From contig JBAQNJ010000001.1 in the NCBI GenBank assembly GCA_049303675.1, positions 821,443 through 885,442 of the forward strand: a stretch of 64,000 nucleotides of DNA. Reading direction: 5' to 3'. Under the pieces are notes generated by a model. The model ran no database searches and was not told where the DNA came from. It saw nothing but the letters and a program-made list of their open reading frames with translations. The translations under genes were made by a program, and so were the position numbers. Source of the DNA: Microgenomates group bacterium. GTDB lineage: Bacteria; Patescibacteriota; Microgenomatia; UBA12405. Shown in pieces: positions 1-64,000 of this stretch. Each line of letters begins with the position of its first letter. The first letter of the stretch is position 1.

Positions 1-1
1 A

Positions 2-538
2 GAAATTAATCTCGATAATTGGTACAAAAATTTGTCCTATCTATCGCAGGAATTCAACCATTATTACAATCTCAATCTCCGCGAAAACATCACCCTCGGT
101 GATACTCACAAAATTGCTGACAGTAAAATTTTTCAGGCACTCAGCCAGGCCGATGCCTCATTTATCAAAAAATATCCACTAGGTCTCGACACCCCCATGA
201 GCCAACGCTACGGAGGAGAGGAACCCTCTTGGGGACAGATGCAGAAAATCGCTATTGCTAGGATTTTCTATAGAAATAGCCCTGTGATCATTTTGGATGA
301 ACCCACGGCCAGCATCGACGCAGTTTCCGAATACAAAATCTTCAACCAACTTTATAAAAATATTCATCAAAAGACTTTATTGATTGTTTCCCATCGTTTC
401 TCCACCGTCCGCAATGCCAAGAGAATTATTGTTATCGACAAGGGCCAAATTGTTGAGCAGGGGAGCCACGAGGAATTACTGAAAAACAACGGCCTCTATG
501 CCAAATCATTCCATCTCCAAGCCAAAGGGTACAACTAA
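2..538 (+). CDS. ABC transporter ATP-binding domain, C-terminal part (gene starts upstream of window; MsbA-like exporter)
   Basis: ORF 32..538 continues in frame to the window edge; ABC signature region and Walker B (LSGGQ-like '...QMQKIAIARIF...', 'ILDEPTASID'); H-loop 'LLIVSHR'. Confidence 0.8.
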   Translation, partial: EINLDNWYKNLSYLSQEFNHYYNLNLRENITLGDTHKIADSKIFQALSQADASFIKKYPLGLDTPMSQRYGGEEPSWGQMQKIAIARIFYRNSPVIILDEPTASIDAVSEYKIFNQLYKNIHQKTLLIVSHRFSTVRNAKRIIVIDKGQIVEQGSHEELLKNNGLYAKSFHLQAKGYN

Positions 539-765
539 CTAATTATCTGGCACAATTTACCCACACCTCTAAGAACTGCTCCAATGGCAAAATGCTCTAC
601 TGATCTAAATTCAGCCGTTGCACACGACAGCTCATTTCTTAAGGCCTCAACTGGGGTTTTTGGGTCAGCTGTTGCTCGAACAATAAGGCCAATTTGATCT
701 TCCCACTTTCTACCCATCTTGATATTATATTCACCCTTTTCAATCAAAACATCTGAGATCATCAC
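535..765 (-). CDS. hypothetical small protein (76 aa)
   Basis: ORF only; convergent with ABC gene; no recognisable motif. Confidence 0.25.
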   Translation of the reverse strand: MMISDVLIEKGEYNIKMGRKWEDQIGLIVRATADPKTPVEALRNELSCATAEFRSVEHFAIGAVLRGVGKLCQIIS

Positions 766-783
766 CCATTGTACAATGAAATG

Positions 784-857
784 TGACTCCAGGGGGAGTC
801 GAACCCCCGATTACCTGGATGAAAGCCAGGTGTCCTAGGCCACTAGACGATGGAGCC
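784..857 (-). tRNA. tRNA-Glu (anticodon TTC)
   Basis: reverse complement reads GGCTCCATCGTCTAGTGGCCTAGGACACCTGG-CTTTCAT-CCAGG...GGTTCGACTCCCCCTGGAGTCA; cloverleaf with 7-bp acceptor stem and canonical T-loop. Confidence 0.8.
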
Positions 858-882
858 AGTATATCGGATAATATTTTACCAT

Positions 883-1500
883 ATGATCACTATTTTCCAC
901 GGCGATGACCTAGCCCTCAGTCGCCAAACCTATCTTGACCAACTCACCAAGGTTCCTCTATCTTCAGTCTTCCACACTGATTCCAAAAATATCAACCTAA
1001 ATGAAATAAATAATTTTCTCGAAGGCGGATCACTTTTTGCTGACAGTAAAATAATCGCCATCGATAATTTTTTCTCCATTCCCAAAGCCAATCAAGTCAA
1101 GTTGATTAAATTACTAGAAAAATCATCAGTCGATATCCTCCTCTGGCAGGACAAAATGCTCACCGCTGCCCAATTAAAAATACTGCCCAAAGCCATTACC
1201 AATCGCTTCAAGTCCGACAACCATATTTTCCCTTGTCTCAGTTCTCTCAAACCCCACAATTTGGCCAAATTTATGGGTCTTTATCATCAAGTCTGCGCTC
1301 AGGAACTATTTGATCTTTTTTTATATCTTTTAAAGCAAAATTTTCGCAAACAAATTCAAACTCACTCTATATATCCCCAAATTATTTTGGTCAAAACCTA
1401 TTTACAATTAATCGAACTCGAGTTCCAGTTCAAAACAGGCCAATTATCCCTTCCGCGTGAAATTGCCCTAGAACGCGTCCTGATTCCATTGTTGAAATAG
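883..1500 (+). CDS. DNA polymerase III delta subunit-like protein (HolA-like)
   Basis: start moved to Met12 of ORF 850..1500 to clear the tRNA; N-terminal 'IFHGDDLAL...' resembles the HolA N-terminus; weak. Confidence 0.45.
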   Translation: MITIFHGDDLALSRQTYLDQLTKVPLSSVFHTDSKNINLNEINNFLEGGSLFADSKIIAIDNFFSIPKANQVKLIKLLEKSSVDILLWQDKMLTAAQLKILPKAITNRFKSDNHIFPCLSSLKPHNLAKFMGLYHQVCAQELFDLFLYLLKQNFRKQIQTHSIYPQIILVKTYLQLIELEFQFKTGQLSLPREIALERVLIPLLK

Positions 1501-1605
1501 ATTGATATACAAAGTATACCTAAATATAGGTAAAATACACTTTGATACATCAATTAGCAATCAACATCATACTCTGCTAATATATATTTGATAATATAGA
1601 TTTAT

Positions 1606-2007
1606 ATGGCCAACACTATCATCACCAAACCTTGGGGATCAGAGACAATTCTTTCGGAAACAGATTTACCCTACACATTTAAACTATTAAAAATAAATGC
1701 CGGTAAAAAATTATCACTTCAATATCATGACCTAAAACTAGAAACCCTGACCCTTATTTCAGGTCAAACCCAAATCATTTGGGGGCAAAGCGAAACACAA
1801 TTAAAAACAGAAGAAATGGTGGTAGGAATGGGATACACCATCCGCCCCAATATTATCCACCGTTTTGTAGCTATTACTGATTCGCTGTTGGCCGAAGCCT
1901 CAACAGGGGAGGTGGGGACTACCCATCGGCTCCAGGATGATGCAAACCGACCTGACGAAACTGAGGAGTTACGCAGTCAGCCAAATCGTGGTTGGTCAAA
2001 CTCCTAA
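1606..2007 (+). CDS. cupin-domain protein (mannose-6-phosphate isomerase type II-like cupin)
   Basis: 'KPWGSE...' beta-barrel cupin motif; C-terminal ~35 aa look compositionally odd. Confidence 0.55.
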   Translation: MANTIITKPWGSETILSETDLPYTFKLLKINAGKKLSLQYHDLKLETLTLISGQTQIIWGQSETQLKTEEMVVGMGYTIRPNIIHRFVAITDSLLAEASTGEVGTTHRLQDDANRPDETEELRSQPNRGWSNS

Positions 2008-2026
2008 AAAGTGCTACATTTAATTA

Positions 2027-4297
2027 ATGAAAAGTTCAAATACTCTCTGGTTTAAGGATATTCACTTCGAAGATGTCAACATTGTCGGTGGCAAAGGTGC
2101 CAATTTGGGCGAAATGTACAATCTCGGTATTCCTGTCCCCAATGGCTTTGTCGTCACTTCCTCTGCCTATTTTCAATTTATCAAAGACAACAATCTCAAA
2201 TCTCAAATTAGTGATATTCTCAAAACTACCAATGTCGATGAGCCAGATCAATTATTGTCTGCCTCCAAAAAAATAAAAACTCTTATTAAAAAAAGTCCCC
2301 TGCCAGATGCCCTTGCTTTTGAAATCATGTCCAATTACAAAAAGTTATCTGGGTTTATTGGCCTAAGTAACGCTTCCGTTGCCGTCCGCTCCTCCGCTAC
2401 CGCCGAGGATTCAGCTGATGCTTCGTTTGCCGGCCAACAGGAAACTTTTCTCAATGTAGTTGGTGAAGCCAATGTCGTCAACCGTGTCCGTGATTGTTGG
2501 GCCTCTCTTTTTACCCCTCGTTCCATTTTTTATCGAGTCAAGAAAAAATACGACCATTTCCAAGTGGGGGTCGCTGTGCCAATTCAAAAACAAATTCAGT
2601 CAGAAATCTCGGGAATTATGTTTACTGTCAATCCCGTCAGTAACAACAAAAATCAAATTATTATTGAAACAGTTTGGGGACTAGGGGAGTACATAGTTCA
2701 AGGTCAAGTCACTCCTGACCAAATTATTCTCGATAAAAGTAATTGGGGTATTGTTTCCAAAAATCATGTTAGCCAAGATGTCATGTTAGTCAAATCTCAA
2801 AACGAAACTAGCGAAGTCCCTGTCCCCAAATCAAAACAAAACAAGATCAAGATCAGCGACGAGTTTGCTGTCAAAATCGCCAAAGTTGGCCAAAAGTTGC
2901 ACAACCATTATGGCAAACCCCAAGATATCGAATTTGCCATTTTCAAAAATGAATTATTCATCGTCCAAACTCGACCAATCACCACTGTCGCTTCAAACCA
3001 AAAAACCCTCAACTCCCAAACTACCATCACCTCCAAACCAGACCTGACCGGTGAATCAGCCAGCCCCGGCAATGCCACCGGTGTAGTGATGATTATTAAG
3101 TCACCCAAAGAAATCAACAAAGTTCAAAAGGGTCATATCATGGTCACCTCCATGACCTCCCCTGACTTTGTCCCTGCCATGAAAAAAGTTAATGGCATCA
3201 TTACCGACAAGGGTGGCCAAACATCTCATGCCGCTATCGTTAGTCGCGAATTGGGAGTCCCTTGTGTTGTTGGCACTAAAACTGCCACCAAGTTTTTTCA
3301 CGACGGAGATATTGTCACTATCAATGGAACTACTGGCGAAATTTGGTTTGGTGATCTTACCAACAATATAGCACCCATCGCGCCATCTCCCCACCGCGCC
3401 GTAGCGCTTCGTACTGCCACCAAGGTCTATGTCAACCTAGGCGAACCGGAACTGGCAGCTACAATTAGTAAACGTCACGTTGATGGAGTTGGGCTTCTCC
3501 GAGCGGAATTTATGATTGCCAATATCGGCATCCACCCTAAAAAAATGATTGCTGACGGTCGTCAAAAAGAATATATTGAAAAATTGGCCATGAATATAGC
3601 CAAATTTTGCAAGAGTTTTTCGCCTCGGCCAGTTGTCTACCGAGCCACTGATTTTAAAACCAACGAATATCGGTTTTTAAAATGGGGTAAGCTCTACGAA
3701 CCAGAAGAACCCAATCCCTTACTCGGCTTTCGTGGTGCCACTCGATACATCAACAGTCCTGATGTTTTTAGTATGGAGCTGGAGGCCATCAAAATGGTCC
3801 GCAACCGTCTCAATCTCAAAAACCTTTGGCTGATGATTCCCTTTGTCCGCACCCCTCATGAATTATTTTTAGTCAAAAAACTGATTTCTGATCATGGCTT
3901 ACTTCGTTCTCCTACATTCAAATTGTTTATGATGGTCGAGATACCTAGTAATGTAATTCTCCTCGATAAATTTATTGATGTGGGCATCGATGGTATCAGT
4001 ATCGGTAGCAATGACCTGACCATGCTTACACTCGGGCTCGACCGCGACAATGGTGAAGTCGCCAAGGACTTCAACGAAATGGATCCTGCAGTACTGTGGA
4101 GTCTCAAAAGAGCCATTACTAAGGCCAAAAAACGAGGTGTCCTCGCCTCTATTTGTGGCCAAGCCCCTAGCAATCACCCTGAATTAGTGGAAAAACTAGT
4201 CAAGTGGGGTGTGACCTCAATTTCAGTTTCACCCGATGCTATCGACCGCACCCGTGAGATCATTTCTTGGGCAGAGAAAAAAAGAATGGAAAAATAA
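2027..4297 (+). CDS. ppsA: phosphoenolpyruvate synthase / PEP-utilizing enzyme (three domains)
   Basis: N-terminal ATP-grasp 'GGKGANLGEM', phosphohistidine swivel 'GGQTSHAAIVSRELGVPCVVG', C-terminal PEP-utilizing TIM barrel; 756 aa. Confidence 0.85.
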   Translation: MKSSNTLWFKDIHFEDVNIVGGKGANLGEMYNLGIPVPNGFVVTSSAYFQFIKDNNLKSQISDILKTTNVDEPDQLLSASKKIKTLIKKSPLPDALAFEIMSNYKKLSGFIGLSNASVAVRSSATAEDSADASFAGQQETFLNVVGEANVVNRVRDCWASLFTPRSIFYRVKKKYDHFQVGVAVPIQKQIQSEISGIMFTVNPVSNNKNQIIIETVWGLGEYIVQGQVTPDQIILDKSNWGIVSKNHVSQDVMLVKSQNETSEVPVPKSKQNKIKISDEFAVKIAKVGQKLHNHYGKPQDIEFAIFKNELFIVQTRPITTVASNQKTLNSQTTITSKPDLTGESASPGNATGVVMIIKSPKEINKVQKGHIMVTSMTSPDFVPAMKKVNGIITDKGGQTSHAAIVSRELGVPCVVGTKTATKFFHDGDIVTINGTTGEIWFGDLTNNIAPIAPSPHRAVALRTATKVYVNLGEPELAATISKRHVDGVGLLRAEFMIANIGIHPKKMIADGRQKEYIEKLAMNIAKFCKSFSPRPVVYRATDFKTNEYRFLKWGKLYEPEEPNPLLGFRGATRYINSPDVFSMELEAIKMVRNRLNLKNLWLMIPFVRTPHELFLVKKLISDHGLLRSPTFKLFMMVEIPSNVILLDKFIDVGIDGISIGSNDLTMLTLGLDRDNGEVAKDFNEMDPAVLWSLKRAITKAKKRGVLASICGQAPSNHPELVEKLVKWGVTSISVSPDAIDRTREIISWAEKKRMEK

Positions 4298-4299
4298 TT

Positions 4300-4968
4300 T
4301 TAGTGATAGACAATTACCACCTCACCCCGCGAATCACCTCCAAACTCACTTTCCACTGACTCAAACATTTTGGTCATCTCCCTCACTACTCTCACTTCAC
4401 ATTTTGACCCCTCAATTTCCTTAATTATTTTCACCGATTCTTCAGTTCTATTACCTGCCTCAAAAAACATTTTAACTCCCTCAAAACTTTTATATTTTTC
4501 TATCAATTTTTTCTTATCATTTTCTTTTTTAGGTAAAAAACCCAAAAAACAAAACCGCTGGATTGGCAATCCCGACAACACCGCAGCGTTAATAACCGCC
4601 GACATTCCCCCAATTGCAGTATATTTTAACCCCAACTCTTGGCATTTTTTGACTAGTAACCAGCCTGGATCAGAGATCAGGGGAGTCCCAGCATCAGTCA
4701 CCAATCCCACTTCCAATCCCTCCTTCAACATATTTATTACTTCTGGAATTTTCTGAGCTTCAACTTCATCATAAAATGACATTAGTTTTGGTTTATTGGC
4801 AATCTTTAAACTTTGCAGCAAAAATCCTGTCTTGCGAGTATCTTCACACAGCAAGATATCAATCTGTTCCAGCGTCTCAATCGCCCTCAAAGTAATGTCC
4901 TTCAGGTTTCCTATTGGTGTCGAAATTATATACAACATAATTTTTAATTTAAAATTTATCCTATACAA
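4300..4968 (-). CDS. rsmI: 16S rRNA (cytidine1402-2'-O)-methyltransferase RsmI (tetrapyrrole-methylase fold)
   Basis: 'MLYIISTPIGNLKDITLRAIE...' N-terminal motif; true start may be the internal Met at ~4938. Confidence 0.75.
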   Translation of the reverse strand: MYRINFKLKIMLYIISTPIGNLKDITLRAIETLEQIDILLCEDTRKTGFLLQSLKIANKPKLMSFYDEVEAQKIPEVINMLKEGLEVGLVTDAGTPLISDPGWLLVKKCQELGLKYTAIGGMSAVINAAVLSGLPIQRFCFLGFLPKKENDKKKLIEKYKSFEGVKMFFEAGNRTEESVKIIKEIEGSKCEVRVVREMTKMFESVESEFGGDSRGEVVIVYH

Positions 4969-5581
4969 ACTGTCTAATTACTTGCACCACTTTGCCTCTT
5001 ATCTCTACTTCCCGTACATACATTGGCGACATAGTCGAGTTGGCTGGCTGCAGCCGAATCCGCCCTAGTTCTTTGTAATATCTCTTCAGAGTCGCAAAAC
5101 CGTTTTTGAGCACCGCCACCACAATATCTCCATTGTTGGCTTCTTTTTGTTCCTTTATCACCAAATAATCCCCATTAAGTATTCCATCATCAATCATCGA
5201 ATCTCCCTTAGCCTGCAACACATAAGATTTATATGCTGACTTGATAGTCCCTGCAGCCACCGCCAACGTCGCATTGGGGTCAGTATATGGCTCCAGAGGC
5301 GCCCCACAAGCAATGAACCCTAAAACTGGCAATTCAATCATATTTGAGCTATCGTCATGATTTTCATTTTCAATTACCTCAATCCCTCTAACTGCCCCCC
5401 GATACCGTCTAATTAATCCTTTCTTCTCCAATACCGCTAAATGTTCATGTACCGTCGCCAGAGAAGACAGCCCCAAATGAGAAGCAATTTCCGTCAAAGT
5501 CGGAGCGCAAGAATACTTGTTGATATTTTCACTAATAAAATCGAGTATCTGTTTTTGTCTTCTGTATAGAGTTTGGGCCAT
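4961..5581 (-). CDS. lexA: LexA repressor (S24 peptidase)
   Basis: N-terminal winged HTH; cleavage-site region 'VAAG'; catalytic 'GDSM' Ser and Lys ('ATLKRY'). Confidence 0.9.
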   Translation of the reverse strand: MAQTLYRRQKQILDFISENINKYSCAPTLTEIASHLGLSSLATVHEHLAVLEKKGLIRRYRGAVRGIEVIENENHDDSSNMIELPVLGFIACGAPLEPYTDPNATLAVAAGTIKSAYKSYVLQAKGDSMIDDGILNGDYLVIKEQKEANNGDIVVAVLKNGFATLKRYYKELGRIRLQPANSTMSPMYVREVEIRGKVVQVIRQFV

Positions 5582-5645
5582 AACTTATCTTATACGAATA
5601 ATACCCGAAGTCAATAAGTCAAAAACGATGTTATATTTATAAGAC

Positions 5646-7397
5646 ATGTTTTTATTAACACTACTACTATTAATATTTATCCAGCCCCAGTTATCCCTAG
5701 CCAACAGTGAGTTTGATGTCCTCCAAAAAATTGAGTACTCCGTTGACGAAGTAGGCAATGCCAAAGTCACTCAAGAAATAAATTTAACCAACAAAATTTC
5801 CCAAGTCTATTCCAAGGAATATCAGTTGATCATTCACAACTCAAACATTCAAAATATTACTGGCCACGATAAACATGGCAATATCATCAAATCTGTCATT
5901 CCAGAGTCGGACAAGACCACCATCAATCTCCATTTTGATTCACCCACTATTGGCAAAGATCAGACAAATCAATTCTTTTTGTTGTATACCATCGTTGGCT
6001 TTGCCCAACAAAAAGGTAAAACTTGGGAAATTCTCCTCCCTCAGTTTGAAAACCAAATTACCGACTCCCAGCTGGTCGTTTCCCTTAGTGTGCCTACCAG
6101 TTTTGGAGAACTATCCTCGGCAGCAATACCCATTCAAAGCTCACATCTAGTCAACAATCGTCAAAGTATCCAGCTGGCACCAATATCATCATCCTCCAAA
6201 CAGTTGTTTGTTTTTGGCAACAACCAAATTTTTGATTTCAAATTATTATATTTTCTCAAAAATTCCCAATCAGTATCTCAAAACTTGGAAATACCCATCC
6301 CTCCTGATACCAATATTCAAACTATTACTTACCAAAATTTTGACCCATTACCTCAAAATATTAGACAGGACGGCGATGGTAATTGGTTGGCTCAGTACTA
6401 TCTTAGCCCACAACAGGAGTTGGGCATCACCGTTACCGGTCAAGCCAAAATTCATGCATCCCTCAAAAAGCCAATAAATATTGACCCCTCAACTTACCTC
6501 TCTGCCGACAAATACTGGGACACCAATTCACCCGAAATCACTATCATCAAGCACAGTCTATCCACCCCCAAGTCAATCTACGACTATACAATATCTACCC
6601 TGAGCTATGATTATAATCAAATTAATAACGCTAGCCGCAAGGGAGCAACTGCGGCCCTTAGCTCCCCTACAAACTCACTTTGCACCGAGTTTACCGACTT
6701 GTTTGTCACCCTTGCCAGATCAGTAGGCATTCCGGCTCGCGAAATCGAAGGTTATGCCTATAGTAACAACTCCAAAATCAAGCCCACCAATATTGGTACC
6801 GATATTCTCCATGCTTGGCCAGAATTCTATGACCAGCCCCACAAAAACTGGATCCAGATCGACCCTACCTGGGAGAAAACCACCAATGGCATTGACTATT
6901 TTAATGATCTTGATCTCAACCACATCACCTTTGTTATCCATGGACTCAACAGCCAGTCCCCGCCACCTCCAGGATCATACAAACGTGATTCCTCGCAAAA
7001 AACAGTTTATGTTGATTTTGCCAAATCTCCCTTAATTATTCCCGAACAACCACTAAAAATTAAAGTTGATAATAATCAGCTGATTATTACCAATCCCAAT
7101 TTATTCGCTCTGAATAATCAAATAATCCAAACCCACGACAAACAGTGGAGTACCACTCTCGATGTTTTACCCCCACTTTCCATTCATTCAATCAATTTGC
7201 CCAAAATTCCCATTTTGACCCAATTACTCCCCCGATATTCAAATTACCAGTTTACGGTTAATAATCATCAGCAATCCTACGTTCTACTTATTTTAAATCG
7301 CTATCACTATCTCTACTTGAGCATTCTAGTCGGTGTCACTATCTTTGGCCTGTGTGTTGGCGGTATAATACTCACAACCCATCATCATTCAAAATGA
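5646..7397 (+). CDS. secreted, membrane-anchored transglutaminase-like domain protein
   Basis: signal peptide; Cys-His-Asp core region ('SPTNSLCTEFTDLF...', 'ILHAWPEFYD', 'IQIDPTW'); C-terminal TM helix. Confidence 0.6.
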   Translation: MFLLTLLLLIFIQPQLSLANSEFDVLQKIEYSVDEVGNAKVTQEINLTNKISQVYSKEYQLIIHNSNIQNITGHDKHGNIIKSVIPESDKTTINLHFDSPTIGKDQTNQFFLLYTIVGFAQQKGKTWEILLPQFENQITDSQLVVSLSVPTSFGELSSAAIPIQSSHLVNNRQSIQLAPISSSSKQLFVFGNNQIFDFKLLYFLKNSQSVSQNLEIPIPPDTNIQTITYQNFDPLPQNIRQDGDGNWLAQYYLSPQQELGITVTGQAKIHASLKKPINIDPSTYLSADKYWDTNSPEITIIKHSLSTPKSIYDYTISTLSYDYNQINNASRKGATAALSSPTNSLCTEFTDLFVTLARSVGIPAREIEGYAYSNNSKIKPTNIGTDILHAWPEFYDQPHKNWIQIDPTWEKTTNGIDYFNDLDLNHITFVIHGLNSQSPPPPGSYKRDSSQKTVYVDFAKSPLIIPEQPLKIKVDNNQLIITNPNLFALNNQIIQTHDKQWSTTLDVLPPLSIHSINLPKIPILTQLLPRYSNYQFTVNNHQQSYVLLILNRYHYLYLSILVGVTIFGLCVGGIILTTHHHSK

Positions 7398-7813
7398 GAA
7401 AAATATTCAAACTTACCCTATTAATTTCCTTTGCCCTAGTCGCCCAAAACCAGATTTGGGGTAACCTAGACTTTCATAACTCCGCTATTTCCATCATCAA
7501 AGTAGCCTTTATTCTCACCATTTTTGAATTGTTAATTAAACCAATTATTAAAATTATCTTGTTTCCCATAAACCTCCTCACCCTCGGACTTTTTCGGGTA
7601 GTCATCAACACCGTCGGATTCTACATGGCGGCGTTTTTTCTTTCTGATTTTGTCATCACCAATATCCACACTCTACCTCAAAATATTTACGGTCTAAATC
7701 TACCTGCCATCAATTTAATTGGCTTCTGGGCTCACTTGGTGAATTCCACTTCTAACAGTTTTTTGTTATATATATTTAAATCAATTATAAAATCTAAAAA
7801 GGATAAAAAATGA
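7394..7813 (+). CDS. YvlD/DUF360-family membrane protein (putative holin family)
   Basis: 4-TM protein with 'PINLLTLGLFRVVINTVGFY' motif; start set to the Met overlapping the upstream stop (ATGA). Confidence 0.5.
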   Translation: MRKIFKLTLLISFALVAQNQIWGNLDFHNSAISIIKVAFILTIFELLIKPIIKIILFPINLLTLGLFRVVINTVGFYMAAFFLSDFVITNIHTLPQNIYGLNLPAINLIGFWAHLVNSTSNSFLLYIFKSIIKSKKDKK

Positions 7814-8022
7814 AAACAACTTTGATTGTCGTCCAAATAATTATTTCCGTGGTTTTGACCGGATTAATTTTTCTCCAATCAGGTGACGATAATGAATCAC
7901 GCTCCAACATTATGTCTTCCAATACTTTTCAAAAAAGAGGTTGGGAGCGAGCCGTCTATTTCGCCACAATTGCCATTCTAGTATTATTTCTAATTTCATC
8001 AATTATCCAAACTACAATTTAA
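7810..8022 (+). CDS. secG: preprotein translocase subunit SecG
   Basis: 70 aa, two TM helices, 'GLIFLQSG' loop motif typical of SecG. Confidence 0.6.
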   Translation: MKTTLIVVQIIISVVLTGLIFLQSGDDNESRSNIMSSNTFQKRGWERAVYFATIAILVLFLISSIIQTTI

Positions 8023-8032
8023 TTGCTCCAAC

Positions 8033-9367
8033 TTGTCAAAAAAACTTCGTTTTTTTATTGAATATTTTCTCTACTATCTCAAGACATATTCTCTAGTTAT
8101 CATCCTCGGAATAATCTCCGGCTCACTAATTTACACCAACCGTCTTTACTTAATCCAGTTATTTAACAACCTCACCTTTCAAAAAAATAATATTGGCCTC
8201 GAGGGTCTCTATACTATTTCCAATCTTCCTGAAATAGTCTCCAACCAAATCAGTTATGGTATTACCACCCTCTCCGAAAATGACAAAGCTCAGATATCAC
8301 CCATAGTCGACAAAATTGAGGTTGATGAAAATAATCAAAATTACACCATTTTTTTCAAAAATGACATTTATTGGCACAATGGCCGCAAGTTCCAAACATC
8401 AGATCTAAATTTAAACATTGCCGGAGCCCAAATAACCAATAAATCGGCCACTACCATGACCATATCTCTGCCCACCCCCTTTTCTCCCTTATTATCTTTT
8501 CTCAGCCAACCTCTTTTTTATAATCAGGGGCTAATTGGCCTTGGCAAATATCAGGTCGCCGACACCACCTATCAGGACGGTTATCTCAAAACCATTTCCC
8601 TAGTGTCTGTTACCAATAGCCACGATCAAATCTTTTATCATTTTTATCAAAATAGTGACGACTTGATCAACGCCTTCAAATTAGGTGAAGTTAGCCAAAT
8701 TATCACCACATCGCTCAATCAAGACATTTCTTCGTGGCCAAACATCAAAATAAATCCCGATGTCTCCACTAAAAAATATCTAGCTATTTTTTTCAATACT
8801 GAAAAAATTAGCAGCAAATCCCTGCGACAGTCGTTGGCCTATGCCACCCCCAAAACTAGTACCAACAATCGCTGTCTAGGACCCATATCACCAACCTCAT
8901 GGGCCTATAATCCCCAAATAAAACCATACAACTATAATCCCACTCGCGCCAAAGAGTTGTTGGACAAAGAACACCCCTCCCAAATTAATTTAATTATTAC
9001 CGACCGCCAACTATTACCCATTGCCGAAAGTATCAAAAAAAGTTGGCAGGAAAACCTCAGTATCGATACCCACATCAATATCGAGAGTCAAAAGCCTTCC
9101 CTCACCGATTATGAGGCCATTTTGACCTACGGTACAGTGTCTCGTGATCCCGATCAATACACCTTTTGGCATTCCACTCAGATTAATACCAATATTACCC
9201 ACCTCGATAATTCCCGTATTGATAAACTACTAGAAGAGGGTAGACTAATTTCTAATCAAAGTGAACGAAAGCAAATTTATTATGACTTTCAGAAGTTTTT
9301 GCTTGAAGAATCACCAGTTATATTTTTAGAATTTCCCATCTCTTATAATATATCTAGGATAAAATAA
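8033..9367 (+). CDS. extracellular solute-binding protein family 5-like protein (OppA/DppA fold)
   Basis: N-terminal TM; C-terminal 'DPDQYTFWHS...SRIDKLLEEGRLISNQSERKQIYYDFQKFLLEESPVIFL' matches the SBP_bac_5 C-terminal region; no adjacent permease genes. Confidence 0.5.
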   Translation: MSKKLRFFIEYFLYYLKTYSLVIILGIISGSLIYTNRLYLIQLFNNLTFQKNNIGLEGLYTISNLPEIVSNQISYGITTLSENDKAQISPIVDKIEVDENNQNYTIFFKNDIYWHNGRKFQTSDLNLNIAGAQITNKSATTMTISLPTPFSPLLSFLSQPLFYNQGLIGLGKYQVADTTYQDGYLKTISLVSVTNSHDQIFYHFYQNSDDLINAFKLGEVSQIITTSLNQDISSWPNIKINPDVSTKKYLAIFFNTEKISSKSLRQSLAYATPKTSTNNRCLGPISPTSWAYNPQIKPYNYNPTRAKELLDKEHPSQINLIITDRQLLPIAESIKKSWQENLSIDTHINIESQKPSLTDYEAILTYGTVSRDPDQYTFWHSTQINTNITHLDNSRIDKLLEEGRLISNQSERKQIYYDFQKFLLEESPVIFLEFPISYNISRIK

Positions 9368-9369
9368 TT

Positions 9370-9582
9370 ATGAACGAAAAATCACTCACTCCCATCGGTA
9401 TCATCTTATTATCTATCCTCTTCTTGCTGTTATCTTACGCCGGATATATTTCCTACCAGAGTATCGATTGGACAGTGCTCACCCGACTCGAGTCTCAGCC
9501 ACTAGTCCTACCAACTCCAGTTTCTTCACCCTCGGCAGTTGCTTTATCTCCCACTCCCTCCTTAACGCCAACGACAAAGTAG
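9370..9582 (+). CDS. small membrane protein with Pro/Thr/Ser-rich tail
   Basis: ORF with one TM helix; overlaps the convergent GIY-YIG gene at its 3' end. Confidence 0.3.
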   Translation: MNEKSLTPIGIILLSILFLLLSYAGYISYQSIDWTVLTRLESQPLVLPTPVSSPSAVALSPTPSLTPTTK

Positions 9583-9739
9583 CTACTTTTTCCACATAAA
9601 TCAATTCAAAAGATTTAAAGGCTCTCACATACTTGGACCCTTTGCCTGATTGATGTTTTAATATCCTCTTTTCCACGTCACTAGTTTGGCCGGTATATAG
9701 GGTATTTTTATCTGTTCTTAGAATATATACAAAATACAT
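9479..9739 (-). CDS. GIY-YIG nuclease family protein (UPF0213/YhbQ-like)
   Basis: 'FYVYILRTDKNTLYTGQTSDVEKRILKHQSGKGSKY' GIY-YIG motif. Confidence 0.75.
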   Translation of the reverse strand: MYFVYILRTDKNTLYTGQTSDVEKRILKHQSGKGSKYVRAFKSFELIYVEKVATLSLALRREWEIKQLPRVKKLELVGLVAETRVG

Positions 9740-9740
9740 A

Positions 9741-11264
9741 TTAATAATTTGGCAAACTCGGCACTGGCAAGCTCCCCCAATGTGCCATTAAGTAAGGAAA
9801 AGCTACTTCATTGTATATAAATATCCGATAAATTAGATATCCAAAAAACAACCACCAGATATATCTTACTAGCCCTACTTTCGGCCACCTCAGTCTCATC
9901 CCCAAAATCACTATAAACACAAAAAATATATTTCGATAATGGCCAATGCTCGGTACCAAATTTAGAGCCTCTCTTCCCCAGTAATAAGAGCTCGAAAAAG
10001 GAACTAGGAAAAAAGCGATCCCTTTTGCCCAGTTCGGTTTTTGCATAATTTCCCAGATAAATATTCCACTACACGCAGCCAAAAAGGGGATTGACGACAT
10101 CAAATACCATGGATAGTTTGGACTAGGAACCAACAATATTGTCAATAAATGAGCTGCCAGTGGCAAGGTAATAAACAGCACTTTCTTTACCCTTATTCTT
10201 AAAGAAATAATAAAAAAAGAAATCCATCCCCATATCCACCATCCATCAACCGGAAAATTCTTCAGTTTGAGAGCTTCCAATTGGGTCACCATTTTAATAG
10301 CTCCAAAATAACCTCGATGACTGTTGGTAGCAAAAATAGCCACAAACAAATCTTTTTGCAGCCACAAACCCCAACTGATATAAATCAGAATAGGTACGGC
10401 CACCGCCGTCAAAAATATAAAGATGTTTTTGTAAGGGAGTTTATACACTCCCATCAATATTACCAATCCACCCAAAAAACCGATTGCCGGCTCTTTGGTC
10501 AACACTGCCATTCCCCCAATTATTCCCGCCACTATTAGTGTGGCAGTTTCGTAAGCCATACTTTTTCTCTTTTCATATCCCTCAATCGACAAATACACAA
10601 AAATCAAACTCATCAATATCAGTGGCGATACCGCGTTTTCCAAATAAGCCGTTCTCGTGGCCAAGATATAGGTAGGCACGGTTGAGTAGACAATCAGTGC
10701 TATTAAGGGAACCCAAGGATTCCCGTATAACATTAATAATAGTATATACAATAAGCCACCAGTAATAACTGCCATAACTATGGCTGATTTTCTAAAATCA
10801 GCCGGTCTCACTGCCTCCACTGTCTCAACATTATCAGGCATGCCCCATTCATATATCATTCCCCCAATTGGCGGATGATCAAAAAATGGAGCCACCATCA
10901 ATATTTGCTCCTTACCTTTTAAGTAATCGAGCTCTACTACCCCTGTCAATGGTTTTCTGTCTTGTAAAAATTTATTTAAGTCAACATTATCTATCGAGAA
11001 TCCTCCCACTTCCCCTCGAATTGATCCAAACAATTTATTGCCATATTCCCCCGAGTTTAGCGACCAAGCCATTGGCAGACCAGTCTTTTTGAGACTTATT
11101 GCCTGCCAAATATAGTTGTATTCATCAAGGTTGGGCAGAGGATATGTCTCATAATTAAAATATCTCAAAACCAAGCTATGTTTGGATACTAAAATAGCCA
11201 AAAAAATACTCAAAACAAAAAAAATATACCCCCGATATTTCAACCACATACCCAATATTATCAA
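9741..11264 (-). CDS. GT-C fold membrane glycosyltransferase (ArnT/PMT-like, GT39/83)
   Basis: ~12 predicted TM helices; first periplasmic loop carries 'LDEYNY' (DE motif). Confidence 0.5.
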   Translation of the reverse strand: MIILGMWLKYRGYIFFVLSIFLAILVSKHSLVLRYFNYETYPLPNLDEYNYIWQAISLKKTGLPMAWSLNSGEYGNKLFGSIRGEVGGFSIDNVDLNKFLQDRKPLTGVVELDYLKGKEQILMVAPFFDHPPIGGMIYEWGMPDNVETVEAVRPADFRKSAIVMAVITGGLLYILLLMLYGNPWVPLIALIVYSTVPTYILATRTAYLENAVSPLILMSLIFVYLSIEGYEKRKSMAYETATLIVAGIIGGMAVLTKEPAIGFLGGLVILMGVYKLPYKNIFIFLTAVAVPILIYISWGLWLQKDLFVAIFATNSHRGYFGAIKMVTQLEALKLKNFPVDGWWIWGWISFFIISLRIRVKKVLFITLPLAAHLLTILLVPSPNYPWYLMSSIPFLAACSGIFIWEIMQKPNWAKGIAFFLVPFSSSYYWGREALNLVPSIGHYRNIFFVFIVILGMRLRWPKVGLVRYIWWLFFGYLIYRIFIYNEVAFPYLMAHWGSLPVPSLPNY

Positions 11265-11332
11265 ACTTGTTAGCTCAGTGGAACGATTTTCGAACTAAAA
11301 CCAATTTATCGGTGTGTAATTAAAAAGGAAAA

Positions 11333-11674
11333 TTATTCTTCCGGTTCCTGCATTAGCGTTTTTATTTTACCTATGATCGCTTCTCGTGGAATTCCGGTCG
11401 CAAACAACATTGCACCAATCTGAGGATAAGCAGACCATCTTTGATATATTCTCGCTTCCACTGAAGATTCATCTGGCGTAGTACCGGCAACACCATCTAA
11501 GAATCTTACGACAGGACCATCAAAGTCTGGCTTAGAAGCAGTAGCTACCCAAGATTTTAGATCATTATCTAACCATTCTAATTCTTGTCTGTTTAATGCA
11601 GCACCAATATCTCCTTGGCGGACTAATTTAGTAACTTCCTTGTATCTCTCCCATGGTGGAATAAAATCTGTCAT
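11333..11674 (-). CDS. hypothetical protein (113 aa)
   Basis: ORF with local GC seemingly above surroundings; no motif recognised. Confidence 0.35.
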   Translation of the reverse strand: MTDFIPPWERYKEVTKLVRQGDIGAALNRQELEWLDNDLKSWVATASKPDFDGPVVRFLDGVAGTTPDESSVEARIYQRWSAYPQIGAMLFATGIPREAIIGKIKTLMQEPEE

Positions 11675-11785
11675 ATTATCAGTAATTATATCTTATAATG
11701 TTATAAAGTCAACAACAAACTAAGAAATAAATTTTAAAACCAAATATAACCTGTCCTAAGGACTTATTTTAAAATTTTTCTTAAG

Positions 11786-11856
11786 TTACCCTGCATGGAT
11801 TCGAACCACAATAAACAGCTCCAAAGGCTGTTGTCCTACCATTAGACGACAGGGTA
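11786..11856 (-). tRNA. tRNA-Gln (anticodon TTG)
   Basis: rc: TACCCTGTCGTCTAATGGTAGGACAACAGC-CTTTGGA-GCTGT...GGTTCGAATCCATGCAGGGTAA; U1:A72 as in many tRNA-Gln. Confidence 0.7.
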
Positions 11857-11860
11857 AAGG

Positions 11861-11942
11861 TGCCGACGAGAGGACTTGAACCTCCACACCTTGCGGCATA
11901 CGCACCTCAAGCGTACGTGTATACCAATTTCACCACGTCGGC
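11861..11942 (-). tRNA. tRNA-Leu (anticodon GAG)
   Basis: rc: GCCGACGTGGTGAAATTGGTATACACGTACGC-TTGAGGT-GCGTA + long variable arm + GGAGGTTCAAGTCCTCTCGTCGGCA. Confidence 0.8.
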
Positions 11943-11964
11943 AGATTGTTAAAAGAGCTCTATA

Positions 11965-12186
11965 TTATACATCCTTTCTCTCTCTACTTATCACCACCAA
12001 GTCACCTTCGCTAAGTTGGCCAGAGATGACACCTTTACCTCTCTCCATTTGAGCAAGGTCTGTTTTTTCAAATCTTTTTACAAGTGGTAACGGATCGCCG
12101 ACATTTGTATAACCTAGACTATATAAATAATCTCTCAAGGAAAATTTTCCGATACAATTATAGATAATTTTTGAATTTTCTATCAT
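11965..12186 (-). CDS. small hypothetical protein (~73 aa); paralog of 12341..12568
   Basis: ORF 11965..12279 truncated to the internal Met because its N-terminus is a translation of tRNA-Val; C-terminus '...GDLVVISRERKDV' is shared with the neighbouring paralog. Confidence 0.4.
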   Translation of the reverse strand: MIENSKIIYNCIGKFSLRDYLYSLGYTNVGDPLPLVKRFEKTDLAQMERGKGVISGQLSEGDLVVISRERKDV

Positions 12187-12188
12187 AG

Positions 12189-12261
12189 TGGCCGCTGAGG
12201 GACTCGAACCCCCGACCACCCCGATGTAAACGGGATGCTCTACCAACTGAGCTAAGCAGCC
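12189..12261 (-). tRNA. tRNA-Val (anticodon TAC)
   Basis: rc: GGCTGCTTAGCTCAGTTGGTAGAGCATCCCG-TTTACAT-CGGGG...GGGGGTTCGAGTCCCTCAGCGGCCA. Confidence 0.8.
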
Positions 12262-12340
12262 AAAGTGTGAAGTTGCCAACTGTGGGGTTTATCCCCAGTC
12301 CGAATGCTTTCGGACAGCTAAGCAGCCATGCTGCTGTATT

Positions 12341-12568
12341 TTACCAATCTTTATGTTCTCTGACTATTACCACCTGTCCTGCCTCAACGTGTTCAGGATA
12401 ATCAATTTTCTCTCTTCTCAAACCTGTAGCCCGCAATACATATGCCTCACCACTTTTAACATCCATAACTCCTACTCTCACAGAAAAATCCCCCAAACAC
12501 ACATCCAAAATTGCATCACACAAGCTTGATACCTTCATCTCTACGGCATTTGTTACACCCTTAATCAT
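12341..12568 (-). CDS. small hypothetical protein (75 aa); paralog of 11965..12186
   Basis: ORF; C-terminus '...AGQVVIVREHKDW' and ~60% nucleotide identity over the last ~40 nt with the neighbouring paralog. Confidence 0.4.
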   Translation of the reverse strand: MIKGVTNAVEMKVSSLCDAILDVCLGDFSVRVGVMDVKSGEAYVLRATGLRREKIDYPEHVEAGQVVIVREHKDW

Positions 12569-12571
12569 CTG

Positions 12572-12595
12572 AGCGAGAGACGGGACTCGAACCCG
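12572..12595 (-). pseudogene. tRNA-Gly 3' fragment (T-arm plus 3' acceptor), exact duplicate of the 3' end of tRNA-Gly(GCC) at 12866..12939
   Basis: rc 'CGGGTTCGAGTCCCGTCTCTCGCTC' identical to the 3' 25 nt of the intact gene; upstream sequence does not fold into D or anticodon arms. Confidence 0.55.
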
Positions 12596-12610
12596 TTGGC
12601 AGCCTGTCGC

Positions 12611-12862
12611 CTAAGGCGACTGCTCAACCAATTTAACTTTTAACCACTCACGACCCTTACCAGACTTTAAAGACTTTTCTCTTCTTAAGGCATCTATTCT
12701 CGTTGGCATATTTTCACCATAAATTAAATCAAATGGAAAAGTTAGTGAAGTATATTTGGATTTACCAGAATTATGTTCCGACATTCTTCTTTCAATATCG
12801 TTTGTCTGGCCTACATATAGTCGATTGTTTACCCGACTTTTAAGTACGTATACAGTAAACAT
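12611..12862 (-). CDS. GIY-YIG nuclease family protein (UPF0213/YhbQ-like)
   Basis: 'FTVYVLKSRVNNRLYVGQTNDIERRMSEHNSGKSKY' motif; paralog of 9479..9739. Confidence 0.75.
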   Translation of the reverse strand: MFTVYVLKSRVNNRLYVGQTNDIERRMSEHNSGKSKYTSLTFPFDLIYGENMPTRIDALRREKSLKSGKGREWLKVKLVEQSP

Positions 12863-12865
12863 TCT

Positions 12866-12939
12866 GAGCGAGAGACGGGACTCGAACCCGCAGCCTTCTC
12901 CTTGGCAAGGAGATGCTCAACCAATTGAGCTACTCTCGC
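12866..12939 (-). tRNA. tRNA-Gly (anticodon GCC)
   Basis: rc: GCGAGAGTAGCTCAATTGGTTGAGCATCTCC-TTGCCAA-GGAGA AGGCTGCGGGTTCGAGTCCCGTCTCTCGCT. Confidence 0.85.
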
Positions 12940-12943
12940 AATT

Positions 12944-12974
12944 CAGTTAACAGATTTCAGTTAACCGTTTACAG
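12944..12974. repeat. GTTAAC-core repeat, left flank of four-helix-bundle gene: CAGTTAACAG-ATTT-CAGTTAACCGTTTACAG
   Basis: read directly. Confidence 0.65.
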
Positions 12975-13344
12975 TTTTTAGCGACCTTATCAAACCGTAG
13001 AGTATTTTACCAGTTAAATCAGCCTGTGTTAATACCGGATTTACATCAAGTTTCGGATACAATTTATTAATAATTTTACATATTGCGACCACCTCAACCA
13101 GTGACTTTCTCGATATGCCCAAAAACTTAATGAAATCTCTTCTGCTGTCAGAAGCACTACCTTCAGCAATATTAATTGCCACCGATGTTGACGCTCTCCT
13201 GATCTGATCACCTAGACCATGCACTTCAAAACTAGGCAACAAAGTATGTAAAAGATATGAAAACTCTACTAACCTTACGGACTCTTCCCACACTTTTAAC
13301 TTTTCAAAATTCTGCATTTTCCTCTGTATACTGTTAACTGCCAT
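12961..13344 (-). CDS. four-helix-bundle protein (TIGR02436 / '23S rRNA intervening-sequence protein' family)
   Basis: 'LKVWEESVRL...LP..E.HGLGDQIRRASTSVAINIAEGS...FLGISRKSLVEV' family signature. Confidence 0.75.
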   Translation of the reverse strand: MAVNSIQRKMQNFEKLKVWEESVRLVEFSYLLHTLLPSFEVHGLGDQIRRASTSVAINIAEGSASDSRRDFIKFLGISRKSLVEVVAICKIINKLYPKLDVNPVLTQADLTGKILYGLIRSLKTVNG

Positions 13345-13359
13345 CCGTTAACTGTTTAG
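13331..13359. repeat. GTTAAC-core repeat, right flank of four-helix-bundle gene: CTGTTAACTG-CCATC-CGTTAACTGTTTAG (direct orientation relative to the left flank)
   Basis: read directly. Confidence 0.65.
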
Positions 13360-13432
13360 TGCCGAAAGTTGGACTCGAACCAACATCCCAGGTTTTTCAG
13401 ACCAGTGCCGTGACCATCTTGGCTATTTCGGC
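13360..13432 (-). tRNA. tRNA-Phe (anticodon GAA), copy 1
   Basis: rc: GCCGAAATAGCCAAGATGGTCACGGCACTGGT-CTGAAAA-ACCTG GGAT GTTGGTTCGAGTCCAACTTTCGGCA; anticodon stem has one U.U mismatch; 73/73 identical to the copy at 39464..39536. Confidence 0.65.
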
Positions 13433-13513
13433 TTAAGAAGTATTTGTATTATACAAAATAAAAATATTTTTGTTCTACTGTATTCTATCAACAGTTAACT
13501 GTTCGCTGTCGAG

Positions 13514-13595
13514 TGCCGTTGAGAGGACTTGAACCTCCACGCCTTGCGGCATACGCTTCTGAGACGTACGTGTATACCAATTTCACCACAACGGC
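13514..13595 (-). tRNA. tRNA-Leu (anticodon CAG)
   Basis: rc: GCCGTTGTGGTGAAATTGGTATACACGTACGT-CTCAGAA-GCGTA + long variable arm + GGAGGTTCAAGTCCTCTCAACGGCA. Confidence 0.8.
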
Positions 13596-13643
13596 AAATC
13601 AAGGTATTATCTCACGAAACAAATTCAGTTTTTATCTTTACAA

Positions 13644-14186
13644 CTATTTAATAACATCCTCAAACAGTTCTTTAGCGCTAAACACTAATGGCAATTTTAA
13701 AACCTCTTCACGAGTAAACCATTTTGCCTCAATTACTTTACTCTCAACATCATCTCTAGTTTCAGTTGTTTCAGATATAGTTTCAAAAAAGAAAATCACT
13801 CCATGATAATTATATTTTGGTGCAATTGCCTCTCTGAAGACTAAGAAACTTAGTTCCTTAGCCACAATTCCAGTTTCTTCCAATATCTCTCTTTTAGCCG
13901 CAATCTCCAGAGTTTCTCCAAATTCAACCTTACCTCCTGGTATTATCCAATAATCCTTGCCTCCTTCTAATGTTTCCCTAACTAACAAGAACTTGTTTTT
14001 ATTTCTTACCAACACGCCAACTATTACTTTTGGTTTCCTTTTTATCATTTCTAACTGAATCTTAGGCGGAATCGGCCGACAACTACACTCTCGGTTGTGA
14101 TCCGTATGCCACTGAATTCTCTCGTTCAAACTTGCCTTTTTAGGCATCTTGTTCTTCTGGTGCCACTCTTTATTTATCTTCGCCAT
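13644..14186 (-). CDS. NUDIX hydrolase with N-terminal Cys/His-containing extension
   Basis: Nudix box 'GGKVEFGETLEIAAKREILEETG'. Confidence 0.8.
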   Translation of the reverse strand: MAKINKEWHQKNKMPKKASLNERIQWHTDHNRECSCRPIPPKIQLEMIKRKPKVIVGVLVRNKNKFLLVRETLEGGKDYWIIPGGKVEFGETLEIAAKREILEETGIVAKELSFLVFREAIAPKYNYHGVIFFFETISETTETRDDVESKVIEAKWFTREEVLKLPLVFSAKELFEDVIK

Positions 14187-14218
14187 TATTTATTTTATAC
14201 CACTCTCTTTATCTCATC

Positions 14219-14292
14219 TGGAGCGGGATGGGGGAGTCGAACCCCCCATATCAGTTTGGAAAACTGAAGTTATACCGATTAACTAATCCCGC
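14219..14292 (-). tRNA. tRNA-Gly (anticodon TCC), CCA encoded
   Basis: rc: GCGGGATTAGTTAATCGGTATAACTTCAGT-TTTCCAA-ACTGA...GGGGGGTTCGACTCCCCCATCCCGCTCCA. Confidence 0.8.
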
Positions 14293-14382
14293 AACGTACA
14301 AATTACTTCATAATTTTACGTTGCAGAAACGTTAATTTGCAAAGCAAATTTTACGTTTCGCAAAATAAATTAAGGTGCAATC

Positions 14383-14442
14383 TAAGTCGGGCTATGCCTA
14401 GACTAAGTTCATAAGACATAGTCGGGCTACGCCTCGACAAAG
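14383..14442. repeat. two tandem ~24-bp direct repeats (TAAGTCGGGCTA[T/C]GCCT[A/C]GAC[T/A]AAG) between tRNA-Gly and tRNA-Pro
   Basis: read directly: 14383..14407 and 14419..14442. Confidence 0.6.
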
Positions 14443-14458
14443 CTCGTAGAGAGCGAAG

Positions 14459-14532
14459 TCGGGGATACTGGATTCGAACCAGCAACCTCACGGTCCCAAA
14501 CCGTGCGCGCTAGCCAATTGCGCCAATCCCCG
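14459..14532 (-). tRNA. tRNA-Pro (anticodon TGG)
   Basis: rc: CGGGGATTGGCGCAATTGGCTAGCGCGCACGG-TTTGGGA-CCGTG...GCTGGTTCGAATCCAGTATCCCCGA. Confidence 0.8.
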
Positions 14533-14557
14533 TTGCTCGTGTATTTTACACGAATTG

Positions 14558-14642
14558 TGCCGCCAGAGGGGATCGAACCCCCACGCTTGTTGAGAGCACA
14601 AGATTTTAAGTCTTGCGTGTATACCAATTTCACCATGGCGGC
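14558..14642 (-). tRNA. tRNA-Leu (anticodon TAA)
   Basis: rc: GCCGCCATGGTGAAATTGGTATACACGCAAGA-CTTAAAA-TCTTG + long variable arm + GGGGGTTCGATCCCCTCTGGCGGCA. Confidence 0.8.
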
Positions 14643-14691
14643 TAATTGTAGAATGTATTATATAATCAAAAGAACAATTTCCCAACAACCA

Positions 14692-15807
14692 ATGAGCAAA
14701 CCCCAATTCTTTAAAACCACCACCGGACTTCATATACCACTGCCAGTATTTTTCCCCGACGCTACCCGAGCCGTTCTCAAAACCCTCGACAGTGCCGATA
14801 TTGAGTCCACCAAAACTCAAGGAATACTAGTCAATACTTTTCATCTCAACAATTTCCCCGGAGGATCGGTTATAAAAGAACACAAAGGTGTCCGCAACTT
14901 TATGTCATGGAGTGGGGGAGTTATCTCCGATTCCGGTGGCTTCCAAGTTATGTCACTTGCCAAAACCCACGATGGCACCAAAAACCCAGTTTCTGACAAA
15001 GGAGTCAACTTTAAAATCCCCGGAACCAGCAAGAAAATTCTTTTTACCCCCAAAATGAGTATCGATTTTCAAATGCTTCTCAAAACTGATATGGTAGTAG
15101 TGCTTGACGATTTTACCGATCTTCAGGCCAACGAGGCCAAGCAACGAGAAACTGTCGAACGAACCGTTACTTGGGCGCGAGTTTGTAAAAAAATATTTGA
15201 CAAAAATTGCTCTGATCGCAAAATATCACCTGAATCTCGACCCTACTTACTCGGGGTTGTTCAGGGTGGTCACAACTTAGAATTACGTCGAGAATGTACC
15301 CAAAGATTGGTCGAAATTGGCTTTGATGGACTGGGCTATGGCGGTTGGCCCATGACCGACGATGGCGAATTTAATTTTGAAATACCCCGAGTTATTGGCG
15401 AAAATGTCCCCGATGATTATTTGCTCTATGGTCTAGGAGTAGGCAAACCACATGAAATAGTCCACATGGTCAAAATGGGCTGGAATGTCTTTGACTGTGT
15501 CCTACCCACTCGTGATGCCCGCCACAAACGACTCTATGTTTATGATGCCAAAACAATTGATGACATCGACTTGTCTACCGATAAATTTTATAAATATTTT
15601 GTCCCCGACAAGGAAATTCATTATCATGACCGCAATCCTGTCAGTACCGCCTGTGATTGTCTACTTTGCACTCGTTACGATCGTTCTTATCTTCGCCACC
15701 TATTTCAAATCGGCGATATGACAGCGGGCCGCCTCGCCACTATTCACAATCTACGTTTTTATTCTATTCTCATGGAGAAGCTACAACCAATTTATGAAAA
15801 AATTTAA
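14692..15807 (+). CDS. tgt: queuine tRNA-ribosyltransferase (tRNA-guanine transglycosylase)
   Basis: start trimmed to 'MSKPQFF' (ORF 14503.. overlaps three tRNAs); 'LYGLGVGKPHEIVHMVKMGWNVFDCVLPTRDARHKRLYV' and zinc site 'CDCLLCTRYDRSYLRHLF' (CxCxxC...H). Confidence 0.85.
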   Translation: MSKPQFFKTTTGLHIPLPVFFPDATRAVLKTLDSADIESTKTQGILVNTFHLNNFPGGSVIKEHKGVRNFMSWSGGVISDSGGFQVMSLAKTHDGTKNPVSDKGVNFKIPGTSKKILFTPKMSIDFQMLLKTDMVVVLDDFTDLQANEAKQRETVERTVTWARVCKKIFDKNCSDRKISPESRPYLLGVVQGGHNLELRRECTQRLVEIGFDGLGYGGWPMTDDGEFNFEIPRVIGENVPDDYLLYGLGVGKPHEIVHMVKMGWNVFDCVLPTRDARHKRLYVYDAKTIDDIDLSTDKFYKYFVPDKEIHYHDRNPVSTACDCLLCTRYDRSYLRHLFQIGDMTAGRLATIHNLRFYSILMEKLQPIYEKI

Positions 15808-16825
15808 TGCCATAAATTTTGGCTGTCGCGTCAATGCCGCCGAAACCAATCAATTATCCCAACAACTAATTGATCAAGGTTATACTTTTGACGATCAAAA
15901 TCCCGACACTATTATTGTCAACACCTGCGCCATAACCAAGAAAGGTGAATACGAATCAATTTATAATATAAAAAAAATATTAAAAGACAACCCAAACATT
16001 AAAATAATTGCCACTGGTTGTGCTAACCTAGAAAAATTAAAAGACCTCAAAAACGTTACCATCCTCAAAAATGTCGACAAGGACAAAATCCAATCCGTCT
16101 ACACTCCCCAAATCAGCGACAAATTTTCTCGCACCCATCGTTATATGCTCAAAGTACAATCCGGCTGTAGTGTCAATTGTACTTTTTGTATCGTCCCCAC
16201 CCGTCGCACCACCCTCAACTCTCTGTCTATCTCAGATGCTGTGAAAACAGTTAATACCGTCGTAGAAAACGGCTATACCGAAGTTATTATCACTGGTGTC
16301 AATCTGGCTCAATATCTCCCCAGCCTCGCCGATTTGGTAGAAGCACTGCTCACCCAAACCAAAATAAAATTAATTTCATTTGGTTCAGTCCCACTGCTTT
16401 GTATCAACGATAAATTCATTGATCTGTTAACTGTAAACCGTTCACGGTTAACTGACTTTCTCCACATTCCTCTTCAATCAGGATCAAATAAAATCTTAAA
16501 ATTAATGCACCGCCCATATCATAAAGAAAAAATACTCAATACCTTTAAATTACTAACTTCCCCCCTTGTTAAAGGGGGGACCGAGGGGGGATTGAAATTC
16601 GGGACCGACATCATCGTCGGCTTCCCCACCGAAACTGACTCCGACTTTCAAGAAACTTATAATTTATGCCAATCTTTAGGTTTTTCTAAAATTCATGTTT
16701 TCCGCTATTCTCCCCGCCCCGACACACCTGCTCGAGAATTGTTCCTCAAAAGTGCTAAAATCCCTAAAACCGTCATTTTAGAAAGGTCAAAACTACTCCG
16801 TCAACTAACACCAACAAATATATGA
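15794..16825 (+). CDS. radical-SAM methylthiotransferase (MiaB/RimO family), N-terminal MTTase domain plus radical SAM core
   Basis: 'IIVNTCAITKKGE' MTTase N-domain; 'CSVNCTFC' CxxxCxxC; no TRAM domain within this ORF; contains an in-frame GTTAAC-repeat copy and a GC hairpin. Confidence 0.75.
   Translation: MKKFNAINFGCRVNAAETNQLSQQLIDQGYTFDDQNPDTIIVNTCAITKKGEYESIYNIKKILKDNPNIKIIATGCANLEKLKDLKNVTILKNVDKDKIQSVYTPQISDKFSRTHRYMLKVQSGCSVNCTFCIVPTRRTTLNSLSISDAVKTVNTVVENGYTEVIITGVNLAQYLPSLADLVEALLTQTKIKLISFGSVPLLCINDKFIDLLTVNRSRLTDFLHIPLQSGSNKILKLMHRPYHKEKILNTFKLLTSPLVKGGTEGGLKFGTDIIVGFPTETDSDFQETYNLCQSLGFSKIHVFRYSPRPDTPARELFLKSAKIPKTVILERSKLLRQLTPTNI
16434..16467. repeat. GTTAAC-core repeat copy inside the methylthiotransferase coding sequence (CTGTTAACTGTAAACCGTTCACGGTTAACTGAC), in frame
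   Basis: read directly; encodes '…LLTVNRSRLTDF…'. Confidence 0.6.
16561..16579. repeat. GC hairpin with TGTTAA loop (CCCCCT-TGTTAA-AGGGGGG) inside the methylthiotransferase coding sequence
   Basis: read directly; encodes 'PLVKGG'. Confidence 0.55.
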
Positions 16826-17106
16826 AAGTCCATATCGCTTCACTCCACTATGCCAGCCTCGAGAACACCCATCCCATTCCCGCCGTCACTATCAAAAAAA
16901 TAGATATTCCCACAGCCAGAACATTTAGATTCGGCCAAGGCCAAATTTTACATATCGGAAGAGATCCGTTTACTATCAGCGCTCAGGTCATTGTTGACGA
17001 CGAACTAGTCAGGCGTGAAGCCTCCGGTACACCCCTAGATATTTACCAAATGACCTTCCACACCAGAGACCCAAAAAAAGTTAAAGTCGTCTCCATCTTC
17101 CCCTAA
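16822..17106 (+). CDS. possible detached TRAM-like C-terminal segment of the upstream methylthiotransferase (ATGA overlap; split or frameshifted gene?)
   Basis: 94-aa ORF starts with ATG overlapping the upstream stop; weak TRAM-like pattern '...IGRDPFTISAQVIV...'; speculative. Confidence 0.3.
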   Translation: MKVHIASLHYASLENTHPIPAVTIKKIDIPTARTFRFGQGQILHIGRDPFTISAQVIVDDELVRREASGTPLDIYQMTFHTRDPKKVKVVSIFP

Positions 17107-18192
17107 TCATCTTCCAAACCACACTTCCATCTCATCAAACACCTCATATTTAAAAGACACTTCTTGACCCGCAAATCGGGCACCCTGACCCCAGACAAAA
17201 GCCCGCGCCACATCCTCACTCATCTGTGTCGATAATTTATTGAGTACATCTTTTAACGTCTGACCTCGGTGCATTATCAACGGTTCTTTTCTATCTGGTT
17301 CACTCGTTCGTTCCCTCTTTAAATAAACCCTAACCAATCCTAATTTTCTCCACACTGCTTCCTTAAATTCATCAATTCCCATATTTTTATCAGCACTCAT
17401 GTAAAGTCTATTTTCCACCTTTTCCTTCCTCAAATTTGGCTTGGTATCAATTTTGGTCACAATCTCCAACAGAGGAATATAGGTTCTTGATTTACTCAAC
17501 CCATCTATAAATCGGTCAATTGTCTCTACCTTTTCACCCAATTGAATTAGGGCACTTTCAAATCCCATCTCTGAGGCTATTTGCTCTAATTGTTCCATCG
17601 GTAAAATACTAAACGGATCCAATATCCGTAGGCCACCTTTACTGACTCGATTTATAATTATTTTTGGTGGCTGTTGATTTGGCCGCACCCCTGCCTGTTC
17701 CATTTCTTTTTTTATTTTATCTATCCATGCAATTCTATCAATATCAGCCATTAGTATCACCATATCTGATGCTCGGACCACCGACAACACCTTGCGACCA
17801 AAACCTTTGCCTGTCGCCGCCCCCTCAATAATCCCAGGTAAATCCAACATTTGGATGTTTATACCTTTGTATTCCATCATCCCTGGGATTACCCCCAGAG
17901 TAGTAAAGTCATAATTTCCCACCTTTGATTCAGCATTGGTCACTGCATTGAGTAGCGTCGATTTACCCACTGATGGCAGTCCCACCAACACCACCGAAGC
18001 GTCACCCGAATGTTTGATGGCATAGCCCACACCCCCGCCACCTCCAGTTAATTTGGCATCCAACATGTCCTTAAGCCGTGATAGTTTTGCCTTCAATACC
18101 CCATGATGAAATTGGCTACTCTTGTCATAAGGAGTATCCCGCAGCTCTTTCTCCACTGCCTCAATTTTTTTATTAATTTCTTCTGGAATCAT
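17107..18192 (-). CDS. DRG-family (developmentally regulated GTP-binding protein-like) Obg-class GTPase with C-terminal TGS domain
   Basis: strong resemblance to DRG across 'HHGVLKAKLSRLKD...GGGGGVGYAIKHSGDASVVLVGLPSVGKSTLLNAVTN...YDFTTLGVIPGMMEYKGINIQMLDLPGIIEGAATGKG'; TGS-like C-terminus. Confidence 0.8.
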   Translation of the reverse strand: MIPEEINKKIEAVEKELRDTPYDKSSQFHHGVLKAKLSRLKDMLDAKLTGGGGGVGYAIKHSGDASVVLVGLPSVGKSTLLNAVTNAESKVGNYDFTTLGVIPGMMEYKGINIQMLDLPGIIEGAATGKGFGRKVLSVVRASDMVILMADIDRIAWIDKIKKEMEQAGVRPNQQPPKIIINRVSKGGLRILDPFSILPMEQLEQIASEMGFESALIQLGEKVETIDRFIDGLSKSRTYIPLLEIVTKIDTKPNLRKEKVENRLYMSADKNMGIDEFKEAVWRKLGLVRVYLKRERTSEPDRKEPLIMHRGQTLKDVLNKLSTQMSEDVARAFVWGQGARFAGQEVSFKYEVFDEMEVWFGR

Positions 18193-18209
18193 CTGATAAA
18201 ATAGAGAAC

Positions 18210-19553
18210 ATGTTGGTTCTAATACTAATAATTACTTTTTTCCTAAACTACAGTCCTATTTTAGCATCTGAACGCAATATTTTTGGTCTCCACTTAACTC
18301 AAACCAACGATATCTATTCTGCGGCCAAAATAATTAATTCGAGTAACGGCGACTGGGGCTATGCCACCATTGTTATCCGACTCGACCAGCTCAATCGCCA
18401 AAATTGGCAGGAGTTTATGAATAATTGCCGTAAATTCCATATTATACCTATAATCAGATTGGCCACTATCATGGAAAATAATTATTGGAAAAAGCCAGAA
18501 ACTTCCGATATCGATAATTTGGCCTCTTTTCTCAATTCACTCAATTGGCCCACCCAAGAGCAACATATAATATTATTTAACGAAACCAATCACGGTTCCG
18601 AATGGAGTGGGGGAGTCGATGTTAAGTCATTTACCGACATTTCTATCTATACCTATCAAAAATTAAAAAGTCTAAATTCAAATTTTGTGGTAATTAGTGG
18701 TGCTCTAGACCTTGCCGCACCAAATAAAAACAGTGAATTTAAATCAGCTACGGACTTCTTTAAAGAAATTTACACTTATCGTCCCGAATATTTTGACAAT
18801 CTCGATGCTCTGGGCAACCACTATTATCCGCAAAACAGTCCCCGTGATTATAACTGGGAATTAGGACTTCTAAAAAAGCTTGGGGTAAAAAAAACTTTTC
18901 CAGTTTACATTACCGAAACCGGCTGGCCTCATCGCGAGGGCGAGACCAAAAATAACCAATACTTTCTCGCCCAAACATCGGCCAATCTGTTAATCAAATC
19001 TCTAGCTACATGGCAAAAAGACCCCCGAGTTGTGGCGGTTACCCCATTTATTTTCAACTATCCCTTCGAACCATTTGACCACTTTTCTTGGGTTGATAAA
19101 AATGAAAATCTATTGCCAGCTTATCAATCAGTCGTTAATAATCCCAAACAAAAAAATACTCCTTCTCAAATTACCTCTTATGAAATCACTAGCAATCGCT
19201 TGCCATTTATCATTTTAACCGACTCAGAATACTTGGGCGAAATATCAATAAAAAATACTGGCCAATCAATTTGGGGAGAGACTAATTTTTGCTTGCCCCC
19301 TGACTCCACCCCCAATGTCACCATTGATCAAATTTGTACTACCAATAATTTTGTTTATCCCAACCAAATTGAAAAATTCTCTTATAAATTAAAAATAAAA
19401 AATATACCCGATTACAAGGAAAAAACATTTATCAGTTGGCAGGGATTACCTCCTCTAGAAATCACTCCCTTGAATGGAGAAGGCACTATCTATAGTCCTA
19501 AGTTGACACCGCTGCAAAGGTTAGTTCAATATTTCCAAAGCTGGTTTATTTAA
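18210..19553 (+). CDS. secreted glycoside-hydrolase-like TIM-barrel protein (GH5-like?)
   Basis: signal/TM N-terminus; 'ILFNETNHG' (acid/base-like NE[PT]) and 'VYITETGWPH' (nucleophile-like) motifs; family assignment uncertain. Confidence 0.45.
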   Translation: MLVLILIITFFLNYSPILASERNIFGLHLTQTNDIYSAAKIINSSNGDWGYATIVIRLDQLNRQNWQEFMNNCRKFHIIPIIRLATIMENNYWKKPETSDIDNLASFLNSLNWPTQEQHIILFNETNHGSEWSGGVDVKSFTDISIYTYQKLKSLNSNFVVISGALDLAAPNKNSEFKSATDFFKEIYTYRPEYFDNLDALGNHYYPQNSPRDYNWELGLLKKLGVKKTFPVYITETGWPHREGETKNNQYFLAQTSANLLIKSLATWQKDPRVVAVTPFIFNYPFEPFDHFSWVDKNENLLPAYQSVVNNPKQKNTPSQITSYEITSNRLPFIILTDSEYLGEISIKNTGQSIWGETNFCLPPDSTPNVTIDQICTTNNFVYPNQIEKFSYKLKIKNIPDYKEKTFISWQGLPPLEITPLNGEGTIYSPKLTPLQRLVQYFQSWFI

Positions 19554-19593
19554 ACCAAATTATACTTATTACTGATAAAATACAGTTGATTTG

Positions 19594-19666
19594 TCCTCGT
19601 AGCTCAGTTGGATAGAGCGCTTCCCTTCTAAGGAAGAGGTCATTGGTTCGATCCCAATCGAGGATA
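19594..19666 (+). tRNA. tRNA-Arg (anticodon TCT)
   Basis: GTCCTCGTAGCTCAGTTGGATAGAGCGCTTCC-CTTCTAA-GGAAG AGGTC ATTGGTTCGATCCCAATCGAGGATA. Confidence 0.8.
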
Positions 19667-19667
19667 C

Positions 19668-19739
19668 TAAACAGTTGACAGATTACAGTTTACAGAAAAA
19701 ATCTCTGTTAACTGACAACTGTAGACTGTAAACTGATTA
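19668..19739. repeat. cluster of CAGTT[A/G]AC / ACAGTTTACAG / CTGTAAACTG words between the two tRNA-Arg genes (GTTAAC-core repeat family)
   Basis: read directly: 'aaacagttgacagattacagtttacagaaaaaatctctgttaactgacaactgtagactgtaaactg'. Confidence 0.6.
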
Positions 19740-19811
19740 GCGCCTATAGCTCAATGGATAGAGTACCAGTCTTCGGAACTGGTGATGAGGGTCCGATTCC
19801 CCCTGGGCGTA
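19740..19811 (+). tRNA. tRNA-Arg (anticodon TCG)
   Basis: GCGCCTATAGCTCAATGGATAGAGTACCAGT-CTTCGGA-ACTGG...; acceptor stem has two G.U pairs. Confidence 0.7.
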
Positions 19812-19833
19812 CATATTAATTACAAATTAAAAA

Positions 19834-19850
19834 TTACGAATTACGAATTG
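19834..19850. repeat. ATTACGAATTACGAATT motif (reverse complement of the AATTCGTAATTCG repeat seen at 47.03 and 52.07 kb)
   Basis: read directly. Confidence 0.6.
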
Positions 19851-19899
19851 TTAGGTGTTTTTTGTTGATTTGTAAATTATAATCAGTAATTAACAATTT

Positions 19900-19972
19900 G
19901 GGTCGTTAGCTCAGTCGGTAGAGCAATCGCCTCTTAAGCGATTGGTCGTGAGTTCGAGTCTCACACGACCCA
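19900..19972 (+). tRNA. tRNA-Lys (anticodon CTT)
   Basis: GGGTCGTTAGCTCAGTCGGTAGAGCAATCGC-CTCTTAA-GCGAT...GTGAGTTCGAGTCTCACACGACCCA; TATAAT ~18 nt upstream. Confidence 0.85.
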
Positions 19973-19987
19973 CTAGGTAATTTCATT

Positions 19988-20069
19988 GCCGCAGTGGTGA
20001 AATTGGTATACACGTACGCTTTAGGAGCGTATACCGCAAGGTGTGGAGGTTCAAGTCCTCTCTGCGGCA
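19988..20069 (+). tRNA. tRNA-Leu (anticodon TAG)
   Basis: GCCGCAGTGGTGAAATTGGTATACACGTACGC-TTTAGGA-GCGTA + long variable arm + GGAGGTTCAAGTCCTCTCTGCGGCA; followed by T-run. Confidence 0.8.
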
Positions 20070-20090
20070 CTTTTTTTGCTACACTATTTT

Positions 20091-20867
20091 ATGTTCTTGC
20101 TGTTATTAGCCATATTTATCACTTTCTCGGCAAATACTTTTGCCCAAGAGGCGACACCCACACCTCGACTATTTGACCAATATCAAAAGGACTATCTCTT
20201 CCAATATGACCAATATCAAAAGGACTATCTTGTCTATGTAGACAAAAAACGCGTCTATACCAAATACGGTAGCATTACCACTCAAAAAGACAAATTCAAC
20301 GCCGCCGTTACTGCCATCAATAGTCGTAATCGCACCTACAAAGCTTATTTACTTGCTCTGCGCGTCATGCTTGATGAATACAAAAGTGCCGACAACACTC
20401 AAACCGAAAGAAATCAAATTGACCTCTCCAAATGGGAAGATTGGTTCAACGAACAACTAACCGTAGTACCTTCAATTAATAACGATAGCGACCTCACCAA
20501 GTGGATAAATGATTTCAAAGATAAATATATCAGCATCCAACAAGTAATTTACTCTGCTCTTGTCCAGCACGAAATTAATCTCCGTCAGTTGACCCTAAAT
20601 CAAATCCAATCTCTGGCCAACGATATCAAAAACAATCCCCAAATAAAGCCAGAGAGCCAGCAATGGATCAGTAGTTTGACCGTAAAATCGGATCTAGTTA
20701 GCACAAGTTTTACTAATGCCCAAAATTTTACTAAGAAAAGCCAGAGCCAATCCCGTTTTTCCAATTTTTATCCAGACGCCTTGTCTGAACTTAGTAAAAG
20801 CAATAATTATCTCCGGGAAATATCAGCCGACCTAAAATTAACTGTTACCAAGTTTTATCTACCATGA
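20091..20867 (+). CDS. secreted hypothetical protein with tandem 'DQYQKDYL' repeat
   Basis: start trimmed to 'MFLLLLAIFITFSANTFAQEA' (signal peptide) to clear tRNA-Leu; 27-bp tandem DNA repeat at ~20171..20236. Confidence 0.45.
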   Translation: MFLLLLAIFITFSANTFAQEATPTPRLFDQYQKDYLFQYDQYQKDYLVYVDKKRVYTKYGSITTQKDKFNAAVTAINSRNRTYKAYLLALRVMLDEYKSADNTQTERNQIDLSKWEDWFNEQLTVVPSINNDSDLTKWINDFKDKYISIQQVIYSALVQHEINLRQLTLNQIQSLANDIKNNPQIKPESQQWISSLTVKSDLVSTSFTNAQNFTKKSQSQSRFSNFYPDALSELSKSNNYLREISADLKLTVTKFYLP

Positions 20868-21235
20868 ACGACGCCTACCAAAACCAAGATATTAGTGGGA
20901 CCAATCCCTTGGAAAACACACCAGTAGAGACCACCTCCAAAAAACCGCTCAAAATTCCCAGTGACCCCAAAATTAGAATAATAATAATTTTAGGAGCCAT
21001 TGTTTTTGTTTTGTTACTTATTAGCCTAGTCACCACTTTTTTTAGGAAAATATCTCCCACGCCCATCAGAAATACTCCCACGCCAATAATTACTACTATA
21101 CCCCTGCCTACAGAAAACACGGAGGTCAACAACATCCCCCCAGAGCTGCAAGATAAATTTACTCAAATCGACAATCATATCAACACTAACATAAACTTCA
21201 TTCCACCCCAAATCGACACTGAAATAGGGCTTTAA
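20864..21235 (+). CDS. single-pass membrane protein, Pro/Thr-rich
   Basis: ORF with ATGA overlap; one TM helix. Confidence 0.4.
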   Translation: MNDAYQNQDISGTNPLENTPVETTSKKPLKIPSDPKIRIIIILGAIVFVLLLISLVTTFFRKISPTPIRNTPTPIITTIPLPTENTEVNNIPPELQDKFTQIDNHINTNINFIPPQIDTEIGL

Positions 21236-21798
21236 TTTTTTCTCGACAAATATGCACCTGTCTCAGTGCTCACCGAGATTTCTTCTCCCACTTTGATAAA
21301 CAGAGGAACTAGTACTTTGGCCCCCGTCTCTAGCGTAGCATTCTTCATGGCGCTAGTGGCCGTATCGCCCTTAATCGAATTTTCTGATTCCACCACTTTC
21401 AAAACAATACTTTTTGGCAAAGTTAACCCCACCGGTTTTTCTTCGTAAAACTTAATTCTATACAAAATTCCCTCTTTTAAATATTCTTTGTCATCACCAA
21501 TGATTACCGCTGGTACCATATATTGTTCAAATGTTCGTGGCTCGATAAACACATAATTTTCTCCATCAAAATACGAATACTCGGCCTCATGTGTCTCTAC
21601 CAATACTTCGTCAATTTTTTCTCCAGATTTATAGGTATATTCCACCACTCTACCCGAATATAGTGACTTTAGTTTAGTTTTATAAAAAGCTGATCCCTTA
21701 CCAGGGGACACAAAAGTAATGTCTACCACCATATGTGGCTCTTCGTGAAATATTATATAAATTCCCTTTTTTAGTTGTGCTGTTGATATCATTCCCAT
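21232..21798 (-). CDS. efp: elongation factor P
   Basis: 'KGSAFYKTKLKSL' region; C-terminal 'ATLETGAKVLVPLFIKVGEEISVSTETGAYLSR'. Confidence 0.9.
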   Translation of the reverse strand: MGMISTAQLKKGIYIIFHEEPHMVVDITFVSPGKGSAFYKTKLKSLYSGRVVEYTYKSGEKIDEVLVETHEAEYSYFDGENYVFIEPRTFEQYMVPAVIIGDDKEYLKEGILYRIKFYEEKPVGLTLPKSIVLKVVESENSIKGDTATSAMKNATLETGAKVLVPLFIKVGEEISVSTETGAYLSRKN

Positions 21799-21839
21799 AA
21801 TCCGTATTGTAAACCAATTCTAGATTCATCGCAACCAGT

Positions 21840-22097
21840 TCACTTGACTTCTTTAGCCAATCTATTGGCCAGTTCGATTCTGACTCCAATTTTGGCTCTA
21901 ACTGATTCTAAGGCTACTTGTCTCCTTCTTAGCATCTCACTGCCATCTTCCAATAAAATTGTAGTATTTCTACGACTAATTACTCTTCTATCTAGTACGG
22001 CTGATATTCCCTCCTCTTGGGCAACATTTTCTATCAATTTTCTCAAGTTGTTGTCCAATACTTTTCTCTTTTTTTCATACAGATTCATATAATCCAT
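21840..22097 (-). CDS. hypothetical protein (85 aa)
   Basis: ORF only. Confidence 0.3.
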   Translation of the reverse strand: MDYMNLYEKKRKVLDNNLRKLIENVAQEEGISAVLDRRVISRRNTTILLEDGSEMLRRRQVALESVRAKIGVRIELANRLAKEVK

Positions 22098-22234
22098 AAT
22101 CTACCACTTCAACGCCTGTTCGTAAAGGTTGTAAGTACTTTAATGACATATTCACTTATACACCAATCATCCGCCAAAGGCGGATTGTATTTTGTGGCAA
22201 AATTTTCCCTAGTCATATATTTAATCCCTCTAAA

Positions 22235-22254
22235 TCTCCCCTTAACAGGGGAGA
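22235..22254. repeat. GC hairpin with TTAACA loop (TCTCCCC-TTAACA-GGGGAGA) immediately upstream of the DUF559 gene
   Basis: read directly. Confidence 0.6.
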
Positions 22255-22275
22255 CTTTATGATTAATAATTAAAC

Positions 22276-22692
22276 ATGAAACTTGTTGTCCCCGAAGCGG
22301 TCAATAGCAAAAGAATGTGTGTAGGATATCTTGAGCAATTGACACACATGTCCAGAAAAAACAGGAACAACCCCACAGCGGCAGAGGATAAAATTTGGCA
22401 AGAAGTTTTACGGAAAAGACAAACCGGCTACCTGTTTCTCAGACAAAAGCCAATTTATAGATTCATTACTGATTTCTATTGTGCTGAATTAAAACTCGCT
22501 ATAGAAATAGATGGCAGTTCACACAACAACAAAAAATGCACAGACAAACTTCGTGACCAATTTCTTAAACAAATAGGTATAGACACAATCAGATTTACAA
22601 ATAACGAGATAATCTACAATATAAATGATGTTAAAAATAAACTAATTGCAGTCTTACCCCCTCGTGTTAAAGAGGGGGGAGGGGGAGATTAA
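22276..22692 (+). CDS. DUF559 endonuclease-domain protein (Vsr/restriction-endonuclease-like fold)
   Basis: 'RQKPIYRFITDFYCAELKLAIEIDGSSHN...DKLRDQFLKQIGIDTIRFTNNEI' matches the DUF559 signature. Confidence 0.75.
   Translation: MKLVVPEAVNSKRMCVGYLEQLTHMSRKNRNNPTAAEDKIWQEVLRKRQTGYLFLRQKPIYRFITDFYCAELKLAIEIDGSSHNNKKCTDKLRDQFLKQIGIDTIRFTNNEIIYNINDVKNKLIAVLPPRVKEGGGGD
22657..22678. repeat. GC hairpin with GTGTTAAA loop (CCCCCTC-GTGTTAAA-GAGGGGG) inside the 3' end of the DUF559 gene
   Basis: read directly; encodes 'PPRVKEGGGG'. Confidence 0.6.
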
Positions 22693-22798
22693 GACCAAAA
22701 AATTACAAAAAAAATCCCAGAGCATGCTTTTTAGAGGAGCCACCCCGGGATCTAGCCGCAACTATAACAAATTATATAAGACATGTCAAGGTACGTAA

Positions 22799-23413
22799 CT
22801 AAAACTTACCATTTTCTATTTCTTCGATGAACTGGCGAACTCCGTATGCCCACGAACCATTTGAATGGGGGCAATACTTTTTCATGATCAATTCTGGTGT
22901 ATTCAATCCCTTGTCAAAGTACTGCCTCTTCAAATATTCTGCATACGTTCTCAAGGCTATATCATAGCTCTCAAATTTGAGTGTCCCTGCGCTATTGATA
23001 CCATAACCCCAGCAATTGTGAGAATTCTCGGGAATTTTCTTACATAAATTCGACTCTTGCTGGGCAATTGCCACTATCCAATAATATTCAAAATTATATG
23101 TTTTAGACAAGTCAAAAATTAGTTCCGAATATGGTGCTAGAGGGGACTTGTATTTCTCTAAATATCTTTTAATCAAAAGGGGTCTGGCATCATCCGTCAC
23201 CACCCTTTCTGACACTCCCAAAACAGAGCTGTCAGCTGCATCAACACTGGAAGCTAGAACAACATTTGACCCAGCCTTAGCCAATTTAGATGGTTTGTTT
23301 CCTGCACTATTATTATTTAATAGCAAAATCTCCACCAAAGCTACTACCAACAATAGTGTTGTCAAAACTCCAATAAAAACAAATCTACTTATATCTCTAA
23401 TTAAATCTTGCAT
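22799..23413 (-). CDS. membrane-anchored lysozyme-like (transglycosylase/glucosaminidase-like) protein
   Basis: N-terminal TM; 'YYWIVAIAQQESN...CWGYGINS' resembles lysozyme-like catalytic Glu region. Confidence 0.45.
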   Translation of the reverse strand: MQDLIRDISRFVFIGVLTTLLLVVALVEILLLNNNSAGNKPSKLAKAGSNVVLASSVDAADSSVLGVSERVVTDDARPLLIKRYLEKYKSPLAPYSELIFDLSKTYNFEYYWIVAIAQQESNLCKKIPENSHNCWGYGINSAGTLKFESYDIALRTYAEYLKRQYFDKGLNTPELIMKKYCPHSNGSWAYGVRQFIEEIENGKF

Positions 23414-23448
23414 CTTATTTATTAGTTCATGATATCATAGGCAACACT

Positions 23449-24255
23449 ATGACAACCAATACCCCCGTCTTTACCCCCAATCCCGACAAAACTTTCGTTA
23501 TTAAGGCCACATTCACTGTGCCTACTATTGACAAACAATACCAAAAAGTTCTCACCTCTGCCCAATCAAATATGGATATCAAAGGATTCCGCAAAGGCAA
23601 GGCACCACTGGATATGGTCAAAGATCGTCTCCATGATCACGTCTTAATAGAGGAAACTTTGACCGGATTAATTACGACAATGTATGGGGAAATTATCAAA
23701 ACAAATCACCTCCACCCCATCATCCAACCCCAACTGAAAATTGTCAACCCACCACTGACTCTCGACAAAGAATGGCAAATTGAAGTTACCGGATGTGAGC
23801 TCCCTGAGATCAAGCTAAGTGATAAATATCAAGACGAAATCAAAAAAATAAATAAGGCAGCCAAAGACGATAATGATCGGCTTAATCAGACAATCAGCTG
23901 TCTACTAAAATCATCAACCGTTGATTTACCTGAGATACTGGTCAAAAACGACGTCGAAAATAAATTATCACAGCTAGTTGATCAGACCGAACAAGCAGGA
24001 CTGACTGTCCAAGCCTATCTAAAATCAAAAAATACTACTTTAGACCAGTACAAAAAAGATTTGGAGACTCAAATTCACCAAGAATGGATTACCAATCTGG
24101 CTATCGACAATATAGCCAAAACCAACAAGATTGATGTCTCTCAGGCAGAAGTTGATGATATTATCTCCAAAAACAAAGATATGGCCAAAAATCTCAATTT
24201 AGTCTACTACCTCCTCACCCAGCAAAAAGTCTTCCAATTTTTGAAGAATCTCTAA
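23449..24255 (+). CDS. tig: trigger factor, short form (N-terminal ribosome-binding and C-terminal domains; PPIase domain apparently absent)
   Basis: 'GFRKGKAP' signature loop of the trigger-factor N-domain; 268 aa. Confidence 0.75.
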   Translation: MTTNTPVFTPNPDKTFVIKATFTVPTIDKQYQKVLTSAQSNMDIKGFRKGKAPLDMVKDRLHDHVLIEETLTGLITTMYGEIIKTNHLHPIIQPQLKIVNPPLTLDKEWQIEVTGCELPEIKLSDKYQDEIKKINKAAKDDNDRLNQTISCLLKSSTVDLPEILVKNDVENKLSQLVDQTEQAGLTVQAYLKSKNTTLDQYKKDLETQIHQEWITNLAIDNIAKTNKIDVSQAEVDDIISKNKDMAKNLNLVYYLLTQQKVFQFLKNL

Positions 24256-24280
24256 ACTAACCCACATGGTATAATCCGCC

Positions 24281-24853
24281 ATGGCAGGTGTTGTCGGGAA
24301 CAAAAAAGATCCCAAAAAACTCCACAAGAGCAACAATTTCAGTAATGAATCCATTGCTGAGAATCAACCGTCTACTATCCCCAGTCCTCACAAGCTAACT
24401 TTACGCGGTATTTTGGGTCTTGGTCAGACTATTGAATTCAATAAAAGCTCAGGTAACACTCATGAGATATTTTCAGGAATAAACCATTTACAACAAGAAC
24501 AAACCGTTCTCTTCGACCAGCGACAAAAAGAGCTGGAAAAATCACTAATCGAACTCCGCGAAGCCATAAAGGGTTTGGCCGATACCACCGACAATCTCGG
24601 AAAAGATGTCCAAAATGTTGTGGTCAGTGAAATAGTCGATGTCTCCGAATATCAGGTTAATTTTTTTGTTCGTGTCCGCAATTTTATTCTCGGGGTAAAA
24701 CAAAGCATTTCCGAGACCAGTCTCTGGGTCCAATCTTTTGCCGCCAAGAAGAAGAAGAGAAACTATTTTTGGAATACCGCCAAAAATAAGAAAAAGGGTG
24801 GCGACGCCTTTATGTTTTCCGACGAATCATCCGTTGCCCGATCTGTAGGCTAA
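24281..24853 (+). CDS. hypothetical protein (190 aa)
   Basis: ORF only; Lys-rich C-terminus. Confidence 0.35.
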   Translation: MAGVVGNKKDPKKLHKSNNFSNESIAENQPSTIPSPHKLTLRGILGLGQTIEFNKSSGNTHEIFSGINHLQQEQTVLFDQRQKELEKSLIELREAIKGLADTTDNLGKDVQNVVVSEIVDVSEYQVNFFVRVRNFILGVKQSISETSLWVQSFAAKKKKRNYFWNTAKNKKKGGDAFMFSDESSVARSVG

Positions 24854-24858
24854 ATAAT

Positions 24859-25062
24859 ATGAATATAAGATTTGATCCCATCGAAAAAATGCTATCAGAA
24901 GTAAACCTAGCATTCAACCAAAGAAAAGTAGTAATGAAAAAGTTAGAAGGTATACCACTCACCGAGGGACAAAAAGACAAGATAGATGCCGCCGAGCAAA
25001 AAATAGAGGATAAAATAATTAAACCCTTAGAAGAGGTACTGAACGCCGTTCATAGTAACTGA
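24859..25062 (+). CDS. hypothetical small protein (67 aa)
   Basis: ORF only; tandem with a similar-sized ORF. Confidence 0.3.
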   Translation: MNIRFDPIEKMLSEVNLAFNQRKVVMKKLEGIPLTEGQKDKIDAAEQKIEDKIIKPLEEVLNAVHSN

Positions 25063-25073
25063 GCTATCAAAAT

Positions 25074-25280
25074 ATGAATGAATTAAATACATCTGAAAAA
25101 AGCCTGATGATATTAAACCGTGTAATGAATATCAGACGAGAAATCAATATCGTTTTTGATGATAACCAACAAAATTTAACCCAAGACAACATTACTGAGT
25201 TTGAATTATTAGACCAAATCATTGAAACAAATCTAATTCTACCTCTAACTCAAAGATATAGTTCACTAAACTCCAACTAA
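25074..25280 (+). CDS. hypothetical small protein (68 aa)
   Basis: ORF only. Confidence 0.3.
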   Translation: MNELNTSEKSLMILNRVMNIRREINIVFDDNQQNLTQDNITEFELLDQIIETNLILPLTQRYSSLNSN

Positions 25281-25320
25281 AGATTTTTATTTTACCTATT
25301 TTTGCTATAATCCCATCTAC

Positions 25321-25394
25321 GAGTCTATAGCTCAGTTGGCTAGAGCGTCTCATTGACATTGAGAAGGTCAGAGGTTCAAGTCCTCTTAGACTCA
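25321..25394 (+). tRNA. tRNA-Val (anticodon GAC)
   Basis: GAGTCTATAGCTCAGTTGGCTAGAGCGTCTCA-TTGACAT-TGAGA AGGTC AGAGGTTCAAGTCCTCTTAGACTCA. Confidence 0.85.
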
Positions 25395-27063
25395 CTAGAG
25401 AATACATCGGGTAGTTTATACACCTTTGTGAATATCGGATTTAGCGTATAGTTGGTAACTTTCTTATCTTTAATAGTAAAGTTCAAGAACACTTTTCTTA
25501 GTATAAAATCTAGCTGTCTCAGTGCCTTAGCTTTTTCCACTTCCTGTGGGATAATCTTTACTAGTTCAAGAAATTCATCAAAGGTCTTTGGAATCCGTTT
25601 TGATATCTCTAATTCATACCGAACTCTTTTTAATTCACCTTTGACTTCTGCCAGCCTATCTTCCATTTTAGTCAAATCACCTTCATAACTTTCAACCAAT
25701 CTCCTTTTATCACGCTGTTTCTCGTACCGCAAAATGTACTGCCTAATTGTCAATGCCTGTTTCTCTTTTTGACTTTCCTCAGCCGAAAGCGATCGTCTCA
25801 TACTATCCAATTCTTTAATTTTTTCCTCAGATGCCACCTTAAATTCCTTTTTGTATTCCTCATATCCCTCCTCGACTTTTATTGTAGCCCTCTTTAACAA
25901 ATCAGTAGCAAAATTCACCACTACTTTTGCCCGAACTGACTTATTGTGAAAAATGCAACCCTCTGTTTCGCAACGGAAATAAAATCGATTTACTTTTTGT
26001 TTTGTATGATGGGAAATCCCTGTCGACATTTCCTCTCCACAGTACCCACAAACAACTCTCTGCCTAAGCAAGTCCGCCTTTACAGTCCCGCCTCTTCTCG
26101 CCACAAATGCACCCCCGACCTTACCACCATTTACTTGTAAAAATTGGTCAGGTGTAACCATTGGTCGAAAATCATAAAAATCACCCAAGATACAAACCCT
26201 TGGGATGTTTTCTCCATAACTTAAGACTCCCTCATAAATTGGATTCTTTAACATCCTTGACACCATCTGTTTATCAAAGACACACAACTGATGTTTACCT
26301 CCACCAGTACCAACGGCCATTTTATATTTTTTACTATTCAAATATTCGGCAATTTCTTTCTCTCCTGTTTTGTCCAATCTCATAAACCATGCCTGTTTAA
26401 TATATGCCCAATATTTATCATCTGGCCTCAAAAATCCATTCGCATCCTTATAGTAACCATGTTTCGTTCGATTCAACTGTTTCCCTTTTTTAAGAGCATT
26501 ATTAATGCCTCTTATAACCGATTCTGAAAGATGGTCAGTATATTGTTTAGCCATTACAAACAACATCCCCAACAAAGTTTTGCCTGAAGGATTGTTCTCA
26601 AACTTAACTGTTTTGAATTGTAAATCTTTAATGATTCCCCGATCCAACAAATCAATAATTTCCCCCGCCTCCTTCAAGTTCCGACTTAGCCTGTCAGGGT
26701 GCCAAGATATAATACCGTCAATCTACCCGCCTTAATATCTTCAAGCATTTTCGAAAATAACGGTCTAATACCCGATTCTTTAGCCGACTCTGATTCCTGA
26801 ATTATTCTCTCGTCTTCCTTCCCTGAAATTAGCTTCAAATCCCTATCTTTTACTATTTCCAAACATTCCTCTACTTGAGCTGGTAGCGACTCCACCTGAT
26901 TATCTTTCTCGTCTGTCGACTTACGGGCATAAATCACATACCTAAAACTGTTTGGGTCAATTTTTTCTAACCTAGCGTTCATTATCTCACCAATTTCCTG
27001 AGCCAACTCCACCACTGTCATTGCTCCCTGTTTTTCCCCTATAGTATTATTTTCATTATTCAC
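25376..27063 (-). pseudogene. large serine recombinase (resolvase catalytic domain, recombinase domain, zinc ribbon, coiled coil) interrupted by a -1 frameshift at ~26722-26724
   Basis: N-terminal ORF 26686..27063 has 'YARKSTDE...'; C-terminal ORF 25376..26677 (TTG start) has the recombinase domain and Cys4 ribbon ('CGYCG...C..C'). My hand translation shows the conserved '...KAGR|IDGIISWHPDRLSRN' motif split between two frames; the 3' end overlaps tRNA-Val by 19 nt. Confidence 0.7.
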
Positions 27064-27320
27064 TAAATCAGTATAAAACTCCTACTCACCTAAATCAAAG
27101 ATTCGCCAGCGAAAGCTAAAAGTCGTCTCAGTACCCACAACAGACCATCTCCATCACATCACCAAAACCCATAGGTCTAACATAAATATAATTTCCCATA
27201 CTAATATCACCACGCGAAATATCCTCAATTGCAGTGGCAATATTTTCATTCGCCTAGCGAATCCTATTAGAGAAAACACACAAATCGGTCTCTAATTCTG
27301 CGACCCAAAATTATTATCTT

Positions 27321-27944
27321 CTATTTCCCTTTCCCTTTATCTCCACGTCTTTTTAATCCAGATGTATTTGGCGTTACCCTCCATCCCATAATTGAACCAT
27401 CAACTGCACTTAAATCAAAGGGGGGATTGCTCCCGTCAGGAGTCACGTCGGAAAGTAGAGTCAACTCTCCATTTTTTTTACCAACACACGTCAAGTGTAA
27501 ATTTGTCTGACCAGCTTCATCCTCAACTGTACAAAGGGCTAAATACCTGCCCCCCGCATCAATCGTTTTATCTATTTCCGCAATTGTACAATCTTCAAAA
27601 ATAAACTTGTGATCTCTTAAGCCCATGCCAAAATCCGTATCAGTTTTTCTCATCCTACCAATATACTGATGTATTTTTCCGATCTCGGTGTCTAGTTCTG
27701 GAAACTCACCTTCTAAACTTTTTATCTCACTTACCGCCATACCTCTCTCCAAAAGTGTTTTTCGTGTTGACATCAAGTTAGCAGCCCCCTTTAACATATC
27801 CCCATACCTTTCAACAATAGAGTCAGTATCTGGTTGAACTCCCACCGCAGTACCTAATGCCTTTGGCACACAAGCTTTTTCGGTTGCCCTTTGAAGAATT
27901 GATCCCTTCCCTAAATTTTCAATAAAAACCTTGGTACTTACCAT
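27321..27944 (-). CDS. hypothetical protein (207 aa)
   Basis: ORF only; Lys/Gly-rich C-terminal tail. Confidence 0.4.
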   Translation of the reverse strand: MVSTKVFIENLGKGSILQRATEKACVPKALGTAVGVQPDTDSIVERYGDMLKGAANLMSTRKTLLERGMAVSEIKSLEGEFPELDTEIGKIHQYIGRMRKTDTDFGMGLRDHKFIFEDCTIAEIDKTIDAGGRYLALCTVEDEAGQTNLHLTCVGKKNGELTLLSDVTPDGSNPPFDLSAVDGSIMGWRVTPNTSGLKRRGDKGKGK

Positions 27945-28054
27945 ATAGTATTATATCATAAAGTCCTATAACATTTCATGATCTCCATAAAATAGGCCTG
28001 GCTAAAAAACTCAACGGCAAACCACATTCAATATTTAGACCAATTACTCATGCA

Positions 28055-28375
28055 TCAGAAAGCATCTGTTACACCAACAGATAAAATTGTTGGAATTTTG
28101 TTTACAGGGGGAACAGGTAAAGGGGGAGAGATTGGGGTAACTTTTGGAACCCTTGGCACAGGCTTAACTGAATATAATGCCCTTAAAATGTAGTCTCCGT
28201 CCAAATAACCCCTATAATCTCCAGATCTGTCCCAAACCAAATTCCCTTCTATCCATCCCAAATATTCACCATCTCTAGAAAACAAATAGTCTCCTTGTAT
28301 AAAACCTAAATAAATTCCATTTGATTTAAAAATATATTTCATATTATATGTTTTCCTTTCTGATAAGGGCTTCAA
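28055..28375 (-). CDS. repeat protein with ~4 copies of an 11-12-aa 'G-x-Y-L-G-x-I-x-G' motif and a Pro-rich C-terminus
   Basis: 'NGIYLGFIQGDYLFSRDGEYLGWIEGNLVWDRSGDYRGYLDGDYIL'; overlaps the upstream protease gene by 32 nt. Confidence 0.4.
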   Translation of the reverse strand: MKPLSERKTYNMKYIFKSNGIYLGFIQGDYLFSRDGEYLGWIEGNLVWDRSGDYRGYLDGDYILRALYSVKPVPRVPKVTPISPPLPVPPVNKIPTILSVGVTDAF

Positions 28376-29060
28376 CTTTTATCTCAGGCTCCGAATGTGA
28401 GGGAATATATGCACATGGAACAGCATAGCCTATCCCCAATTGTAGATTATCTATGATAGCTCTATATATTGAAATTGTGTCAACTCCCCAAACAGAAGAT
28501 GCCCCATTTGGCATTCTTTCAACCATGGTCAACAAATTAGATTGTTCACGCCTCTTTGCATTGATCACACCAATGACATTACCATCTGAATTCATTAGGG
28601 GGCAACCACTATTTCCGCCATTAACTGTACCGTCTACTAAGTAGTTTGTAATTCCAGCAGCATCCTTAATTATTGCAGCTAATATACCCTGATGAGTGGT
28701 TAAGGAAAATAAATCAAGTGGAAAACCAGAATAAATAACAGTCATCCCTTCAGAAATATTTTCTGCACTAGCCTGCATGAGTGGCATGTGGGAATCATCT
28801 GTAACCTGCAATAATGCAAGATCGTGCTCTTCATCTCTCAATAAAATCTTCGCTGGTTTTGGATCCTGTTCATCAGAAAACTTAACCAACGCCGCACCCC
28901 CGCCAGTATTTGACACAACATGATTACAAGTAACAATAATTCCTGGCCTATGAAAAACAAAACCACTACCCTTACTTTTAGTTCTATTACTTTCATCAAC
29001 TATCAGTACCAAAACAACACTCGGCTTAATTTTTGCAACCACGGAAGAGAAACCATTCAT
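28344..29060 (-). CDS. trypsin-like serine protease domain protein (S1 family)
   Basis: catalytic triad context: 'VTCNHVV' (His), 'HDLALLQV' (Asp), 'GNSGCPLMNSDGNVIGV' (Ser). Confidence 0.7.
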   Translation of the reverse strand: MNGFSSVVAKIKPSVVLVLIVDESNRTKSKGSGFVFHRPGIIVTCNHVVSNTGGGAALVKFSDEQDPKPAKILLRDEEHDLALLQVTDDSHMPLMQASAENISEGMTVIYSGFPLDLFSLTTHQGILAAIIKDAAGITNYLVDGTVNGGNSGCPLMNSDGNVIGVINAKRREQSNLLTMVERMPNGASSVWGVDTISIYRAIIDNLQLGIGYAVPCAYIPSHSEPEIKVEALIRKENI

Positions 29061-29313
29061 CAGACTTATGATATCACCTCATTGTGGTTTTTAAACTTGT
29101 TTGACCGTTATATAAAATGGATAAAAATGATATAGGATAAGTTTTTGGACCAAGTTCCGTTTTCAGTCAAACCCCTACGGTACCCCGACGGCACCCGCCA
29201 CATAGATTTTAGGAAGAGGGAAGTGGTCTAACTAGTTTTTACTACCCCAACCATCCACCATACCTCATTTAGCTTCAAACAATGCAAAACGACTCACTAA
29301 TGAGCCATTACCT

Positions 29314-29592
29314 TTACCCAAACATAGTTGGTATATAGCTGTTACCTAGTTCAAGAAACTTTATGTTATTGATTATGCCTTCTTCTTTTAGGTCAACAAC
29401 TACGCCACCTACGCCAAAAACTTGACCTGTCTTCAAACCATCACCACTGGACATTCCGCCACCAGTACCACTTAAAGTTGTTTTGATTTCATATAAGTTT
29501 AATTTATCGATAAGTTCGTACAAATCATTACTTTGATACATTTGTTTATTGATTAATCTACTAACTCCCCGATTATAACACCACTGGTGCAA
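29314..29592 (-). CDS. hypothetical Gly-rich small protein (92 aa)
   Basis: ORF only. Confidence 0.3.
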   Translation of the reverse strand: MHQWCYNRGVSRLINKQMYQSNDLYELIDKLNLYEIKTTLSGTGGGMSSGDGLKTGQVFGVGGVVVDLKEEGIINNIKFLELGNSYIPTMFG

Positions 29593-29739
29593 ACTGATTT
29601 TCTAGCTCTTTATAGCCACCACTGATATAATCAGACAGGCTGATATTAAACTCTTCCACTTTTTCTAGGTTACTAAAAGCAAAATTAAAAAGTTCAAGAA
29701 CAGTATCATTACCCTCACTGAACCTAATCTAGAATTGCT

Positions 29740-29815
29740 AGAGCGGTCCGAAAGCTTTCGGACAGGTCAGAGGGAAGTTTATCCACCTGTGACGGAAGCC
29801 CTGTCAGATTCACAA
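29740..29815 (+). ncRNA. candidate structured RNA / leader: perfect palindrome GGTCCGAAAGCTTTCGGACAGG followed by CAGG...CCTG and GACAGG...CCTGTC pairings
   Basis: read directly; lies 5' of a small ORF whose annotated ATG (29735) is inside the structure; no T-run after the first hairpin. Confidence 0.3.
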
Positions 29816-29818
29816 AAT

Positions 29819-30064
29819 ATGCCTAAAAGAAACTTATCGTTACAATTCGAATGTGGAGAGGTAGTGTCAGGAGAACTAATAACCGGCACCGAAATTCAAT
29901 ACGGTATTGGTGGAATTTATAGACGAAGTCAACTACTAAACACTTACTTATCTCACACAGAAGTACACCAAGCTGAAATAGCAACAATACTAGATGGGGA
30001 AACTCCCATTGGAACAGTAACTCGTACTATCGGTGGTGCAAACTTTAGTTTCACCACTACCTAG
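29819..30064 (+). CDS. hypothetical small protein (81 aa)
   Basis: ORF 29735..30064 trimmed to the internal Met after the palindrome; followed by a strong terminator. Confidence 0.35.
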   Translation: MPKRNLSLQFECGEVVSGELITGTEIQYGIGGIYRRSQLLNTYLSHTEVHQAEIATILDGETPIGTVTRTIGGANFSFTTT

Positions 30065-30085
30065 CCCATTCGTGGGTAGTTTTTG
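30063..30085 (+). terminator. rho-independent terminator (CCCATTCGTGGG + TTTTT)
   Basis: read directly. Confidence 0.6.
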
Positions 30086-30139
30086 TATCCACTAACTGGG
30101 CCATCCGATTTCTTCTTATTTATTCTATAATATTCCTAT

Positions 30140-31930
30140 ATGTCACAAAATGACGCCTTACAACACAATGACGACAATCTCTACAAAATCCGCCATAGCG
30201 CCGAGCATATCCTGACGGAGGCCATGCAGCGAGTTTTTGGCGCCGACAAGTTTTTTATGGCCATGGGGCCAGCCACCGATGATGGTTTTTATTTTGATTT
30301 CGAACCACTTGGCGATTTCAAAATTTCTGAAACAGATTTTCCGGCAATTGAAGCCGAAATGACTAAAATAGTCAAAGAAAATTTACCTATAGTTAGGTCC
30401 GAAATTAGTCTAGAAGAAGCCAAAAAAATGTTTGTCAATAATCCTTATAAAATGGAATGGCTCGAGTCAATTAAGGACCGCGATGAAGTTATTTCGATTT
30501 ATAAAACCGGCGACGAATTTGTCGATCTTTGTGCCGGCCCTCATGTCAATTACACCGCCAAAGTCAAGGCCTTTAAACTACTCTCTATCGCCGGTGCCTA
30601 TTGGCACGGCGATGAAAAAAACAAAATGCTCACCCGTATCTACGGCACCGCCTTTGAGAATAAAGAAGAGTTGGCCAAATTCGTCACCAATCTCGAAGAA
30701 GCCCACAAAAGAGACCATCGAAAATTGGGTAAAGAACTAGGTCTATTCACTTTTTCTGAATTAATTGGTAGTGGATTGCCACTTTATACTCCCAAAGGGG
30801 CTCTGATCAGGCTAGCTGTCAATAATTACGTCGAAGAAACCCAAAAAAAACAAGGTTATACTCAAGTTTGGACACCTCAAATAGCCAAGGCTAAGCTGTT
30901 TCAAGTCTCTGGTCACTATGACAAATACAAAGACAGCATGTTTAGAGTGGTCAGCAACTATTCCGATGAAGAATTTTTTCTCAAGCCAATGAATTGTCCC
31001 CAGCATACCCAAATATATGCCTCAGAGGCCCATAGCTATCGTGATTTACCACTTCGCTTTGCCGATTTTGCCATGCTATATCGAGATGAAAAACCTGGGG
31101 AATTAAATGGCCTAGCTCGAGTCCGTGCCTTTTCCCAAGACGACTGTCATATTTTTTGTCGTGAAGATCAAGTCGACGCCGAAATTGATATGGCTCTACA
31201 AATGACCAAAGAAATTATGGGGACTTTTGGACTCAAGTATAAATATCGCCTGTCCACCCGCGATCCCTCTCATCCTGAAAAATATTTAGGTGACCCAAAA
31301 ATTTGGGATAAGGTAGAAAAATGGGCTGTCGATATTATGAAGCGCAATCATATTGAATATTTTGATGGCCCAGGTGAAGCCGCTTTCTATGCTCCCAAAA
31401 TGGACTTAATCGCCACCGATGCTCTTGGTCGAGAATGGCAATTATCTACAGTTCAAATCGATTATGTCATGCCCGAAAGATTTGGTCTAGAATACACCGC
31501 TGCCGATGGCACCAAGCAGCGTCCTATCATGCTCCACCGAGCTATCGTTGGCTCACCCGAGCGTTTTATGATGATCATGATTGAACATTTCGCTGGTGCA
31601 TTTCCAGTTTGGCTATCCCCAGTCCAAGCTAAAATTATTCCTATTACCGATGCCCAGCATGGGTATGCACGGACTGTCGAAGCAGAATTAAGAGCAAGCA
31701 ACATTAGGGTAGAAATTGACGATCGCTCCGAAAAAATGCAGGCCAAAATTCGCGATGCCCAGATGCAAAAGATTCCCTTTATGCTGGTTATTGGTGGCCG
31801 CGAAGCCGACTCTGACTCTGTGGCTGTCCGTCAACGCGACGGCCAAGACCTCGGCGCTGTCAAAGTTGATCAATTTTTATCCCAAATTAAGGATTTAATT
31901 AACACAAAGTCTCTTAATCTGATAAAATAA
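30140..31930 (+). CDS. thrS: threonyl-tRNA synthetase
   Basis: class II aaRS core, 'HRKLGKELGLF', C-terminal anticodon-binding domain; 596 aa (no N-terminal TGS domain). Confidence 0.9.
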   Translation: MSQNDALQHNDDNLYKIRHSAEHILTEAMQRVFGADKFFMAMGPATDDGFYFDFEPLGDFKISETDFPAIEAEMTKIVKENLPIVRSEISLEEAKKMFVNNPYKMEWLESIKDRDEVISIYKTGDEFVDLCAGPHVNYTAKVKAFKLLSIAGAYWHGDEKNKMLTRIYGTAFENKEELAKFVTNLEEAHKRDHRKLGKELGLFTFSELIGSGLPLYTPKGALIRLAVNNYVEETQKKQGYTQVWTPQIAKAKLFQVSGHYDKYKDSMFRVVSNYSDEEFFLKPMNCPQHTQIYASEAHSYRDLPLRFADFAMLYRDEKPGELNGLARVRAFSQDDCHIFCREDQVDAEIDMALQMTKEIMGTFGLKYKYRLSTRDPSHPEKYLGDPKIWDKVEKWAVDIMKRNHIEYFDGPGEAAFYAPKMDLIATDALGREWQLSTVQIDYVMPERFGLEYTAADGTKQRPIMLHRAIVGSPERFMMIMIEHFAGAFPVWLSPVQAKIIPITDAQHGYARTVEAELRASNIRVEIDDRSEKMQAKIRDAQMQKIPFMLVIGGREADSDSVAVRQRDGQDLGAVKVDQFLSQIKDLINTKSLNLIK

Positions 31931-31937
31931 CTAATTC

Positions 31938-32483
31938 ATGGCTACTTATCGAAATCAAAATCAAAACAAAAAGTTTTATCGTATTAATCAGTATATTCAG
32001 GCAACTGAAGTCCGCCTGATCGACGAAGAAGCCAAACAAATTGGCGTACTGTCTATTTCCGAGGCTCGCAAAATGGCTGCCGAAACCGGCCTCGACCTAG
32101 TCGAAGTCGCCCCCATGGCCAAACCACCAGTTGTCAAACTCATTGAGTTCACCAAGTTCAAATATCAAGAAGCCAAAAAGATGAAAGCCGAGAAAAAGGG
32201 GATTCAAGGTGGCCAAATGAAAGAGATTCAAATGACACCTTTTATTAGTGACAACGATTACGATACCGGAATCAAAAAATCCATCAAATTTTTGACTACT
32301 GGAAATAAAGTCCGTCTTAATATAAAATTCCAAGGTCGCCAGATTCAACGAAAAGAGTTTGGCTATGATTTAATCGAAAGATACAAAAAAGATCTTCTCG
32401 ATTATGGTTCACCCGAAGGGGAAGCCAAACTAATGGGCAAGAGGTTGCAATTCATGCTAACCCCCACCAAAAAAAAACAATAA
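31938..32483 (+). CDS. infC: translation initiation factor IF-3
   Basis: 'INQYIQATEVRLIDEEAKQIGVLSISEARKMAAETGLDLVEVAP...PVVKLIEF'. Confidence 0.9.
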   Translation: MATYRNQNQNKKFYRINQYIQATEVRLIDEEAKQIGVLSISEARKMAAETGLDLVEVAPMAKPPVVKLIEFTKFKYQEAKKMKAEKKGIQGGQMKEIQMTPFISDNDYDTGIKKSIKFLTTGNKVRLNIKFQGRQIQRKEFGYDLIERYKKDLLDYGSPEGEAKLMGKRLQFMLTPTKKKQ

Positions 32484-32487
32484 ATAT

Positions 32488-32697
32488 ATGAAAAAACCAA
32501 GCAAACGCTATCGTATCCGCAAATCAGTTAGTAGCCGATTTGAAGTCACCAAAAATGGTGTAGTTTTACGCGAATCTTCATTCCATCGTCATCTTCGTCG
32601 CACCAAGAGCAAAAAACAACTCCGTCGCTTAAAGGGCAAGCACCATGTCTTGGGTCGTTTTGCATTAAAAGTTAAGCGAATGCTAGGATTTAGATAG
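32488..32697 (+). CDS. rpmI: 50S ribosomal protein L35
   Basis: 69-aa basic protein in the conserved infC-rpmI-rplT position. Confidence 0.8.
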   Translation: MKKPSKRYRIRKSVSSRFEVTKNGVVLRESSFHRHLRRTKSKKQLRRLKGKHHVLGRFALKVKRMLGFR

Positions 32698-32737
32698 CTT
32701 TACAAACTTTAAACTTTATAACTTTATAAACTAATAT

Positions 32738-33079
32738 ATGCGCGTTAAAACTGGAATAGTCCGTCACCAACATCACAAAAAAGTCCTAGAGGCAGCCAAG
32801 GGTTTTTGGATGACTCGTCACAAGAGATACAAGGTAGCTCACCAAGCAGTCATGCATTCTGGCAATTACGCCTACGAAGGTCGACGTATTCGCCGTCGTG
32901 ATATGCGTCGATTGTGGATTGTCCGTCTCAACGCTGCTCTCAAGCCATTTGAAGTCCGCTACTCCACTTTCATTAATTTAATGAAAACCAAAAAAGTTGA
33001 TCTCAATCGTAAAATGCTCACCGAGATTGCTATCCAATATCCTGATACTTTCAAATCCATCGTCGCCTTTATAAAATAG
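32738..33079 (+). CDS. rplT: 50S ribosomal protein L20
   Basis: 'MRVKTGIVRHQHHKKVLEAAKGFW...RRDMRRLWIVRLNAA' L20 signature. Confidence 0.9.
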   Translation: MRVKTGIVRHQHHKKVLEAAKGFWMTRHKRYKVAHQAVMHSGNYAYEGRRIRRRDMRRLWIVRLNAALKPFEVRYSTFINLMKTKKVDLNRKMLTEIAIQYPDTFKSIVAFIK

Positions 33080-33104
33080 GGTACGGGGATTCACTTAAAT
33101 TTTT

Positions 33105-33139
33105 AAGCTCTCCGATAGCTATCGGAGAGCTTTTGTTTT
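33105..33139 (+). terminator. rho-independent terminator (perfect 12-bp-stem hairpin AAGCTCTCCGATAGCTATCGGAGAGCTT + TTTGTTTT) abutting the pheS-fragment ATG
   Basis: read directly; no SD sequence between the hairpin and the ATG at 33140. Confidence 0.65.
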
Positions 33140-33640
33140 ATGCAACTAGAAGAAATAAAAAAAGAAATAGAAAAATGTTCAACGGCAGCTGATTTGGAAA
33201 ATATTCGTATAAAATATCTAGGTAGAACTGGTCTAATTAATGCCGAATTTTCCAAAATAAAGTCTGCCCCAGACCATAAACTTTTTGGTATAGAGTTAAA
33301 TGAATTAAAAAAATCAGTTGAAGAATTAATCGAAACAAAAAATTCTTCCCTTGGTCACGAAATAAAATCAATCAAAAAAAATATATCAGTAGCTTCAATA
33401 AAAAAAATCGGACATTTACATCCTTTAACAATAACTGAGCGTCAACTCAACGAAGTTTTCCGCAAACTAGGCTTCTCCATCTACAATTCTCCTGAGATTG
33501 TCACTGATGAGTACAATTTTGAGCGCCTGAATGTCCCCAAAAATTACCCTGCCCGTGACATGAAAGAGATTGGACCCATTACAATTATCAAAGTTGAAAT
33601 AGCAGATAATATCTCGACAATATTTTACGAATTAAAATAA
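33140..33640 (+). pseudogene. pheS: phenylalanyl-tRNA synthetase alpha subunit, N-terminal 141 codons only (homology ends after 'NYPARDM' at ~33563; tail is unrelated)
   Basis: 'LENIRIKYLGRTGLIN' and 'GHLHPLTITERQLNEVFRKLGFSIYNSPEIVTDEYNFERLNVPKNYPARDM' align to PheS residues ~25-155; the catalytic core and pheT are absent from the window. Confidence 0.7.
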
Positions 33641-33701
33641 TTTACATAATATAAGTTATTGACCGATTTCATCATTGATAGAGTATAATTCCACCAGCTA
33701 A

Positions 33702-35183
33702 ATGGCAAAAGTTACTTTTACTATCTCAGGGTTATCGAAAAAATTCATATTCAAGACAATCGGCAAAGACATCTCAGCATTACAAAAAAAACTTTTTCGC
33801 TTGCAAATTGCCACCAAACTTCCTCCAGAATTTTTACCTCTCCATGCGTGTTTATTAAAAAAAAATAATATTGGTATTCTCTTGACCGGTCCGAGCCAAT
33901 CTGGCAAATCAACACTAGCTACTTTACTTAACCAAATAGGTTTTGAGCCTCTAGCAAATGATTTTGTTGCAGTTACCTCTGAAAAAAATAAATTGATGGC
34001 CAGTGATATTAATTACCAATCAAATAGTAACCACTACTTACCAACACCCATTGATTATATATTCGCTTTAAACTCAAAAGATGAACTTGATATCAGCAGA
34101 ATGTCCAAAAAGGTATTTAGACATTTTTATATAGAACAACTACAACCACTATCACACAAGTCAGTTTTGCCCTTAACAAAAAGACCACTGTTTAAACAAT
34201 TGTTTCTGAAACATATTAGCCTAGGAAACAGAAAAAACCCAGTGAAATGGCTCAAAAGCATAAAGTATATTATGTCTTTGTCAATACCAAAAAAAGTTGG
34301 AATTTTTGGGTTAGGTACAATTGGCCAAGATATATCAAGCCTACTTCTTACCCAATCAAATTTAAGTGAATTACATCTATTTACCCGCGATCAAATTAAA
34401 CTAGCTTCTTTCGTTTTAGATTTAAAAAGTGCCAACCAAAAACTAGTAATTATTGCTCATACAAAAGTCGAGGACTTTTTTAACAGTAGTGATATCGTAA
34501 TTCTGTGTTTTAGAGAAGACGTATCCGTAACCTCTAGTCCCCAAGTTGAAGAAAGAGTTAAGAAACTTCTTCCCCACTCAAAGATTATTTGGGATCTCAG
34601 TCGTGTTACTCGTAAGGTTGGATTTACGGGCAGTATTTTAATGGTTACTAACCCAGTCGACTTGCTCTCTTCGCTACTCTACAACTTTTCATGGTTAAAT
34701 GATCAGAACCAGTCAGATGACCAAGGGCTGTTTTCAAACCAAATACTTGGAGTGGGAATTGGCTTAGACTATAAACGTTTAAAGACCTTCAAGCAGACGG
34801 AGAAATTAGAATTAGTTGGTCCACACGGTAGCGATTTACAACTTGCTCAGGTCAAAAACGGAATATTAACAGAGGCAAATTCAAAATACCTAGCCGGCGT
34901 CATAAGTTATTCCGATAAAATTCGACTTGGTTGTGCCCGAACTAGGGTGGGTCCAGTATATGAAATAAACAAAATTCTCACTACACTCTTGATAGGGAAA
35001 GGAATCATCAGAGCCTCTGGTTTATACCACTCAGGCATATTTTTAGGTAATATCTGGAGAATCAAGAATCACATTCCCAGCACTAACTATATTTTGGATA
35101 AAAAATTACAAAAAAAACTGGATCAGATATCCGCTAAACAAAACGATTTGTTGCAAACAACTAAAATCGATTTGTTTAGGTAG
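33702..35183 (+). CDS. two-domain fusion protein: N-terminal HprK-like P-loop kinase domain plus C-terminal L-lactate/malate dehydrogenase-like domain
   Basis: N: 'IGILLTGPSQSGKSTLATLLNQIGFEPLANDFVAV' (HprK C-domain-like Walker A). C: 'KKVGIFGLGTIGQD' (GxGxxG), 'LMVTNPVDLL' (NPVD), 'ILGVGIGLDYKRL' (LDxxR), 'VGPHGSDL' (catalytic His). Confidence 0.6.
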   Translation: MAKVTFTISGLSKKFIFKTIGKDISALQKKLFRLQIATKLPPEFLPLHACLLKKNNIGILLTGPSQSGKSTLATLLNQIGFEPLANDFVAVTSEKNKLMASDINYQSNSNHYLPTPIDYIFALNSKDELDISRMSKKVFRHFYIEQLQPLSHKSVLPLTKRPLFKQLFLKHISLGNRKNPVKWLKSIKYIMSLSIPKKVGIFGLGTIGQDISSLLLTQSNLSELHLFTRDQIKLASFVLDLKSANQKLVIIAHTKVEDFFNSSDIVILCFREDVSVTSSPQVEERVKKLLPHSKIIWDLSRVTRKVGFTGSILMVTNPVDLLSSLLYNFSWLNDQNQSDDQGLFSNQILGVGIGLDYKRLKTFKQTEKLELVGPHGSDLQLAQVKNGILTEANSKYLAGVISYSDKIRLGCARTRVGPVYEINKILTTLLIGKGIIRASGLYHSGIFLGNIWRIKNHIPSTNYILDKKLQKKLDQISAKQNDLLQTTKIDLFR

Positions 35184-35250
35184 TTCTTCTGCTTGACACC
35201 TAAGTATCGAGTATGTATCATTACCAGCAAATAAGAAAATTACCAAGTTT

Positions 35251-36333
35251 ATGTCACATAATTGCCGAGAATATAAAATTAGACCAGCCGAACCAAGTGA
35301 TGCACCCGAACTAGTTGAACTAGTTAAAAATGGTATGCCAGGCTATCCATTTGAATCTGTATATCGTGAACAATCAGTCAAAGAATCCATTGAAAGTCCA
35401 ACCTCATATAGAGTAATTGCTGAAAGAAAGGGCAAAGTTGTCGGAACCGCAGTCCTAGGTGAAACTGGTGAGTACCAACAAGAAATCAAAAGGGTTGTAG
35501 TCTCACCAACTGAGCGAGGCAATGGTCTCGCTAGCACCATGACCAAACACCTAGCCGATAAGGCCACTGCAGCAGGTATCGTCCCATGGCTAGATGCTAG
35601 AACCAGAGAACCCGCCATGCAGCAAGCTGGTCTAAGCGCTGGTATGCATGCCATGTCTCTCGAAAAAGGCAAACATCTAGTTTATAACCATTTAGATAGT
35701 CAAGGACAAGAAGTTGGCCCAGCTCGGGAAACTATGGTAAACGAAACATTACTAACAAAAGACCCTCAAGAATTGACTGGTGGACTAAAAAGATGGGGTC
35801 ATAATTTATTAAAAACTCTAGCGGCAAACATGGAAGATTCATTTTCTCCTCCACCCAAAGATGTAAGTATTGTAAATAAAGAAATACCTAGTGCTAGAGA
35901 AGTTAAGGAAAAAATTGAGAGAGGGATTAGAAACCTGTCACCAAGCACCGTTCAAAGGACTTCAAACCCCGACATCGTTATCCTCTCAGAACACCAAACA
36001 TCTATGGTAGTAGTCACGCCGGATGCATCAGCATTTGTTTTGACCAAACCAAACGTCGGACTAAAGAAGATGGTCGAAACAGGTGAAAAAATTGGACTAC
36101 AAACCATCACCGCATATATTGATATTGGTGATATTAAATCACAACGACATTTACGAGACGCAGATATGTCTCCAACTATGGTTCGCTTAAATCAAAACAA
36201 AAGGTGTGAACCTATAACCTATCAAGTAGGTTGGAGAAAAACGGCCAATAGCTTTAACCAGTGTGTCGACGAAATCAAAGTTGCCCCTGAAGCAGAACGT
36301 CAAATTCGAGACATCATCAAAAGAATTCCGTAA
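35251..36333 (+). CDS. GNAT-family N-acetyltransferase domain protein with ~200-aa C-terminal extension of unknown function
   Basis: 'IRPAEPSDAPELVELVK...VVGTAVLGE...VVVSPTERGNGLASTMTKHLADKA' GNAT motifs A/B. Confidence 0.6.
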   Translation: MSHNCREYKIRPAEPSDAPELVELVKNGMPGYPFESVYREQSVKESIESPTSYRVIAERKGKVVGTAVLGETGEYQQEIKRVVVSPTERGNGLASTMTKHLADKATAAGIVPWLDARTREPAMQQAGLSAGMHAMSLEKGKHLVYNHLDSQGQEVGPARETMVNETLLTKDPQELTGGLKRWGHNLLKTLAANMEDSFSPPPKDVSIVNKEIPSAREVKEKIERGIRNLSPSTVQRTSNPDIVILSEHQTSMVVVTPDASAFVLTKPNVGLKKMVETGEKIGLQTITAYIDIGDIKSQRHLRDADMSPTMVRLNQNKRCEPITYQVGWRKTANSFNQCVDEIKVAPEAERQIRDIIKRIP

Positions 36334-36348
36334 GTATATAATTAGACA

Positions 36349-37425
36349 ATGAAAAACGAATTGTTGAAAATATTAACCAAGCTTGTCAGCTTCCAAACAA
36401 CCAACGACCAGCCAGAAAATATTACCAAATGCTTTGACTATATAGATAGCCAGTTATCTTTTTATCCCTTCGCCAAAAAAATATATATCCAAAATGGGGT
36501 AGAATCACGTGTCTGGAGTACAAAAAAATCCCTAAACACGGAATATATTCTAAATGCTCATATTGATGTAGTACCTGCAGATCAAAAACTTTTTAAGCTC
36601 CACCTTCAACAAGACAAACTAAATGGCAGGGGAGTGTCCGACATGAAATTCTCGATTGCCTCCTACATTTGTATTTTAAAAGATATCTATACTGCTACAA
36701 AGAAGCTACCGTCCATTGCCCTTATGTTGACTTCAGACGAAGAGCTTGGTGGCTATAACGGTGTCAACTACTTGGTTAATCAAATTGGATATAGTGCCTC
36801 TGTCGTTATGGTACCCGATGGTGGAGAGAATAACAAAATAGTTGAAAACGCCAAGGGTGTGTTGCATTTACAAATTAGTTCCACTGGTATTCCCGCCCAC
36901 GCTGCCAGACTTTGGGAAGGGGAATCTGCAATTGAAAAATTAGCTCAGGCTATTGTCAATTTACGAAAAATATATCCTTATCCGTCAAAATCTGTTTGGA
37001 AAAACACCCTAAATATAGGTAAAATACAAGGTGGCACTCAAACTAATCAAGTTCCGGATTCAGCTTTTATGTATCTCGACATCCGCTATCTCCCCACTAC
37101 CAACACTGATATTGTAGTAAAAAAAATAGCCAATGCCTGCCCCAATTGTCAAGTTAAAACAATTATTAATGGTGAGGCTTTTCATATAGACAAAAACAAT
37201 AAATATATTAGCAGGTGGGCCAAGTTAATTTCAAATGGCAAACAGGTTTATATTAATGAAAACATAGCTTCAGATGGTCGATACTTCTCTGCCAAAAACA
37301 TTCCGGTAATTGTTTCCAAACCAATTGGTGGACTAATTCACCACCATGATGAATGGACTAGCCTATCTTCCCTCATGGAATTTACTAACAATCTGAAAAA
37401 ATTTTTGACAAATGACACTGACTAG
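36349..37425 (+). CDS. M20-family metallopeptidase/deacylase (ArgE/DapE/CPG2-like)
   Basis: 'LNAHIDVVP', 'GRGVSDMKFSIA', 'LMLTSDEELGG' metal-binding motifs. Confidence 0.7.
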   Translation: MKNELLKILTKLVSFQTTNDQPENITKCFDYIDSQLSFYPFAKKIYIQNGVESRVWSTKKSLNTEYILNAHIDVVPADQKLFKLHLQQDKLNGRGVSDMKFSIASYICILKDIYTATKKLPSIALMLTSDEELGGYNGVNYLVNQIGYSASVVMVPDGGENNKIVENAKGVLHLQISSTGIPAHAARLWEGESAIEKLAQAIVNLRKIYPYPSKSVWKNTLNIGKIQGGTQTNQVPDSAFMYLDIRYLPTTNTDIVVKKIANACPNCQVKTIINGEAFHIDKNNKYISRWAKLISNGKQVYINENIASDGRYFSAKNIPVIVSKPIGGLIHHHDEWTSLSSLMEFTNNLKKFLTNDTD

Positions 37426-37744
37426 ACTAAAAGGAATTGGTATTGGCAACTCAAAAGGGAGTGGCCGAGTTTTAATCATTAGTTCACATCAGGATTTTGC
37501 CAAAGTCAAGGGTAATGAGGTCCTCGTGGTCCAAAATGCCACACCCGATTTCATTGTAATTCTCAAAAAAGTAAAATGTCTTATCACCGATCAAGGCGGA
37601 GCCACTTCTCATATCGCCATTGTTTGTCGTGAGTTGTCCATACATGCCATTATTGCCACCGGCCTAGCCACAGCCAAATTCCATAATAACGATGAAATTT
37701 ACTTTGATACAACAAAAGGAACTGTCACCAGATATGATCCATAA
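37412..37744 (+). CDS. stand-alone PEP-utilizing-enzyme mobile (phosphohistidine swivel) domain protein
   Basis: 'LITDQGGATSHIAIVCRELSIHAIIATG' matches the swivel His motif (compare 'GGQTSHAAIVSRELGVPCVVG' in ppsA of this window); 110 aa. Confidence 0.65.
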   Translation: MTLTRLKGIGIGNSKGSGRVLIISSHQDFAKVKGNEVLVVQNATPDFIVILKKVKCLITDQGGATSHIAIVCRELSIHAIIATGLATAKFHNNDEIYFDTTKGTVTRYDP

Positions 37745-38483
37745 ATCACTTCAACTACTCCATAAAACATTAATTAGTTATCCGTCAATCGTCACTAATT
37801 ACTTTGACAAGTGGGGGATCAGGCCAGAGAACTTGATCACCCGTCTTTCCGACACCAATTTTCATGGAGGCATTGAATCAAAGATTATTTCAATCCACAA
37901 CCTCCCCTCAAAAAAATATTCCACTACATTAGACATAGGTCCAGAAACGGGGATAGAAATATTTCTACTTTCAGAGATATCTGCCCATCTTCAAGTAGCC
38001 GACCCAGATGAAGACAATTTAATTCTATTAAAATCTATTACCGACAAGGCCCTTCCAATTTATTCAAAAAATATCAAATATATCCCCTGTGGACTAGATA
38101 ACAGCCATACCTATCTAGCAGAAAATTCATACTATACCCAACTAAAAAAAATACAAAAAAATTCAATTCCTACGTTTTACCATCTCACTTCCACCTCAGA
38201 ACTGGCCAATCTAGATTCAAAATTTGACCTAATCTATATCCACAAAATTATATCCACTATTAGTCGTTCACAAAAAACCCCAGCCAACTCAATATTTCAT
38301 AAATCACTTGACACGCTTTTTACTAAACTAAATAAAAAAGGCATTATTTCTTGGACTGAGCCAAAATTCTTCTGGGATCAACAAAAATTGACTATACCTG
38401 ATAAATATAAGACAAAAGTTATAGACTATCAACTCTCCAACACAGCTGACAATTATCGACAACTATTAATAACTCATGATTAA
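37734..38483 (+). CDS. hypothetical protein, possible class I SAM-methyltransferase-like
   Basis: start trimmed to Met15 to reduce overlap; 'TLDIGPETGIEIFLLSE' loosely resembles MTase motif I; weak. Confidence 0.3.
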   Translation: MIHKSLQLLHKTLISYPSIVTNYFDKWGIRPENLITRLSDTNFHGGIESKIISIHNLPSKKYSTTLDIGPETGIEIFLLSEISAHLQVADPDEDNLILLKSITDKALPIYSKNIKYIPCGLDNSHTYLAENSYYTQLKKIQKNSIPTFYHLTSTSELANLDSKFDLIYIHKIISTISRSQKTPANSIFHKSLDTLFTKLNKKGIISWTEPKFFWDQQKLTIPDKYKTKVIDYQLSNTADNYRQLLITHD

Positions 38484-39444
38484 CCCCCGCTTAAATCCCT
38501 GGAACATTTATGGAAATTTTTCCAATCCAGACCCATCCATTACCGCCAACGTATATGCCAATGGTCATGAATGGTACAACTCTTACATGCCACCTTTTTT
38601 TTTGCTAAAAGACAAGCAACAAATCGCCAACATCAGAAAGAAACTTGATAAAGAATATATACAATATATATCAACAATATTTTCACCAAAAAATAGACTA
38701 AAAACAATCAAATTGCAATATTACCGAATCAAAAAATTTTTTAGCTTATCGAAAAAATTGATTCCAGAATTTGAGAAAATCGACGATCTCCAAAAACTGA
38801 ATCAACTACTTTATAAGTCAATCAATCTGATGCAGACATACCTAAACCCACTAGAGGCCATTGTCACCGGTAAACGTTCTTTATACAACCCGATTCCTCA
38901 TATTTTTAAAAACCAACATACCCAAATTGAATCACTAAAAAAATCACCCTCCTTAGAAACAATTTTTATTCCCATGTCAATAATTTTCACACACCGAAAA
39001 ACATTTTCAATTGAATATAAAAAAGTATTCAAGTATCTTACCTCCACTTTATTTTGTACCTCCAGAGATCTTCAGTTTGCCTTTAAATATGTTGAGAAGA
39101 CCTATCACTATAGTCACTTTATGGAATTATTTGACGCCCAACATGTTGTCAAACAAAATTATCACAAAATATTACACCTATCAGAACTCACACCTACCCA
39201 AGAATTTGTACACCATCTTCAGACAATCAGTGGTATTTTAACATGGTCAAAATATATCCCGATATCATACAAACCACTCCACTTTCGCTATTTTTGTGAA
39301 ATAGAAACATATTCAATTCTCTTAAATACACCCGAGGTAAAAGCATCAGAATTTCTCAAAAAAGAACTGTCGATCAAATCAAACTCAGGCTCAGAAAAGT
39401 TTGCCAAAACTATTTTTGCATTTAAATATTTTAACCATTTCTAA
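38476..39444 (+). CDS. hypothetical protein (322 aa)
   Basis: ORF overlapping the upstream stop; no motif recognised. Confidence 0.35.
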   Translation: MINPRLNPWNIYGNFSNPDPSITANVYANGHEWYNSYMPPFFLLKDKQQIANIRKKLDKEYIQYISTIFSPKNRLKTIKLQYYRIKKFFSLSKKLIPEFEKIDDLQKLNQLLYKSINLMQTYLNPLEAIVTGKRSLYNPIPHIFKNQHTQIESLKKSPSLETIFIPMSIIFTHRKTFSIEYKKVFKYLTSTLFCTSRDLQFAFKYVEKTYHYSHFMELFDAQHVVKQNYHKILHLSELTPTQEFVHHLQTISGILTWSKYIPISYKPLHFRYFCEIETYSILLNTPEVKASEFLKKELSIKSNSGSEKFAKTIFAFKYFNHF

Positions 39445-39463
39445 TGTGATATCATCATGTCAA

Positions 39464-39536
39464 GCCGAAATAGCCAAGATGGTCACGGCACTGGTCTGAA
39501 AAACCTGGGATGTTGGTTCGAGTCCAACTTTCGGCA
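39464..39536 (+). tRNA. tRNA-Phe (anticodon GAA), copy 2 (73/73 identical to 13360..13432)
   Basis: GCCGAAATAGCCAAGATGGTCACGGCACTGGTCTGAAAAACCTGGGATGTTGGTTCGAGTCCAACTTTCGGCA. Confidence 0.65.
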
Positions 39537-39685
39537 CTAGATGTCTGTTCTTTGCGGTACACTCCTTTTTCTTATTTCTATCATCGTTGTCTCTATTTTT
39601 TTTTGATATTCTACCAGTTTATAACTCCCGTCTTTAATCCACGGTAGAAGATTATCTTTTTTTGTTTCATTTTTTGTAGTCATAC

Positions 39686-39712
39686 AACAAAAAACCTCCC
39701 TTTCGGGAGGTT
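39686..39712 (-). terminator. rho-independent terminator for the decarboxylase gene (CCTCCC-TTTC-GGGAGG + T-run on minus strand)
   Basis: read directly. Confidence 0.55.
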
Positions 39713-39834
39713 CCTAATTTAAATCTATAATGAGATTACAAGTTAGGCCCCCCTAAGGAAGGCATAAAAAAGAAGAATTGGACACCCTTCATTACTTGTA
39801 ACACTAATCAATTATATACTAGTAATTGCATCTG

Positions 39835-41415
39835 TCAACCCGTCCGCGCTTCGATGGCATCAAAAATTAGTTTTTCCAAATTATCCACAGCGTCGTCCAA
39901 TATACCGTCAGTTGTCCATGGATTCATAATACAGGCTCTCCATGTCCACAATTTTCTCTCCTTAGTATCTGTTTCATCAAGTAAATCAGTTTCGGAAAAA
40001 TAATAACCACCTGGATTCTGAAAATCATTATCTAAAACATGCCTTGTTTTTGTAATGAAGCAGTGAAATGCTTCACTGTGTCCGTCTAAGTTTAATTTAG
40101 CCAAAACATCATCCCTCAGGGTAAAACATAATAAATTTAGTTCTGGGTCATGAAATGGACGTAAATATGTTGACTCCTTCAGCCTTGCATGAAGATGATT
40201 TATTCTATCAAGTGCCATATCAAAACTAGTTTGGAGTCCTTCCCTTCCCAAAGTATCCATCATCGCTTTGACTACCAATATTCCTCCAGCCCCTCCCGAT
40301 CCTTCAATTCTTTTAGAGCCTAATCCAGCCGTCCCTTCAATTAAAGATTTTGCGATCCTAGGCCTATCTTTTTCAAATTCTTCGGATTTATCAGCCATAT
40401 TTATCCCAATATAATTAGCTTTCACCCCTTTGGCTAATCCTGCATGTTTCCTCGCATCTTTGAAGCAGACGGCCCCACTACTTCCATTATATGGACCATA
40501 CAAGTTTTTGTGGACATCAAATACAACCGCATCATATTCTGGCAAGCCATCAAATTTATCACCAACCCTAGATAGTCTATACGGTGCACCATAGGCAGCA
40601 TCTCCAATCGTAAAGATTTCATTTTCACAAGCAATTCTATTTATCTCAACCCCGTCATCAACCAGCCCAGTTTCCGTTTCTCCCATGATTCCGATAATCG
40701 CCATTACAGGAATTCCCTTTGATTCCGCCTCACGAATTTTGTTTCTAAGATCATCTAGCGACATCTTTAAACCACATGTTTTTAATGTTTGTATTTTTAT
40801 ATTGTGATTTGGTCCACCCAATAAATCCACTGCCTTCGGAATAGAGTAATGGGCCATATCAGTAGTTAGCACCCAAACTTCATCAGGAAATCTTGTTCCA
40901 GCTTGTTCATACTTGGCTTCCATTTCTTTTCGAGCAACTGCAAGAGCAGTGAAATTGGCCATAGTCCCACCAGAACAAAATGTACCACTAGCTTTTTCCT
41001 TATCATAACCAATAATATCTAAGATATGTCCCATCGATTGATGTTCCAAACGTGTTTCTACCATACTCACCTCAGGCGCTACTGTGTTTGAACCTAATTC
41101 TGTCGACAGCAAATTTGCTACCAGTGCCGGAATAGGTACCTCAGTCAACATATGGCCCAAATAATTACTTGTAAACCTCCTAGCTCCTGACATTTGAACA
41201 AAACTATCGTTCATACCAGCCATCAGCTCCAAATTATTTTCCGAACCTTCGGCCAACAACTCTTTCAATAGTTTCTCTGCCAGAAACTCTCTATCCTCCT
41301 GTTGATTAGCAAAAGCCGCCAAAACTCTGCTTACCTCAACCTCCGAGTGATCAGTAGAAGTTGGTCTTTCTTTTATTGCTTTTGTCATAAAAAAAAGCCC
41401 CGCATAGCGGGGCAA
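39835..41415 (-). CDS. PLP-dependent group II decarboxylase (glutamate/tyrosine/aspartate decarboxylase-like)
   Basis: 'FCSGGTMANFTALAVARK', PLP-Lys 'FDVHKNLYG'; 526 aa. Confidence 0.75.
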   Translation of the reverse strand: MPRYAGLFFMTKAIKERPTSTDHSEVEVSRVLAAFANQQEDREFLAEKLLKELLAEGSENNLELMAGMNDSFVQMSGARRFTSNYLGHMLTEVPIPALVANLLSTELGSNTVAPEVSMVETRLEHQSMGHILDIIGYDKEKASGTFCSGGTMANFTALAVARKEMEAKYEQAGTRFPDEVWVLTTDMAHYSIPKAVDLLGGPNHNIKIQTLKTCGLKMSLDDLRNKIREAESKGIPVMAIIGIMGETETGLVDDGVEINRIACENEIFTIGDAAYGAPYRLSRVGDKFDGLPEYDAVVFDVHKNLYGPYNGSSGAVCFKDARKHAGLAKGVKANYIGINMADKSEEFEKDRPRIAKSLIEGTAGLGSKRIEGSGGAGGILVVKAMMDTLGREGLQTSFDMALDRINHLHARLKESTYLRPFHDPELNLLCFTLRDDVLAKLNLDGHSEAFHCFITKTRHVLDNDFQNPGGYYFSETDLLDETDTKERKLWTWRACIMNPWTTDGILDDAVDNLEKLIFDAIEARTG

Positions 41416-41524
41416 AATTACCTAATAAATGTAAAGCAGAAAAAATTTATAAATAATTTTTCTATCATATTAGTCGCATTATATCACTAGCACAATGTTT
41501 GGAAATAACCAAATTCTTATAGGA

Positions 41525-41869
41525 TTATTTTGATCTCAATAAGTCGGTGAACATCACTTCTCCAAACTTTTTAGCACTGGGATCTCTACTTAGTCCGTCC
41601 TCGACCAAATCCAACATTGCTCCTGCCGCCAATGGTGCTCTGATTACTTCTGTTGTCCTATATAGTCTATTGTGCTCAACCGGCAACCGCTCAATGCCCA
41701 CACTTCTTAATGTCATTTGGGTGTCACTATTCATCTCTCCACCCCTAAATCCATTTGTGGCAATTACTATTTCCCAAGCCAGTTTACGCATGTCTAGATC
41801 AGCAGGATTAGACGTTTTTACTATTTGTACAAATTCTTTTTTTAGTTGATCCATTTCTATCATGGGCAT
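41525..41869 (-). CDS. hypothetical protein (114 aa)
   Basis: ORF only. Confidence 0.3.
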   Translation of the reverse strand: MPMIEMDQLKKEFVQIVKTSNPADLDMRKLAWEIVIATNGFRGGEMNSDTQMTLRSVGIERLPVEHNRLYRTTEVIRAPLAAGAMLDLVEDGLSRDPSAKKFGEVMFTDLLRSK

Positions 41870-42345
41870 ATTTTATCACGACAACACCTACTTTACATTT
41901 TCCCCGATTATTTGTATATTTGACCCAATGACCTCTTTACGTCTTATTTCTATTTATAAACTTATTCACCCGCTAGCCGGAGGAATATTGACGTAAACAG
42001 TCCCCAAGTCAATTTAGCCCCTCCGGCAACGGAGGGGCTTTTTGTATCTTTGTTAATTATTTAAACAAAAAAATATGTCATCACAAATAGACAAGTGGAT
42101 AGAGCAACGTCGGTTAGCTCAAGAATTATCCAAAAAACAACGTCAAAATCTGGCCGATGTTGCAAAAATAGTAACCAGCAACATCCATCTTTTCCAGCCC
42201 AGAAATGTTGAAACAAAAGTTGCTGTCACCAAGTCAGAGTCAACTTCCAAACCCTAGTTTCGTCTCTAGCACTCCAAACAAATGAGTGCTAACAACAATA
42301 TCTAAACAGATACTTCCTATTTTTAGATAATATTTCTATATCAAT

Positions 42346-44967
42346 CTAATTCGAACTAGGTAACACTGTTACAATCGGCAGGGGAGTAATTGTCGGAACA
42401 GGCGTATTTGTCGGTGTTGGGCTAGGTGCCCAATCCCAAGGTTTATTCACCCCAATCTTAATTTCCTTACTGTAACTCGCTCCATCAACATCGCTGACTA
42501 CCGCCTTGAGACTATAAGTGCCATCACTTAGACCAATATCACCCTCAAATGGTCTCTCGGTCCATGACTTTTTTTCGACATCATTTACCAGCAGTTTTAC
42601 TTGAGTTATTTTTTTGAGGGAATTGGTACTTATTTTGACATTAAAAGTCCCTCCCACCGTCGATCTGTCACTCGGGCTATCAAAACTAGCCGAAACAGTG
42701 CCATCGTTGCGACAATAATCGCTTGGCGGGCTGTACATATCTTTATTTGGCTGCTGGGCAATCCAGCCATCTATTCCCTGTTGCCATCGATTGACCCCAT
42801 CTTTAGAAATAGGATCATCTTCTTTGAGCCTAATATATTCTTTCTCATCAAAATTGTTGTTGGCTACATCTTCAGGTGGTGCAATACCTCCGCCAGCTGG
42901 CGGATTACCTTTACAGACTTTTAATTTCAAATGGATTGGATCATTTATATTAGGTTGGGTTCCATCGATAAAATACATCGAAGTTGCAGGAAATCCATCA
43001 TGAGCTGCATATCCGGAAATTTTATCCACTTCAACTTGAACAATCGACGATGGGATAGGGAAATCTTGCTTTGGTCGTGTGGGCAATGTAGCTAGCATGA
43101 TCCTTTTCCAGATCGGACTGGCACCAGACACACCCGAAGCCACTTTGAGCATTGGGGTATTGTTATTATTCCCCACCCAAACTGTCGCTAATAAATTTGG
43201 CGTCCAGCCAATTGTCCAATTATCTTTTTTGTCATTAGTAGTTCCCGTTTTTACTGCCACTTGATAACCAGATACCTGCAATCCGTTGACGGCCCCAAAG
43301 GTAAGTATCCGATTATTGTTATCAGACAAGATATTGGAAATAATAAATGCTTCCTGAGGACTCATCACTTTTTTTCCTTCGACTTGTTTGAATTCTTCCA
43401 AAATACGTCCATCACGACCAACTACTTTGAGTATCCCCACTGGCTCGACCTTTAGCCCACCATTGGCAAAAGCTCCATAGGCCGAGGCCAAATCAATCAT
43501 CTTTACTTCCGCACCTCCCAAAGTGACTGCCAAGCCATATTTTTTCAGATTTTCCGTTGTTGGTTCGAGCGTCGTCATTCCCATGTCGTAGGCTTGCCTC
43601 AACATATTGGACAGTCCGACGTTAGCCAACGTTTTCACTGCTACCGTATTTATTGAATTACCTAGAGCTTGGGCCAAGCTCATCGGACCATTAAACTTAC
43701 CATTATAATTTTGCGGGCTATAATCTTTTTGTCCCACCACTGTCGAAGCAAAAGTCACCGGAGTGTCCATTACCATCGAGGCCGCCGAATAGCCTTTCCT
43801 AATAGCAGTCAAATATGTCACTGGTTTAATCGCCGACCCTGGCTGTCTCAAACCCTGAGTGACTACATTAAATTTGCCGTCTGTTTTGTCGCTAAAATAT
43901 CCCCGCGAACCCACCATTGCCAAGACTTGACCGTTAGTTGGATCCAACACCACTGCCGCACCATTACTAATTCCCAGTTTTTCGGCCTTGTCAATTTCTT
44001 CCGCTACAATTGTTTGCACCTGATTTTGAATTTTTAGATCCAGTGTAGTGGTTACTTTCAGACCACTACCATCGACCACATCTGCCCCATAAGTTCTGGT
44101 CAATAAATCTTTGATCCAAAAGACAAAGTGCTGGGCTTGTATTTGGGTTTTATTATCATGAAACTTGTAACTTTTTACTTCCTCCATTGTCTTCTTTTCT
44201 GTCTCGGCATCAATATAACCATCCTCTTTCATTCTCGCCAAAACATGGCCCGTTCTATCAATATAAAGGGTTGGGGTTGCCGAAAAAGGGGAGTAAGCAT
44301 TTGGACGTTGGGGTAACCCCGCCAATATGGCCGATTCTGTTAGATTCAAGTCTTTGACCTCTTTATTAAAATACTGTTTGGCGGCCGGTCCCACTCCCCA
44401 GTCAGCGCCACCATATGGTGCCTCGTTCAGATACATTAATAATATTTCACTTTTCTTATACTTTGCCTCGATCTGGACAGCCAATATAAATTCCTTGACC
44501 TTTCGGGTAACACTCACATCAGAATTAAGGAGTACATTTTTGACTAATTGTTGAGTTAGAGTTGACCCGCCAGTTAACTTATGAAAATAAAACACATTTT
44601 TGACAATCCGCAGTGGTGCCAGTGGATCAAACCCCTGATGTTTGTAAAAATCTTTGTCCTCAACTGCCACTGTCGCGTTTTTGAGTGCGTCGGGGACATC
44701 CTCCCAGACTACTGGCACCCGTTTAGCATCCTTGTAAACATCGTAGATCAGCTCTCCATTACGATCATATATCTGGGTGGAAAAACCATCACGCCGAACC
44801 ACCTTGTTGGGGGTCGGTAAATCCTTGGAGTACCATACAAAAGAAATTAAAATGAGGGCATAACCGACCAAAAATATCCCCAACAATACGGCAAAAAACC
44901 TGTACCAAAACCATTTTTCTCCCCAACCAATTTTTTTTAGCCAAAAAGCTACTTTACGATTTCTCAT
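42346..44967 (-). CDS. class A penicillin-binding protein (glycosyltransferase GT51 plus transpeptidase) with C-terminal Ig-like, Pro/Thr-rich extension
   Basis: 'GGSTLTQQLVKN' (GT51), 'SGSAIKP' (SxxK), N-terminal TM anchor; 873 aa. Confidence 0.9.
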   Translation of the reverse strand: MRNRKVAFWLKKIGWGEKWFWYRFFAVLLGIFLVGYALILISFVWYSKDLPTPNKVVRRDGFSTQIYDRNGELIYDVYKDAKRVPVVWEDVPDALKNATVAVEDKDFYKHQGFDPLAPLRIVKNVFYFHKLTGGSTLTQQLVKNVLLNSDVSVTRKVKEFILAVQIEAKYKKSEILLMYLNEAPYGGADWGVGPAAKQYFNKEVKDLNLTESAILAGLPQRPNAYSPFSATPTLYIDRTGHVLARMKEDGYIDAETEKKTMEEVKSYKFHDNKTQIQAQHFVFWIKDLLTRTYGADVVDGSGLKVTTTLDLKIQNQVQTIVAEEIDKAEKLGISNGAAVVLDPTNGQVLAMVGSRGYFSDKTDGKFNVVTQGLRQPGSAIKPVTYLTAIRKGYSAASMVMDTPVTFASTVVGQKDYSPQNYNGKFNGPMSLAQALGNSINTVAVKTLANVGLSNMLRQAYDMGMTTLEPTTENLKKYGLAVTLGGAEVKMIDLASAYGAFANGGLKVEPVGILKVVGRDGRILEEFKQVEGKKVMSPQEAFIISNILSDNNNRILTFGAVNGLQVSGYQVAVKTGTTNDKKDNWTIGWTPNLLATVWVGNNNNTPMLKVASGVSGASPIWKRIMLATLPTRPKQDFPIPSSIVQVEVDKISGYAAHDGFPATSMYFIDGTQPNINDPIHLKLKVCKGNPPAGGGIAPPEDVANNNFDEKEYIRLKEDDPISKDGVNRWQQGIDGWIAQQPNKDMYSPPSDYCRNDGTVSASFDSPSDRSTVGGTFNVKISTNSLKKITQVKLLVNDVEKKSWTERPFEGDIGLSDGTYSLKAVVSDVDGASYSKEIKIGVNKPWDWAPSPTPTNTPVPTITPLPIVTVLPSSN

Positions 44968-45106
44968 TTTATGAGTAGACTCAAAAATGGTGTAATTCCT
45001 CCTAGTAACAGGGCCAACATCGCCACTATTAATACAAATTTGGTAACCCCCTTACGGTTTATCTTTTTACCCAATATCCTCATAGCTAAATGATAACATA
45101 GAAAAG

Positions 45107-47023
45107 ATGACTGATATTAATAGTCTTGTTGGAATTGGCCCCAAAACTGCTACTGCCTTTCGCCAGATCGGCATCGATCTGGTTGAAAATTTGCTTGACT
45201 ATTATCCTTATCGCTATCTCGATTTTTCCCACACCTTAAAAATTGCCGATTATGATCAAATTTCTCCAGCTACTTATAGTGGTATTGTTCTCAATTTCCA
45301 AAACGTATATACCCGCAGTCACAAAAATATTCAAAAAGCCACTATCAAGGATAGTACCGGCACTCTTGATTTAATTTGGTTTAACTCTCCCTATCTTGCC
45401 AAAATTATTAAAGTTGACGAAATAGTCAATGTCGCTGGTATTGTTAGTCTATACAAACACAGGCCAACTATTATTGCCCCAATGTTGGGTCAAAAAACTG
45501 GCAGAATTATCCCTCTTTACCATCAAGCCCCTGGACTAAGGTCATCCCAGATTGAAAAAATTTTTCACCAGAATCACTCTCAAATTTTCAAAAACATCAC
45601 TGACCCCCTACCTTTATCAATTATTACAAAATATCGGCTGGGTAACTTACTGGATACTTTGACCGAAATTCATTTTCCAACTAGTCAAAAAAACATTTCC
45701 ACTGCTCAGTTGCGTCTTTCTCTGGACCAAGCCCTCCAACTATTGGCTACCTCCAATATTCAAAAAAATATTCTTAATCAAAAAAGAGTTGCCAAAAAAA
45801 TGTCCAAAGTTACACCAATTAATTTTCTACCCTACGAACTGAGCCAATCACAAAAATTATCATGGCAAGAAATCCAAAACGATCTCCTGTTATCCGTTCC
45901 TTGTCATCGGTTGATTTCTGGCGATGTCGGTAGTGGTAAAACCATTATTGCCCTATTGGCCGCCCATATGGCCAGTATCAACCACCAGATCTCCTTGATT
46001 ATTGCTCCCACCCAAGTATTGGCCAAACAGCATTTTGAATTTTTCTCCAATATTCTCCCCCATACTCCCATTATATTTCTCGATAAAAAAACAAAAAAAA
46101 TACCTAGAAACGCCATTATTATCTCCACTCACACCGCCTTTTATAAAGATACAAAGTTCATCAAACAAATCTCGTTGTTAATTATCGACGAGCAACACAA
46201 ATTTGGGGTTAACCAGAGAAACTTTTTGAGTTCCCTTCCCCACCCACCCCACACCATTTCCCTGACAGCTACCCCCATTCCCCGTACTCTAGCCCTATCG
46301 ATTTACGGCCACCTCGATATTTCTTATTTGGACCATTTAGACCGCTGGCACCCAGTCAAAACATTTGTGGTCCCTCCTCCAAAACAAAATAGTTGTTACC
46401 AGTGGCTTGACCAACATATTCAAAAAACCCATCAACAAGCATTTATTGTCTGTCCCTTTATCGAAGACTCCGACACCCTTACCACCGTTAAATCAGTCAC
46501 CAGCGAGTTTGGAAACTTAAAATTATTATTGCCCCACCTTAAACTAGGGCTTATTCATTCCCAGATTAAGTTAGCCCAGCGCCAAAAAATATTTAATGAC
46601 TTTGCCTCAAATAAAATTAATATATTGGTTACTACCCCTATAATCGAAGTGGGCATCGATTATCCCAATGCCGGTGTAATTATAATTCAATCAGCCGATC
46701 GTTTTGGATTGGCCTCACTTCACCAATTGCGAGGACGAGTTGGTAGAGGAGTCGAATTAGGCTATTGTTATTTATTTTCACCAAGGGACAATAGTCGATT
46801 AACTTATCTCGCCAGCCATTACGAGGGCCGACAATTGGCCGAGTTTGATCTCCAGACCCGCGGTCAAGGTAAATTATTTTCTACCATTCAGCACGGACAT
46901 TTCCCCCTCAATACCCAATCGATCGAATTGGCCACCAAAATAATCAAGGATTTAATCAAAGAAAAGTTTGATTTAAATAAATTAACCTCCAACGGTGAAA
47001 AAATAACCAGTTTAAGTAATTAG
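45107..47023 (+). CDS. recG: ATP-dependent DNA helicase RecG
   Basis: N-terminal 'LVGIGPKTATAFRQIGIDLVENLLDYYPYRYLDF', Walker A 'GDVGSGKT', 'DEQHKFGV', helicase C-domain. Confidence 0.85.
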   Translation: MTDINSLVGIGPKTATAFRQIGIDLVENLLDYYPYRYLDFSHTLKIADYDQISPATYSGIVLNFQNVYTRSHKNIQKATIKDSTGTLDLIWFNSPYLAKIIKVDEIVNVAGIVSLYKHRPTIIAPMLGQKTGRIIPLYHQAPGLRSSQIEKIFHQNHSQIFKNITDPLPLSIITKYRLGNLLDTLTEIHFPTSQKNISTAQLRLSLDQALQLLATSNIQKNILNQKRVAKKMSKVTPINFLPYELSQSQKLSWQEIQNDLLLSVPCHRLISGDVGSGKTIIALLAAHMASINHQISLIIAPTQVLAKQHFEFFSNILPHTPIIFLDKKTKKIPRNAIIISTHTAFYKDTKFIKQISLLIIDEQHKFGVNQRNFLSSLPHPPHTISLTATPIPRTLALSIYGHLDISYLDHLDRWHPVKTFVVPPPKQNSCYQWLDQHIQKTHQQAFIVCPFIEDSDTLTTVKSVTSEFGNLKLLLPHLKLGLIHSQIKLAQRQKIFNDFASNKINILVTTPIIEVGIDYPNAGVIIIQSADRFGLASLHQLRGRVGRGVELGYCYLFSPRDNSRLTYLASHYEGRQLAEFDLQTRGQGKLFSTIQHGHFPLNTQSIELATKIIKDLIKEKFDLNKLTSNGEKITSLSN

Positions 47024-47050
47024 TAATTAGTAATTCGTAATTCGTAATTA
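47017..47050. repeat. 7-bp tandem TAATT[A/C]G x4.5 (contains AATTCGTAATTCGTAATT) immediately upstream of the rpmF promoter
   Basis: read directly. Confidence 0.6.
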
Positions 47051-47068
47051 GTTTGTTATAATAGCTCC

Positions 47069-47224
47069 ATGACAGCAGTACCCAAACATTGGCCCAGTAG
47101 TCGTCGACAAGGCCGTCGTCGCGCCACTCACACCGGCCCCACCATCCAAAAACCCATCACCTGCAAACATTGTGGTCAGCCAAAATTGGCTGGATTCCAA
47201 TGTCCAAATTGCAAACAAAATTAA
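47069..47224 (+). CDS. rpmF: 50S ribosomal protein L32 (51 aa; absent from the ORF track because <60 aa)
   Basis: translation MTAVPKHWPSSRRQGRRRATHTGPTIQKPITCKHCGQPKLAGFQCPNCKQN; L32 'VPK..SK...RRR' start and CxxC...CxxC zinc ribbon; TGtTATAAT extended -10 at 47054..47062. Confidence 0.8.
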   Translation: MTAVPKHWPSSRRQGRRRATHTGPTIQKPITCKHCGQPKLAGFQCPNCKQN

Positions 47225-47230
47225 ACAAAA

Positions 47231-47599
47231 GTGAAAAGCCATCAAGACCCCAGACATCTCCGTCGAATAAAAAACATGCAGTCACTATTTGCCTACAACA
47301 TGGGTAACAGTGAGCCATCAACCCCAGACTCGACTGACATAATTAGTCATCTGTCAGAAATTGATTCCCAAATTAGTACTTACGCCCCCAAATGGCCCAT
47401 CGACAAAATAAATCAAGTCGACTTAGCTATCCTCCGTTGTGCAATCTGGGAATTAACATTTTCCCAAAAAACTCCGCCAAAAGTTGTTGTCGATGAATCG
47501 ATTGAGTTGGCCAAAGAATTTGGCACCGACACCAGTTCATCATTTATTAACGGCTGTCTCGGCGGTATTCTCAAAACTAATGACTCCATCACTAACTAA
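47231..47599 (+). CDS. nusB: transcription antitermination factor NusB
   Basis: 'RHLRRIKNMQSLFAY', 'DLAILRCAIWEL', 'VVVDESIELAKEFG' NusB pattern. Confidence 0.8.
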   Translation: MKSHQDPRHLRRIKNMQSLFAYNMGNSEPSTPDSTDIISHLSEIDSQISTYAPKWPIDKINQVDLAILRCAIWELTFSQKTPPKVVVDESIELAKEFGTDTSSSFINGCLGGILKTNDSITN

Positions 47600-48275
47600 C
47601 TTACAAAAACTACTCGGTACCAAATACAAAAAACCCGAATTATTGGAACTTGCCCTAATTCACCGGTCATATCTTAACGAAAACCGTTCCCTTGGCCTAG
47701 TCTCCAACGAAAGATTAGAATTTTTAGGCGACGCGGTGCTCGAACTGTGGACTACCGAAAAACTCTATCATTTATTTCCTAGTTTACCCGAAGGCGATCT
47801 TACCAACCTCCGCTCCTTGATTGTTTGCACCCAAAGTTTGGCCAAAGTGGCCGATACCATCAGCTTAGGAGAATATATTCAATTGAGCCGCGGCGAAGAA
47901 AGCCATGGTGGTCGTCAAAACCAATCAATTTTGGCTGATGCCCTCGAAAGTGTTATTGGTAGTCTCTATCTCGATCAGGGTTACCCCGCTATCGACAAAT
48001 TGCTAAATTCACTTCTCGATAATCAAATCAAAGAAGTTTCCCAACAAAAAGTTTTCAAAGATCCCAAAAGCACCTTCCAAGAAATTGCTCAATCGAAGAG
48101 GGGAGTTACCCCACACTATGTCACTATTACCGAAACAGGTCCTGATCACAAAAAAATATTTGAGGTCGCCGCCTATATTGGCACTGATCTAATTGCCGAA
48201 GGTAAGGGTAATTCCAAACAAAAAGCCGAAGAATCCGCCGCCATCGCCGCCACCAAAGTTTTGACAAATGGATAA
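47580..48275 (+). CDS. rnc: ribonuclease III
   Basis: start trimmed to 'MTPSLTNLQKLLG'; 'ELALIHRSY', 'ERLEFLGDAVLEL' RNase III signature; C-terminal dsRBD. Confidence 0.85.
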   Translation: MTPSLTNLQKLLGTKYKKPELLELALIHRSYLNENRSLGLVSNERLEFLGDAVLELWTTEKLYHLFPSLPEGDLTNLRSLIVCTQSLAKVADTISLGEYIQLSRGEESHGGRQNQSILADALESVIGSLYLDQGYPAIDKLLNSLLDNQIKEVSQQKVFKDPKSTFQEIAQSKRGVTPHYVTITETGPDHKKIFEVAAYIGTDLIAEGKGNSKQKAEESAAIAATKVLTNG

Positions 48276-48321
48276 TTACATTAAAGAATTAAATCATTAA
48301 AAATTGATTAAAAATTAAAAA

Positions 48322-48350
48322 TTAAAAATTGTAAATTAATTTGGTATAAT
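48322..48350 (+). promoter_or_regulatory. probable promoter of rpsP: A-tract UP-like region plus extended -10 (TGgTATAAT) 8 nt before the ATG region
   Basis: 'aaaaattaaaaattaaaaattgtaaattaatttggtataat'. Confidence 0.45.
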
Positions 48351-48357
48351 CTCTCCT

Positions 48358-48681
48358 ATGCTTAAGATAAAACTATACCCCAAGGGTAAAAAACATCAAC
48401 GAACTTTTCGGATTGTCATTGCCGAATCACGCACCAAATTTAATGGTAAATTTGTCGACGACATCGGCTTTTACACTCCCCAAACCAAAACTCTCCAAGT
48501 GGACATGGAAAAACTCAAATCATGGACCGTCAAGGGAGCCCAATTAACCCTCGGTGTCGACAAACTAGTCAATCCTAGTAAATATCCCAAAAAAGTCAAA
48601 GTCAAACCAGTCAAAACCGAAGAGGTCACCCCAGCCGAAACTGTCGCTGAAACTGTTACAGAGCCAGCAGCCCAAGCATAA
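48358..48681 (+). CDS. rpsP: 30S ribosomal protein S16
   Basis: 'MLKIKLYPKGKKHQRTFRIVIAESRTKFNGKFVDDIGFYTP'. Confidence 0.85.
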   Translation: MLKIKLYPKGKKHQRTFRIVIAESRTKFNGKFVDDIGFYTPQTKTLQVDMEKLKSWTVKGAQLTLGVDKLVNPSKYPKKVKVKPVKTEEVTPAETVAETVTEPAAQA

Positions 48682-48683
48682 TT

Positions 48684-48917
48684 ATGGCCAATATTCAAGA
48701 CACCCTCGATTACTTGCTAAAAAGCGTCGTCACCGACTCCTCTTCAATTGTTATCGACACACAAGAGACAGACGGGGTAACCATCTTTGAAGTTACCGCT
48801 GCTGCCGAAATTATTGGCCAACTGATTGGTAAAGAAGGCAAAGTTATCAAGTCCATTCGCACCATCCTCAACTTGGCCTATCCTGATATCCGCTACTCAC
48901 TCGAAATCAAGGGTTAA
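48684..48917 (+). CDS. KH-domain RNA-binding protein (YlqC/UPF0109-like)
   Basis: 'IIGQLIGKEGKVIKSIRTIL' KH GxxG loop; conserved position after rpsP. Confidence 0.8.
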   Translation: MANIQDTLDYLLKSVVTDSSSIVIDTQETDGVTIFEVTAAAEIIGQLIGKEGKVIKSIRTILNLAYPDIRYSLEIKG

Positions 48918-49692
48918 ATGGGTCTCTCTTTTGATATTCCACAAAAATCGGTTTTTCACTAGTGCTGCCATCGCCTTTTTCAGCAATAACATAGCTACCC
49001 AGACCTGATATCACATCCATTTCTTCTTTTTTGAGTGTTAATTCTGCCAAAGTTAATTTATTAATATCCAGAGCGATAGCATCATCGATATAAAAGGCGG
49101 AGATTTCCAAATCAAGCTTAGCCAAACTCCCTGTATTACTCATTTTAAATGTAGAAATAGACAGAATTGGTAAAGTTCTCTCCATCGCTTTGATTAGCTC
49201 CAGATATCTATCCTTTGGTCCGGTAATCACGACTTTAATCGGAATTCGTGACACTCCTTTACTCGACGCTACCGGTTGAGCATTATTATCGATAACCCCT
49301 GGATTTATCAAAAAGCTATCGATTTGAAAATCATAACGGGTAATTACTTTTCGAATTACATTTACCAACAGATAAGAGTTTTTTTGGGGCATTATCGCGC
49401 TCGATAAAGATTCTTCATTTTGTTGCAATTCAGTCGGATCAATTGATTGAATATACCGTGTTTTGTCCACAATTATCTGGGTTTGTCGCTTCAGTTCTGT
49501 CAAACTTTTTTGGATACTCCTAATCTCCTCAAACTTTGGCACAAACACCAAATTAGTACTGACAATAATCATTAATATGATGATTAGCATGGGCACAAAA
49601 ATTATTACATTGGCCGAATCAATTCCAAAAATTTTATCAGGAATATCCAGTTTTAAATTCATTTTAAGGTTACCTCCATTGTAAAATTCCAT
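48907..49692 (-). CDS. type IV pilus assembly protein PilO-like (bitopic membrane protein)
   Basis: position downstream of pilM/pilN; N-terminal TM followed by a coiled-coil region. Confidence 0.45.
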   Translation of the reverse strand: MEFYNGGNLKMNLKLDIPDKIFGIDSANVIIFVPMLIIILMIIVSTNLVFVPKFEEIRSIQKSLTELKRQTQIIVDKTRYIQSIDPTELQQNEESLSSAIMPQKNSYLLVNVIRKVITRYDFQIDSFLINPGVIDNNAQPVASSKGVSRIPIKVVITGPKDRYLELIKAMERTLPILSISTFKMSNTGSLAKLDLEISAFYIDDAIALDINKLTLAELTLKKEEMDVISGLGSYVIAEKGDGSTSEKPIFVEYQKRDPFNP

Positions 49693-50207
49693 TCGTTGTT
49701 TTGGAGTCGTAGACCAGTTAGTTTGGCAGAAGTCAATTTTTCACTCTGACCTCCGTTAATATCCTCGATAGTTTTCTCCAACAAATCCACATTTTCTCTA
49801 GTTGTCGTCACTCCCTTGACTTCAAACACCCCTCCATCCCGTAAATCATAGCTTGTCAGGTTAATTGTTGAAGGAAACAAGCTTTGGATTGTCTCAAAGG
49901 AACTACCATATTCAAATCGAGTACTCAGTACTCCACCTACCATTTTCGCCTTATATTTTAGTTTTTGACTAGTGACAATATCACTCTGCAGTGAATTATA
50001 ACTTTCCTGAACTTGTTTTTTGTTGGCACTGGCTCTTTTAACCGATACATTCATTATCCCCGTCAACAAAAATAATACTCCCCCAATAGCAATCCATAAT
50101 ATTAACAAAACAATCGTCGCCAAGCCCACTTTTCTTTGCAGTTTAATTCTAGTCGCCTGAAACTTGGCCTTTGAGGGAATTAAATTCAAATTCATGACAC
50201 TGGTCAT
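49659..50207 (-). CDS. type IV pilus assembly protein PilN-like
   Basis: 'NLNLIPSK' N-terminus, single TM; follows pilM. Confidence 0.55.
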   Translation of the reverse strand: MTSVMNLNLIPSKAKFQATRIKLQRKVGLATIVLLILWIAIGGVLFLLTGIMNVSVKRASANKKQVQESYNSLQSDIVTSQKLKYKAKMVGGVLSTRFEYGSSFETIQSLFPSTINLTSYDLRDGGVFEVKGVTTTRENVDLLEKTIEDINGGQSEKLTSAKLTGLRLQNNEWNFTMEVTLK

Positions 50208-51232
50208 ACCAACCCCCTTAAGGCCAGTCCAACAGCCAAACTAAATCGACAACCCTCAGTCGTCAAATCCAGAGGTAAGACTATTTTAGTAGTATTCATT
50301 TTGACAAATGGTTGAATTACTTGTACTTCGATACCCAGTATTTTTGTCAATTCCTCCGCCAATCCGGGTAAATTGGCACCACCACCACTCAACACCAACA
50401 AATCGGCTGGCTTATTTTGTTCATCTCTAAAAGAGGCCAAGGCTCGGCGAATCTCCTCGGCCATACTGGTAAATACTGGCGTAATCGCATTTTTTATCTT
50501 GCCCTCCAATTCCATTTCCTTTAGTCCGTAGGCTTTTTTGTATTCCTCGGCCGAGGCCATATCCAAACCCAAGTTTATCGAAATCGCTCGAGTCAACGAT
50601 TCACCACCTACAGACATCGCCCGAGTGAAATAAACTTTACTAGCATTAATACAGACAATGTCGGAATATTTTTCGCCCATGTCAACCAAAAGCATTCCTG
50701 CCGTAGCCGACACCGATTCGACCACAGCTCGTCGCATAGCCACAGCGGGGGATTCGAGTGCCGCCAAATCGATACCCAATATTTTAAATAATTTTACATA
50801 CGAGGCAATCAATTCGTTGCGAGCCGCAATCGCAAAGACTGTCAATCGCCCTGATTCATCTGTCTCCAACACCTCATAATCAATCGATACTTGGTCCAGA
50901 GGGTAAGGGACAAAAGTCTCAGCTTCAAATTTTAGAGCATCCCGCACCTCACTCTCTTTGAGTGGTGGCAGGCGAATCAATCGGGAAACTACCTCATCTT
51001 CGGGCAAACTTGTCACTACTTGAGTTGGTTTTATCTTTAGATCACCCAACAACAATTTGATGGCGTTTGCCACCTCTGTCATGGCCTTGCCCGAAGGATC
51101 GTTTTTGGTCCAATCGACTTGGGGTGTCTTGGTCTCCCCAATCGAATCTAGTACCATTCCCGAAGTACTGTTGGAGATAGATACCAGCTTGATGCTCCCG
51201 ATGCCGATATCCAATCCAATTGTATTACTCAT
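50204..51232 (-). CDS. pilM: type IV pilus assembly ATPase-fold protein PilM
   Basis: actin-like 'IGLDIGIGSIKLV' N-terminus; 342 aa. Confidence 0.8.
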   Translation of the reverse strand: MSNTIGLDIGIGSIKLVSISNSTSGMVLDSIGETKTPQVDWTKNDPSGKAMTEVANAIKLLLGDLKIKPTQVVTSLPEDEVVSRLIRLPPLKESEVRDALKFEAETFVPYPLDQVSIDYEVLETDESGRLTVFAIAARNELIASYVKLFKILGIDLAALESPAVAMRRAVVESVSATAGMLLVDMGEKYSDIVCINASKVYFTRAMSVGGESLTRAISINLGLDMASAEEYKKAYGLKEMELEGKIKNAITPVFTSMAEEIRRALASFRDEQNKPADLLVLSGGGANLPGLAEELTKILGIEVQVIQPFVKMNTTKIVLPLDLTTEGCRFSLAVGLALRGLV

Positions 51233-51254
51233 ACTTCAGTATAAACATTATTTC

Positions 51255-52088
51255 CTAGTTACTCAACACATTTCCATATGTAGTAATCGCTTCCATAGCA
51301 AAGGCCGGCAACTGATAGAGCTTGGTCACATTAATTTTACGACTCGCCCCTGTGGCCGCTGCACTATCTCCCGCCATTCCCGTCGAGCTAATAACTATTC
51401 CCTGTACCGGGAAAGCCGACCCACCATCACCATACAAATACATCCTCGCTCCACTCCCAATTGGTTTAATCGATAACAATAGGGGTACAATTCCTCCCCC
51501 TAGAGGTGTCGTCAATGCTATTTCTCTATAGCCAGTTATACAGTTTCCCGAGCCAGCCACCGGACCGGTATCACTAAAACCAGAGACATAGCCGGCACTG
51601 GTATTGAATCCCTGATGAGCCACTATAAAATTTGACCCAGCATCCCGATAAAAATAGTCCACCTTCAGTGCTCCGCCAAATCCACTATTAACACATACCG
51701 ATAAATTAGTCCCCGTATAATATGTGGCATAATCAAGACCGCCATCAGCTAGGTGACCCACCAACCAATACTGCAATGTATTATTTACTAGTGTTAATTG
51801 GTTATAATTTATGGTCGTTCCCTGGCCAATATTTGTGACTTTGACATTGGCCCGACTCAGACTGTCCATGGCCACAAATTTGGTCTCGCCAGTGCCTAGA
51901 TAATATTCAATTCCCGACTCGGCGGCATTAAACGCTTGTTTTAATTGCTCCTCATTGGTATCTATTTTGGTGTCAACAACCGTCTTTCTCGACACCGACA
52001 ATCCGACTGTCATCACCACCGCCGAAATCAACAAGACTATTAGTGCCACCTGTCCTTTGTTTTTATTAATTCGTAATTCGTAATTCAT
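51255..52088 (-). CDS. membrane-anchored hypothetical protein in pilus locus (pseudopilin/PilX-like?)
   Basis: N-terminal hydrophobic helix without the canonical G-F-T-L-I-E prepilin motif; first codons overlap the TAATTCG repeat. Confidence 0.4.
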   Translation of the reverse strand: MNYELRINKNKGQVALIVLLISAVVMTVGLSVSRKTVVDTKIDTNEEQLKQAFNAAESGIEYYLGTGETKFVAMDSLSRANVKVTNIGQGTTINYNQLTLVNNTLQYWLVGHLADGGLDYATYYTGTNLSVCVNSGFGGALKVDYFYRDAGSNFIVAHQGFNTSAGYVSGFSDTGPVAGSGNCITGYREIALTTPLGGGIVPLLLSIKPIGSGARMYLYGDGGSAFPVQGIVISSTGMAGDSAAATGASRKINVTKLYQLPAFAMEAITTYGNVLSN

Positions 52089-52093
52089 AATTA
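52067..52093. repeat. TAATTCGTAATTCGTAATTCATAATTA repeat (third copy of the AATTCGTAATTCG family)
   Basis: read directly; overlaps the start codon region of the minus-strand gene 51255..52088. Confidence 0.6.
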
Positions 52094-52097
52094 TTAA

Positions 52098-54968
52098 TTA
52101 ATTTTGTCTCCATCCTGATAAAACTTTTAGAAAACTACCAGGTAAATTAAACCATAAATCCGGTCGATAATTTATCACCACTGACGGTGCTGAATTGTTA
52201 TCAAGCGGATCAGTAAAGTCCCGAGAGAAGGCAATGTTGCCATAAGTACTCGATGAATATAGTGACCCACTGATAGTCAGAGCAGTAGCTGCTGCTCCAC
52301 TGGTACTAATTCCACCATCTGCCACAAAAATCCCCGCCGATTGAGTCACTAAATCTGAAAAATTAATTGTCCCCTTAGAAATAATTATTAATGAATTTCC
52401 CAAATTTACAGTGTTATTTACATCTATATCCAAATCACCATTCACAAAGACAACTCCCGTTCCACCCACCGCCAAAACATTGGACATAGTAGAATTAGCC
52501 GGCATAGTTACTCCGTACCCGTAGCTCAAAAAATATTTATCATAAAAATATTGATAACTATATTTGTCCAAAGAGGACAATGTATCCAATTCTTTGTACC
52601 AATTATTAGGACTGCCATAATCACAACCAGTTTGGCCGAGGGCACATCCACCATTGGTAATAGAATTCGCGGTAATTAATCCATTATTGGTAATCGACAT
52701 TGCTGGAACACAACTCGGACTATAAACACAAGTCGAAGGTATAGCATTTGAGAGATTTCCCCGTACCTCAATTCCACCACCAACTACCTGATACCAGCGA
52801 CTCTGGGCCCCTGTCGAAGCAAAATCAACTAGTAGTACCGCCGAACTTGATGTATAAGGATCAATCACACTCTCTGTCAATGCTAGTTGAGGGCCACAAC
52901 TGGTTGTCCCCACCCCCAAATCTATCCAGCGTACGCTAGCTACACTCCCAGTAATATCTGCATTTGGAGAAGCGGTATATGTCTTGCCCCATATAACATT
53001 ATCCGAACCATAGGCAGAATCAGTTGTAGCATCAATTCGAACTGCCGTCCCCACCGTCGGGGTAAAATCAGCATAATTAAAATTCATATTGGAACCAGCC
53101 GGAGTATTATAACCAGCCCCCGAGGGACACTGAGCTCCCAGTGCCGAATCGGCAGCATCATACATATTTCCCAATACAGAGACATTACAACTCCACACCT
53201 TCCAAGTATATGGCGAGGCCACCCAACCAGTGTCTGACGTGGTATCAGTTAATCTTGTTTCAATAACATAGAGGTTGTTATCACCAACGCCAGTATAATC
53301 CACCACAGCACTCGCCCCCACCGACACTGCCGCCGAAGTAGTCCCAATTACCAAATTGGTAATTGTCCCATTCCAACGCATTTGGGCCGTTTTGATATCA
53401 TTACTGCCATCGGCATCACTCAGAGTAAAATAAAAAGTGACTAGGCGAGGGGAGGCATCATTGGCAAAACCACTTTTACAAATTTGATTTTTGTTACCTG
53501 TATCCATCGCCACCACTGTCCCCACACTATTTTTATAGACCATTGAATCAACTACTGGACCTTGATTCAGGCTAAAAGCCCAAACAGTCGACCATATAAT
53601 GTTGCCATTGCCGTTATTGGCCCCCACTTTCCAATACCATATCCCCGAAGCCAGTGCCGACACTACATGATTTATATCGGTTGTCCCTGTCACATAGACC
53701 CCATCGCTAGCTACATCACAAGGGTCTAGCGAATTTCTACCATAACATAGGTCATATTTTTGTTGAAGTGGACAGGCTCCCCACTGGACACCACTCAGAG
53801 CATTCCATTGGAGATTAATCGATGTCACCACTTGATTGTTGGTCGGAGACGCCAGTGTCGGGGCTATCGGATCAGTGCCAGTCATGGTGCCATAACACGA
53901 TACCCCCGGACAGTTACTGTTGCATGTCTGGGTACCGCAAGTATTGGCCACACAGGGCGAGCTAGCCACCGAGCAATCAGGGGTACAGCCACTACCCGAT
54001 GTTGGTACTGGTGTTCCAGCCCCACTCCCTGGACACGACCCACAGCTTGGACCACCACAATTATCACAATTACCTACCCCCCCACAAGCAATGCTCGGAT
54101 CAAACCCAGGACAATACGCACTCGGCGCACTCTCGCAAGTCAATGGATGACAAACAGCAGACGTTGGTGCAGCTCCATCAACCGGACAAACAATTGTATT
54201 ATTTAGCCTCAATACTTCGTTGCAATAGTTTCCACCGTCAACACAATTAATACTACTGTAACATTTTACATGGGCAGTGCCATCATTGGCACCACCCGCT
54301 TGATTGCATGTCTGATCACAATAACTCGACCCATGATTACAGACATTACCAGCATCTATTTTTTCACACGAACAAGTCCCATTTGGTGCTCTCGCAATTC
54401 CCGTGGCACAAGTCACACCACCACAGGCTGCTTGTCCCCACTCTCCACAAACAGGAGTCGGAGTCGCTGTAGGTGTTGGGGGAACCGGTGTCGCTGTCAG
54501 TGCCGCGTTGCCACAACAATGCCCATTACTACAATTCCCCGAACCAGATGGATATCCCTCAGAAGCGCAAGTCCCAATTGATGTCTTCAAACACCACGAT
54601 CCCGAGGCACAGACTGGTACCGGAGTACTCGTCGGTGGCTTGGGAGTCGAAGTTGCCTTTGGACAAGCACCCCAAGAACCAGAGCTACTACACGTTGCCC
54701 CACAAGCACTAGTCGACCCTGGGGTACAGCCACTCCAAGATGAAGCACATGACTTTGACCTCACACTACTCCCTGGACATGATCCAGCCGAGGCACCTCC
54801 ACAGGAAGCATAAGTTGACTTAGTAGCGCATGTACAATCGATCAATGAATTCCAACAGGTACATGATCCAGTATTGACACACCCAGCCAGCACATTTTTA
54901 GACGCTCCATGCCAGCAAAATATCCCGATTACAAAAGCAAATAATATCCAATATTTTTTAATTGGCAC
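52098..54968 (-). CDS. large secreted Cys/Gly/Thr/Pro-rich protein (956 aa) with Cys-rich N-terminal half and beta-helix-like C-terminal half; candidate pilus-associated adhesin
   Basis: signal peptide; dozens of Cys in CxxxC / CxC spacing; PT-rich linkers; the ORF is compositionally GC-richer and the opposite strand is littered with spurious ORFs. Confidence 0.6.
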   Translation of the reverse strand: MPIKKYWILFAFVIGIFCWHGASKNVLAGCVNTGSCTCWNSLIDCTCATKSTYASCGGASAGSCPGSSVRSKSCASSWSGCTPGSTSACGATCSSSGSWGACPKATSTPKPPTSTPVPVCASGSWCLKTSIGTCASEGYPSGSGNCSNGHCCGNAALTATPVPPTPTATPTPVCGEWGQAACGGVTCATGIARAPNGTCSCEKIDAGNVCNHGSSYCDQTCNQAGGANDGTAHVKCYSSINCVDGGNYCNEVLRLNNTIVCPVDGAAPTSAVCHPLTCESAPSAYCPGFDPSIACGGVGNCDNCGGPSCGSCPGSGAGTPVPTSGSGCTPDCSVASSPCVANTCGTQTCNSNCPGVSCYGTMTGTDPIAPTLASPTNNQVVTSINLQWNALSGVQWGACPLQQKYDLCYGRNSLDPCDVASDGVYVTGTTDINHVVSALASGIWYWKVGANNGNGNIIWSTVWAFSLNQGPVVDSMVYKNSVGTVVAMDTGNKNQICKSGFANDASPRLVTFYFTLSDADGSNDIKTAQMRWNGTITNLVIGTTSAAVSVGASAVVDYTGVGDNNLYVIETRLTDTTSDTGWVASPYTWKVWSCNVSVLGNMYDAADSALGAQCPSGAGYNTPAGSNMNFNYADFTPTVGTAVRIDATTDSAYGSDNVIWGKTYTASPNADITGSVASVRWIDLGVGTTSCGPQLALTESVIDPYTSSSAVLLVDFASTGAQSRWYQVVGGGIEVRGNLSNAIPSTCVYSPSCVPAMSITNNGLITANSITNGGCALGQTGCDYGSPNNWYKELDTLSSLDKYSYQYFYDKYFLSYGYGVTMPANSTMSNVLAVGGTGVVFVNGDLDIDVNNTVNLGNSLIIISKGTINFSDLVTQSAGIFVADGGISTSGAAATALTISGSLYSSSTYGNIAFSRDFTDPLDNNSAPSVVINYRPDLWFNLPGSFLKVLSGWRQN

Positions 54969-55001
54969 AATTAATTAAACCACAATGCCCCGATATTTGC
55001 A

Positions 55002-55439
55002 CTACTCTTTGAACCCACACACCCGATAGCCGTTACTTATCGCCATCAATACTTTACTTGTTTGTGGATCAATGGCCAGATTGACCATGTCCCCCTGACA
55101 AAATGCCGTATTGTAGGCATTTTTATCACTACTGGGGACTATGCGCAGTCCTTCGCCACGGGTATTTTGCTTAGGGATAATCAGTTGAGTCTCATTATCA
55201 ATTTGAAACTTTTTATCCTGTCCATTGACAGTCATTTCTAGTATATCGGCAGCAGCATCCCAACTAACCACTACTCCAGCCACACTACTTGTCTGGGTCT
55301 TCACCCCATTTCTCTCTACCACGTTAGTCTCGGTAGTCCTCCCTGCTTTTTCTAAGATGACATTTTTTTTAACAAATCTAAAAAACCCTATTACTATCAA
55401 TCCCAAAACAACAATAATTATCAAAATATTTCTACTCAC
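55002..55439 (-). CDS. membrane-anchored hypothetical protein (145 aa)
   Basis: N-terminal TM; ORF. Confidence 0.4.
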   Translation of the reverse strand: MSRNILIIIVVLGLIVIGFFRFVKKNVILEKAGRTTETNVVERNGVKTQTSSVAGVVVSWDAAADILEMTVNGQDKKFQIDNETQLIIPKQNTRGEGLRIVPSSDKNAYNTAFCQGDMVNLAIDPQTSKVLMAISNGYRVCGFKE

Positions 55440-55461
55440 AAATTATTCTAACATGATTTTT

Positions 55462-56814
55462 TTACTTACCAGCCACTCCCAACAATATCACCATATACTC
55501 ATCAAGCTTGTCCCATTCAATGTAATATCCTGGCTGACTATCAATAATTGCCTGAGATATAGTATAATCAGCCTCAGGATTTCTTTTTTTTGCCGCATCC
55601 ACGCTAGTCTGATCACACATTACTGTAATTGATACAGATCCATTCATCATGTCATATATTATTCCTCTATTATTTAAAGGAAATGTTTTCAAATCTTGGG
55701 CCGCTCTTAATAGATGTAGTCCATCTTTATTTTCTGCCGGGAAAAGATAGACCGGCACTGACGTCCCATTGTACTCAAAAGTAGTTATCGCCACCGGCTG
55801 GACATCTGATGTAGCTAGTCTGTAATATCCATTTCCCCTATCTCCATCTCCATTAAATCTTGGTCCGATATTTTCTTTACCAACCCTCTCTAGATATTTT
55901 TGAAACTCAGCGTCGATTCTCTTCATATCATCTTTCCATAACTCATGTTCTTCAATTGGACTATGTATCCACATCGCTTGTTTGAGGACATCAGCTACTT
56001 CATAAGACTTGAGTCCAGTAAATTTGTCAAACAAATTGTTTTCAAATCGATTATGGAGCTTCCCTTCGGTATCAAAATTACCCAATATTCTCCCTTGATT
56101 ATCATAGACGATACTTCCCACAATTTTTGAATCCACTGGTATCCCTGTCTCGGCGTACATCTCGGGGGAGATGACTAATTTTGTTGGTGTTTTTGTGGTT
56201 TCCTGTTGTGCCGGTTGAGTTGGTGTCTCCCGATTTTGGGGTATTAACGGGCCAGCTGAATATTGCACCATGTCCTCCATTTCACTCCTCCAAGTGTTTG
56301 CCTCACCGCTACCAAGTACTACACTCTTGTCATGTGAAAAAACTATAGCCTGGCCAAGTTCATCAAATTCCCAGATAGGTACCTGAACCAGATTTCCTGT
56401 AGCTCGATCAATAGTCCGGTAACCATAAACTGTTTTACCTGCTTCTTCACCTACAATCAGTGTCTCACCGATTGGATAATAGTCGCTTCCCACCTGATAA
56501 TTAGCCACTTCATAATGAGACTTGCCATCACCATCAGACACTTGACAAAAACCATAAGCAATAGTTTCATCGTCAACTTGTGCCTGCATCATCCTTTCAG
56601 AACCTTCGACATAATTAGGGTATTTTTTTGCACAAAAATTTTTTATCACATCCAAATTCTTTTTTGCAGCATCGGCATAGGCACCCAGCAAGTCGGCATT
56701 TTTACGAGTAATGTTTACCGGTTGAGCCACTATCGGTGCACATTCCGTAAGTACCGCAGCAGCAGTAGCTAACCCAGCCAACTTTAAAAAATCTCTTCTA
56801 TTTAGATTTCGCAT
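55462..56814 (-). CDS. secreted hypothetical protein with twin-arginine-like signal (MRNLNRRDFLKLAGLATAAAV)
   Basis: RRDFLK motif plus hydrophobic stretch plus 'TECAP'. Confidence 0.5.
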   Translation of the reverse strand: MRNLNRRDFLKLAGLATAAAVLTECAPIVAQPVNITRKNADLLGAYADAAKKNLDVIKNFCAKKYPNYVEGSERMMQAQVDDETIAYGFCQVSDGDGKSHYEVANYQVGSDYYPIGETLIVGEEAGKTVYGYRTIDRATGNLVQVPIWEFDELGQAIVFSHDKSVVLGSGEANTWRSEMEDMVQYSAGPLIPQNRETPTQPAQQETTKTPTKLVISPEMYAETGIPVDSKIVGSIVYDNQGRILGNFDTEGKLHNRFENNLFDKFTGLKSYEVADVLKQAMWIHSPIEEHELWKDDMKRIDAEFQKYLERVGKENIGPRFNGDGDRGNGYYRLATSDVQPVAITTFEYNGTSVPVYLFPAENKDGLHLLRAAQDLKTFPLNNRGIIYDMMNGSVSITVMCDQTSVDAAKKRNPEADYTISQAIIDSQPGYYIEWDKLDEYMVILLGVAGK

Positions 56815-56983
56815 ATAGTATCATTTTACTCCTCTTCACCCCAATAATCAATCCTATAATATATGTATATAACAGATGTGTATCTACTTTAATCTATTTC
56901 AATCTAAATCTATCCTCCAAACTATCTAAAATCACCTCTAGATATCTCATAGTTCTCCTAGTTCCTCACCAGAGGTGAAAGTA

Positions 56984-57526
56984 CTAACTTAAATATTTCT
57001 CTAATTCCTTTACACCCCACAGTTTTGATTCACTAGCAAATCTCATCAAAGCAAAACTCGGTTTATGGGAAAATCCAAAATATTCAACTTTTTTACCAAG
57101 ATCTTTTACTTTTTTTATTGCCGGTATTAAATCGGTATCCGAAGAAATTAAGACTAAGGTATCATAAGTTTCTTCATATGCTCCCACCAACATATCAACC
57201 GACATGTTTACATCAACACCTTTTTCATGGTAAACACCATCATTTTTTAGTAAATATCCAAATACAACTTTAATATTTTGTTTATTTAGGTTTCCTGTTA
57301 ATTTTCTCTGTTCTTTGAATAATCGAAAACTTTTTGTATTGCCCACCTCTGTTCTTACTGCTCCCACATGATACCTAACTTCTGTTAGTTTTTTGTCGGC
57401 CACTAGATCTTTGATAAACAAATCATAACGAAAATTCATCAATCCTTTTTGTGGAAACTTCAAATCAATTAATTTATGGAAAAAATTGCTCCCATCAATT
57501 ATCACTAATACGCGTTCACTCGTCAT
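56984..57526 (-). CDS. NYN-domain (LabA-like, PIN-like nuclease fold) protein
   Basis: 'VLVIIDGSNF', 'KGVDVNMSVDMLV', 'DTLVLISSDTDLIPAIKKV' NYN Asp residues. Confidence 0.7.
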   Translation of the reverse strand: MTSERVLVIIDGSNFFHKLIDLKFPQKGLMNFRYDLFIKDLVADKKLTEVRYHVGAVRTEVGNTKSFRLFKEQRKLTGNLNKQNIKVVFGYLLKNDGVYHEKGVDVNMSVDMLVGAYEETYDTLVLISSDTDLIPAIKKVKDLGKKVEYFGFSHKPSFALMRFASESKLWGVKELEKYLS

Positions 57527-57678
57527 ATTTTTTCAAAAAAACACCCGCGAGCATTGCTGGTCGCGGGGGATGTTATTAATCAGATTATAACTGAAAACAG
57601 GTAAATTAACAATAATCAAATTGACCAAAACTACCATAAATTATTCTATCACTATTTACACATATCTTTTATTCAAAG

Positions 57679-58197
57679 CTAGTTCCTCACCACCACACTC
57701 GAGTTAAAAGTCTTGCTGTTTCCTGCCACAGGGGAGACGGCTGTATCTCCTGATGACAAATTGAAAAGCAAGTTTACCTTCGCCACCCGATCCGCCGTAT
57801 CAGGATACAAATCGCATCTGGCAAAATTATCACACCCCGTCACTTTGACTGAATTGGTAGTCAAATCAAAGTTGCCATTAGCCGATTCTGAGGCAATTTT
57901 TGAATTTTCATAACACACCAAATTGGTCACTTGTCCGTCATCTATATTGGTCAGCGCCAAAGTGCTCCCCGCACTCACTCCATCAACCACACAACTCACC
58001 CCAATACCAGCAGTCATCATAATGTTGTTTCGAATCTCACGAGTCACTAGGGCACCGTTTTGCTCTACCAAATCGGCCACAGCTACCCTATTTTTAGCCT
58101 TAAATGAATTGGCCAATATACTCGTTACCGTAATCATAATTATGGCCAATACTCCTACCACCACCAACATTTCAATCAAAGTAAACCCTCTTTTCAT
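57679..58197 (-). CDS. type IV pilin-like protein (prepilin N-terminus MKRGFTLIEMLVV)
   Basis: class III signal peptide G|FTLIE. Confidence 0.8.
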   Translation of the reverse strand: MKRGFTLIEMLVVVGVLAIIMITVTSILANSFKAKNRVAVADLVEQNGALVTREIRNNIMMTAGIGVSCVVDGVSAGSTLALTNIDDGQVTNLVCYENSKIASESANGNFDLTTNSVKVTGCDNFARCDLYPDTADRVAKVNLLFNLSSGDTAVSPVAGNSKTFNSSVVVRN

Positions 58198-58598
58198 TTT
58201 TTGGAAAAAAATCTATTAGAACTACTCATAGTTTGATTACTACCCCAACCGACAGTTACCGTCGCATTGATACATTCCACCACTGTTGGACTACATCCTA
58301 GTCCGCTCACCTGTGATGGAGTCACTCGATAATTGTAGTCTCCGCTCACATGGTTTTGGCCCATGTCCAGCCAATAAATTGAGTTTAGATTCCAAAATGA
58401 AGTGGCGTCCGCCGACTTGGATTCCACCATCCCCTCAATCACATTTTGCGACAATTCTACCGCCTTTTTCCGTTCATAACTCTTGCTCTTGGCTCCCAAT
58501 GATTGGACCAACAAAAACACCACCCCTGATACCACTACCGCAATCAGTCCTATCGAGAAAACCACTTCAATTAAACTTTGCCCCATTTGTTTTTTCAT
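58194..58598 (-). CDS. pseudopilin-like protein with atypical N-terminus (MKKQMGQSLIEVVFSIGLIAVV)
   Basis: G|QSLIE variant of the prepilin motif. Confidence 0.55.
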   Translation of the reverse strand: MKKQMGQSLIEVVFSIGLIAVVVSGVVFLLVQSLGAKSKSYERKKAVELSQNVIEGMVESKSADATSFWNLNSIYWLDMGQNHVSGDYNYRVTPSQVSGLGCSPTVVECINATVTVGWGSNQTMSSSNRFFSKK

Positions 58599-59113
58599 AA
58601 TATCGATTCCGTCACCGCCCCAAATGAATTAATAATTACTTGACGAGTATTACCAACGTTTGCAGACGTTATAGTCACTCCCACGGCCGCAGCTGAGCTA
58701 AGGGGATAGCTACTATAAGAGGGTAGGGGATCCTTGCCCAGCAGTTTTCCATTACCCGCAGCAAACAATAAATCGCCAAAATTTAAACTGGTAAAAATGA
58801 TTCCACTCCCACCGACATATTTTGAACTAAAACTGTTTCCCACTCCTGTCGAATTATTTACCGGCATAATTGATACCCATCCATCAGTCGTTAGGGTCAC
58901 TGCCACATAATCCAAATCCACAAAACCTGTGGTAGTCTGGTTGGAAACTGCGGTAGATCTGGCCAAATCAAACATCGTCACTAGCTCAGTCATGGCCGCA
59001 TTCAAATTTTCTCCCGAGCTAAATCGAGTCACTGCCACCGAGACACCAGTAATCAACAGCATACTAATACTAATCACCACCATCAATTCAATCAAAGTAA
59101 AACCCCGCTTCAT
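58595..59113 (-). CDS. type IV pilin-like protein (MKRGFTLIELMVV)
   Basis: prepilin motif. Confidence 0.8.
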   Translation of the reverse strand: MKRGFTLIELMVVISISMLLITGVSVAVTRFSSGENLNAAMTELVTMFDLARSTAVSNQTTTGFVDLDYVAVTLTTDGWVSIMPVNNSTGVGNSFSSKYVGGSGIIFTSLNFGDLLFAAGNGKLLGKDPLPSYSSYPLSSAAAVGVTITSANVGNTRQVIINSFGAVTESIL

Positions 59114-59131
59114 ACTATCATTGTAAACTAT

Positions 59132-59524
59132 TTAAGGATTGGTTATCCGATAATTACAAGTTACCGTGCCACAACTACCTGCGGGGGATATATTGGTCGA
59201 TCCCAAATCCTCCATATAAGCACTAATCGTATAAGTATAGTTAGTCGAAGAATACAAATAATCATATGTCTTTGGATCGGTTGGTAAAGCTTGGAGATAG
59301 CTCGGCACCAGAGTATCAGCCGAGGCTGGGTACGTCCCCCCTACCTGTCGAGCTAATTCTAGGGCTACTGCCATTTTCTGTAAATCTGACATCCGTCGAC
59401 TATCCCTCGCCCGTTTGTTGGTCCCCCCAAAACTAACCATCGTTACCGCCGTCAGCACGGCAATAATTGTAATTACTACTATTAGTTCTATTAATGTAAA
59501 TCCCGTTTCTCTTTTTGTTACCAT
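59132..59524 (-). CDS. type IV pilin-like protein (…ETGFTLIELIVV)
   Basis: prepilin motif. Confidence 0.8.
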   Translation of the reverse strand: MVTKRETGFTLIELIVVITIIAVLTAVTMVSFGGTNKRARDSRRMSDLQKMAVALELARQVGGTYPASADTLVPSYLQALPTDPKTYDYLYSSTNYTYTISAYMEDLGSTNISPAGSCGTVTCNYRITNP

Positions 59525-59559
59525 TTTTAAATTCTGTTAAATTCTTAAATTTTTTCTAA

Positions 59560-59982
59560 CTATTGTTGATTTTTAACACAATAATATTGTTTAGTCCCCA
59601 ATGTAGCAAAATTACAATCGGCATTGACTGTATTGGCACCTGTTGTCCCTTCAATAATGCTACAAATGCAATAATCAGTGCCCGAAATTATGGTCGAAAA
59701 AGTGTAACCCGCTCCCCGAGGGTCCAGCGGCACCGCCTCCAAAATTGTCTGTGTCCCTACCGACCACGCACTACTCAAGTTTACTGGATATGAAGAGCTA
59801 CTCAGCATATAGTATTGCTCGGCCGCTTTTTGCACCAAGCTTAGATCCTGCATTCTCTTGGCATCCCGTGCCTTTTTCTGGGCCGAGCCAAATGACACAA
59901 TTGCTATTGCTGTCAGTATGGCAATAATTGAAATACTCACCAATAGTTCAAATAGTGTAAACCCAAATTCTTTTCTTTTCAT
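59560..59982 (-). CDS. type IV pilin-like protein (…EFGFTLFELLVS)
   Basis: prepilin motif. Confidence 0.75.
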   Translation of the reverse strand: MKRKEFGFTLFELLVSISIIAILTAIAIVSFGSAQKKARDAKRMQDLSLVQKAAEQYYMLSSSSYPVNLSSAWSVGTQTILEAVPLDPRGAGYTFSTIISGTDYCICSIIEGTTGANTVNADCNFATLGTKQYYCVKNQQ

Positions 59983-60023
59983 TTTATTTATTAAATTCTG
60001 TTAAATTTTTAAATTTTATTAAA

Positions 60024-60446
60024 CTATTTTGCACATACCGCATACACCTTGTCAGCGGTAAAACCTACCCCCACCCCACAAAGACCACCCCCAAATCCGC
60101 ATTTGTTCTGCGAATCAGTATCATCATTGCCCACTCCCGCTTCCAGTACAGAACAGAGGACAAATCCATCACCATTATCAGTTTGGGCATAGGTATAACC
60201 TAGACTAACAATGTTACTCATATAACCTGTCATTCCTACTCCAATAGTAGCCGGATATGATTGGTTGTCATTGTAATAGAGACGCAGGGCAGTTTTCATC
60301 GCCGACATATCCTGAATTTTCTGGGCATCACGAGCCCTCTCCCGCGCCCCCATAAAATTGGGTAATAGTATCGCCATCATACTGGCCATAATGGCAATTG
60401 CTACCAATAGCTCCACTAGAGTAAAGCCTGTCTCTTTAGTATCCAC
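60024..60446 (-). CDS. type IV pilin-like protein (…ETGFTLVELLVA)
   Basis: prepilin motif. Confidence 0.8.
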   Translation of the reverse strand: MDTKETGFTLVELLVAIAIMASMMAILLPNFMGARERARDAQKIQDMSAMKTALRLYYNDNQSYPATIGVGMTGYMSNIVSLGYTYAQTDNGDGFVLCSVLEAGVGNDDTDSQNKCGFGGGLCGVGVGFTADKVYAVCAK

Positions 60447-60915
60447 TCACTTCCTCCAAACTAGTATTGGGACTAACCACTCCATAACAATAAGTCCGCC
60501 CTCCGCAACTATAACTTCCACTACATTCATGATCTGAGGTATTTTCCAGCTGGGCAAATAATCCGTATTTTTTGGGATTTATAGCCGTGTCTACCTTGTA
60601 GCAATACGGATAAGCCGTCAAATAGTTTTCCACTGGCATTTTTTTCATATAGACATATGGTGGGTTGGAAGCGTCGACAAACGTCCCACCGGTAGTCAAA
60701 TCAATTGCCTCTTTAACTGGGAAAAATCCATAATCAGTGAAATACATCTGTAGTGCCTTGGAAACACCGTTTAGATCCCCCTTGCGGGCCACATCATTGG
60801 CCTTTTTCTTGGCGGTAGAAAACTGGGACACCGTCACAATAGTCAATATCGAAATAATCGTAATCACCACTAACAACTCAATTAAAGTAAAGCCCCTCCT
60901 CATATTATTAATCAT
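60436..60915 (-). CDS. type IV pilin-like protein (…RRGFTLIELLVV)
   Basis: prepilin motif. Confidence 0.8.
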   Translation of the reverse strand: MINNMRRGFTLIELLVVITIISILTIVTVSQFSTAKKKANDVARKGDLNGVSKALQMYFTDYGFFPVKEAIDLTTGGTFVDASNPPYVYMKKMPVENYLTAYPYCYKVDTAINPKKYGLFAQLENTSDHECSGSYSCGGRTYCYGVVSPNTSLEEVSGY

Positions 60916-60928
60916 ACTGTTTTTTTAA

Positions 60929-61582
60929 TTAATTACAAATTCGGCCATTATTGCAACAGCTAACCTGACAACCAGCCTTACAATTATTATCTACATAGGC
61001 ATTCAAGTGATCGGCATCACGGCTCAGTGACTGGCAACCATCACTGTAAACATCATAACAGTCTCCAAATACGGTATTACAACTCACCGGATCAGGCAAC
61101 ACCTCGTCATACCAATTAATATTACTACTCGAAACTCCATAGTTCACGTCATTACTAGTTAGGGACCCATCTCCAAAGTGATAATTTGACCCCTGATCGT
61201 ACCAACCTATGGGAATATGGGCATCTTTTTTATACAATAAATCGGTTAGGAGGATATAAGTCTTGGGACAACTAGCACCTGTATAAATTTTGTAGGCACC
61301 ACCTTTTGGATCACAGGGCCAATTTGGCAGCCAGGGAGCAAAACCATTACCTCTGCAAGTCAAACTATCGATCATTGTCTGATCAGGGAAACATTCCCTG
61401 TCATTAAAGTATTCCTCAAACGCCACTTTTATTCGGGCCAAATCTTTTTTTCTTTGTGAATCTTGGGCTCGATTTATTAGTGCTCCTGGATTTAGAGCCA
61501 TCAGACCCATCAATGCCATAATAATAATCAATGTTAATACAATCAAAAACTCAATTAATGTAAAACCACTCTTTAAAACCAT
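60929..61582 (-). CDS. type IV pilin-like protein, Cys-rich C-terminal domain (…KSGFTLIEFLIV)
   Basis: prepilin motif; 217 aa. Confidence 0.75.
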   Translation of the reverse strand: MVLKSGFTLIEFLIVLTLIIIMALMGLMALNPGALINRAQDSQRKKDLARIKVAFEEYFNDRECFPDQTMIDSLTCRGNGFAPWLPNWPCDPKGGAYKIYTGASCPKTYILLTDLLYKKDAHIPIGWYDQGSNYHFGDGSLTSNDVNYGVSSSNINWYDEVLPDPVSCNTVFGDCYDVYSDGCQSLSRDADHLNAYVDNNCKAGCQVSCCNNGRICN

Positions 61583-62316
61583 CTATATACATAATATAAT
61601 ATTTTCTCCCCATAAATATAAGCAACCATTGTCCCCGCGATCAAAAACGGCCCAAAGGCAATTTTAGTATTTTTTTTATATTTTTTGAAAAACATTAGCC
61701 CCAATCCAACTATCGCCCCACTAATAAAAGCCACATAAAAGGCCACAATAATTCTCGGCCAACCAAGAATTAATCCCATAAACAAGGCATATTTAACATC
61801 ACCCATCCCCATGCCTTTACCTCTGGTACCAATGTGTAAAATTAATAAAAACAAAAACGCTCCAATTCCACTTATCAAATTTTGCCATCCCAATATCAAT
61901 GATATCGCTATCAAAAGATAAGTTGAAAAATCCGGTAAAATCATGTGTTTTAGATCAAATACCGCCGAAAAAACCAACAAAGTAATCATCACCAATCCAA
62001 CATAATTGGTACCAAACATCACAAATAATATTCCTGTTGTTAACTCTACTACAGGATAATATCCCGATAATTTTTGGTGACAACATTTACTTTTGCCTCC
62101 CAGCATAATCCAAGAAACAATCGGGATGTTTTCATACCATCGCAACTGCCTGCCACAAAAGTCACAAAAACTCCTATCTTTATTTTTTAAATTTTTAAAT
62201 TCTGTTAAATTTTTTCTTAATTTATATTTAACCTCTGTCCGATAGACCATCATATTCACAAAACTGCCACAACAAATTCCGATCAAAAACAAAACAATAT
62301 ATATAAATGCAGTCAC
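61573..62316 (-). CDS. pilD: prepilin peptidase (A24 family)
   Basis: 'CDFCGRQLRWYENIPIVSW' N-terminal Cys motif; polytopic membrane protein with conserved Asp-containing loops. Confidence 0.75.
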   Translation of the reverse strand: MTAFIYIVLFLIGICCGSFVNMMVYRTEVKYKLRKNLTEFKNLKNKDRSFCDFCGRQLRWYENIPIVSWIMLGGKSKCCHQKLSGYYPVVELTTGILFVMFGTNYVGLVMITLLVFSAVFDLKHMILPDFSTYLLIAISLILGWQNLISGIGAFLFLLILHIGTRGKGMGMGDVKYALFMGLILGWPRIIVAFYVAFISGAIVGLGLMFFKKYKKNTKIAFGPFLIAGTMVAYIYGEKILYYVYRWF

Positions 62317-62329
62317 AAATCATTCTACC

Positions 62330-62363
62330 AATAAAAAATCCCTCCGAAAGCTTTCGGAGGGAT
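62330..62363 (-). terminator. rho-independent terminator after the major-pilin-like gene (ATCCCTCCGAAAG-CTTTCGGAGGGAT + T6 on minus strand)
   Basis: read directly. Confidence 0.65.
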
Positions 62364-62381
62364 TTAAGTTACATTTTTCGA

Positions 62382-63089
62382 TTACTCCGGTACACATCTA
62401 AACATTCCGGTAGTCCCATCCAACAATGGAGTCGACCAACCAGCAGCAGTAACCGCCAGTGCCGCACAAGTCCGACCACCACTCGCATCACCCACCTTGA
62501 CTAACTCCTTGGTTCCTGTTGCTCCCCACGCACTATCTGAATTATAAAGACAATAAAGTTTGTCTACCAACTGTCTATTTGATTTAGCTTTTGGTATATA
62601 ACATACATACACCGATCCACCCGAACCAGTAGACTTGACTAAGTACAAAGAATTTTCATAGCTATCGCCTGGTACCTGGAACTCTCCCTTACCTGCAAAA
62701 GATGTCTTCAATTCATCATTTTCAATCAGCTTACCCAAATCTGCCCCACTAGTATTACAACCGCCCTCTATGGATGAAGAAGTAGTTGTCGGACCATAAC
62801 AAATTCCGAATCCAACCCGATCTGAACGATAGATAACGGAATCATCCACAGTTATTGGTGTTGTCTCGGTAAATTGCATCCATGGATAGGCTGAACCATT
62901 CACATAATAGCGCTCATAAGCATTCATCACCTCAGCCGCATCATTTTGGACAGTCGAATCCTTGGCTTTATTGGCTTGCTCAATAGGGTTGATGGTCGCC
63001 AAGACAGCCACTGAGAGGATGGCGATCAGCGCAATAACGATTAATAGTTCTACCAGCGTAAAAGCTTTTTGAGCTATAGTTCTTTTCAT
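62382..63089 (-). CDS. type IV pilin (candidate major pilin; MKRTIAQKAFTLVELLIVIALIAIL)
   Basis: prepilin motif; first pilin after pilC; followed by a strong terminator. Confidence 0.75.
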   Translation of the reverse strand: MKRTIAQKAFTLVELLIVIALIAILSVAVLATINPIEQANKAKDSTVQNDAAEVMNAYERYYVNGSAYPWMQFTETTPITVDDSVIYRSDRVGFGICYGPTTTSSSIEGGCNTSGADLGKLIENDELKTSFAGKGEFQVPGDSYENSLYLVKSTGSGGSVYVCYIPKAKSNRQLVDKLYCLYNSDSAWGATGTKELVKVGDASGGRTCAALAVTAAGWSTPLLDGTTGMFRCVPE

Positions 63090-63133
63090 TTATTTTTATA
63101 AAATAATATTAATTCTTAATTCATTATTTACCA

Positions 63134-64000
63134 CTAAAATTGGCTTGTCAAGTTATAGATTGGCATGATGACTGCTACAACCAAGAATGCCACACCCAGA
63201 CCGAGCACAATCATAATTATTGGCTCAATGGCCGAGGTCAGGGCCTTGACCGATTGTTCAGCCTCGGTGGCAAAATAATCCGAGGCCCGCAGCAATACCT
63301 CATCCAGTTTACCTGTCGCCTCACCAGTCGACACCATCTGTTCCACGATTATGGGAAATACCCCCGTTTCTTCAAACGAATTGGAAATCGGGAACCCCTT
63401 TTGCACCCTCTCGGCAATTTTAATATAAGCCCGAAAGTACACTTCATTACCCGCCACTTTAGAGACAATTCGCACGGCCTCGACTAGACCAATACCTGCT
63501 CCCAGTAACATTGATAATGTTCGCAGAGTATTGGCCAACATGGTTTTCTTATTTAGTTCACCCATAATTGGGATTTTCAATTTATAGGTATCTATTTTGA
63601 GCATCATGTCAGAATTTTTTGAAGCTACCTTCATCCCCATGATCCAACCCACCACCAAAAAAGGGAATATAAACCACCATTTGGCCACAAAATTGGACAT
63701 GTCCATTAGAGCTTGAGTCGAGGCAGGCATCTTTGACCCAAAATCAGCGTATAGTCCCATTAATTTTGGTACTACAAATATCATCATTATAAATGCCACA
63801 ATAATCATCCCTATAATCACAATTACCGGATATATCATCGCTCCCTTGACCTTGCCATTAAATTCATTTTGGTTTTCCATACTGGTAGCCAGTTTAGCTA
63901 AGATTTCCTCCAGTACCCCCGCTTCTTCTCCAGCACTAATCGAGGCAATATAAGCTTCACCAAATTCATTTTCATATTTGGCCATGGACTTCCCCAGAGG
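63134..64000 (-). CDS. pilC: type IV pilus assembly platform protein PilC (GspF family), 3' part; gene continues beyond the window end
   Basis: T2SS-F domain motifs ('…LEEILAKLA…', '…GEATGKLDEVL…'); three TM segments. Confidence 0.75.
   Translation of the reverse strand, partial: PLGKSMAKYENEFGEAYIASISAGEEAGVLEEILAKLATSMENQNEFNGKVKGAMIYPVIVIIGMIIVAFIMMIFVVPKLMGLYADFGSKMPASTQALMDMSNFVAKWWFIFPFLVVGWIMGMKVASKNSDMMLKIDTYKLKIPIMGELNKKTMLANTLRTLSMLLGAGIGLVEAVRIVSKVAGNEVYFRAYIKIAERVQKGFPISNSFEETGVFPIIVEQMVSTGEATGKLDEVLLRASDYFATEAEQSVKALTSAIEPIIMIVLGLGVAFLVVAVIMPIYNLTSQF

Follow-up and report, generated by a model that had tools for sequence, protein, structure and literature searches.

We propose that the tRNA array in the window (the whole 64-kb stretch of DNA analysed) is a conserved operon of nine tRNA genes in which small genes of several kinds, among them a GIY-YIG nuclease element, have independently come to occupy the junctions; as an explanation of the whole locus, we give this reading somewhat better than even chances. 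A sequence-only reading had portrayed the region as an accumulation site for selfish mini-genes, and this picture stands in part. The tRNA repeats flanking the GIY-YIG gene and the terminal inverted repeats around the four-helix-bundle gene support it, whereas ORF A is conserved at its junction and the NUDIX gene carries no mobility signature. Moreover, relatives also have large membrane glycosyltransferase-like genes at these junctions, which shows that the hot spot does not take up mini-genes alone.

The tRNA array and its spacers

Within 11785-14642, ARAGORN and Rfam agree on nine minus-strand tRNA genes (Table 1), the same nine that the sequence-only reading had listed under a title of ten; a permissive Rfam scan found no tenth gene in the array. 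The five small spacer protein genes that it had proposed are also present, all on the minus strand (NUDIX, PF05635/TIGR02436 four-helix-bundle and GIY-YIG by domain matches, and ORFs B and A), as are, in the mechanical ORF list, the spurious ORFs that are translations of tRNAs. The partial tRNA duplicates it had noticed are 28-nt and 18-nt copies of tRNA-Gly(GCC) and a 13-nt copy of tRNA-Val, and its palindromes are borne out by 31-nt inverted repeats and by two structured spacers, with folds of -47.3 kcal/mol (14293-14440, z=-5.3) and -25.6 kcal/mol (12262-12345, z=-2.5). The nine genes are probably transcribed as one operon from a single promoter on the tgt side, where a promoter-like site lies 15 nt upstream of tRNA-Leu(TAA), within the 50-bp divergent gap to tgt; the consensus scan gave further such sites within the array. 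Because eight of the nine tRNAs have no encoded CCA, endonucleolytic 3' processing is expected from established tRNA biology.

Table 1. Features of the array and its spacers, listed from the tgt-side end
Feature	Coordinates	Strand	Basis and remarks
Promoter-like TTGGGA-17-TATAAT	14657..14685	-	Consensus match only, 10/12 (consensus scan)
tRNA-Leu(TAA)	14557..14642	-	Array gene 1; ARAGORN; Rfam 58.7 bits
tRNA-Pro(TGG)	14458..14532	-	ARAGORN, Rfam
Pro/Gly(TCC) spacer, ORF-less, highly structured	14293..14457	-	Repeats and RNA fold
tRNA-Gly(TCC)	14219..14292	-	ARAGORN, Rfam, sequence; sole member of the nine with encoded CCA
NUDIX hydrolase ORF, 180 aa	13644..14186	-	PF00293 E=7.5e-23
tRNA-Leu(CAG)	13513..13595	-	ARAGORN, Rfam
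Solo perfect palindrome AACAGTTAACTGTT	13490..13503	.	Upstream of tRNA-Phe; direct repeat D5, inverted repeat I5
tRNA-Phe(GAA)	13359..13432	-	ARAGORN, Rfam
IVS-like cassette, 411 nt	12944..13354	-	Terminal inverted repeats I1, fold; between tRNA-Phe and tRNA-Gly(GCC)
Four-helix-bundle ORF, 127 aa	12961-13344	-	PF05635 E=2.9e-23; TIGR02436 E=1.1e-24
tRNA-Gly(GCC), intact copy	12866..12939	-	ARAGORN, Rfam, sequence
GIY-YIG nuclease ORF, 83 aa, catalytic domain only	12611..12862	-	PF01541 E=3.5e-16
Partial tRNA-Gly copy	12569..12638	-	Direct repeats D4 (28 nt, 100%) and D7; sequence
ORF B, 75 aa	12341..12568	-	Lineage-specific ORF A paralog; ORF list, sequence comparison
Spacer with three hairpins and tRNA-Val 5'-end copy	12262..12340	-	Direct repeat D20, fold
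tRNA-Val(TAC)	12188..12261	-	ARAGORN, Rfam, sequence; discriminator at 12189
ORF A, 73 aa	11965..12186	-	Small conserved family of unknown function; profile-search homologs
tRNA-Leu(GAG)	11859..11942	-	ARAGORN, Rfam
tRNA-Gln(TTG)	11785..11856	-	Final gene of the array; ARAGORN, Rfam

The Pro/Gly(TCC) spacer contains two pairs of direct repeats (14385-14413/14420-14448 and 14312-14329/14347-14364), and the same junction in the relative L003 holds a 72-aa ORF; in the spacer beside tRNA-Val, the copy of that tRNA's 5' end lies at 12316-12328. The NUDIX ORF, whose Nudix box is intact and whose N terminus carries a Cys/His-containing extension of ~50 aa, matched no NCBIfam equivalog at its cut-off; we take it to be ordinary cargo. 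L035, an unrelated contig, has a homolog, 34% identical, next to tRNA-Gly(GCC), and in L001-L006 none was found 10 kb or less from tgt.

The four-helix-bundle gene sits in a cassette of the same kind as the ORF-bearing intervening sequences of 23S rRNA, though located in a tRNA spacer. The cassette ends in the 31-nt inverted repeats (12944-12974 and 13324-13354, 84% complementary, GTTAAC-rich), whose arms contain the start and stop codons, and in the MFE fold the terminal stem closes the entire ORF (z=-3.3); a homolog in L088 has flanking inverted repeats of 30 nt, 87% complementary. The motif of these repeats is shared by the palindrome AACAGTTAACTGTT and by an ORF-less stem at 19668-19739 of the window (z=-3.96). 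In Coxiella, an intervening sequence of 428 nt is excised by RNase III (PMC4990558), and the cassette stem may be an RNase III substrate within a polycistronic precursor.

ORF A was considered as an insertion and rejected: it is conserved in three genomes, its homologs P0044 (L090) and P0046 (L089) standing at the same Val/Leu(GAG) junction with the same offset of the start codon from the tRNA-Val discriminator, and in the window its ATG comes 2 nt past that nucleotide (A, then CT ATG). It is probably an older resident of the array, and tRNA 3' processing would free its nearly leaderless mRNA; in L003 it has seemingly been deleted, the last ~12 nt remaining. The AF2 model of its product (pLDDT 77) had no PDB match in a structure search. 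The suspected paralogy of ORFs A and B is real, if weak (31% identity, E=0.001 in a single comparison; shared C-termini); a word-based search with ORF B returned its own record only, and a profile search only the ORF A family. ORF B is probably a local duplicate, likewise placed behind a tRNA sequence: its ATG comes 3 nt past the discriminator in the partial copy of tRNA-Gly.

Filled and empty junctions in relatives

The nine-tRNA operon is conserved in Candidatus Shapirobacteria, and its inserts are polymorphic for presence and absence. In L003, whose tgt is 80% identical to that of the window, the same nine tRNAs recur in unchanged order over just 1.14 kb, with spacers of 4-54 nt, except one of 284 nt, and with none of the window's five spacer ORFs. 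L005 has the same tRNAs in the same order but with the Leu-TAA/Pro pair inverted, and both L005 and L001 carry unrelated genes, as kilobase inserts, at other junctions of the array. A second filled/empty pair is the tRNA-Arg(TCG)/tRNA-Lys junction: L001 has it occupied, while the window has it empty, at 87 nt. ORF content is thus not strictly conserved across related arrays, in agreement with the earlier notion of a variable array collecting small genes.

At tRNA-Gly(GCC), L001 also has a GIY-YIG gene, only ~41% identical to that of the window, with tgt 85% and the tRNA 95% identical between the two. The locus contains tandem partial tRNA copies, the nuclease gene is partly duplicated and truncated, and the hairpin at the corresponding position is a different one (CCCCGC-TAA-GCGGGG). 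We found no signal of co-conversion: the divergence of tRNA-Gly(GCC) follows phylogeny, and tRNA-Gly(TCC) gives the same pattern. The window has a second GIY-YIG gene (9479-9739), with orthologs in L003 and L090 close to the array end.

The GIY-YIG element and its palindrome

The element, ~0.3 kb in size, begins with the intact tRNA-Gly(GCC), continues with the 83-aa GIY-YIG ORF and closes with that tRNA's partial copy, an internal layout that the sequence-only reading had not noticed. The discriminator of the intact tRNA, at 12867, is followed by CAGA and then by the ATG; the final nine codons of the ORF lie within the partial copy, and its stop, TAG, falls in the loop of a palindrome. This 15-bp palindrome, GTCGCCTTAGGCGAC (12606-12620; GTCGCC-TNA-GGCGAC with a variable centre), comes after an 18-nt D-loop/D-stem piece (12621-12638) and substitutes for anticodon-arm positions 27-43; behind it come the variable region and then a T arm and 3' acceptor strand identical to those of the intact tRNA, and the tRNA's 3' end is present on both sides of the ORF as an exact 28-nt repeat (12568-12595 = 12863-12890). 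The fold of the partial copy has nothing significant beyond hairpin and T arm (z=-1.4), and the palindrome occurs twice in 64 kb against 0.04 expected. The protein retains all invariant GIY-YIG residues (Y5, Y16, G18, R26, H30, E62, K66), and its predicted fold (AF2, pLDDT 86.7) matches UPF0213 (1ZG2), the Slx1 nuclease domain and the I-TevI catalytic domain, its nearest structural neighbours after UPF0213 being the Slx1-type structure-specific nucleases.

Elements of this kind, bracketed by a tRNA gene and its partial copy, form a widespread family, of which we found no description in the literature searched. Our metagenome sample comprised 80 loci, the best tblastn matches to one subfamily, and the proportions given here apply to that subfamily only. 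Among 64 independent, non-redundant loci, the GIY-YIG ORF abuts a same-strand tRNA in 57 (31 upstream, 24 downstream, 2 on both sides), with 17 isoacceptors represented; within those loci, 60 of 90 GIY-YIG ORFs are tRNA-abutting, against 8 of 303 other small ORFs. The stop codon coincides with tRNA U8-A9-G10 in 18 loci. Leaderless mRNAs are no rule of the family, since the gap from tRNA to ATG varies between -1 and about 54 nt. Most partial copies are without the 5' acceptor strand or the T arm, some loci (type II) have the 5' part of the tRNA duplicated, and L028 holds a complete tRNA mimic that ARAGORN calls as a tRNA.

The palindrome lies at most 260 nt away in 66 of the 80 loci; in the main class it takes the place of exactly positions 27-43, and the architecture of the window's element recurs among the loci. 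By its strictly Watson–Crick stem and its loops, which pair as reverse complements (TGA 26 and TCA 13; TAA 12 and TTA 10), it behaves as a DNA-level feature. Because it is also found inside rRNA genes, both 16S and 23S, and in solo copies arranged in tandem, it is not simply an immunity scar.

A proposed homing-like mechanism and its alternatives

Most likely, we infer, the element is nuclease-driven and homing-like, with the tRNA itself as portable homology. The putative nuclease would cut the DNA of a tRNA gene, and repair would be templated by the element-bearing copy, one tRNA copy providing homology on its D-arm side and the other on its T-arm/acceptor side. Any gene for that tRNA would in this way receive the ORF together with a second copy of the tRNA. 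Insertion would be cheap for the host, as one functional tRNA would be regenerated every time, and the palindrome-substituted copy, having no anticodon arm, may escape cleavage. Against homing, it counts that the intact tRNA adjoining the element would stay a target unless recognition extends past the tRNA, and the proximity of the modelled fold to Slx1-type nucleases may count similarly.

The palindrome-substituted sequence might instead function at the RNA level, as an anticodon-less tRNA mimic serving as an RNase P/Z processing signal, a stabiliser or a decoy for the nuclease mRNA, with the duplication existing to supply it and mobility being secondary. Hairpin does replace hairpin exactly, differing hairpin sequences occupy the one position, L028 provides a complete mimic, ORFs in the window and L001 start directly past the 3' ends of tRNA or mimic, and where the stop is U8-A9-G10, RNase P cleavage would part the ORF from it. 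Nevertheless, most copies are too incomplete to fold as a tRNA, the window's copy has no significant fold past its hairpin and T arm, and the strict pairing with no G-U bias, the two loop orientations and the copies in rRNA genes and on their own argue for a DNA palindrome, and we regard this role as unlikely. Quite improbable, too, is a palindrome that is a small REP-like repeat for which the GIY-YIG protein is the dedicated nuclease, specific for structure or site, as in REP/RAYT pairs, with tRNA genes favoured as landing sites for their hairpin resemblance: a perfect palindrome with a central N suits recognition by a homodimer, its place on one or both sides of the ORF and its presence in rRNA helices and solo tandems are in keeping with this, as is the Slx1-like fold, but two copies in the window do not make a high-copy repeat in this genome, the hairpin of L001 is entirely different, it is left unexplained why the flank always copies the adjacent tRNA, and we know of no GIY-YIG transposase or REP-associated GIY-YIG protein.

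Integration into tRNA genes classically yields two tRNA copies, of which one is complete and the other partial (PMC9897764), and the 28-nt repeat of the window would fit partial copies that are attR-type scars of decayed integrase islands, the GIY-YIG gene being a cargo remnant that took no part in the duplication. We hold this to be very improbable: between the repeats there are just ~270 nt with the GIY-YIG ORF as sole content, the ORF list and a Pfam domain search gave no recombinase in the array, the layout is equally tight across the 57 loci and their isoacceptors, often with the stop inside the tRNA, duplication of the 5' part in type II is unexpected for integrase scars, and decay would not yield a conserved palindrome in place of the anticodon arm. 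A fixed functional operon, in which the spacer genes are host genes of tRNA or RNA metabolism (a nuclease, a Nudix RNA pyrophosphohydrolase-like enzyme, small RNA-binding proteins), coexpressed with the tRNAs and placed by selection rather than accreted, would account for the constancy of ORF A, the NUDIX homolog beside a tRNA in L035, the second GIY-YIG gene near the array end in relatives and the abutting same-strand placement, which implies co-transcription. The array of L003 without the five ORFs, the other genes elsewhere in L005 and L001, the divergent and broken GIY-YIG gene of L001, the insertion signatures and the missing match to a NUDIX equivalog model all speak against it, however, and leave it rather unlikely.

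For the homing-like element that we favour, known systems offer both a difference and a precedent. Characterised GIY-YIG homing endonucleases have separate DNA-binding modules, unlike the protein in the window with its catalytic domain only. The precedent for a GIY-YIG homing endonuclease among tRNA genes is T4 SegB, which is encoded in a tRNA cluster and recognises an 11-bp motif of the tRNA T loop in DNA (PMC2330249).

The tRNA array and its spacers

ARAGORN and the Rfam gathering thresholds agree on nine minus-strand tRNA genes within 2.86 kb (11785-14642), transcribed in the order Leu(TAA), Pro(TGG), Gly(TCC), Leu(CAG), Phe(GAA), Gly(GCC), Val(TAC), Leu(GAG) and Gln(TTG). The "ten-gene" array of the sequence-only reading was a miscount; neither program finds a tenth tRNA, and a permissive Rfam scan of 11300-14900, with E-values up to 10, does not add one; apart from this count, the first observation is confirmed. 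Such a density of same-strand genes, with nine in 2.86 kb here and the same set in 1.14 kb in a relative (contig L003), is that of a tRNA array. The ORF list and the Pfam and NCBIfam matches return the five small spacer ORFs that had been described, all on the minus strand, and the mechanical ORF list does contain, as predicted, translations of tRNAs posing as ORFs. The gene diverging from the first tRNA, tgt, probably starts at 14692, and a promoter-like site lies between the two; no convincing same-strand terminators were found inside the array, and Rfam finds no rRNA genes in the window. The GC skew is strongly negative in all 2-kb bins from 1 to 64000 (about -0.05 to -0.38, mostly near -0.2), despite the genes lying on both strands.

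Protein-coding ORFs in the spacers of the array, and the promoter-like site at its head
Feature	Coordinates	Strand	Annotation
NUDIX hydrolase	13644-14186	-	PF00293, intact Nudix box
Four-helix-bundle "23S rRNA intervening sequence protein"	12961-13344	-	PF05635, TIGR02436
GIY-YIG protein, 83 aa	12611-12862	-	PF01541
ORF B, 75 aa	12341-12568	-	unannotated
ORF A, 73 aa	11965-12186	-	unannotated
Promoter-like site, TTGGGA-17-TATAAT	14685..14657	-	between first tRNA and divergent tgt

The relatives, found by a scan with the tgt protein, belong to Candidatus Shapirobacteria (Microgenomates, Candidate Phyla Radiation). L003, whose tgt is 80% identical, has the nine tRNAs in the order of the window with spacers of 4-54 nt, except for one of 284 nt that encodes an unrelated 72-aa ORF. 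L005 (tgt, 77%) has the same nine with the Leu(TAA)/Pro pair inverted and with inserts of 1.7-1.8 kb for large membrane proteins on both sides of tRNA-Phe, at the Leu(CAG)/Phe and Phe/Gly(GCC) junctions, and in L001 (tgt, 85%) three junctions hold inserts of 1.2-4.7 kb. The window's four-helix-bundle protein, NUDIX hydrolase, ORF A and ORF B, together with a 113-aa ORF 3' of the array, are absent from L001-L006. The relatives share the array and not the content of its spacers. Strict conservation of the ORFs across relatives had been named beforehand as the observation that would speak against an accumulation hot spot, and the relatives do not show it; the hot spot holds in outline, and the interpretation as a whole is partly supported and becomes considerably sharper. 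In the small genomes of the Candidate Phyla Radiation, tRNA operons are sites of gene gain and loss.

Large multi-pass membrane proteins recur in or beside the array (L001, 2436-3635 and 4291-5847; L005, 5447-6973 and 7356-9107; window, 9741-11264). They occupy different junctions in different relatives and have, by eye, the look of ArnT/PMT-type glycosyltransferases; only the 507-aa protein of the window has a detectable ortholog, in L003, at 53% identity.

Other residents of the spacers

The description of ORF A and ORF B as a small paralog pair is borne out by 31% identity (E=0.001 in a single comparison) and by their shared C-termini. A profile of the two finds two real homologs, on the relatives' contigs L089 and L090, both at the tRNA-Val(TAC)/tRNA-Leu(GAG) junction of related arrays and both, like ORF A in the window, with the start codon 2 nt past the tRNA-Val discriminator (A, followed by CT-ATG or CT-GTG). 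This shared junction and offset mark ORF A as an older array resident, and L003, which keeps only its last ~12 nt and the downstream spacer, appears to have lost it by deletion. ORF B is a local paralog of ORF A, placed 3 nt after the discriminator of a partial tRNA-Gly copy; a word-based search for its homologs returned its own record only, and the profile search the ORF A family with no annotated relative. Pfam, NCBIfam and PADLOC have nothing for ORF B, and the model of ORF A (pLDDT 77) finds no match in the PDB.

A CCA end is encoded in only one of the nine tRNAs; for the other eight, 3' processing by an endonuclease is expected, as for other tRNAs of this kind, and would leave leaders of 2-4 nt. 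ORF A (in three genomes), the GIY-YIG ORF and ORF B all start 2-4 nt past the discriminator of a tRNA or a tRNA-like sequence, and no recognisable Shine-Dalgarno sequence is seen in the tRNA-ORF gaps; some small ORFs of the array may depend on tRNA processing for their expression. The arrangement recalls the tRNA punctuation of mitochondria, where mRNAs are freed by tRNA processing, with the differences that here the chromosome is bacterial, the processing is a prediction and just some of the ORFs adjoin a tRNA.

In the NUDIX hydrolase (PF00293, 81.4 bits) the box GX5EX7REUXEEXGU is intact as GKVEFGETLEIAAKREILEETGI. None of the NUDIX equivalog models of NCBIfam reaches its cut-off, and the gene bears no signature of mobility; on L035, an unrelated contig, a homolog of 34% identity neighbours tRNA-Gly(GCC) and a GIY-YIG element. 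Residues 1-50 form an N-terminal extension outside all Pfam models, with a Cys/His-containing motif, WHTDHNRECSCRPIP.

The four-helix-bundle ORF (PF05635, 82.6 bits against a cut-off of 33.8; TIGR02436, 86.7 against 24) is enclosed by 31-nt, GTTAAC-rich inverted repeats (12944-12974 and 13324-13354; 84% complementary) that hold its start and stop codons and that pair, closing the whole ORF, in both the MFE and the centroid fold (z=-3.3). This 411-nt cassette shares the PF05635/TIGR02436 family and a closing stem of terminal inverted repeats with the ORF-bearing intervening sequences (IVSs) of 23S rRNA in Leptospira and Coxiella ('S23p'). It is also of their size class, the Coxiella IVS being 428 nt long, excised by RNase III and regarded as selfish (PMC4990558); it differs in its place, between tRNA-Phe and tRNA-Gly(GCC) rather than in helix 25 or 45 of 23S rRNA. 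Its stem may be cleaved by RNase III in the tRNA precursor. A homolog on L088 also has 30-nt inverted repeats on either side and lies between protein-coding genes, without a tRNA; the cassette motif recurs as a solo palindrome upstream of tRNA-Phe (13490-13503); and a 72-nt stem-loop without an ORF (19668-19739, plus strand; z=-3.96), which carries the CAGTTAAC motif of the cassette repeats between tRNA-Arg(TCT) and tRNA-Arg(TCG), a junction of only 5 nt in L001, looks like an ORF-less relative. The cassette is thus an insertion with inverted repeats at its bounds, and it is not specific to tRNA genes. A tRNA-specific four-helix-bundle family was rejected, the two retrievable homolog contigs being without tRNA. 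Two further CAGTTAAC-type motifs, 21 nt apart at 16424-16454, lie in a 343-aa ORF (15794-16825), where they encode ...KTVNTVVENG..., similar to the termini of the four-helix-bundle ORF (MAVNS..., ...KTVNG); they could be an in-frame palindrome insertion or chance.

The GIY-YIG element and its palindrome

On the minus strand, the discriminator of tRNA-Gly(GCC) at 12867 is followed by CAGA and the ATG of the GIY-YIG ORF, whose final nine codons are read from duplicated D-loop and D-stem sequence of this tRNA (12621-12638; 89% identity). The ORF stops at a TAG in the loop of a perfect 15-bp palindrome, GTCGCCTTAGGCGAC (12606-12620), which occupies the exact place of anticodon-arm positions 27-43, and 3' of it come a variable region, T arm and 3' acceptor strand that are the same as in the intact tRNA. 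Partial tRNA duplicates had been noticed in these spacers, and the 3' end of tRNA-Gly(GCC) is indeed present as an exact 28-nt direct repeat (12568-12595 = 12863-12890). For this copy, a folded tRNA-like RNA is unsupported, the fold consisting of the hairpin and the T arm only (z=-1.4).

In L001, a GIY-YIG ORF follows tRNA-Gly(GCC) with zero gap; its end is formed by a partial tRNA copy whose hairpin is another one, CCCCGC-TAA-GCGGGG, and whose 32-nt tRNA 3' end is identical. A second, truncated copy of the ORF lies 3' of the first, and upstream are two 77-nt tandem chimeric pieces of the tRNA-Gly 5' part, each with the same CCCCGC-TAA-GCGGGG hairpin. The nuclease ORFs of L001 and the window are only ~41% identical, against 85% for tgt and 95% for tRNA-Gly(GCC) between the same genomes, so the nuclease genes at this tRNA were independently acquired or evolve very fast. 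The tRNA-Gly(GCC) junction is empty in L003 and L005, and the tRNA-Arg/Lys junction, empty in the window (87 nt), is filled in L001 by a further element (tRNA-Arg(TCG)/tRNA-Lys) with hairpin-bearing partial tRNA-Lys copies on both sides of the GIY-YIG ORF. The nuclease ORF stands between conserved genes and varies in its presence among close relatives, as expected of a free-standing, Seg-like homing endonuclease gene. Co-conversion of the tRNA as a further sign of homing proved uninformative: the tRNA-Gly(GCC) of the window is 72-76% identical to those of L003 and L005, tRNA-Gly(TCC) shows the same pattern as tRNA-Gly(GCC), and phylogeny suffices.

The window has a second GIY-YIG gene (9479-9739, minus strand; 86 aa, 47-48% identical to the array copy) that begins 2 nt past the stop codon of the 507-aa membrane protein gene and has orthologs in L003 and L090. 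The L090 copy starts 17 nt after tRNA-Gln, and from this spacing it appears that, in the window, the 113-aa ORF and the 507-aa gene have come between tRNA-Gln and the nuclease gene. The C-terminal coding region of this gene resembles the tRNA-Gln D-arm (TTGGTAGGAC).

The same anatomy recurs throughout the family. The 37 GIY-YIG homologs found have C-terminal tails (…AEQSA, …GRAGPPEAD) that are encoded by a tRNA D-arm and the palindrome. A metagenome scan with the homolog alignment gave 80 loci, the best tblastn matches to one GIY-YIG subfamily, or 64 clusters when grouped at 95% nucleotide identity; the ORF is within 110 nt of a same-strand tRNA in 57 of these clusters (31 upstream, 24 downstream and 2 both), with 17 isoacceptors represented. 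As a control within the same loci, a same-strand tRNA lies at most 60 nt away from 60 of 90 GIY-YIG ORFs, compared with 8 of 303 other ORFs of 60-130 aa. Most ORFs are flanked by exact repeats of 10-54 nt of the adjoining tRNA, and in several cases this is the tRNA-Ile or tRNA-Ala of an rRNA operon. Two layouts are found: in type I, that of the window, an intact tRNA is followed by the ORF and a partial tRNA (positions ~15-26, palindrome, 44-76); in type II, a partial tRNA (1-26, palindrome, 44-5x) precedes the ORF and the intact tRNA. In 18 type II loci, U8-A9-G10 of the tRNA are the stop codon of the ORF, with an overlap of exactly 10 nt.

A rule for annotation can be drawn from this: a nuclease ORF abutting a tRNA, with a partial copy of the same tRNA on the opposite side, is a pattern that would aid annotation and the curation of tRNA sets. 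ARAGORN calls a palindrome-substituted tRNA-Val copy on the metagenome contig L028 (311-381) 'tRNA-Ser(TGA)' and a tRNA-Arg(TCT) of L003 with C at position 33 (9427-9501) 'tRNA-Pyl(CTA)'; both are examples of such loci misleading tRNA annotation.

A GC-rich palindrome is found at most 260 nt from the ORF in 66 of the 80 loci. Its consensus is KYCGCC-TNA-GGCGRM, with a fixed core, CGCC/GGCG, and two outer pairs that are either GT/AC or TC/GA. Where the junctions could be placed on the intact tRNA next door, the most frequent outcome is the replacement of precisely positions 27-43 (both junctions in 20 cases, a single one in another 12); next to tRNA-Pro, tRNA-Asn and tRNA-Lys, the replacement is limited to the 5' strand of the anticodon stem. 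The palindrome stem keeps strictly to Watson-Crick pairing (at the variable pairs, 112 and 106 of 124, and G-U is not in excess), and its loops occur as reverse-complement pairs (TGA 26 and TCA 13; TAA 12 and TTA 10); both properties suit a palindrome at the DNA level better than a hairpin in RNA. A suppressor anticodon (TTA) in the loop was rejected, given that loop sequences vary without constraint and that only 1-3 nt stay unpaired in the preferred pairing. The palindrome could be an immunity module, a dimer recognition site or a structure-specific substrate.

On the metagenome contig L014, GTCGCC-TNA-GGCGAC is present inside the 16S and 23S rRNA genes (1988-2002 and 4489-4503); the spacer tRNA-Ile of this operon bears a GIY-YIG element, and the 16S palindrome takes, by eye, the place of a short native helix. 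The palindrome also occurs as solo tandem copies. The sole other copy in the window, TCCGCCAAAGGCGGA (22170-22184, plus strand), is intergenic and lies ~90 nt upstream of a 138-aa ORF (22276-22692) with, by eye, a DUF559/Vsr-like endonuclease domain. L089 has, at 1827-1946, two tandem repeats of ~56 nt, each made of the first 12 nt of tRNA-Gln and a different palindrome, CCCTAGGGGACTAGGG; they stand directly upstream of an intact tRNA-Gln, and no nuclease gene is visible on this short contig.

Probable mobility and the nearest known systems

The GIY-YIG ORF scores 59.7 bits against PF01541 (cut-off, 22.6), with the GIY and YIG motifs and the active-site Arg, His and Glu in place; Y5, Y16, G18, R26, H30 and E62, invariant in the family alignments, are all present. 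Its AlphaFold model (pLDDT 86.7) has the alpha/beta GIY-YIG fold and is confident save for the tail encoded by the tRNA copy; the 83 aa hold a single GIY-YIG domain and this short low-confidence tail, without the separate DNA-binding domain of homing genes. Foldseek lists the UPF0213 proteins (1ZG2 and 1YWL) before the Slx1 nuclease domain (TM 0.66-0.68) and the catalytic domain of I-TevI (1LN0), and by sequence, too, the closest solved structures are 1ZG2 and 1YWL (E=2.4e-6 and 1.1e-5); a match to TIGR01453, at 24.8 bits, is far under the cut-off of 56.05. Sequence and model place this predicted nuclease in the UPF0213/Slx1 branch and not in the Seg/I-TevI branch. YhbQ, YazA and Slx1 are regarded as one family (PMC7017083). 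The members of UPF0213/YhbQ-YazA (COG2827) and the eukaryotic Slx1 nuclease domain have a single small GIY-YIG (URI) domain, as has the window protein. To our knowledge, the UPF0213 members of E. coli and B. subtilis are single-copy and not beside tRNAs, and our literature search found no description of flanking tRNA copies or of a palindrome for the family.

We regard the GIY-YIG unit as probably a mobile or selfish unit associated with tRNAs and not a host gene. A part in a defence system was considered and set aside: PADLOC gives weak partial matches for the GIY-YIG protein and one candidate-family match for the NUDIX hydrolase (PDC-S07), and the architecture of a system is absent. How a mobile unit would spread is suggested by its anatomy, which can be seen as one tRNA present twice in tandem around the ORF, with one of the copies disarmed by the palindrome and clipped on the side facing the ORF. 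If a gene for the same tRNA that lacks the element were broken within the region that the palindrome replaces, the break could be repaired from the occupied locus, the D-arm side pairing with one donor copy and the T-arm/acceptor side with the other; the repair would bring in the ORF along with the second tRNA copy, irrespective of the downstream sequence, and leave a working tRNA. Which of the donor copies is intact would decide between a type I and a type II outcome, and repeated cutting of the remaining intact copy could give the tandem partial copies of L001 and of the contigs L034 and L084. With SegB of phage T4 as a precedent, such nuclease-triggered repair, or homing, is the likeliest route, though we put this specific mechanism at somewhat less than even. 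Against it, the protein lacks a DNA-binding domain, and the intact tRNA beside the element should stay cleavable.

More tentatively still, we propose that the nuclease gene, the duplicated tRNA and the palindrome may constitute a class of mobile elements not described before, minimal, autonomous and ~0.3 kb long. Such elements would spread among tRNA genes, those of rRNA operons included, through gene conversion triggered by the nuclease, the tRNA serving as a portable homology arm and the palindrome as a recognition or immunity module. The range of the class would include the Candidate Phyla Radiation and, according to the source annotations of the protein homologs, other phyla. If mobile as proposed, these would rank with the smallest self-mobilising DNA elements known to us, with a bare nuclease domain that widens its target range by using the cell's most conserved sequences as homology arms; they would also account for many short proteins named only "GIY-YIG nuclease family protein" and for many partial or odd tRNA calls in metagenome-assembled genomes, such as the false tRNA-Ser of L028.

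Several parts of this picture are already known, namely tRNA arrays, tRNA genes as insertion targets, free-standing GIY-YIG homing genes and PF05635 intervening sequences. A full-text search, with most subscription journals outside its scope, gave no description of a GIY-YIG gene consisting of the catalytic domain only between a tRNA and its copy, nor of a palindrome in place of the anticodon arm or of such a breadth of tRNA association. The nearest precedent, SegB, is a free-standing GIY-YIG homing endonuclease whose gene lies in the T4 tRNA cluster and is missing from T2L, RB1 and RB3; its 27-bp site includes, in the DNA, a conserved 11-bp motif of the tRNA T-loop, and it spreads together with the neighbouring tRNA genes (PMC2330249). 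Common to SegB and the window gene is a GIY-YIG nuclease gene between tRNA genes that close relatives lack. SegB is a phage protein, much longer and with a separate DNA-binding region, whereas the window protein is bacterial and chromosomal, with 83 aa and the catalytic domain only; and neither a duplicated tRNA nor a palindrome-substituted tRNA copy has been described for SegB. Integrase islands, on the other hand, have direct repeats of part of a tRNA at both ends, as the window element has in its exact 28-nt repeat. Here, however, the GIY-YIG ORF is the only one between the repeats, and no tyrosine or serine recombinase domain is found in the array ORFs; the insert is ~0.3 kb long, compared with ~9-23 kb in published integrase examples (PMC9897764). 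Unlike in those islands, the duplicated part of the tRNA is either the 5' or the 3' one, and the anticodon arm gives way to a conserved palindrome.

Follow-up and report, generated by a model that had tools for sequence, protein, structure and literature searches.

Why should a small nuclease gene lie between an intact tRNA gene and an exact copy of that tRNA's 3' end? The question is raised by a locus in a Microgenomates (CPR) metagenome-assembled genome of roughly 1 Mb, of which we analyzed a 64-kb stretch, referred to here as the window. An earlier note on this sequence had described a tRNA-Gly, a GIY-YIG ORF, and a 24-nt tRNA fragment (12572..12595), and had read the three together as the footprint of a very small insertion into a tRNA gene. 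The coordinates of all three features are correct, as confirmed by ARAGORN, Rfam, Pfam, and exact identity.

The tRNA-Gly gene and its remodeled copy

The intact gene, tRNA-Gly(GCC) (T; minus strand, 12866/7-12939), is called by ARAGORN and scores 70.9 bits against the Rfam tRNA model over 12867-12939. Its cloverleaf folds with a z-score of -5.1 relative to shuffled sequences, and CCA is not encoded by the gene (12866..12939). Four nucleotides past its discriminator (spacer CAGA), on the same strand, is the ATG of an 83-aa ORF (12611..12862) that matches the GIY-YIG nuclease family (Pfam PF01541, E = 3.5e-16). Sequence comparison identified a 28-nt exact repeat on either side of this ORF, with both copies on the minus strand. 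The upstream copy (12863..12890) comprises the T-arm, 3' acceptor, and discriminator of the tRNA together with CAGA, and the downstream copy (12568..12595) is identical to it; no match arose in 100 shuffles. The duplicate had been described as 24 nt identical to the T-arm and 3' acceptor. This identity holds, but its extent was underestimated: the repeat reaches 28 nt and is accompanied by copies of the D-loop and of the variable region. From repeat to repeat the unit measures 295 bp, and the GIY-YIG gene (252 bp) is the sole ORF within it. The downstream copy ends on the A that opens the start codon of the following ORF (orf75; minus strand, 12341..12568, 75 aa), which begins 3 nt past the copied tRNA 3' end and so mirrors the junction between tRNA-Gly and the GIY-YIG ORF. 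This is an ORF call with no family assigned, and its product had no match in Pfam, NCBIfam, PHROG, or PADLOC.

When aligned to the intact tRNA-Gly, the duplicated material takes the form of a truncated, hairpin-swapped copy (T*; minus strand, 12572..12633), which covers everything from roughly position 14 of the tRNA through its 3' end, with the anticodon arm replaced. On this strand the D-loop and 3' D-stem come first, then the palindrome, the variable region, the 4-nt insertion, and lastly the T-arm, the 3' acceptor, and the discriminator. Both the D-loop/D-stem segment (13 nt, AATTGGTTGAGCA, 12621..12633) and the variable-region segment (7 nt, AGGCTGC, 12599-12605) are identical to and collinear with tRNA-Gly, without a single substitution, whereas the segment between them has been replaced rather than mutated: a perfect 15-nt palindrome, GTCGCC-TTA-GGCGAC (12606..12620), takes the place of the 17-nt anticodon arm. 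The D-loop copy falls inside the last codons of the GIY-YIG ORF, and the palindrome contains its stop codon TAG (12611-12613); the last seven codons (KLVEQSP*) come from the D-loop copy and the 5' arm of the palindrome. An imperfect hairpin had been noted at 12598..12625, and it does overlap the ORF stop, but its core is this perfect palindrome, which we presume, by analogy to a system discussed below, to be the recognition hairpin of the nuclease.

Between the variable-region copy and the 28-nt repeat, the alignment places a 4-nt insertion (CAAC/CCAA; minus strand, 12595..12598), which in the predicted fold pairs with TTGG of the D-loop copy and lengthens the stem; it may be a junction scar. 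The region of the broken copy folds better than shuffles (z = -2.05) and has no 5' acceptor partner in the window. Neither ARAGORN nor Rfam calls it as a tRNA, and at a permissive threshold no Rfam family covers the broken copy or the hairpin. The earlier statement that the sequence upstream of the 3' fragment is unable to form D or anticodon arms is literally true, but 13 nt of the D-loop and 3' D-stem have nevertheless been copied.

The only candidate promoter for both the tRNA and the ORF is a promoter-like site located ~65 nt upstream of tRNA-Gly (TTAACA-17-TAAAAT with TG; minus strand, 13004..13032; a consensus match only). The gap between the tRNA and the ATG leaves no space for a promoter or for a Shine-Dalgarno sequence, and the window sequence has no U-tract terminator after the hairpin or the broken copy.

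Other pieces of this kind lie elsewhere in the window. Just upstream of tRNA-Val(TAC), the 5' 12 nt of this tRNA are followed by GTCCGAA-AGCA-TTCGGAC (12298-12327); at 29740-29775, the D-stem of tRNA-Val(GAC) is followed by GTCCGAAA-GC-TTTCGGAC and by the variable region/T-stem start; and a solo palindrome, ATCCGCC-AAA-GGCGGAT, is found at 22169-22185. These additional palindrome-bearing pieces support the view that the locus reflects a genome-wide habit. A second GIY-YIG paralog (9479-9739) is closer to the UPF0213 group. The 64 kb contain one GTCGCC palindrome, the one ATCCGCC-AAA-GGCGGAT, and two of the GTCCGAAA type in tRNA pieces. The palindrome is low-copy in the window, not a high-copy repeat, a point against the cassette explanation favored below.

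Recurrence across genomes

Comparable loci were obtained by scanning a genome collection with a protein family alignment. A first, broader alignment was too diverse for finding loci. A narrower one, whose selection favors proteins carrying G[KQ]GREWLK, yielded 50 loci distributed over many phyla. We analyzed the 41 loci with small ORFs, which span at least eight phyla (including CPR, Chloroflexota, Bacteroidota, Verrucomicrobiota, Kiritimatiellia, Fibrobacterota, and Acidobacteriota, among others). A same-strand tRNA lies within 130 nt upstream of the ORF in 24 of the 41 loci, at a distance of no more than 15 nt in 14 of them, and in nine loci the ORF runs into a complete tRNA; an upstream tRNA or a run-in is present at 30 of 41. 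The chance rate of a tRNA within 130 nt is ~0.2%, a rough estimate rather than a calculated value. Where there is an upstream tRNA, the piece that follows the ORF is 97.6%-100% identical to this local tRNA over 23-52 nt. The typical architecture is a small ORF between an intact tRNA and a truncated, palindrome-interrupted copy of the same tRNA.

Palindromes of a single class flank 34 of the 38 non-redundant loci, with a density of 2.69/kb versus 0.18/kb further out (15-fold, P ~1e-52). They are mostly TCCGCC-NNN-GGCGGA, and the variants keep the GCC...GGC core and perfect pairing. The part of the non-functional tRNA copy that gives way to the palindrome varies: in Val, Gly, Asn, Ile, and Lys it is the anticodon arm or the 5' half of this arm, in Arg the D-loop, and in L077 and L031 the T-arm. 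Palindromes are also found upstream of ORFs and in tRNA fragments without an ORF, and in most loci the hairpin sits on the stop codon. A derivation of the hairpin from a Leu(TAA) or Ser(TGA) anticodon arm was discarded, since its loop triplet varies freely and its stem is conserved at unrelated tRNAs. Two scans of viral contigs for the palindrome in tRNA context returned no match, and thus no sign of a phage vector.

The closest homologs of the window protein (64%-68% identity; L003, L006, L008, L010, L012, L186, and L187) are found around tRNA-Val or tRNA-Gly. The palindrome type of the window is shared by L003, L006, L008, L010, L011, and L187, and the nearest relative, L186, carries the identical 15-mer, GTCGCC-TTA-GGCGAC. 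L008, L010, and L012 begin with the intact tRNA, which is followed after a gap of 0-3 nt by the ORF and then by a D-loop copy, GTCGCC-TNA-GGCGAC, the variable region, T-arm, and acceptor. L186 shows a flipped order, in which a broken 5' copy with the palindrome precedes the ORF and an intact tRNA-Gly(TCC) follows it, and the same sequence of broken copy, ORF, and intact tRNA is seen in L011 and L041. L003, L006, and L187 possess an extra 5' piece upstream (acceptor, D-arm, palindrome, variable region, and the first T-stem half), and their outer pseudo-tRNA is unlike the inner tRNA-Val(CAC). In L003 and L187, the split halves of the outer pseudo-tRNA have kept perfect acceptor pairing through three compensatory pair changes.

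In a neighbor-joining tree, the proteins group by partner tRNA: Asn, Arg, Val/Gly, Ile, Met, Leu(TAA), and Lys. The Asn clade spans Chloroflexota, Fibrobacterota, Acidobacteriota, and Methylomirabilota, and the window protein nests in a CPR Val/Gly clade. Two arrangements occur within one protein clade. Some loci are tandemly expanded: L017 and L041 consist of arrays of broken copy-ORF units ending in an intact tRNA, and L020 contains two arrays (3.2 x 84 nt and 2.2 x 340 nt) whose 100% identity indicates very recent amplification.

A metagenome scan with 22 nt of the T-arm/acceptor was unspecific (48 of its 80 loci are tRNA-Asp) and yielded 19 tRNA-Gly loci. Among these, a GIY-YIG ORF with a downstream partial copy is present in L077 only, whereas six near-identical tRNA-Gly(GCC) genes (L087, L102, L113, L124, L127, and L139) have neither ORF nor partial copy, a contrast of filled and empty sites that belongs to a lineage other than that of the window. 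For the window itself we used the NUDIX neighbor (13644-14186), whose 86 homologs reach at most 72% identity; four contigs showed neither synteny nor a tRNA cluster, and no close relative of the window genome with an empty site was found via these homologs. The connection that the earlier note suggested between the ORF and the duplicated tRNA 3' end is borne out, both by the recurrence of the pair in dozens of unrelated genomes at different tRNAs and by the ORF-less tRNA-Gly(GCC) genes, which lack the copy. A tRNA fragment independent of the nuclease gene, which would have spoken for an unrelated duplication, does exist in a few cases (L093, where an upstream tRNA fragment carries a palindrome without an ORF, and the window pieces at 12298-12327 and 29740-29775), but these are a minority beside the strong association with the ORF.

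The nuclease and its relation to known systems

The PF01541 domain spans residues 2-69 of the 83-aa protein, which has no further domain and whose length lies within the ~80-150 aa of single-domain Ssn proteins (CDD cd10448). All residues invariant in the family are present in the window protein (Y5, Y16, G18, T20, R26, H30, E62, and K66), and pairwise dN/dS within clades of homologs ranges from 0.06 to 0.14. Judging by these substitution rates, the small GIY-YIG ORFs are maintained under purifying selection. Because the catalytic residues are invariant and dN/dS is this low, the nuclease is probably functional. The family is large: a HMMER scan of 1.84 billion representatives returned 5,950 proteins at E <= 1e-10. 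Many members are annotated as 100-126 aa with a match that begins only at residue 20-50, which indicates spurious N-terminal extensions; annotators should be aware that these false extensions of 20-50 residues are read-through of the upstream tRNA.

The best matches of the family profile among solved structures are 1ZG2 (BH0048, E = 1.6e-16) and 1YWL (EF2693, E = 1.7e-14), followed by SLX1. The window protein is 35% identical to SsnA of Neisseria gonorrhoeae and 41% identical to an Azospirillum relative of SsnA. The family profile scores 64 bits for the Azospirillum Ssn-type protein, 51 for gonococcal SsnA, 58 for YazA, 56.5 for BH0048, and 52 for EF2693, so that, at the level of sequence, the window protein is equidistant from Ssn and UPF0213. 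Homing-endonuclease models (TIGR01453, PHROG, PADLOC) gave weak N-terminal matches only, over ~35 residues, and neither PADLOC nor PHROGs contained a fitting defense-system or phage family, the weak matches being confined to the GIY motif. A C-terminal DNA-binding domain as in I-TevI and the Seg proteins is absent, the window protein ending at residue 83.

The system most similar in design is Ssn. SsnA of Neisseria meningitidis is a 94-aa single-domain GIY-YIG nuclease (Chenal et al. 2025, PMC11893778), which binds a hairpin repeat (NTS/SRM) in single-stranded DNA and cuts a few nucleotides upstream, the repeat flanking its gene (PMC11893778). The authors describe SsnA as a host factor modulating transformation and remark on the IS-like architecture of the gene; tRNA is nowhere mentioned in their paper (PMC11893778). 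Like Ssn, the cassette studied here pairs a homologous single-domain GIY-YIG protein of <100 aa (35%-41% identity) with a GC-rich hairpin repeat at or just past the stop codon, and many loci have repeats on both sides. At the N. gonorrhoeae ssnA locus, taken from a chromosome mislabeled in a plasmid collection, we found 11 dRS3/NTS repeats in 3.2 kb, one of them starting 2 nt past the stop codon, and no tRNA. The differences are nevertheless substantial. The palindromes here are 15 nt long (TCCGCC-NNN-GGCGGA or GTCGCC-TNA-GGCGAC) and have no oriented flanks; they are low-copy, as gauged in 64 kb of the window genome, whereas Ssn repeats number hundreds per genome; and the cassette is embedded in duplicated tRNA genes. 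The published SRM pattern (HGTCWY..YYVSBRH..WNVSBRG..RNCYNB) occurs neither in the 41 loci nor at the window locus, but eight times in the 3.2-kb gonococcal control. On sequence grounds, then, the cassette resembles Ssn in design but lacks the SRM repeat, a defining feature of the Ssn family.

Proteins of the UPF0213/YazA/YhbQ group (CDD cd10456) match the window protein in size and in catalytic motifs, and include the homologs of known structure (1ZG2 and 1YWL). Unlike the cassette, they are encoded by ordinary chromosomal genes, for which we know of no association with tRNA duplication or palindromes; yazA of Bacillus subtilis sits between trmNF and rsmI, which are tRNA/rRNA modification genes. 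REP/BIME elements with their RAYT proteins and IS200/IS605 also combine a small nuclease gene with flanking short palindromes that are read as single-stranded hairpins, and also leave solo copies. Their enzymes, however, are HUH tyrosine transposases that cut and join DNA, whereas GIY-YIG enzymes only hydrolyze it, and REPs are intergenic, not inside tRNA copies. Integrase islands in tRNA genes share the direct repeat of the tRNA 3' end that bounds the insert and the preservation of a functional tRNA, but the unit described here lacks a recombinase, its duplicated piece is longer and has been remodeled, and its cargo is one 252-bp ORF. Fungal mitochondrial mobile endonuclease ORFs carry a copy of the 3' end of their host gene (e.g., Allomyces atp6). 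They too are inserted at the end of an essential gene, supplying or duplicating its terminal part, so that the gene still functions, and leaving the displaced fragment downstream; their target, however, is an organelle protein-coding gene, and they have no palindrome.

A GIY-YIG nuclease gene placed among tRNA genes is also known from phage T4, where SegB, a free-standing homing endonuclease, resides in the tRNA gene cluster, recognizes a site that includes the conserved T-psi-C stem-loop motif of tRNA genes, and drives the inheritance of itself and of neighboring tRNA genes (PMC2330249). SegB differs in being a two-domain protein with its own DNA-binding region that cuts double-stranded DNA of the gene-less allele, whereas the window protein is a catalytic domain only, and in having neither a palindrome nor a broken tRNA copy. 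In a partial literature collection, a search for GIY-YIG genes with tRNA duplication, fragments, palindromes, or arrays led only to fungal mitochondrial examples, to SegB, and to the Ssn paper; as far as the searchable literature shows, the placement of such a gene inside duplicated, hairpin-swapped tRNA genes is apparently undescribed.

A proposed cassette in a duplicated tRNA gene and the alternatives

We favor, with a probability of about 0.55, the explanation that the window holds one copy of a widespread cassette, hairpin-guided and composed of a GIY-YIG gene and a palindrome, which is lodged in a locally duplicated tRNA gene. In this reading, the cassette consists of a single-domain gene of ~80-90 aa and a short, GC-rich, perfect palindrome; one tRNA copy is left intact, and the other is truncated by the ORF and carries the palindrome in place of one of its arms, here the anticodon arm. 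The anatomy of the unit and the comparative data suggest that it enters by recombination with a chromosomal tRNA gene, via a tRNA-derived homology arm that the cassette would carry. A single crossover in the variable region, T-arm, or acceptor would produce the order tRNA, ORF, and a D-loop-palindrome-T-arm-acceptor piece, and the 28-nt repeat would mark where the exchange took place; exchange on the opposite side would give the flipped form, and unequal exchange would give arrays. Having neither a promoter nor a ribosome-binding site of its own, the ORF would depend on the tRNA promoter for its transcription, and maturation of the tRNA 3' end would free an almost leaderless mRNA (CAGA-AUG, a 4-nt leader). 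By analogy to SsnA and its NTS repeat, from which we infer hairpin recognition by this nuclease family, the palindrome would be recognized as a hairpin in single-stranded DNA. Nicks at the hairpin would then stimulate recombination, leading to tandem amplification, to a switch in which of the two copies is the intact one, and to transfer to the same tRNA species in other genomes. Since a hydrolytic nuclease cannot join DNA, host recombination must be invoked. The finding of palindromes only in the dispensable tRNA copy is expected if insertion into the sole working copy is lethal.

How do other explanations fare? A classical site-specific integration into tRNA-Gly, in which a replacement 3' end was brought in, the original was displaced, and the element has shrunk to the nuclease gene, would account for the direct repeat of the tRNA 3' end around the cargo, and att-type tRNA 3' fragments do exist among the metagenome matches (L085, L136, and L137). 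We regard it as highly improbable, however, given that no recombinase is found in the unit or in any of the 41 loci; that the copy reaches the D-loop and has a conserved palindrome in place of the anticodon arm; that the ORF is translationally fused to the tRNA copy; and that ORF and palindrome are met as a unit at a variety of tRNAs, with both orders and tandem arrays represented. What survives of the original reading is insertion or recombination at a tRNA gene, though the remodeled copy, the ORF fusion, the flips, the arrays, and the missing recombinase set it apart from the classic integrase type. The unit is indeed very small at 295 bp, but its single-nuclease cargo is far from unique, with thousands of family members. 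A transposase-style staggered cut with a ~65-nt target duplication was rejected as unlikely, considering that the palindrome is in one copy only and that the order of intact and broken copies can flip. That the parts met by unrelated events, a chance tandem duplication of tRNA-Gly that then decayed and an independent ORF, is scarcely credible: although tandem tRNA duplicates do occur (e.g., L064), the full architecture is seen in dozens of loci with the palindrome association given above, and the identical segments have no substitutions, the intervening segment having been replaced instead of mutated.

The serious alternative, which we nevertheless consider rather unlikely, is a domesticated resident gene whose product works at tRNA loci or on any single-stranded DNA, as has been proposed for Ssn in the control of transformation, the broken copy and palindrome being old by-products or regulatory sites, with nothing moving now. 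The low dN/dS fits such a gene, as do the description of SsnA as a host factor and the location of the related yazA among tRNA/rRNA modification genes. In addition, in L003, L006, and L187 the synteny and divergence of the module match those of its flanks: between L003 and L187 the module has 82.7% nucleotide identity and the flanks 74%-76%, and protein identity is 81.5% for GIY, 77.7% for S26, and 86.1% for ParB. Strong constraint and vertical retention are no less compatible with a resident gene, possibly a useful one, than with an actively mobile one. Against residence stand the same tRNA partner across phyla, as with Asn in its four phyla, the identical tandem arrays of L020, the variable presence among near-identical tRNA-Gly genes, and the two arrangements inside one protein clade. 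We give still less weight to an element acting at the RNA level, in which the 3' end of the mRNA would be set or shielded by the hairpin together with the tRNA-like piece, or these would offer a tRNA-like handle for RNase P/Z, the CCA-adding enzyme, or the ribosome. The palindrome would then be a stem-loop in the RNA, not a site in the DNA. The hairpin on the stop codon in most loci, the compensatory acceptor pairing of the split halves, and the fold of the broken copy relative to shuffles all agree with this. Yet the stem is conserved across phyla in sequence, beyond pairing (the GCC...GGC core being invariant), palindromes occur upstream of ORFs and in ORF-less tRNA fragments, the window copy has no 5' acceptor partner, and no U-tract terminator follows. 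An RNA-level role is an improbable full account, but it may coexist with the cassette explanation.

A more far-reaching claim can be put forward only tentatively, and we rather doubt it than affirm it: that the small GIY-YIG nucleases and their 15-nt palindromes form a previously unrecognized class of mobile cassette specific to tRNA genes. Each clade would be tuned to one tRNA species, would nick single-stranded DNA hairpins and be copied by host recombination, would leave behind one working tRNA and a hairpin-swapped decoy, and would hijack tRNA transcription and 3' processing for its leaderless mRNA. In addition, the halves of the split pseudo-tRNA may still pair and act as an RNA, a possibility hinted at by the compensatory changes in the acceptor pairs of L003 and L187.

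Ssn-type nucleases were described only in 2025, and the cassette gives Ssn, or a sister family, a recurrent partner: tRNA genes, chosen in a clade-specific manner. If the hairpin-nicking model is true, a common but unannotated type of tRNA pseudogene would be accounted for, as would the "GIY-YIG nuclease family protein" annotated beside tRNAs in thousands of genomes. The model would also constitute a recombinase-free route for the insertion of DNA at tRNA genes, and would provide new, short, hairpin-specific single-stranded DNA nucleases with their natural substrates already paired.

Palindrome-bearing tRNA pieces without a nuclease gene

Two partial tRNA copies in the window carry palindromes. 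The first (12298-12327, -), which precedes the intact tRNA-Val by 55 nt, begins with 12 nt, GGCTGCTTAGCT, that duplicate the 5' end of tRNA-Val(TAC). This is directly followed by a perfect hairpin, GTCCGAA-AGCA-TTCGGAC, and then by a second one, TGGGG-ATAAA-CCCCA; the piece folds far better than shuffled sequences (z -4.9). It resembles a broken 5' copy of a tRNA that carries a palindrome but lacks a nuclease gene. The second piece, at 29740-29775 (+), is composed of GCTAGAGCG, GTCCGAAA-GC-TTTCGGAC and AGGTCAGAGG, and matches tRNA-Val(GAC) (25321-25395) in the D-stem, the variable region and the start of the T-stem, with the anticodon arm replaced by the palindrome. It is situated 4.3 kb downstream from this tRNA; an old insertion or rearrangement may have had its far border here. 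A solo palindrome of the same class as those flanking GIY-YIG genes in other phyla, ATCCGCC-AAA-GGCGGAT (22169-22185, +), is intergenic and precedes a 138-aa ORF (22276-22692), which from its appearance we take to be a DUF559/Vsr-like endonuclease.

A second GIY-YIG gene

The window also encodes a second small GIY-YIG protein of 86 aa (9479-9739, -), 48% identical across 67 aa to the product of the first, and nearer to UPF0213 proteins (YazA/YhbQ type) than to the single-stranded DNA nucleases of the Ssn type. The ATG of this gene and the stop region of a gene for a 507-aa membrane protein overlap, and no tRNA was found near it in the window. Within the 3' end of the ORF we observed a palindrome, GACTCGAGTC, together with the D-loop-like GAGTTGGTAGGAC; the two may be a decayed tRNA piece.

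Pseudo-tRNAs and ssnA in other genomes

In a Fibrobacteria chromosome (OY970309.1; locus L020, 2169-3200), two perfect tandem arrays lie around tRNA-Asn, one of 3.2 copies of an 84-nt unit made up of a palindrome-bearing 5' pseudo-tRNA and a spacer, the other of 2.2 copies of a 340-nt unit (an ORF plus a pseudo-tRNA). At the orthologous loci L003, L006, L009 and L187, the halves of a pseudo-tRNA are split by ~400 nt and keep perfect 7-bp acceptor pairing, although three of the pairs differ between the lineages (GGACCCA/TGGGTCC in L003, L006 and L009 versus GGATCTG/CAGATCC in L187).

The Neisseria gonorrhoeae locus (L183) lies in NZ_CP119142.1, a 2.17-Mb record that is evidently a chromosome despite being listed as a plasmid. 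The ssnA homologue in this record seems to be frameshifted or altered at the N-terminus; the upstream ATG lies in a different frame.

Short genes abutting tRNA ends

The window contains two identical copies of tRNA-Phe(GAA), 26 kb apart and in opposite orientation (13359-13432, -; 39464-39537, +), whose identity ends at the tRNA borders. Wedged between tRNA-Phe and tRNA-Gly, and starting 14 nt past the former, is an ORF (12961-13344, -) for a four-helix-bundle protein of the 23S rRNA-intervening-sequence family (PF05635, TIGR02436). This family is known from insertions in structured-RNA genes, and the ORF is another small gene from a family of this kind. Two further ORFs of unknown family, encoding 75 aa (12341-12568, -) and 73 aa (11965-12186, -), are weak paralogues (31% identity, E 0.001), and each starts 1-3 nt past the 3' end of a tRNA or a copy of that end. 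tRNA 3' ends appear to provide the start context for several short genes in this genome.

Follow-up and report, generated by a model that had tools for sequence, protein, structure and literature searches.

What kind of element is a small gene that lies between two tRNA genes and is bracketed by short repeats, and do the repeats represent the ends of a mobile DNA cassette or the arms of an RNA stem? We analyzed such a locus in a 64,000 nt stretch of DNA from a Microgenomates group bacterium (the window, to whose first letter all coordinates refer), and we compared it with related loci in other genomes.

The ORF list and profile searches identified a 384 bp ORF at 12961–13344 on the minus strand that encodes a four-helix-bundle protein. 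The product scored 82.6 bits against PF05635 (cut-off 33.8) and 86.7 bits against TIGR02436 (cut-off 24), covering positions 1–109 of the 109 in the latter profile, and its nearest solved relative is PDB entry 2GSC (XCC0516), a pentameric four-helix bundle (E 3e-14). A first-pass annotation of the window had assigned the 384 bp gene to the four-helix-bundle (rRNA-IVS) family, and these scores bear it out. When translated from the ATG at 13317, the protein is 118 aa long, and QIRRASTSVAINIAE supplies R50, S54, N58, and E61 of the conserved motif (G)xxRxxxSxxxNxxE, with Q replacing G. The length (members of the family have approximately 110–130 aa), the motif, and the solved relative all place the protein in TIGR02436/PF05635, the S23p/Avd family. 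The same annotation had stated that proteins of this family are normally found inside intervening sequences (IVSs) of 23S rRNA; this was an overstatement, given a family of at least 7,891 members (E ≤ 1e-8) and a sample of 28 loci in which only 1 is in rRNA.

The NCBI annotation gives a protein of 127 aa that starts at the ATG at 13344, a start codon located within the repeats. We consider the ATG at 13317 most likely to be the true start, because it is preceded by an AGAGGA ribosome-binding site, because the match to the family profile starts at about residue 10, and because homologs begin with MQNFEKLK or MQKFEKLK. On the gene strand, AGGAAAATG comes directly after the repeat array, which leads into the AGAGGA ribosome-binding site and the ATG at 13317. 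If translation starts there, the gene occupies 12961–13317 (minus strand), and the right-hand repeat would therefore be the 5′ UTR. We compared the ORF with that of a homologous locus (L003) and found that 79% of synonymous sites and 16% of nonsynonymous sites differ (pS 0.789, pN 0.157), indicating that the protein is under purifying selection. Scans of the locus found no convincing promoter belonging to the ORF itself and no U-tract terminator.

ARAGORN and Rfam both placed tRNA-Phe(GAA) upstream of the gene (13360–13432) and tRNA-Gly(GCC) downstream of it (12867–12939), in agreement with the first description of the gene as lying between tRNAs. The ORF and its two neighbors are all on the minus strand, in a cluster of nine codirectional tRNAs between 11785 and 14642, and a perfect TATAAT hexamer is present on the same strand at 13452–13447, 14 nt upstream of tRNA-Phe. 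Rfam detected no rRNA match in the interval 11000–21000, and the element thus does not lie within the helix of an rRNA gene, as a classical IVS does.

Other small insertions and duplications are present in and around this cluster. The tRNA-Phe(GAA) gene exists as two 100% identical copies on opposite strands, 26 kb apart (13359–13432 and 39464–39537), and the CTAAACAGTT array follows only the copy that adjoins the four-helix-bundle gene, not the copy at 39464–39537. A GIY-YIG ORF (12611–12862, minus strand) lies between tRNA-Gly(GCC) and a 5′-truncated tRNA-like remnant (12568–12640). It is bracketed by a perfect 28 nt direct repeat of a tRNA 3′ end (12568–12595 is identical to 12863–12890) and, judged by this arrangement, appears to be another selfish insertion in the tRNA cluster; at 9479–9739 (minus strand) there is a paralog with 48% identity. 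Two further small ORFs occupy tRNA spacers at 12341–12568 and 11965–12186 (minus strand). Their products, of 75 and 73 aa, are weakly similar (31% identity, E 0.001) and share a C-terminal VVIxRExKD motif, and neither has a Pfam match.

The repeats on either side of the four-helix-bundle gene had been described as direct repeats of approximately 30 bp in the same orientation. We found instead that they are inverted. The arms at 12944–12974 and 13324–13354 are 31 nt long and are complementary in inverted orientation at 26 of 31 positions (84%), versus an identity of only 62% when they are read as direct repeats, which rules out the direct-repeat reading. When the two 70 nt flanks were shuffled 300 times, the best score obtained was 20 of 31, compared with 26 of 31 for the real sequence. 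The arms appear to be direct because their GTTAAC core is itself palindromic. The repeated words on which the earlier description was based are nonetheless real: CAGTTAAC occurs 10 times in the window (1.84 expected), a count reached in none of 100 shuffles, with copies in both gene flanks, at 13492–13501, at 19707, and at 16426/16447. GTTAAC by itself is not enriched (12 occurrences, 16.5 expected).

In each arm, CAGTTAA-type heptamers form a short array with a period of 7/14 nt. Read along the gene strand, the sequence of the upstream arm is CTAAA CAGTTAA CGGATGG CAGTTAA CAGTATA CAG, and that of the downstream arm is CTGTAAA CGGTTAA CTGAAAT CTGTTAA CTG. TRF detected a period of 14 (2 × 7) in the left arm (12942–12976). 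The arrays are degenerate, and their lag-7 autocorrelation (0.62–0.67) is below our strict criterion for an array. The 5′ arm, which extends over 13324–13359 on the minus strand, starts at the base immediately after the tRNA-Phe discriminator. An alignment with three other tRNA trailers (A3) shows the same arrangement in all four, with an arm that starts at the base after the discriminator and a common word, CTAA-ACAGTTRAC, and the 5′ arm can still be aligned between the window and L003. The 3′ arm (12944–12974, minus strand), which was delimited by the inverted repeat, by a second alignment (A4), and by the TRF period, covers the last four codons and the stop codon of the ORF and ends 4 nt from tRNA-Gly.

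Folding of the RNA from tRNA-Phe to tRNA-Gly gave an energy of −112.8 kcal/mol (z −3.3), and in both the MFE and the centroid structure precisely these arms pair and close off the ORF. The predicted closing stem is approximately 31 bp long and imperfect, with five mismatches, and it encloses the ORF together with its ribosome-binding site. The locus thus has the terminal inverted repeats of an IVS (31 nt arms, 84% complementarity), and they are predicted to form an enclosing stem. Rfam recognized only the tRNAs and assigned the hairpins to no known RNA family. We conclude that the architecture is at least as good a match to an RNA-level IVS stem as to the ends of a DNA transposon, and may be a better one.

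A copy of the same element that carries no ORF is present elsewhere in the window. A hairpin at 19667–19740 (plus strand) takes up the entire 72 nt spacer between tRNA-Arg(TCT) and tRNA-Arg(TCG). Its 29 nt arms are complementary at 79% of positions and are separated by a 16 nt loop, its fold has an energy of −22.6 kcal/mol (z −4.3), and TRF detected a period of 7. The 5′ sides of the hairpin and of the gene element have in common A|CTAA-ACAGTTRACRGAT..CAGTT.ACAG directly 3′ of the tRNA (A3), and the alignment of the two 3′ arms (A4) contains 31 invariant columns. Because both of its arms align with the arms around the gene, we regard the hairpin as an ORF-less copy of the gene's element. In addition, a solo array of three units, CAGCGAA CAGTTAA CTGTTGA, directly follows tRNA-Leu(CAG) at 13488–13508 (minus strand) and is included in alignment A3. 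It contains a 12 bp palindrome and has no significant fold of its own (z −0.3); it could be a relic or a landing site. The first-pass annotation had pointed to related words at 13488–13500 (the 12 bp palindrome) and 19668–19739, and arrays are indeed present at both places.

The remaining copies of CAGTTAAC are in an array-like stretch, CTGTTAA CTGTAAA CCGTTCA CGGTTAA CTG, at 16420–16455. This lies within the coding sequence of an MtaB-like radical-SAM protein, contains two perfect copies of the word 21 nt apart, and encodes LLTVNRSRLT. We ruled out an in-frame insertion of an array into this gene, since the protein has no more than one additional residue when aligned with the structures of RimO and MiaB; gene conversion or chance are possible origins. 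The word is confined to four sites in the window, adjoining 5 of its 16 tRNAs, and the arrays occupy 3′ trailer or 5′ leader sequence, away from promoter positions. It had been proposed that the repeats belong to a gene cassette and that they would have to be reinterpreted as regulatory elements if they proved ubiquitous at tRNA promoters; within the window, 11 of the 16 tRNAs have no such array alongside, which favors the original proposal.

Heptamer arrays of other kinds are also found in the window. Tandem arrays of a second family, AATTACG/GTAATTM, are present at 19816–19850 (after tRNA-Arg(TCG)), at 47015–47052 (upstream of an L32-like ORF), and at 52063–52100 (between two ORFs), and an (ATTAAAA)n array follows the 3′ end of an RNase III gene at 48280–48339. 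None of these adjoins a four-helix-bundle gene.

We then compared the locus with homologs in other genomes. Close homologs are rare (the closest, P0002, has 86% identity), and those with 43%–71% identity are found in differing neighborhoods, of which L003, L062, and L079 abut tRNAs. L003 (71% identity) lies after the 3′ end of tRNA-Leu and before an SNase gene, with clear (CAGTYAA)n arrays on both sides (39–72 and 420–465 of that locus) in direct orientation; its unit, CAACAGT, matches the cyanobacterial STRR3 word. L062 (55%) is flanked by tRNA-Leu(CAG) on one side and by the 5′ end of a second tRNA on the other. Its inverted arrays consist of a quite different word, GCTATTA (GCTWTYA), and the predicted fold still closes off the ORF. 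L079 (43%), between tRNA-Arg(CCG) and tRNA-Lys(CTT), has CAGTTGA-type arrays and a closing stem, and L063 (53%) has inverted CAGTTCA/TGAACNG arrays with protein-coding genes on either side. The clear 7 nt arrays of L003, L063, and L079 belong to the same word family as those in the window. Among the closest relatives examined, four adjoin the 3′ end of a tRNA, L003, L062, and L079 among them. By our estimate, tRNAs account for approximately 5% of genes, and the frequency with which the element abuts a tRNA is far above that rate.

The retention of the stem in L062 and L079 despite the change of words amounts to covariation of the element as a whole. The stem is not universal: in three homologous loci (L003, L069, and L076), the arrays run in direct orientation and no stem closes off the gene. 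It is as if the gene had been inserted into one array and had split it in two.

To place these observations in the context of the family, we surveyed 28 distinct loci: the window, the close homologs, 5 loci from reference genomes, 9 from metagenomes, 8 from plasmids (of Calothrix, Nostoc, Pseudanabaena, Stanieria, Geminocystis, Picosynechococcus, and Gemmatirosa), and 4 further homologs. By an automated criterion, one or both flanks carry a lag-7 array in 21 of the 28 loci, and in 20 of 28 the best inverted 21-mer match across the gene exceeds that in every shuffle. For 23 of 32 flanks, no other lag scored as well as lag 7; the mean autocorrelation was 0.66, compared with 0.44 in other DNA of the same loci, and strong lag-7 arrays are approximately 11-fold enriched in the gene flanks (28% versus 2.5% in other DNA of the same loci). 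The units are 8 nt long in a few loci. The words vary by locus (GCTGAAA, GGATGAA, GTAGGGA, GGGTGTA, AAGGGAA, GGGCTGA, and others), and pairing across the gene is retained. The sole rRNA locus of the sample, L057, is a genuine, metagenomic 23S rRNA IVS (Rfam LSU, 689 bits), and it also has inverted heptamer arms.

Several of the array-flanked genes interrupt operons: cas10-cmr3 (L073), cas6-cas4 (L069), nrdB-nrdA (L068), and ftsW-murG (L004, L008, and L055). The presence of four-helix-bundle genes in cas loci has been noted before and interpreted as a functional association (PMC3936711). Our results suggest that this association may reflect selfish insertion and not function, and they argue for caution in taking four-helix-bundle genes within cas operons to be functional Cas partners. 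The arrays do not imply the gene, because (CAGTYAA)n arrays are found at 44 viral-contig loci, none of which adjoins a four-helix-bundle gene; a scan of viral contigs for the protein gave no matches. In a full-text search of incomplete coverage, Coxiella was the only case in which heptamer arrays were connected with this gene family, and the family-wide link may perhaps not have been described before.

We think it probable, on the strength of the arms, the predicted fold, and the comparison with rRNA IVSs, that the locus is an IVS-type element lodged in the spacer of a tRNA operon and a candidate for excision from the precursor RNA by RNase III. In these terms, the element is an ORF-bearing IVS outside rRNA. 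The tRNA-Phe, the ORF, and the tRNA-Gly would be cotranscribed as one precursor, in which the inverted arrays are predicted to pair in a duplex of approximately 31 bp that encloses the ORF and its ribosome-binding site. By analogy with rRNA IVSs, host RNase III would cut the duplex, and cleavage would part the two tRNA precursors and free a small mRNA. The insertion, once cut out, would be of little cost to the host, and the ORF would ride on strong stable-RNA transcription. A gene for RNase III, with the signature NERLEFLGDAVLE, was identified in the window at 47484–48275 (plus strand) by a six-frame motif search and the ORF list, and we propose its product as the trans-acting nuclease for the stem. 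More speculatively, spread or maintenance at the DNA level probably occurs by recombination between arrays, and the ORF-less hairpins would then be empty sites. Several observations count against the stem model: the stem contains five mismatches, L003, L069, and L076 have no closing stem, the arrays in the window are degenerate, and heptamer arrays occur without a four-helix-bundle gene, both in the window and at the 44 viral-contig loci. RNase III sites are not predictable from sequence.

Alternatively, the element could be a mobile cassette at the DNA level, in which the arrays are the terminal inverted repeats of a nonautonomous element and the RNA stem is incidental. Its movement would depend on an enzyme supplied in trans or on recombination into arrays that were already in place. 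This reading is compatible with the IVS-type one; we judge it possible, if doubtful. The close homologs differ in context, lying between tRNA-Leu and an SNase gene, between two tRNAs, or between protein-coding genes. In other phyla, conserved operons (ftsW-murG, cas10-cmr3, cas6-cas4, and nrdB-nrdA) are broken up by the gene. An ORF-less copy lies 6 kb away, and the cases with direct orientation resemble an insertion that split a single array in two. It is these changes of context that suggest mobility. Against this reading, there is no target-site duplication at the outer junctions of the gene element (CTAAA and AATT) or of the ORF-less copy (CTAAA and ATTA), no transposase or integrase adjoins the element, and the four-helix-bundle gene is its only ORF. 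The 64 kb window contains one ORF-bearing copy, one ORF-less copy, and one solo array, and not the multiple copies of a MITE or an IS. Moreover, the arm words change between loci while complementarity is retained, which argues for selection on pairing. The first-pass annotation had taken the locus for a minimal mobile cassette; the ORF-less copy and the differing neighborhoods of the homologs speak for that view, and the absence of a target-site duplication and of a transposase, together with the inverted orientation of the repeats, speaks against it.

It is also conceivable that the flanking arrays are generic intergenic microsatellites, produced by replication slippage and without function at this position; repeat-rich spacers may just be where the gene persists most readily. 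An excess of heptamer simple-sequence repeats is known from many bacteria (PMC4692102, PMC4679880), the AATTACG family and the (ATTAAAA)n array occur in the window with no four-helix-bundle gene alongside, and the same is true of the arrays at 44 viral-contig loci. We regard this reading as unlikely in view of the approximately 11-fold enrichment of strong lag-7 arrays in the gene flanks (28% versus 2.5%), the inverted match between the two flanks, significant in 20 of the 28 loci, and the conservation of the 5′ arm between the window and L003 despite saturated synonymous sites. A role for the arrays as putative binding sites of the four-helix-bundle protein, which would act in autoregulation or as an RNA/DNA chaperone with a protomer or pentamer bound per 7–14 nt, would account for the co-occurrence of gene and arrays across phyla and for the extension of the arrays to the start codon. 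The relative bAvd is described as binding nucleic acid and reverse transcriptase, which fits such a role. Homology to bAvd is on record (PMC10053308). We consider the binding-site reading quite unlikely, as the core motif RxxxSxxxNxxE of the protein is conserved, whereas the array words vary greatly from one locus to the next. Finally, TTAACA and TTGACA within the repeated word resemble a −35 hexamer, and four of the five array sites abut tRNAs, as would be the case if the words were promoter, terminator, or processing signals of the tRNAs and unrelated to the gene. This is very improbable: 11 of the 16 tRNAs in the window are without an array, the arrays are found after tRNA 3′ ends or as hairpins and not at promoter distance, there is no U-tract terminator, and the same architecture surrounds members of the gene family far from tRNAs, with unrelated words. 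Together with the lack of anything convincing in the promoter and terminator scans, the tRNAs without arrays led us to rule out the promoter/terminator reading.

The IVS-type reading of this locus has a wider counterpart, which we advance tentatively: TIGR02436 genes with paired 7 nt repeat arrays may form one class of selfish, IVS-like cassettes that spans phyla. Such a class would colonize stable-RNA operons (rRNA and tRNA) as well as gaps in cas, ftsW-murG, and nrd operons, the classical 23S IVSs would be a special case of it, and heptamer microsatellites such as STRR, TAACTGA, and GGGAATC, whether single or in convergent pairs, would be its landing pads or footprints. The origin and mobility of rRNA IVSs and the role of the S23p/Avd-like ORF are questions that date from the early 1990s, and the over-representation of heptamers in bacteria is a second puzzle. 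The presence of ORF-bearing and ORF-less copies of one stem in tRNA spacers, with the link to arrays across phyla, joins the two, and the link between the four-helix-bundle family and paired heptamer arrays deserves a systematic survey.

Several known systems resemble the locus in part. The accessory protein Avd of diversity-generating retroelements (DGRs) has a homologous four-helix-bundle fold and belongs to the same family (PF05635; PF22296 for bAvd), whereas the neighbors of the gene in the window are tRNAs. No reverse transcriptase family was among the recorded Pfam hits of the genes within approximately 10 kb on each side, several of which have no recorded hit. In REP/RAYT systems and MITEs, as at this locus, inverted copies of a short repeat surround a gene, and the repeat is also present elsewhere without the gene; they differ in that the element described here has no transposase fold and no target-site duplication, and its protein is a helical bundle of approximately 118 aa.

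Among repeat arrays, TAACTGA heptamers have been described in Beggiatoaceae, cyanobacteria, and Bacteroidetes (PMC4679880), and heptamer arrays are known from Xanthomonas (GGGAATC) and Nostoc, with 70 convergent (inverted) pairs in X. campestris (PMC4692102). Searches of the text of these two papers revealed no link between the arrays and IVSs, S23, or four-helix bundles. The STRR, TAACTGA, and GGGAATC arrays consist of tandem 7 nt units in intergenic DNA, a pattern that the arms described here resemble, and TAACTGA is nearly the TTAACTG of the window; in contrast, the arrays in the window are short, degenerate, and paired across an ORF.

Insertions in the rRNA genes of CPR bacteria carry 23S_rRNA_IVP or GIY-YIG ORFs (bioRxiv 10.1101/2024.02.27.582315). 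The Microgenomates group belongs to the CPR, and both ORF families are also present in the tRNA cluster of the window. As far as its accessible text goes, that survey is limited to 16S and 23S genes and makes no mention of copies in tRNA spacers or of flanking arrays.

The ORF-bearing IVSs of 23S rRNA, as in Leptospira and in Coxiella with its S23p, offer a further comparison. The Coxiella burnetii IVS has a 28 bp terminal stem, with two to three GACAGAT heptamers and a GACAGAA just upstream of the start codon (ATG) of S23p. In vitro, this IVS is a substrate of recombinant RNase III, with a 5′ end that maps to the first repeat (PMC4990558). The repeat word in the window is a different one, and cleavage, shown in vitro for Coxiella, is here predicted by analogy. 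The element in the window also lies in a spacer between two tRNAs and not in an rRNA helix, so that no functional RNA is fragmented. What the two have in common is the protein family, a stable-RNA transcription unit as host, and tandem heptamers that run up to the start codon, as is also seen in L003 (...CAGTAAG ACAGAAG AATG).
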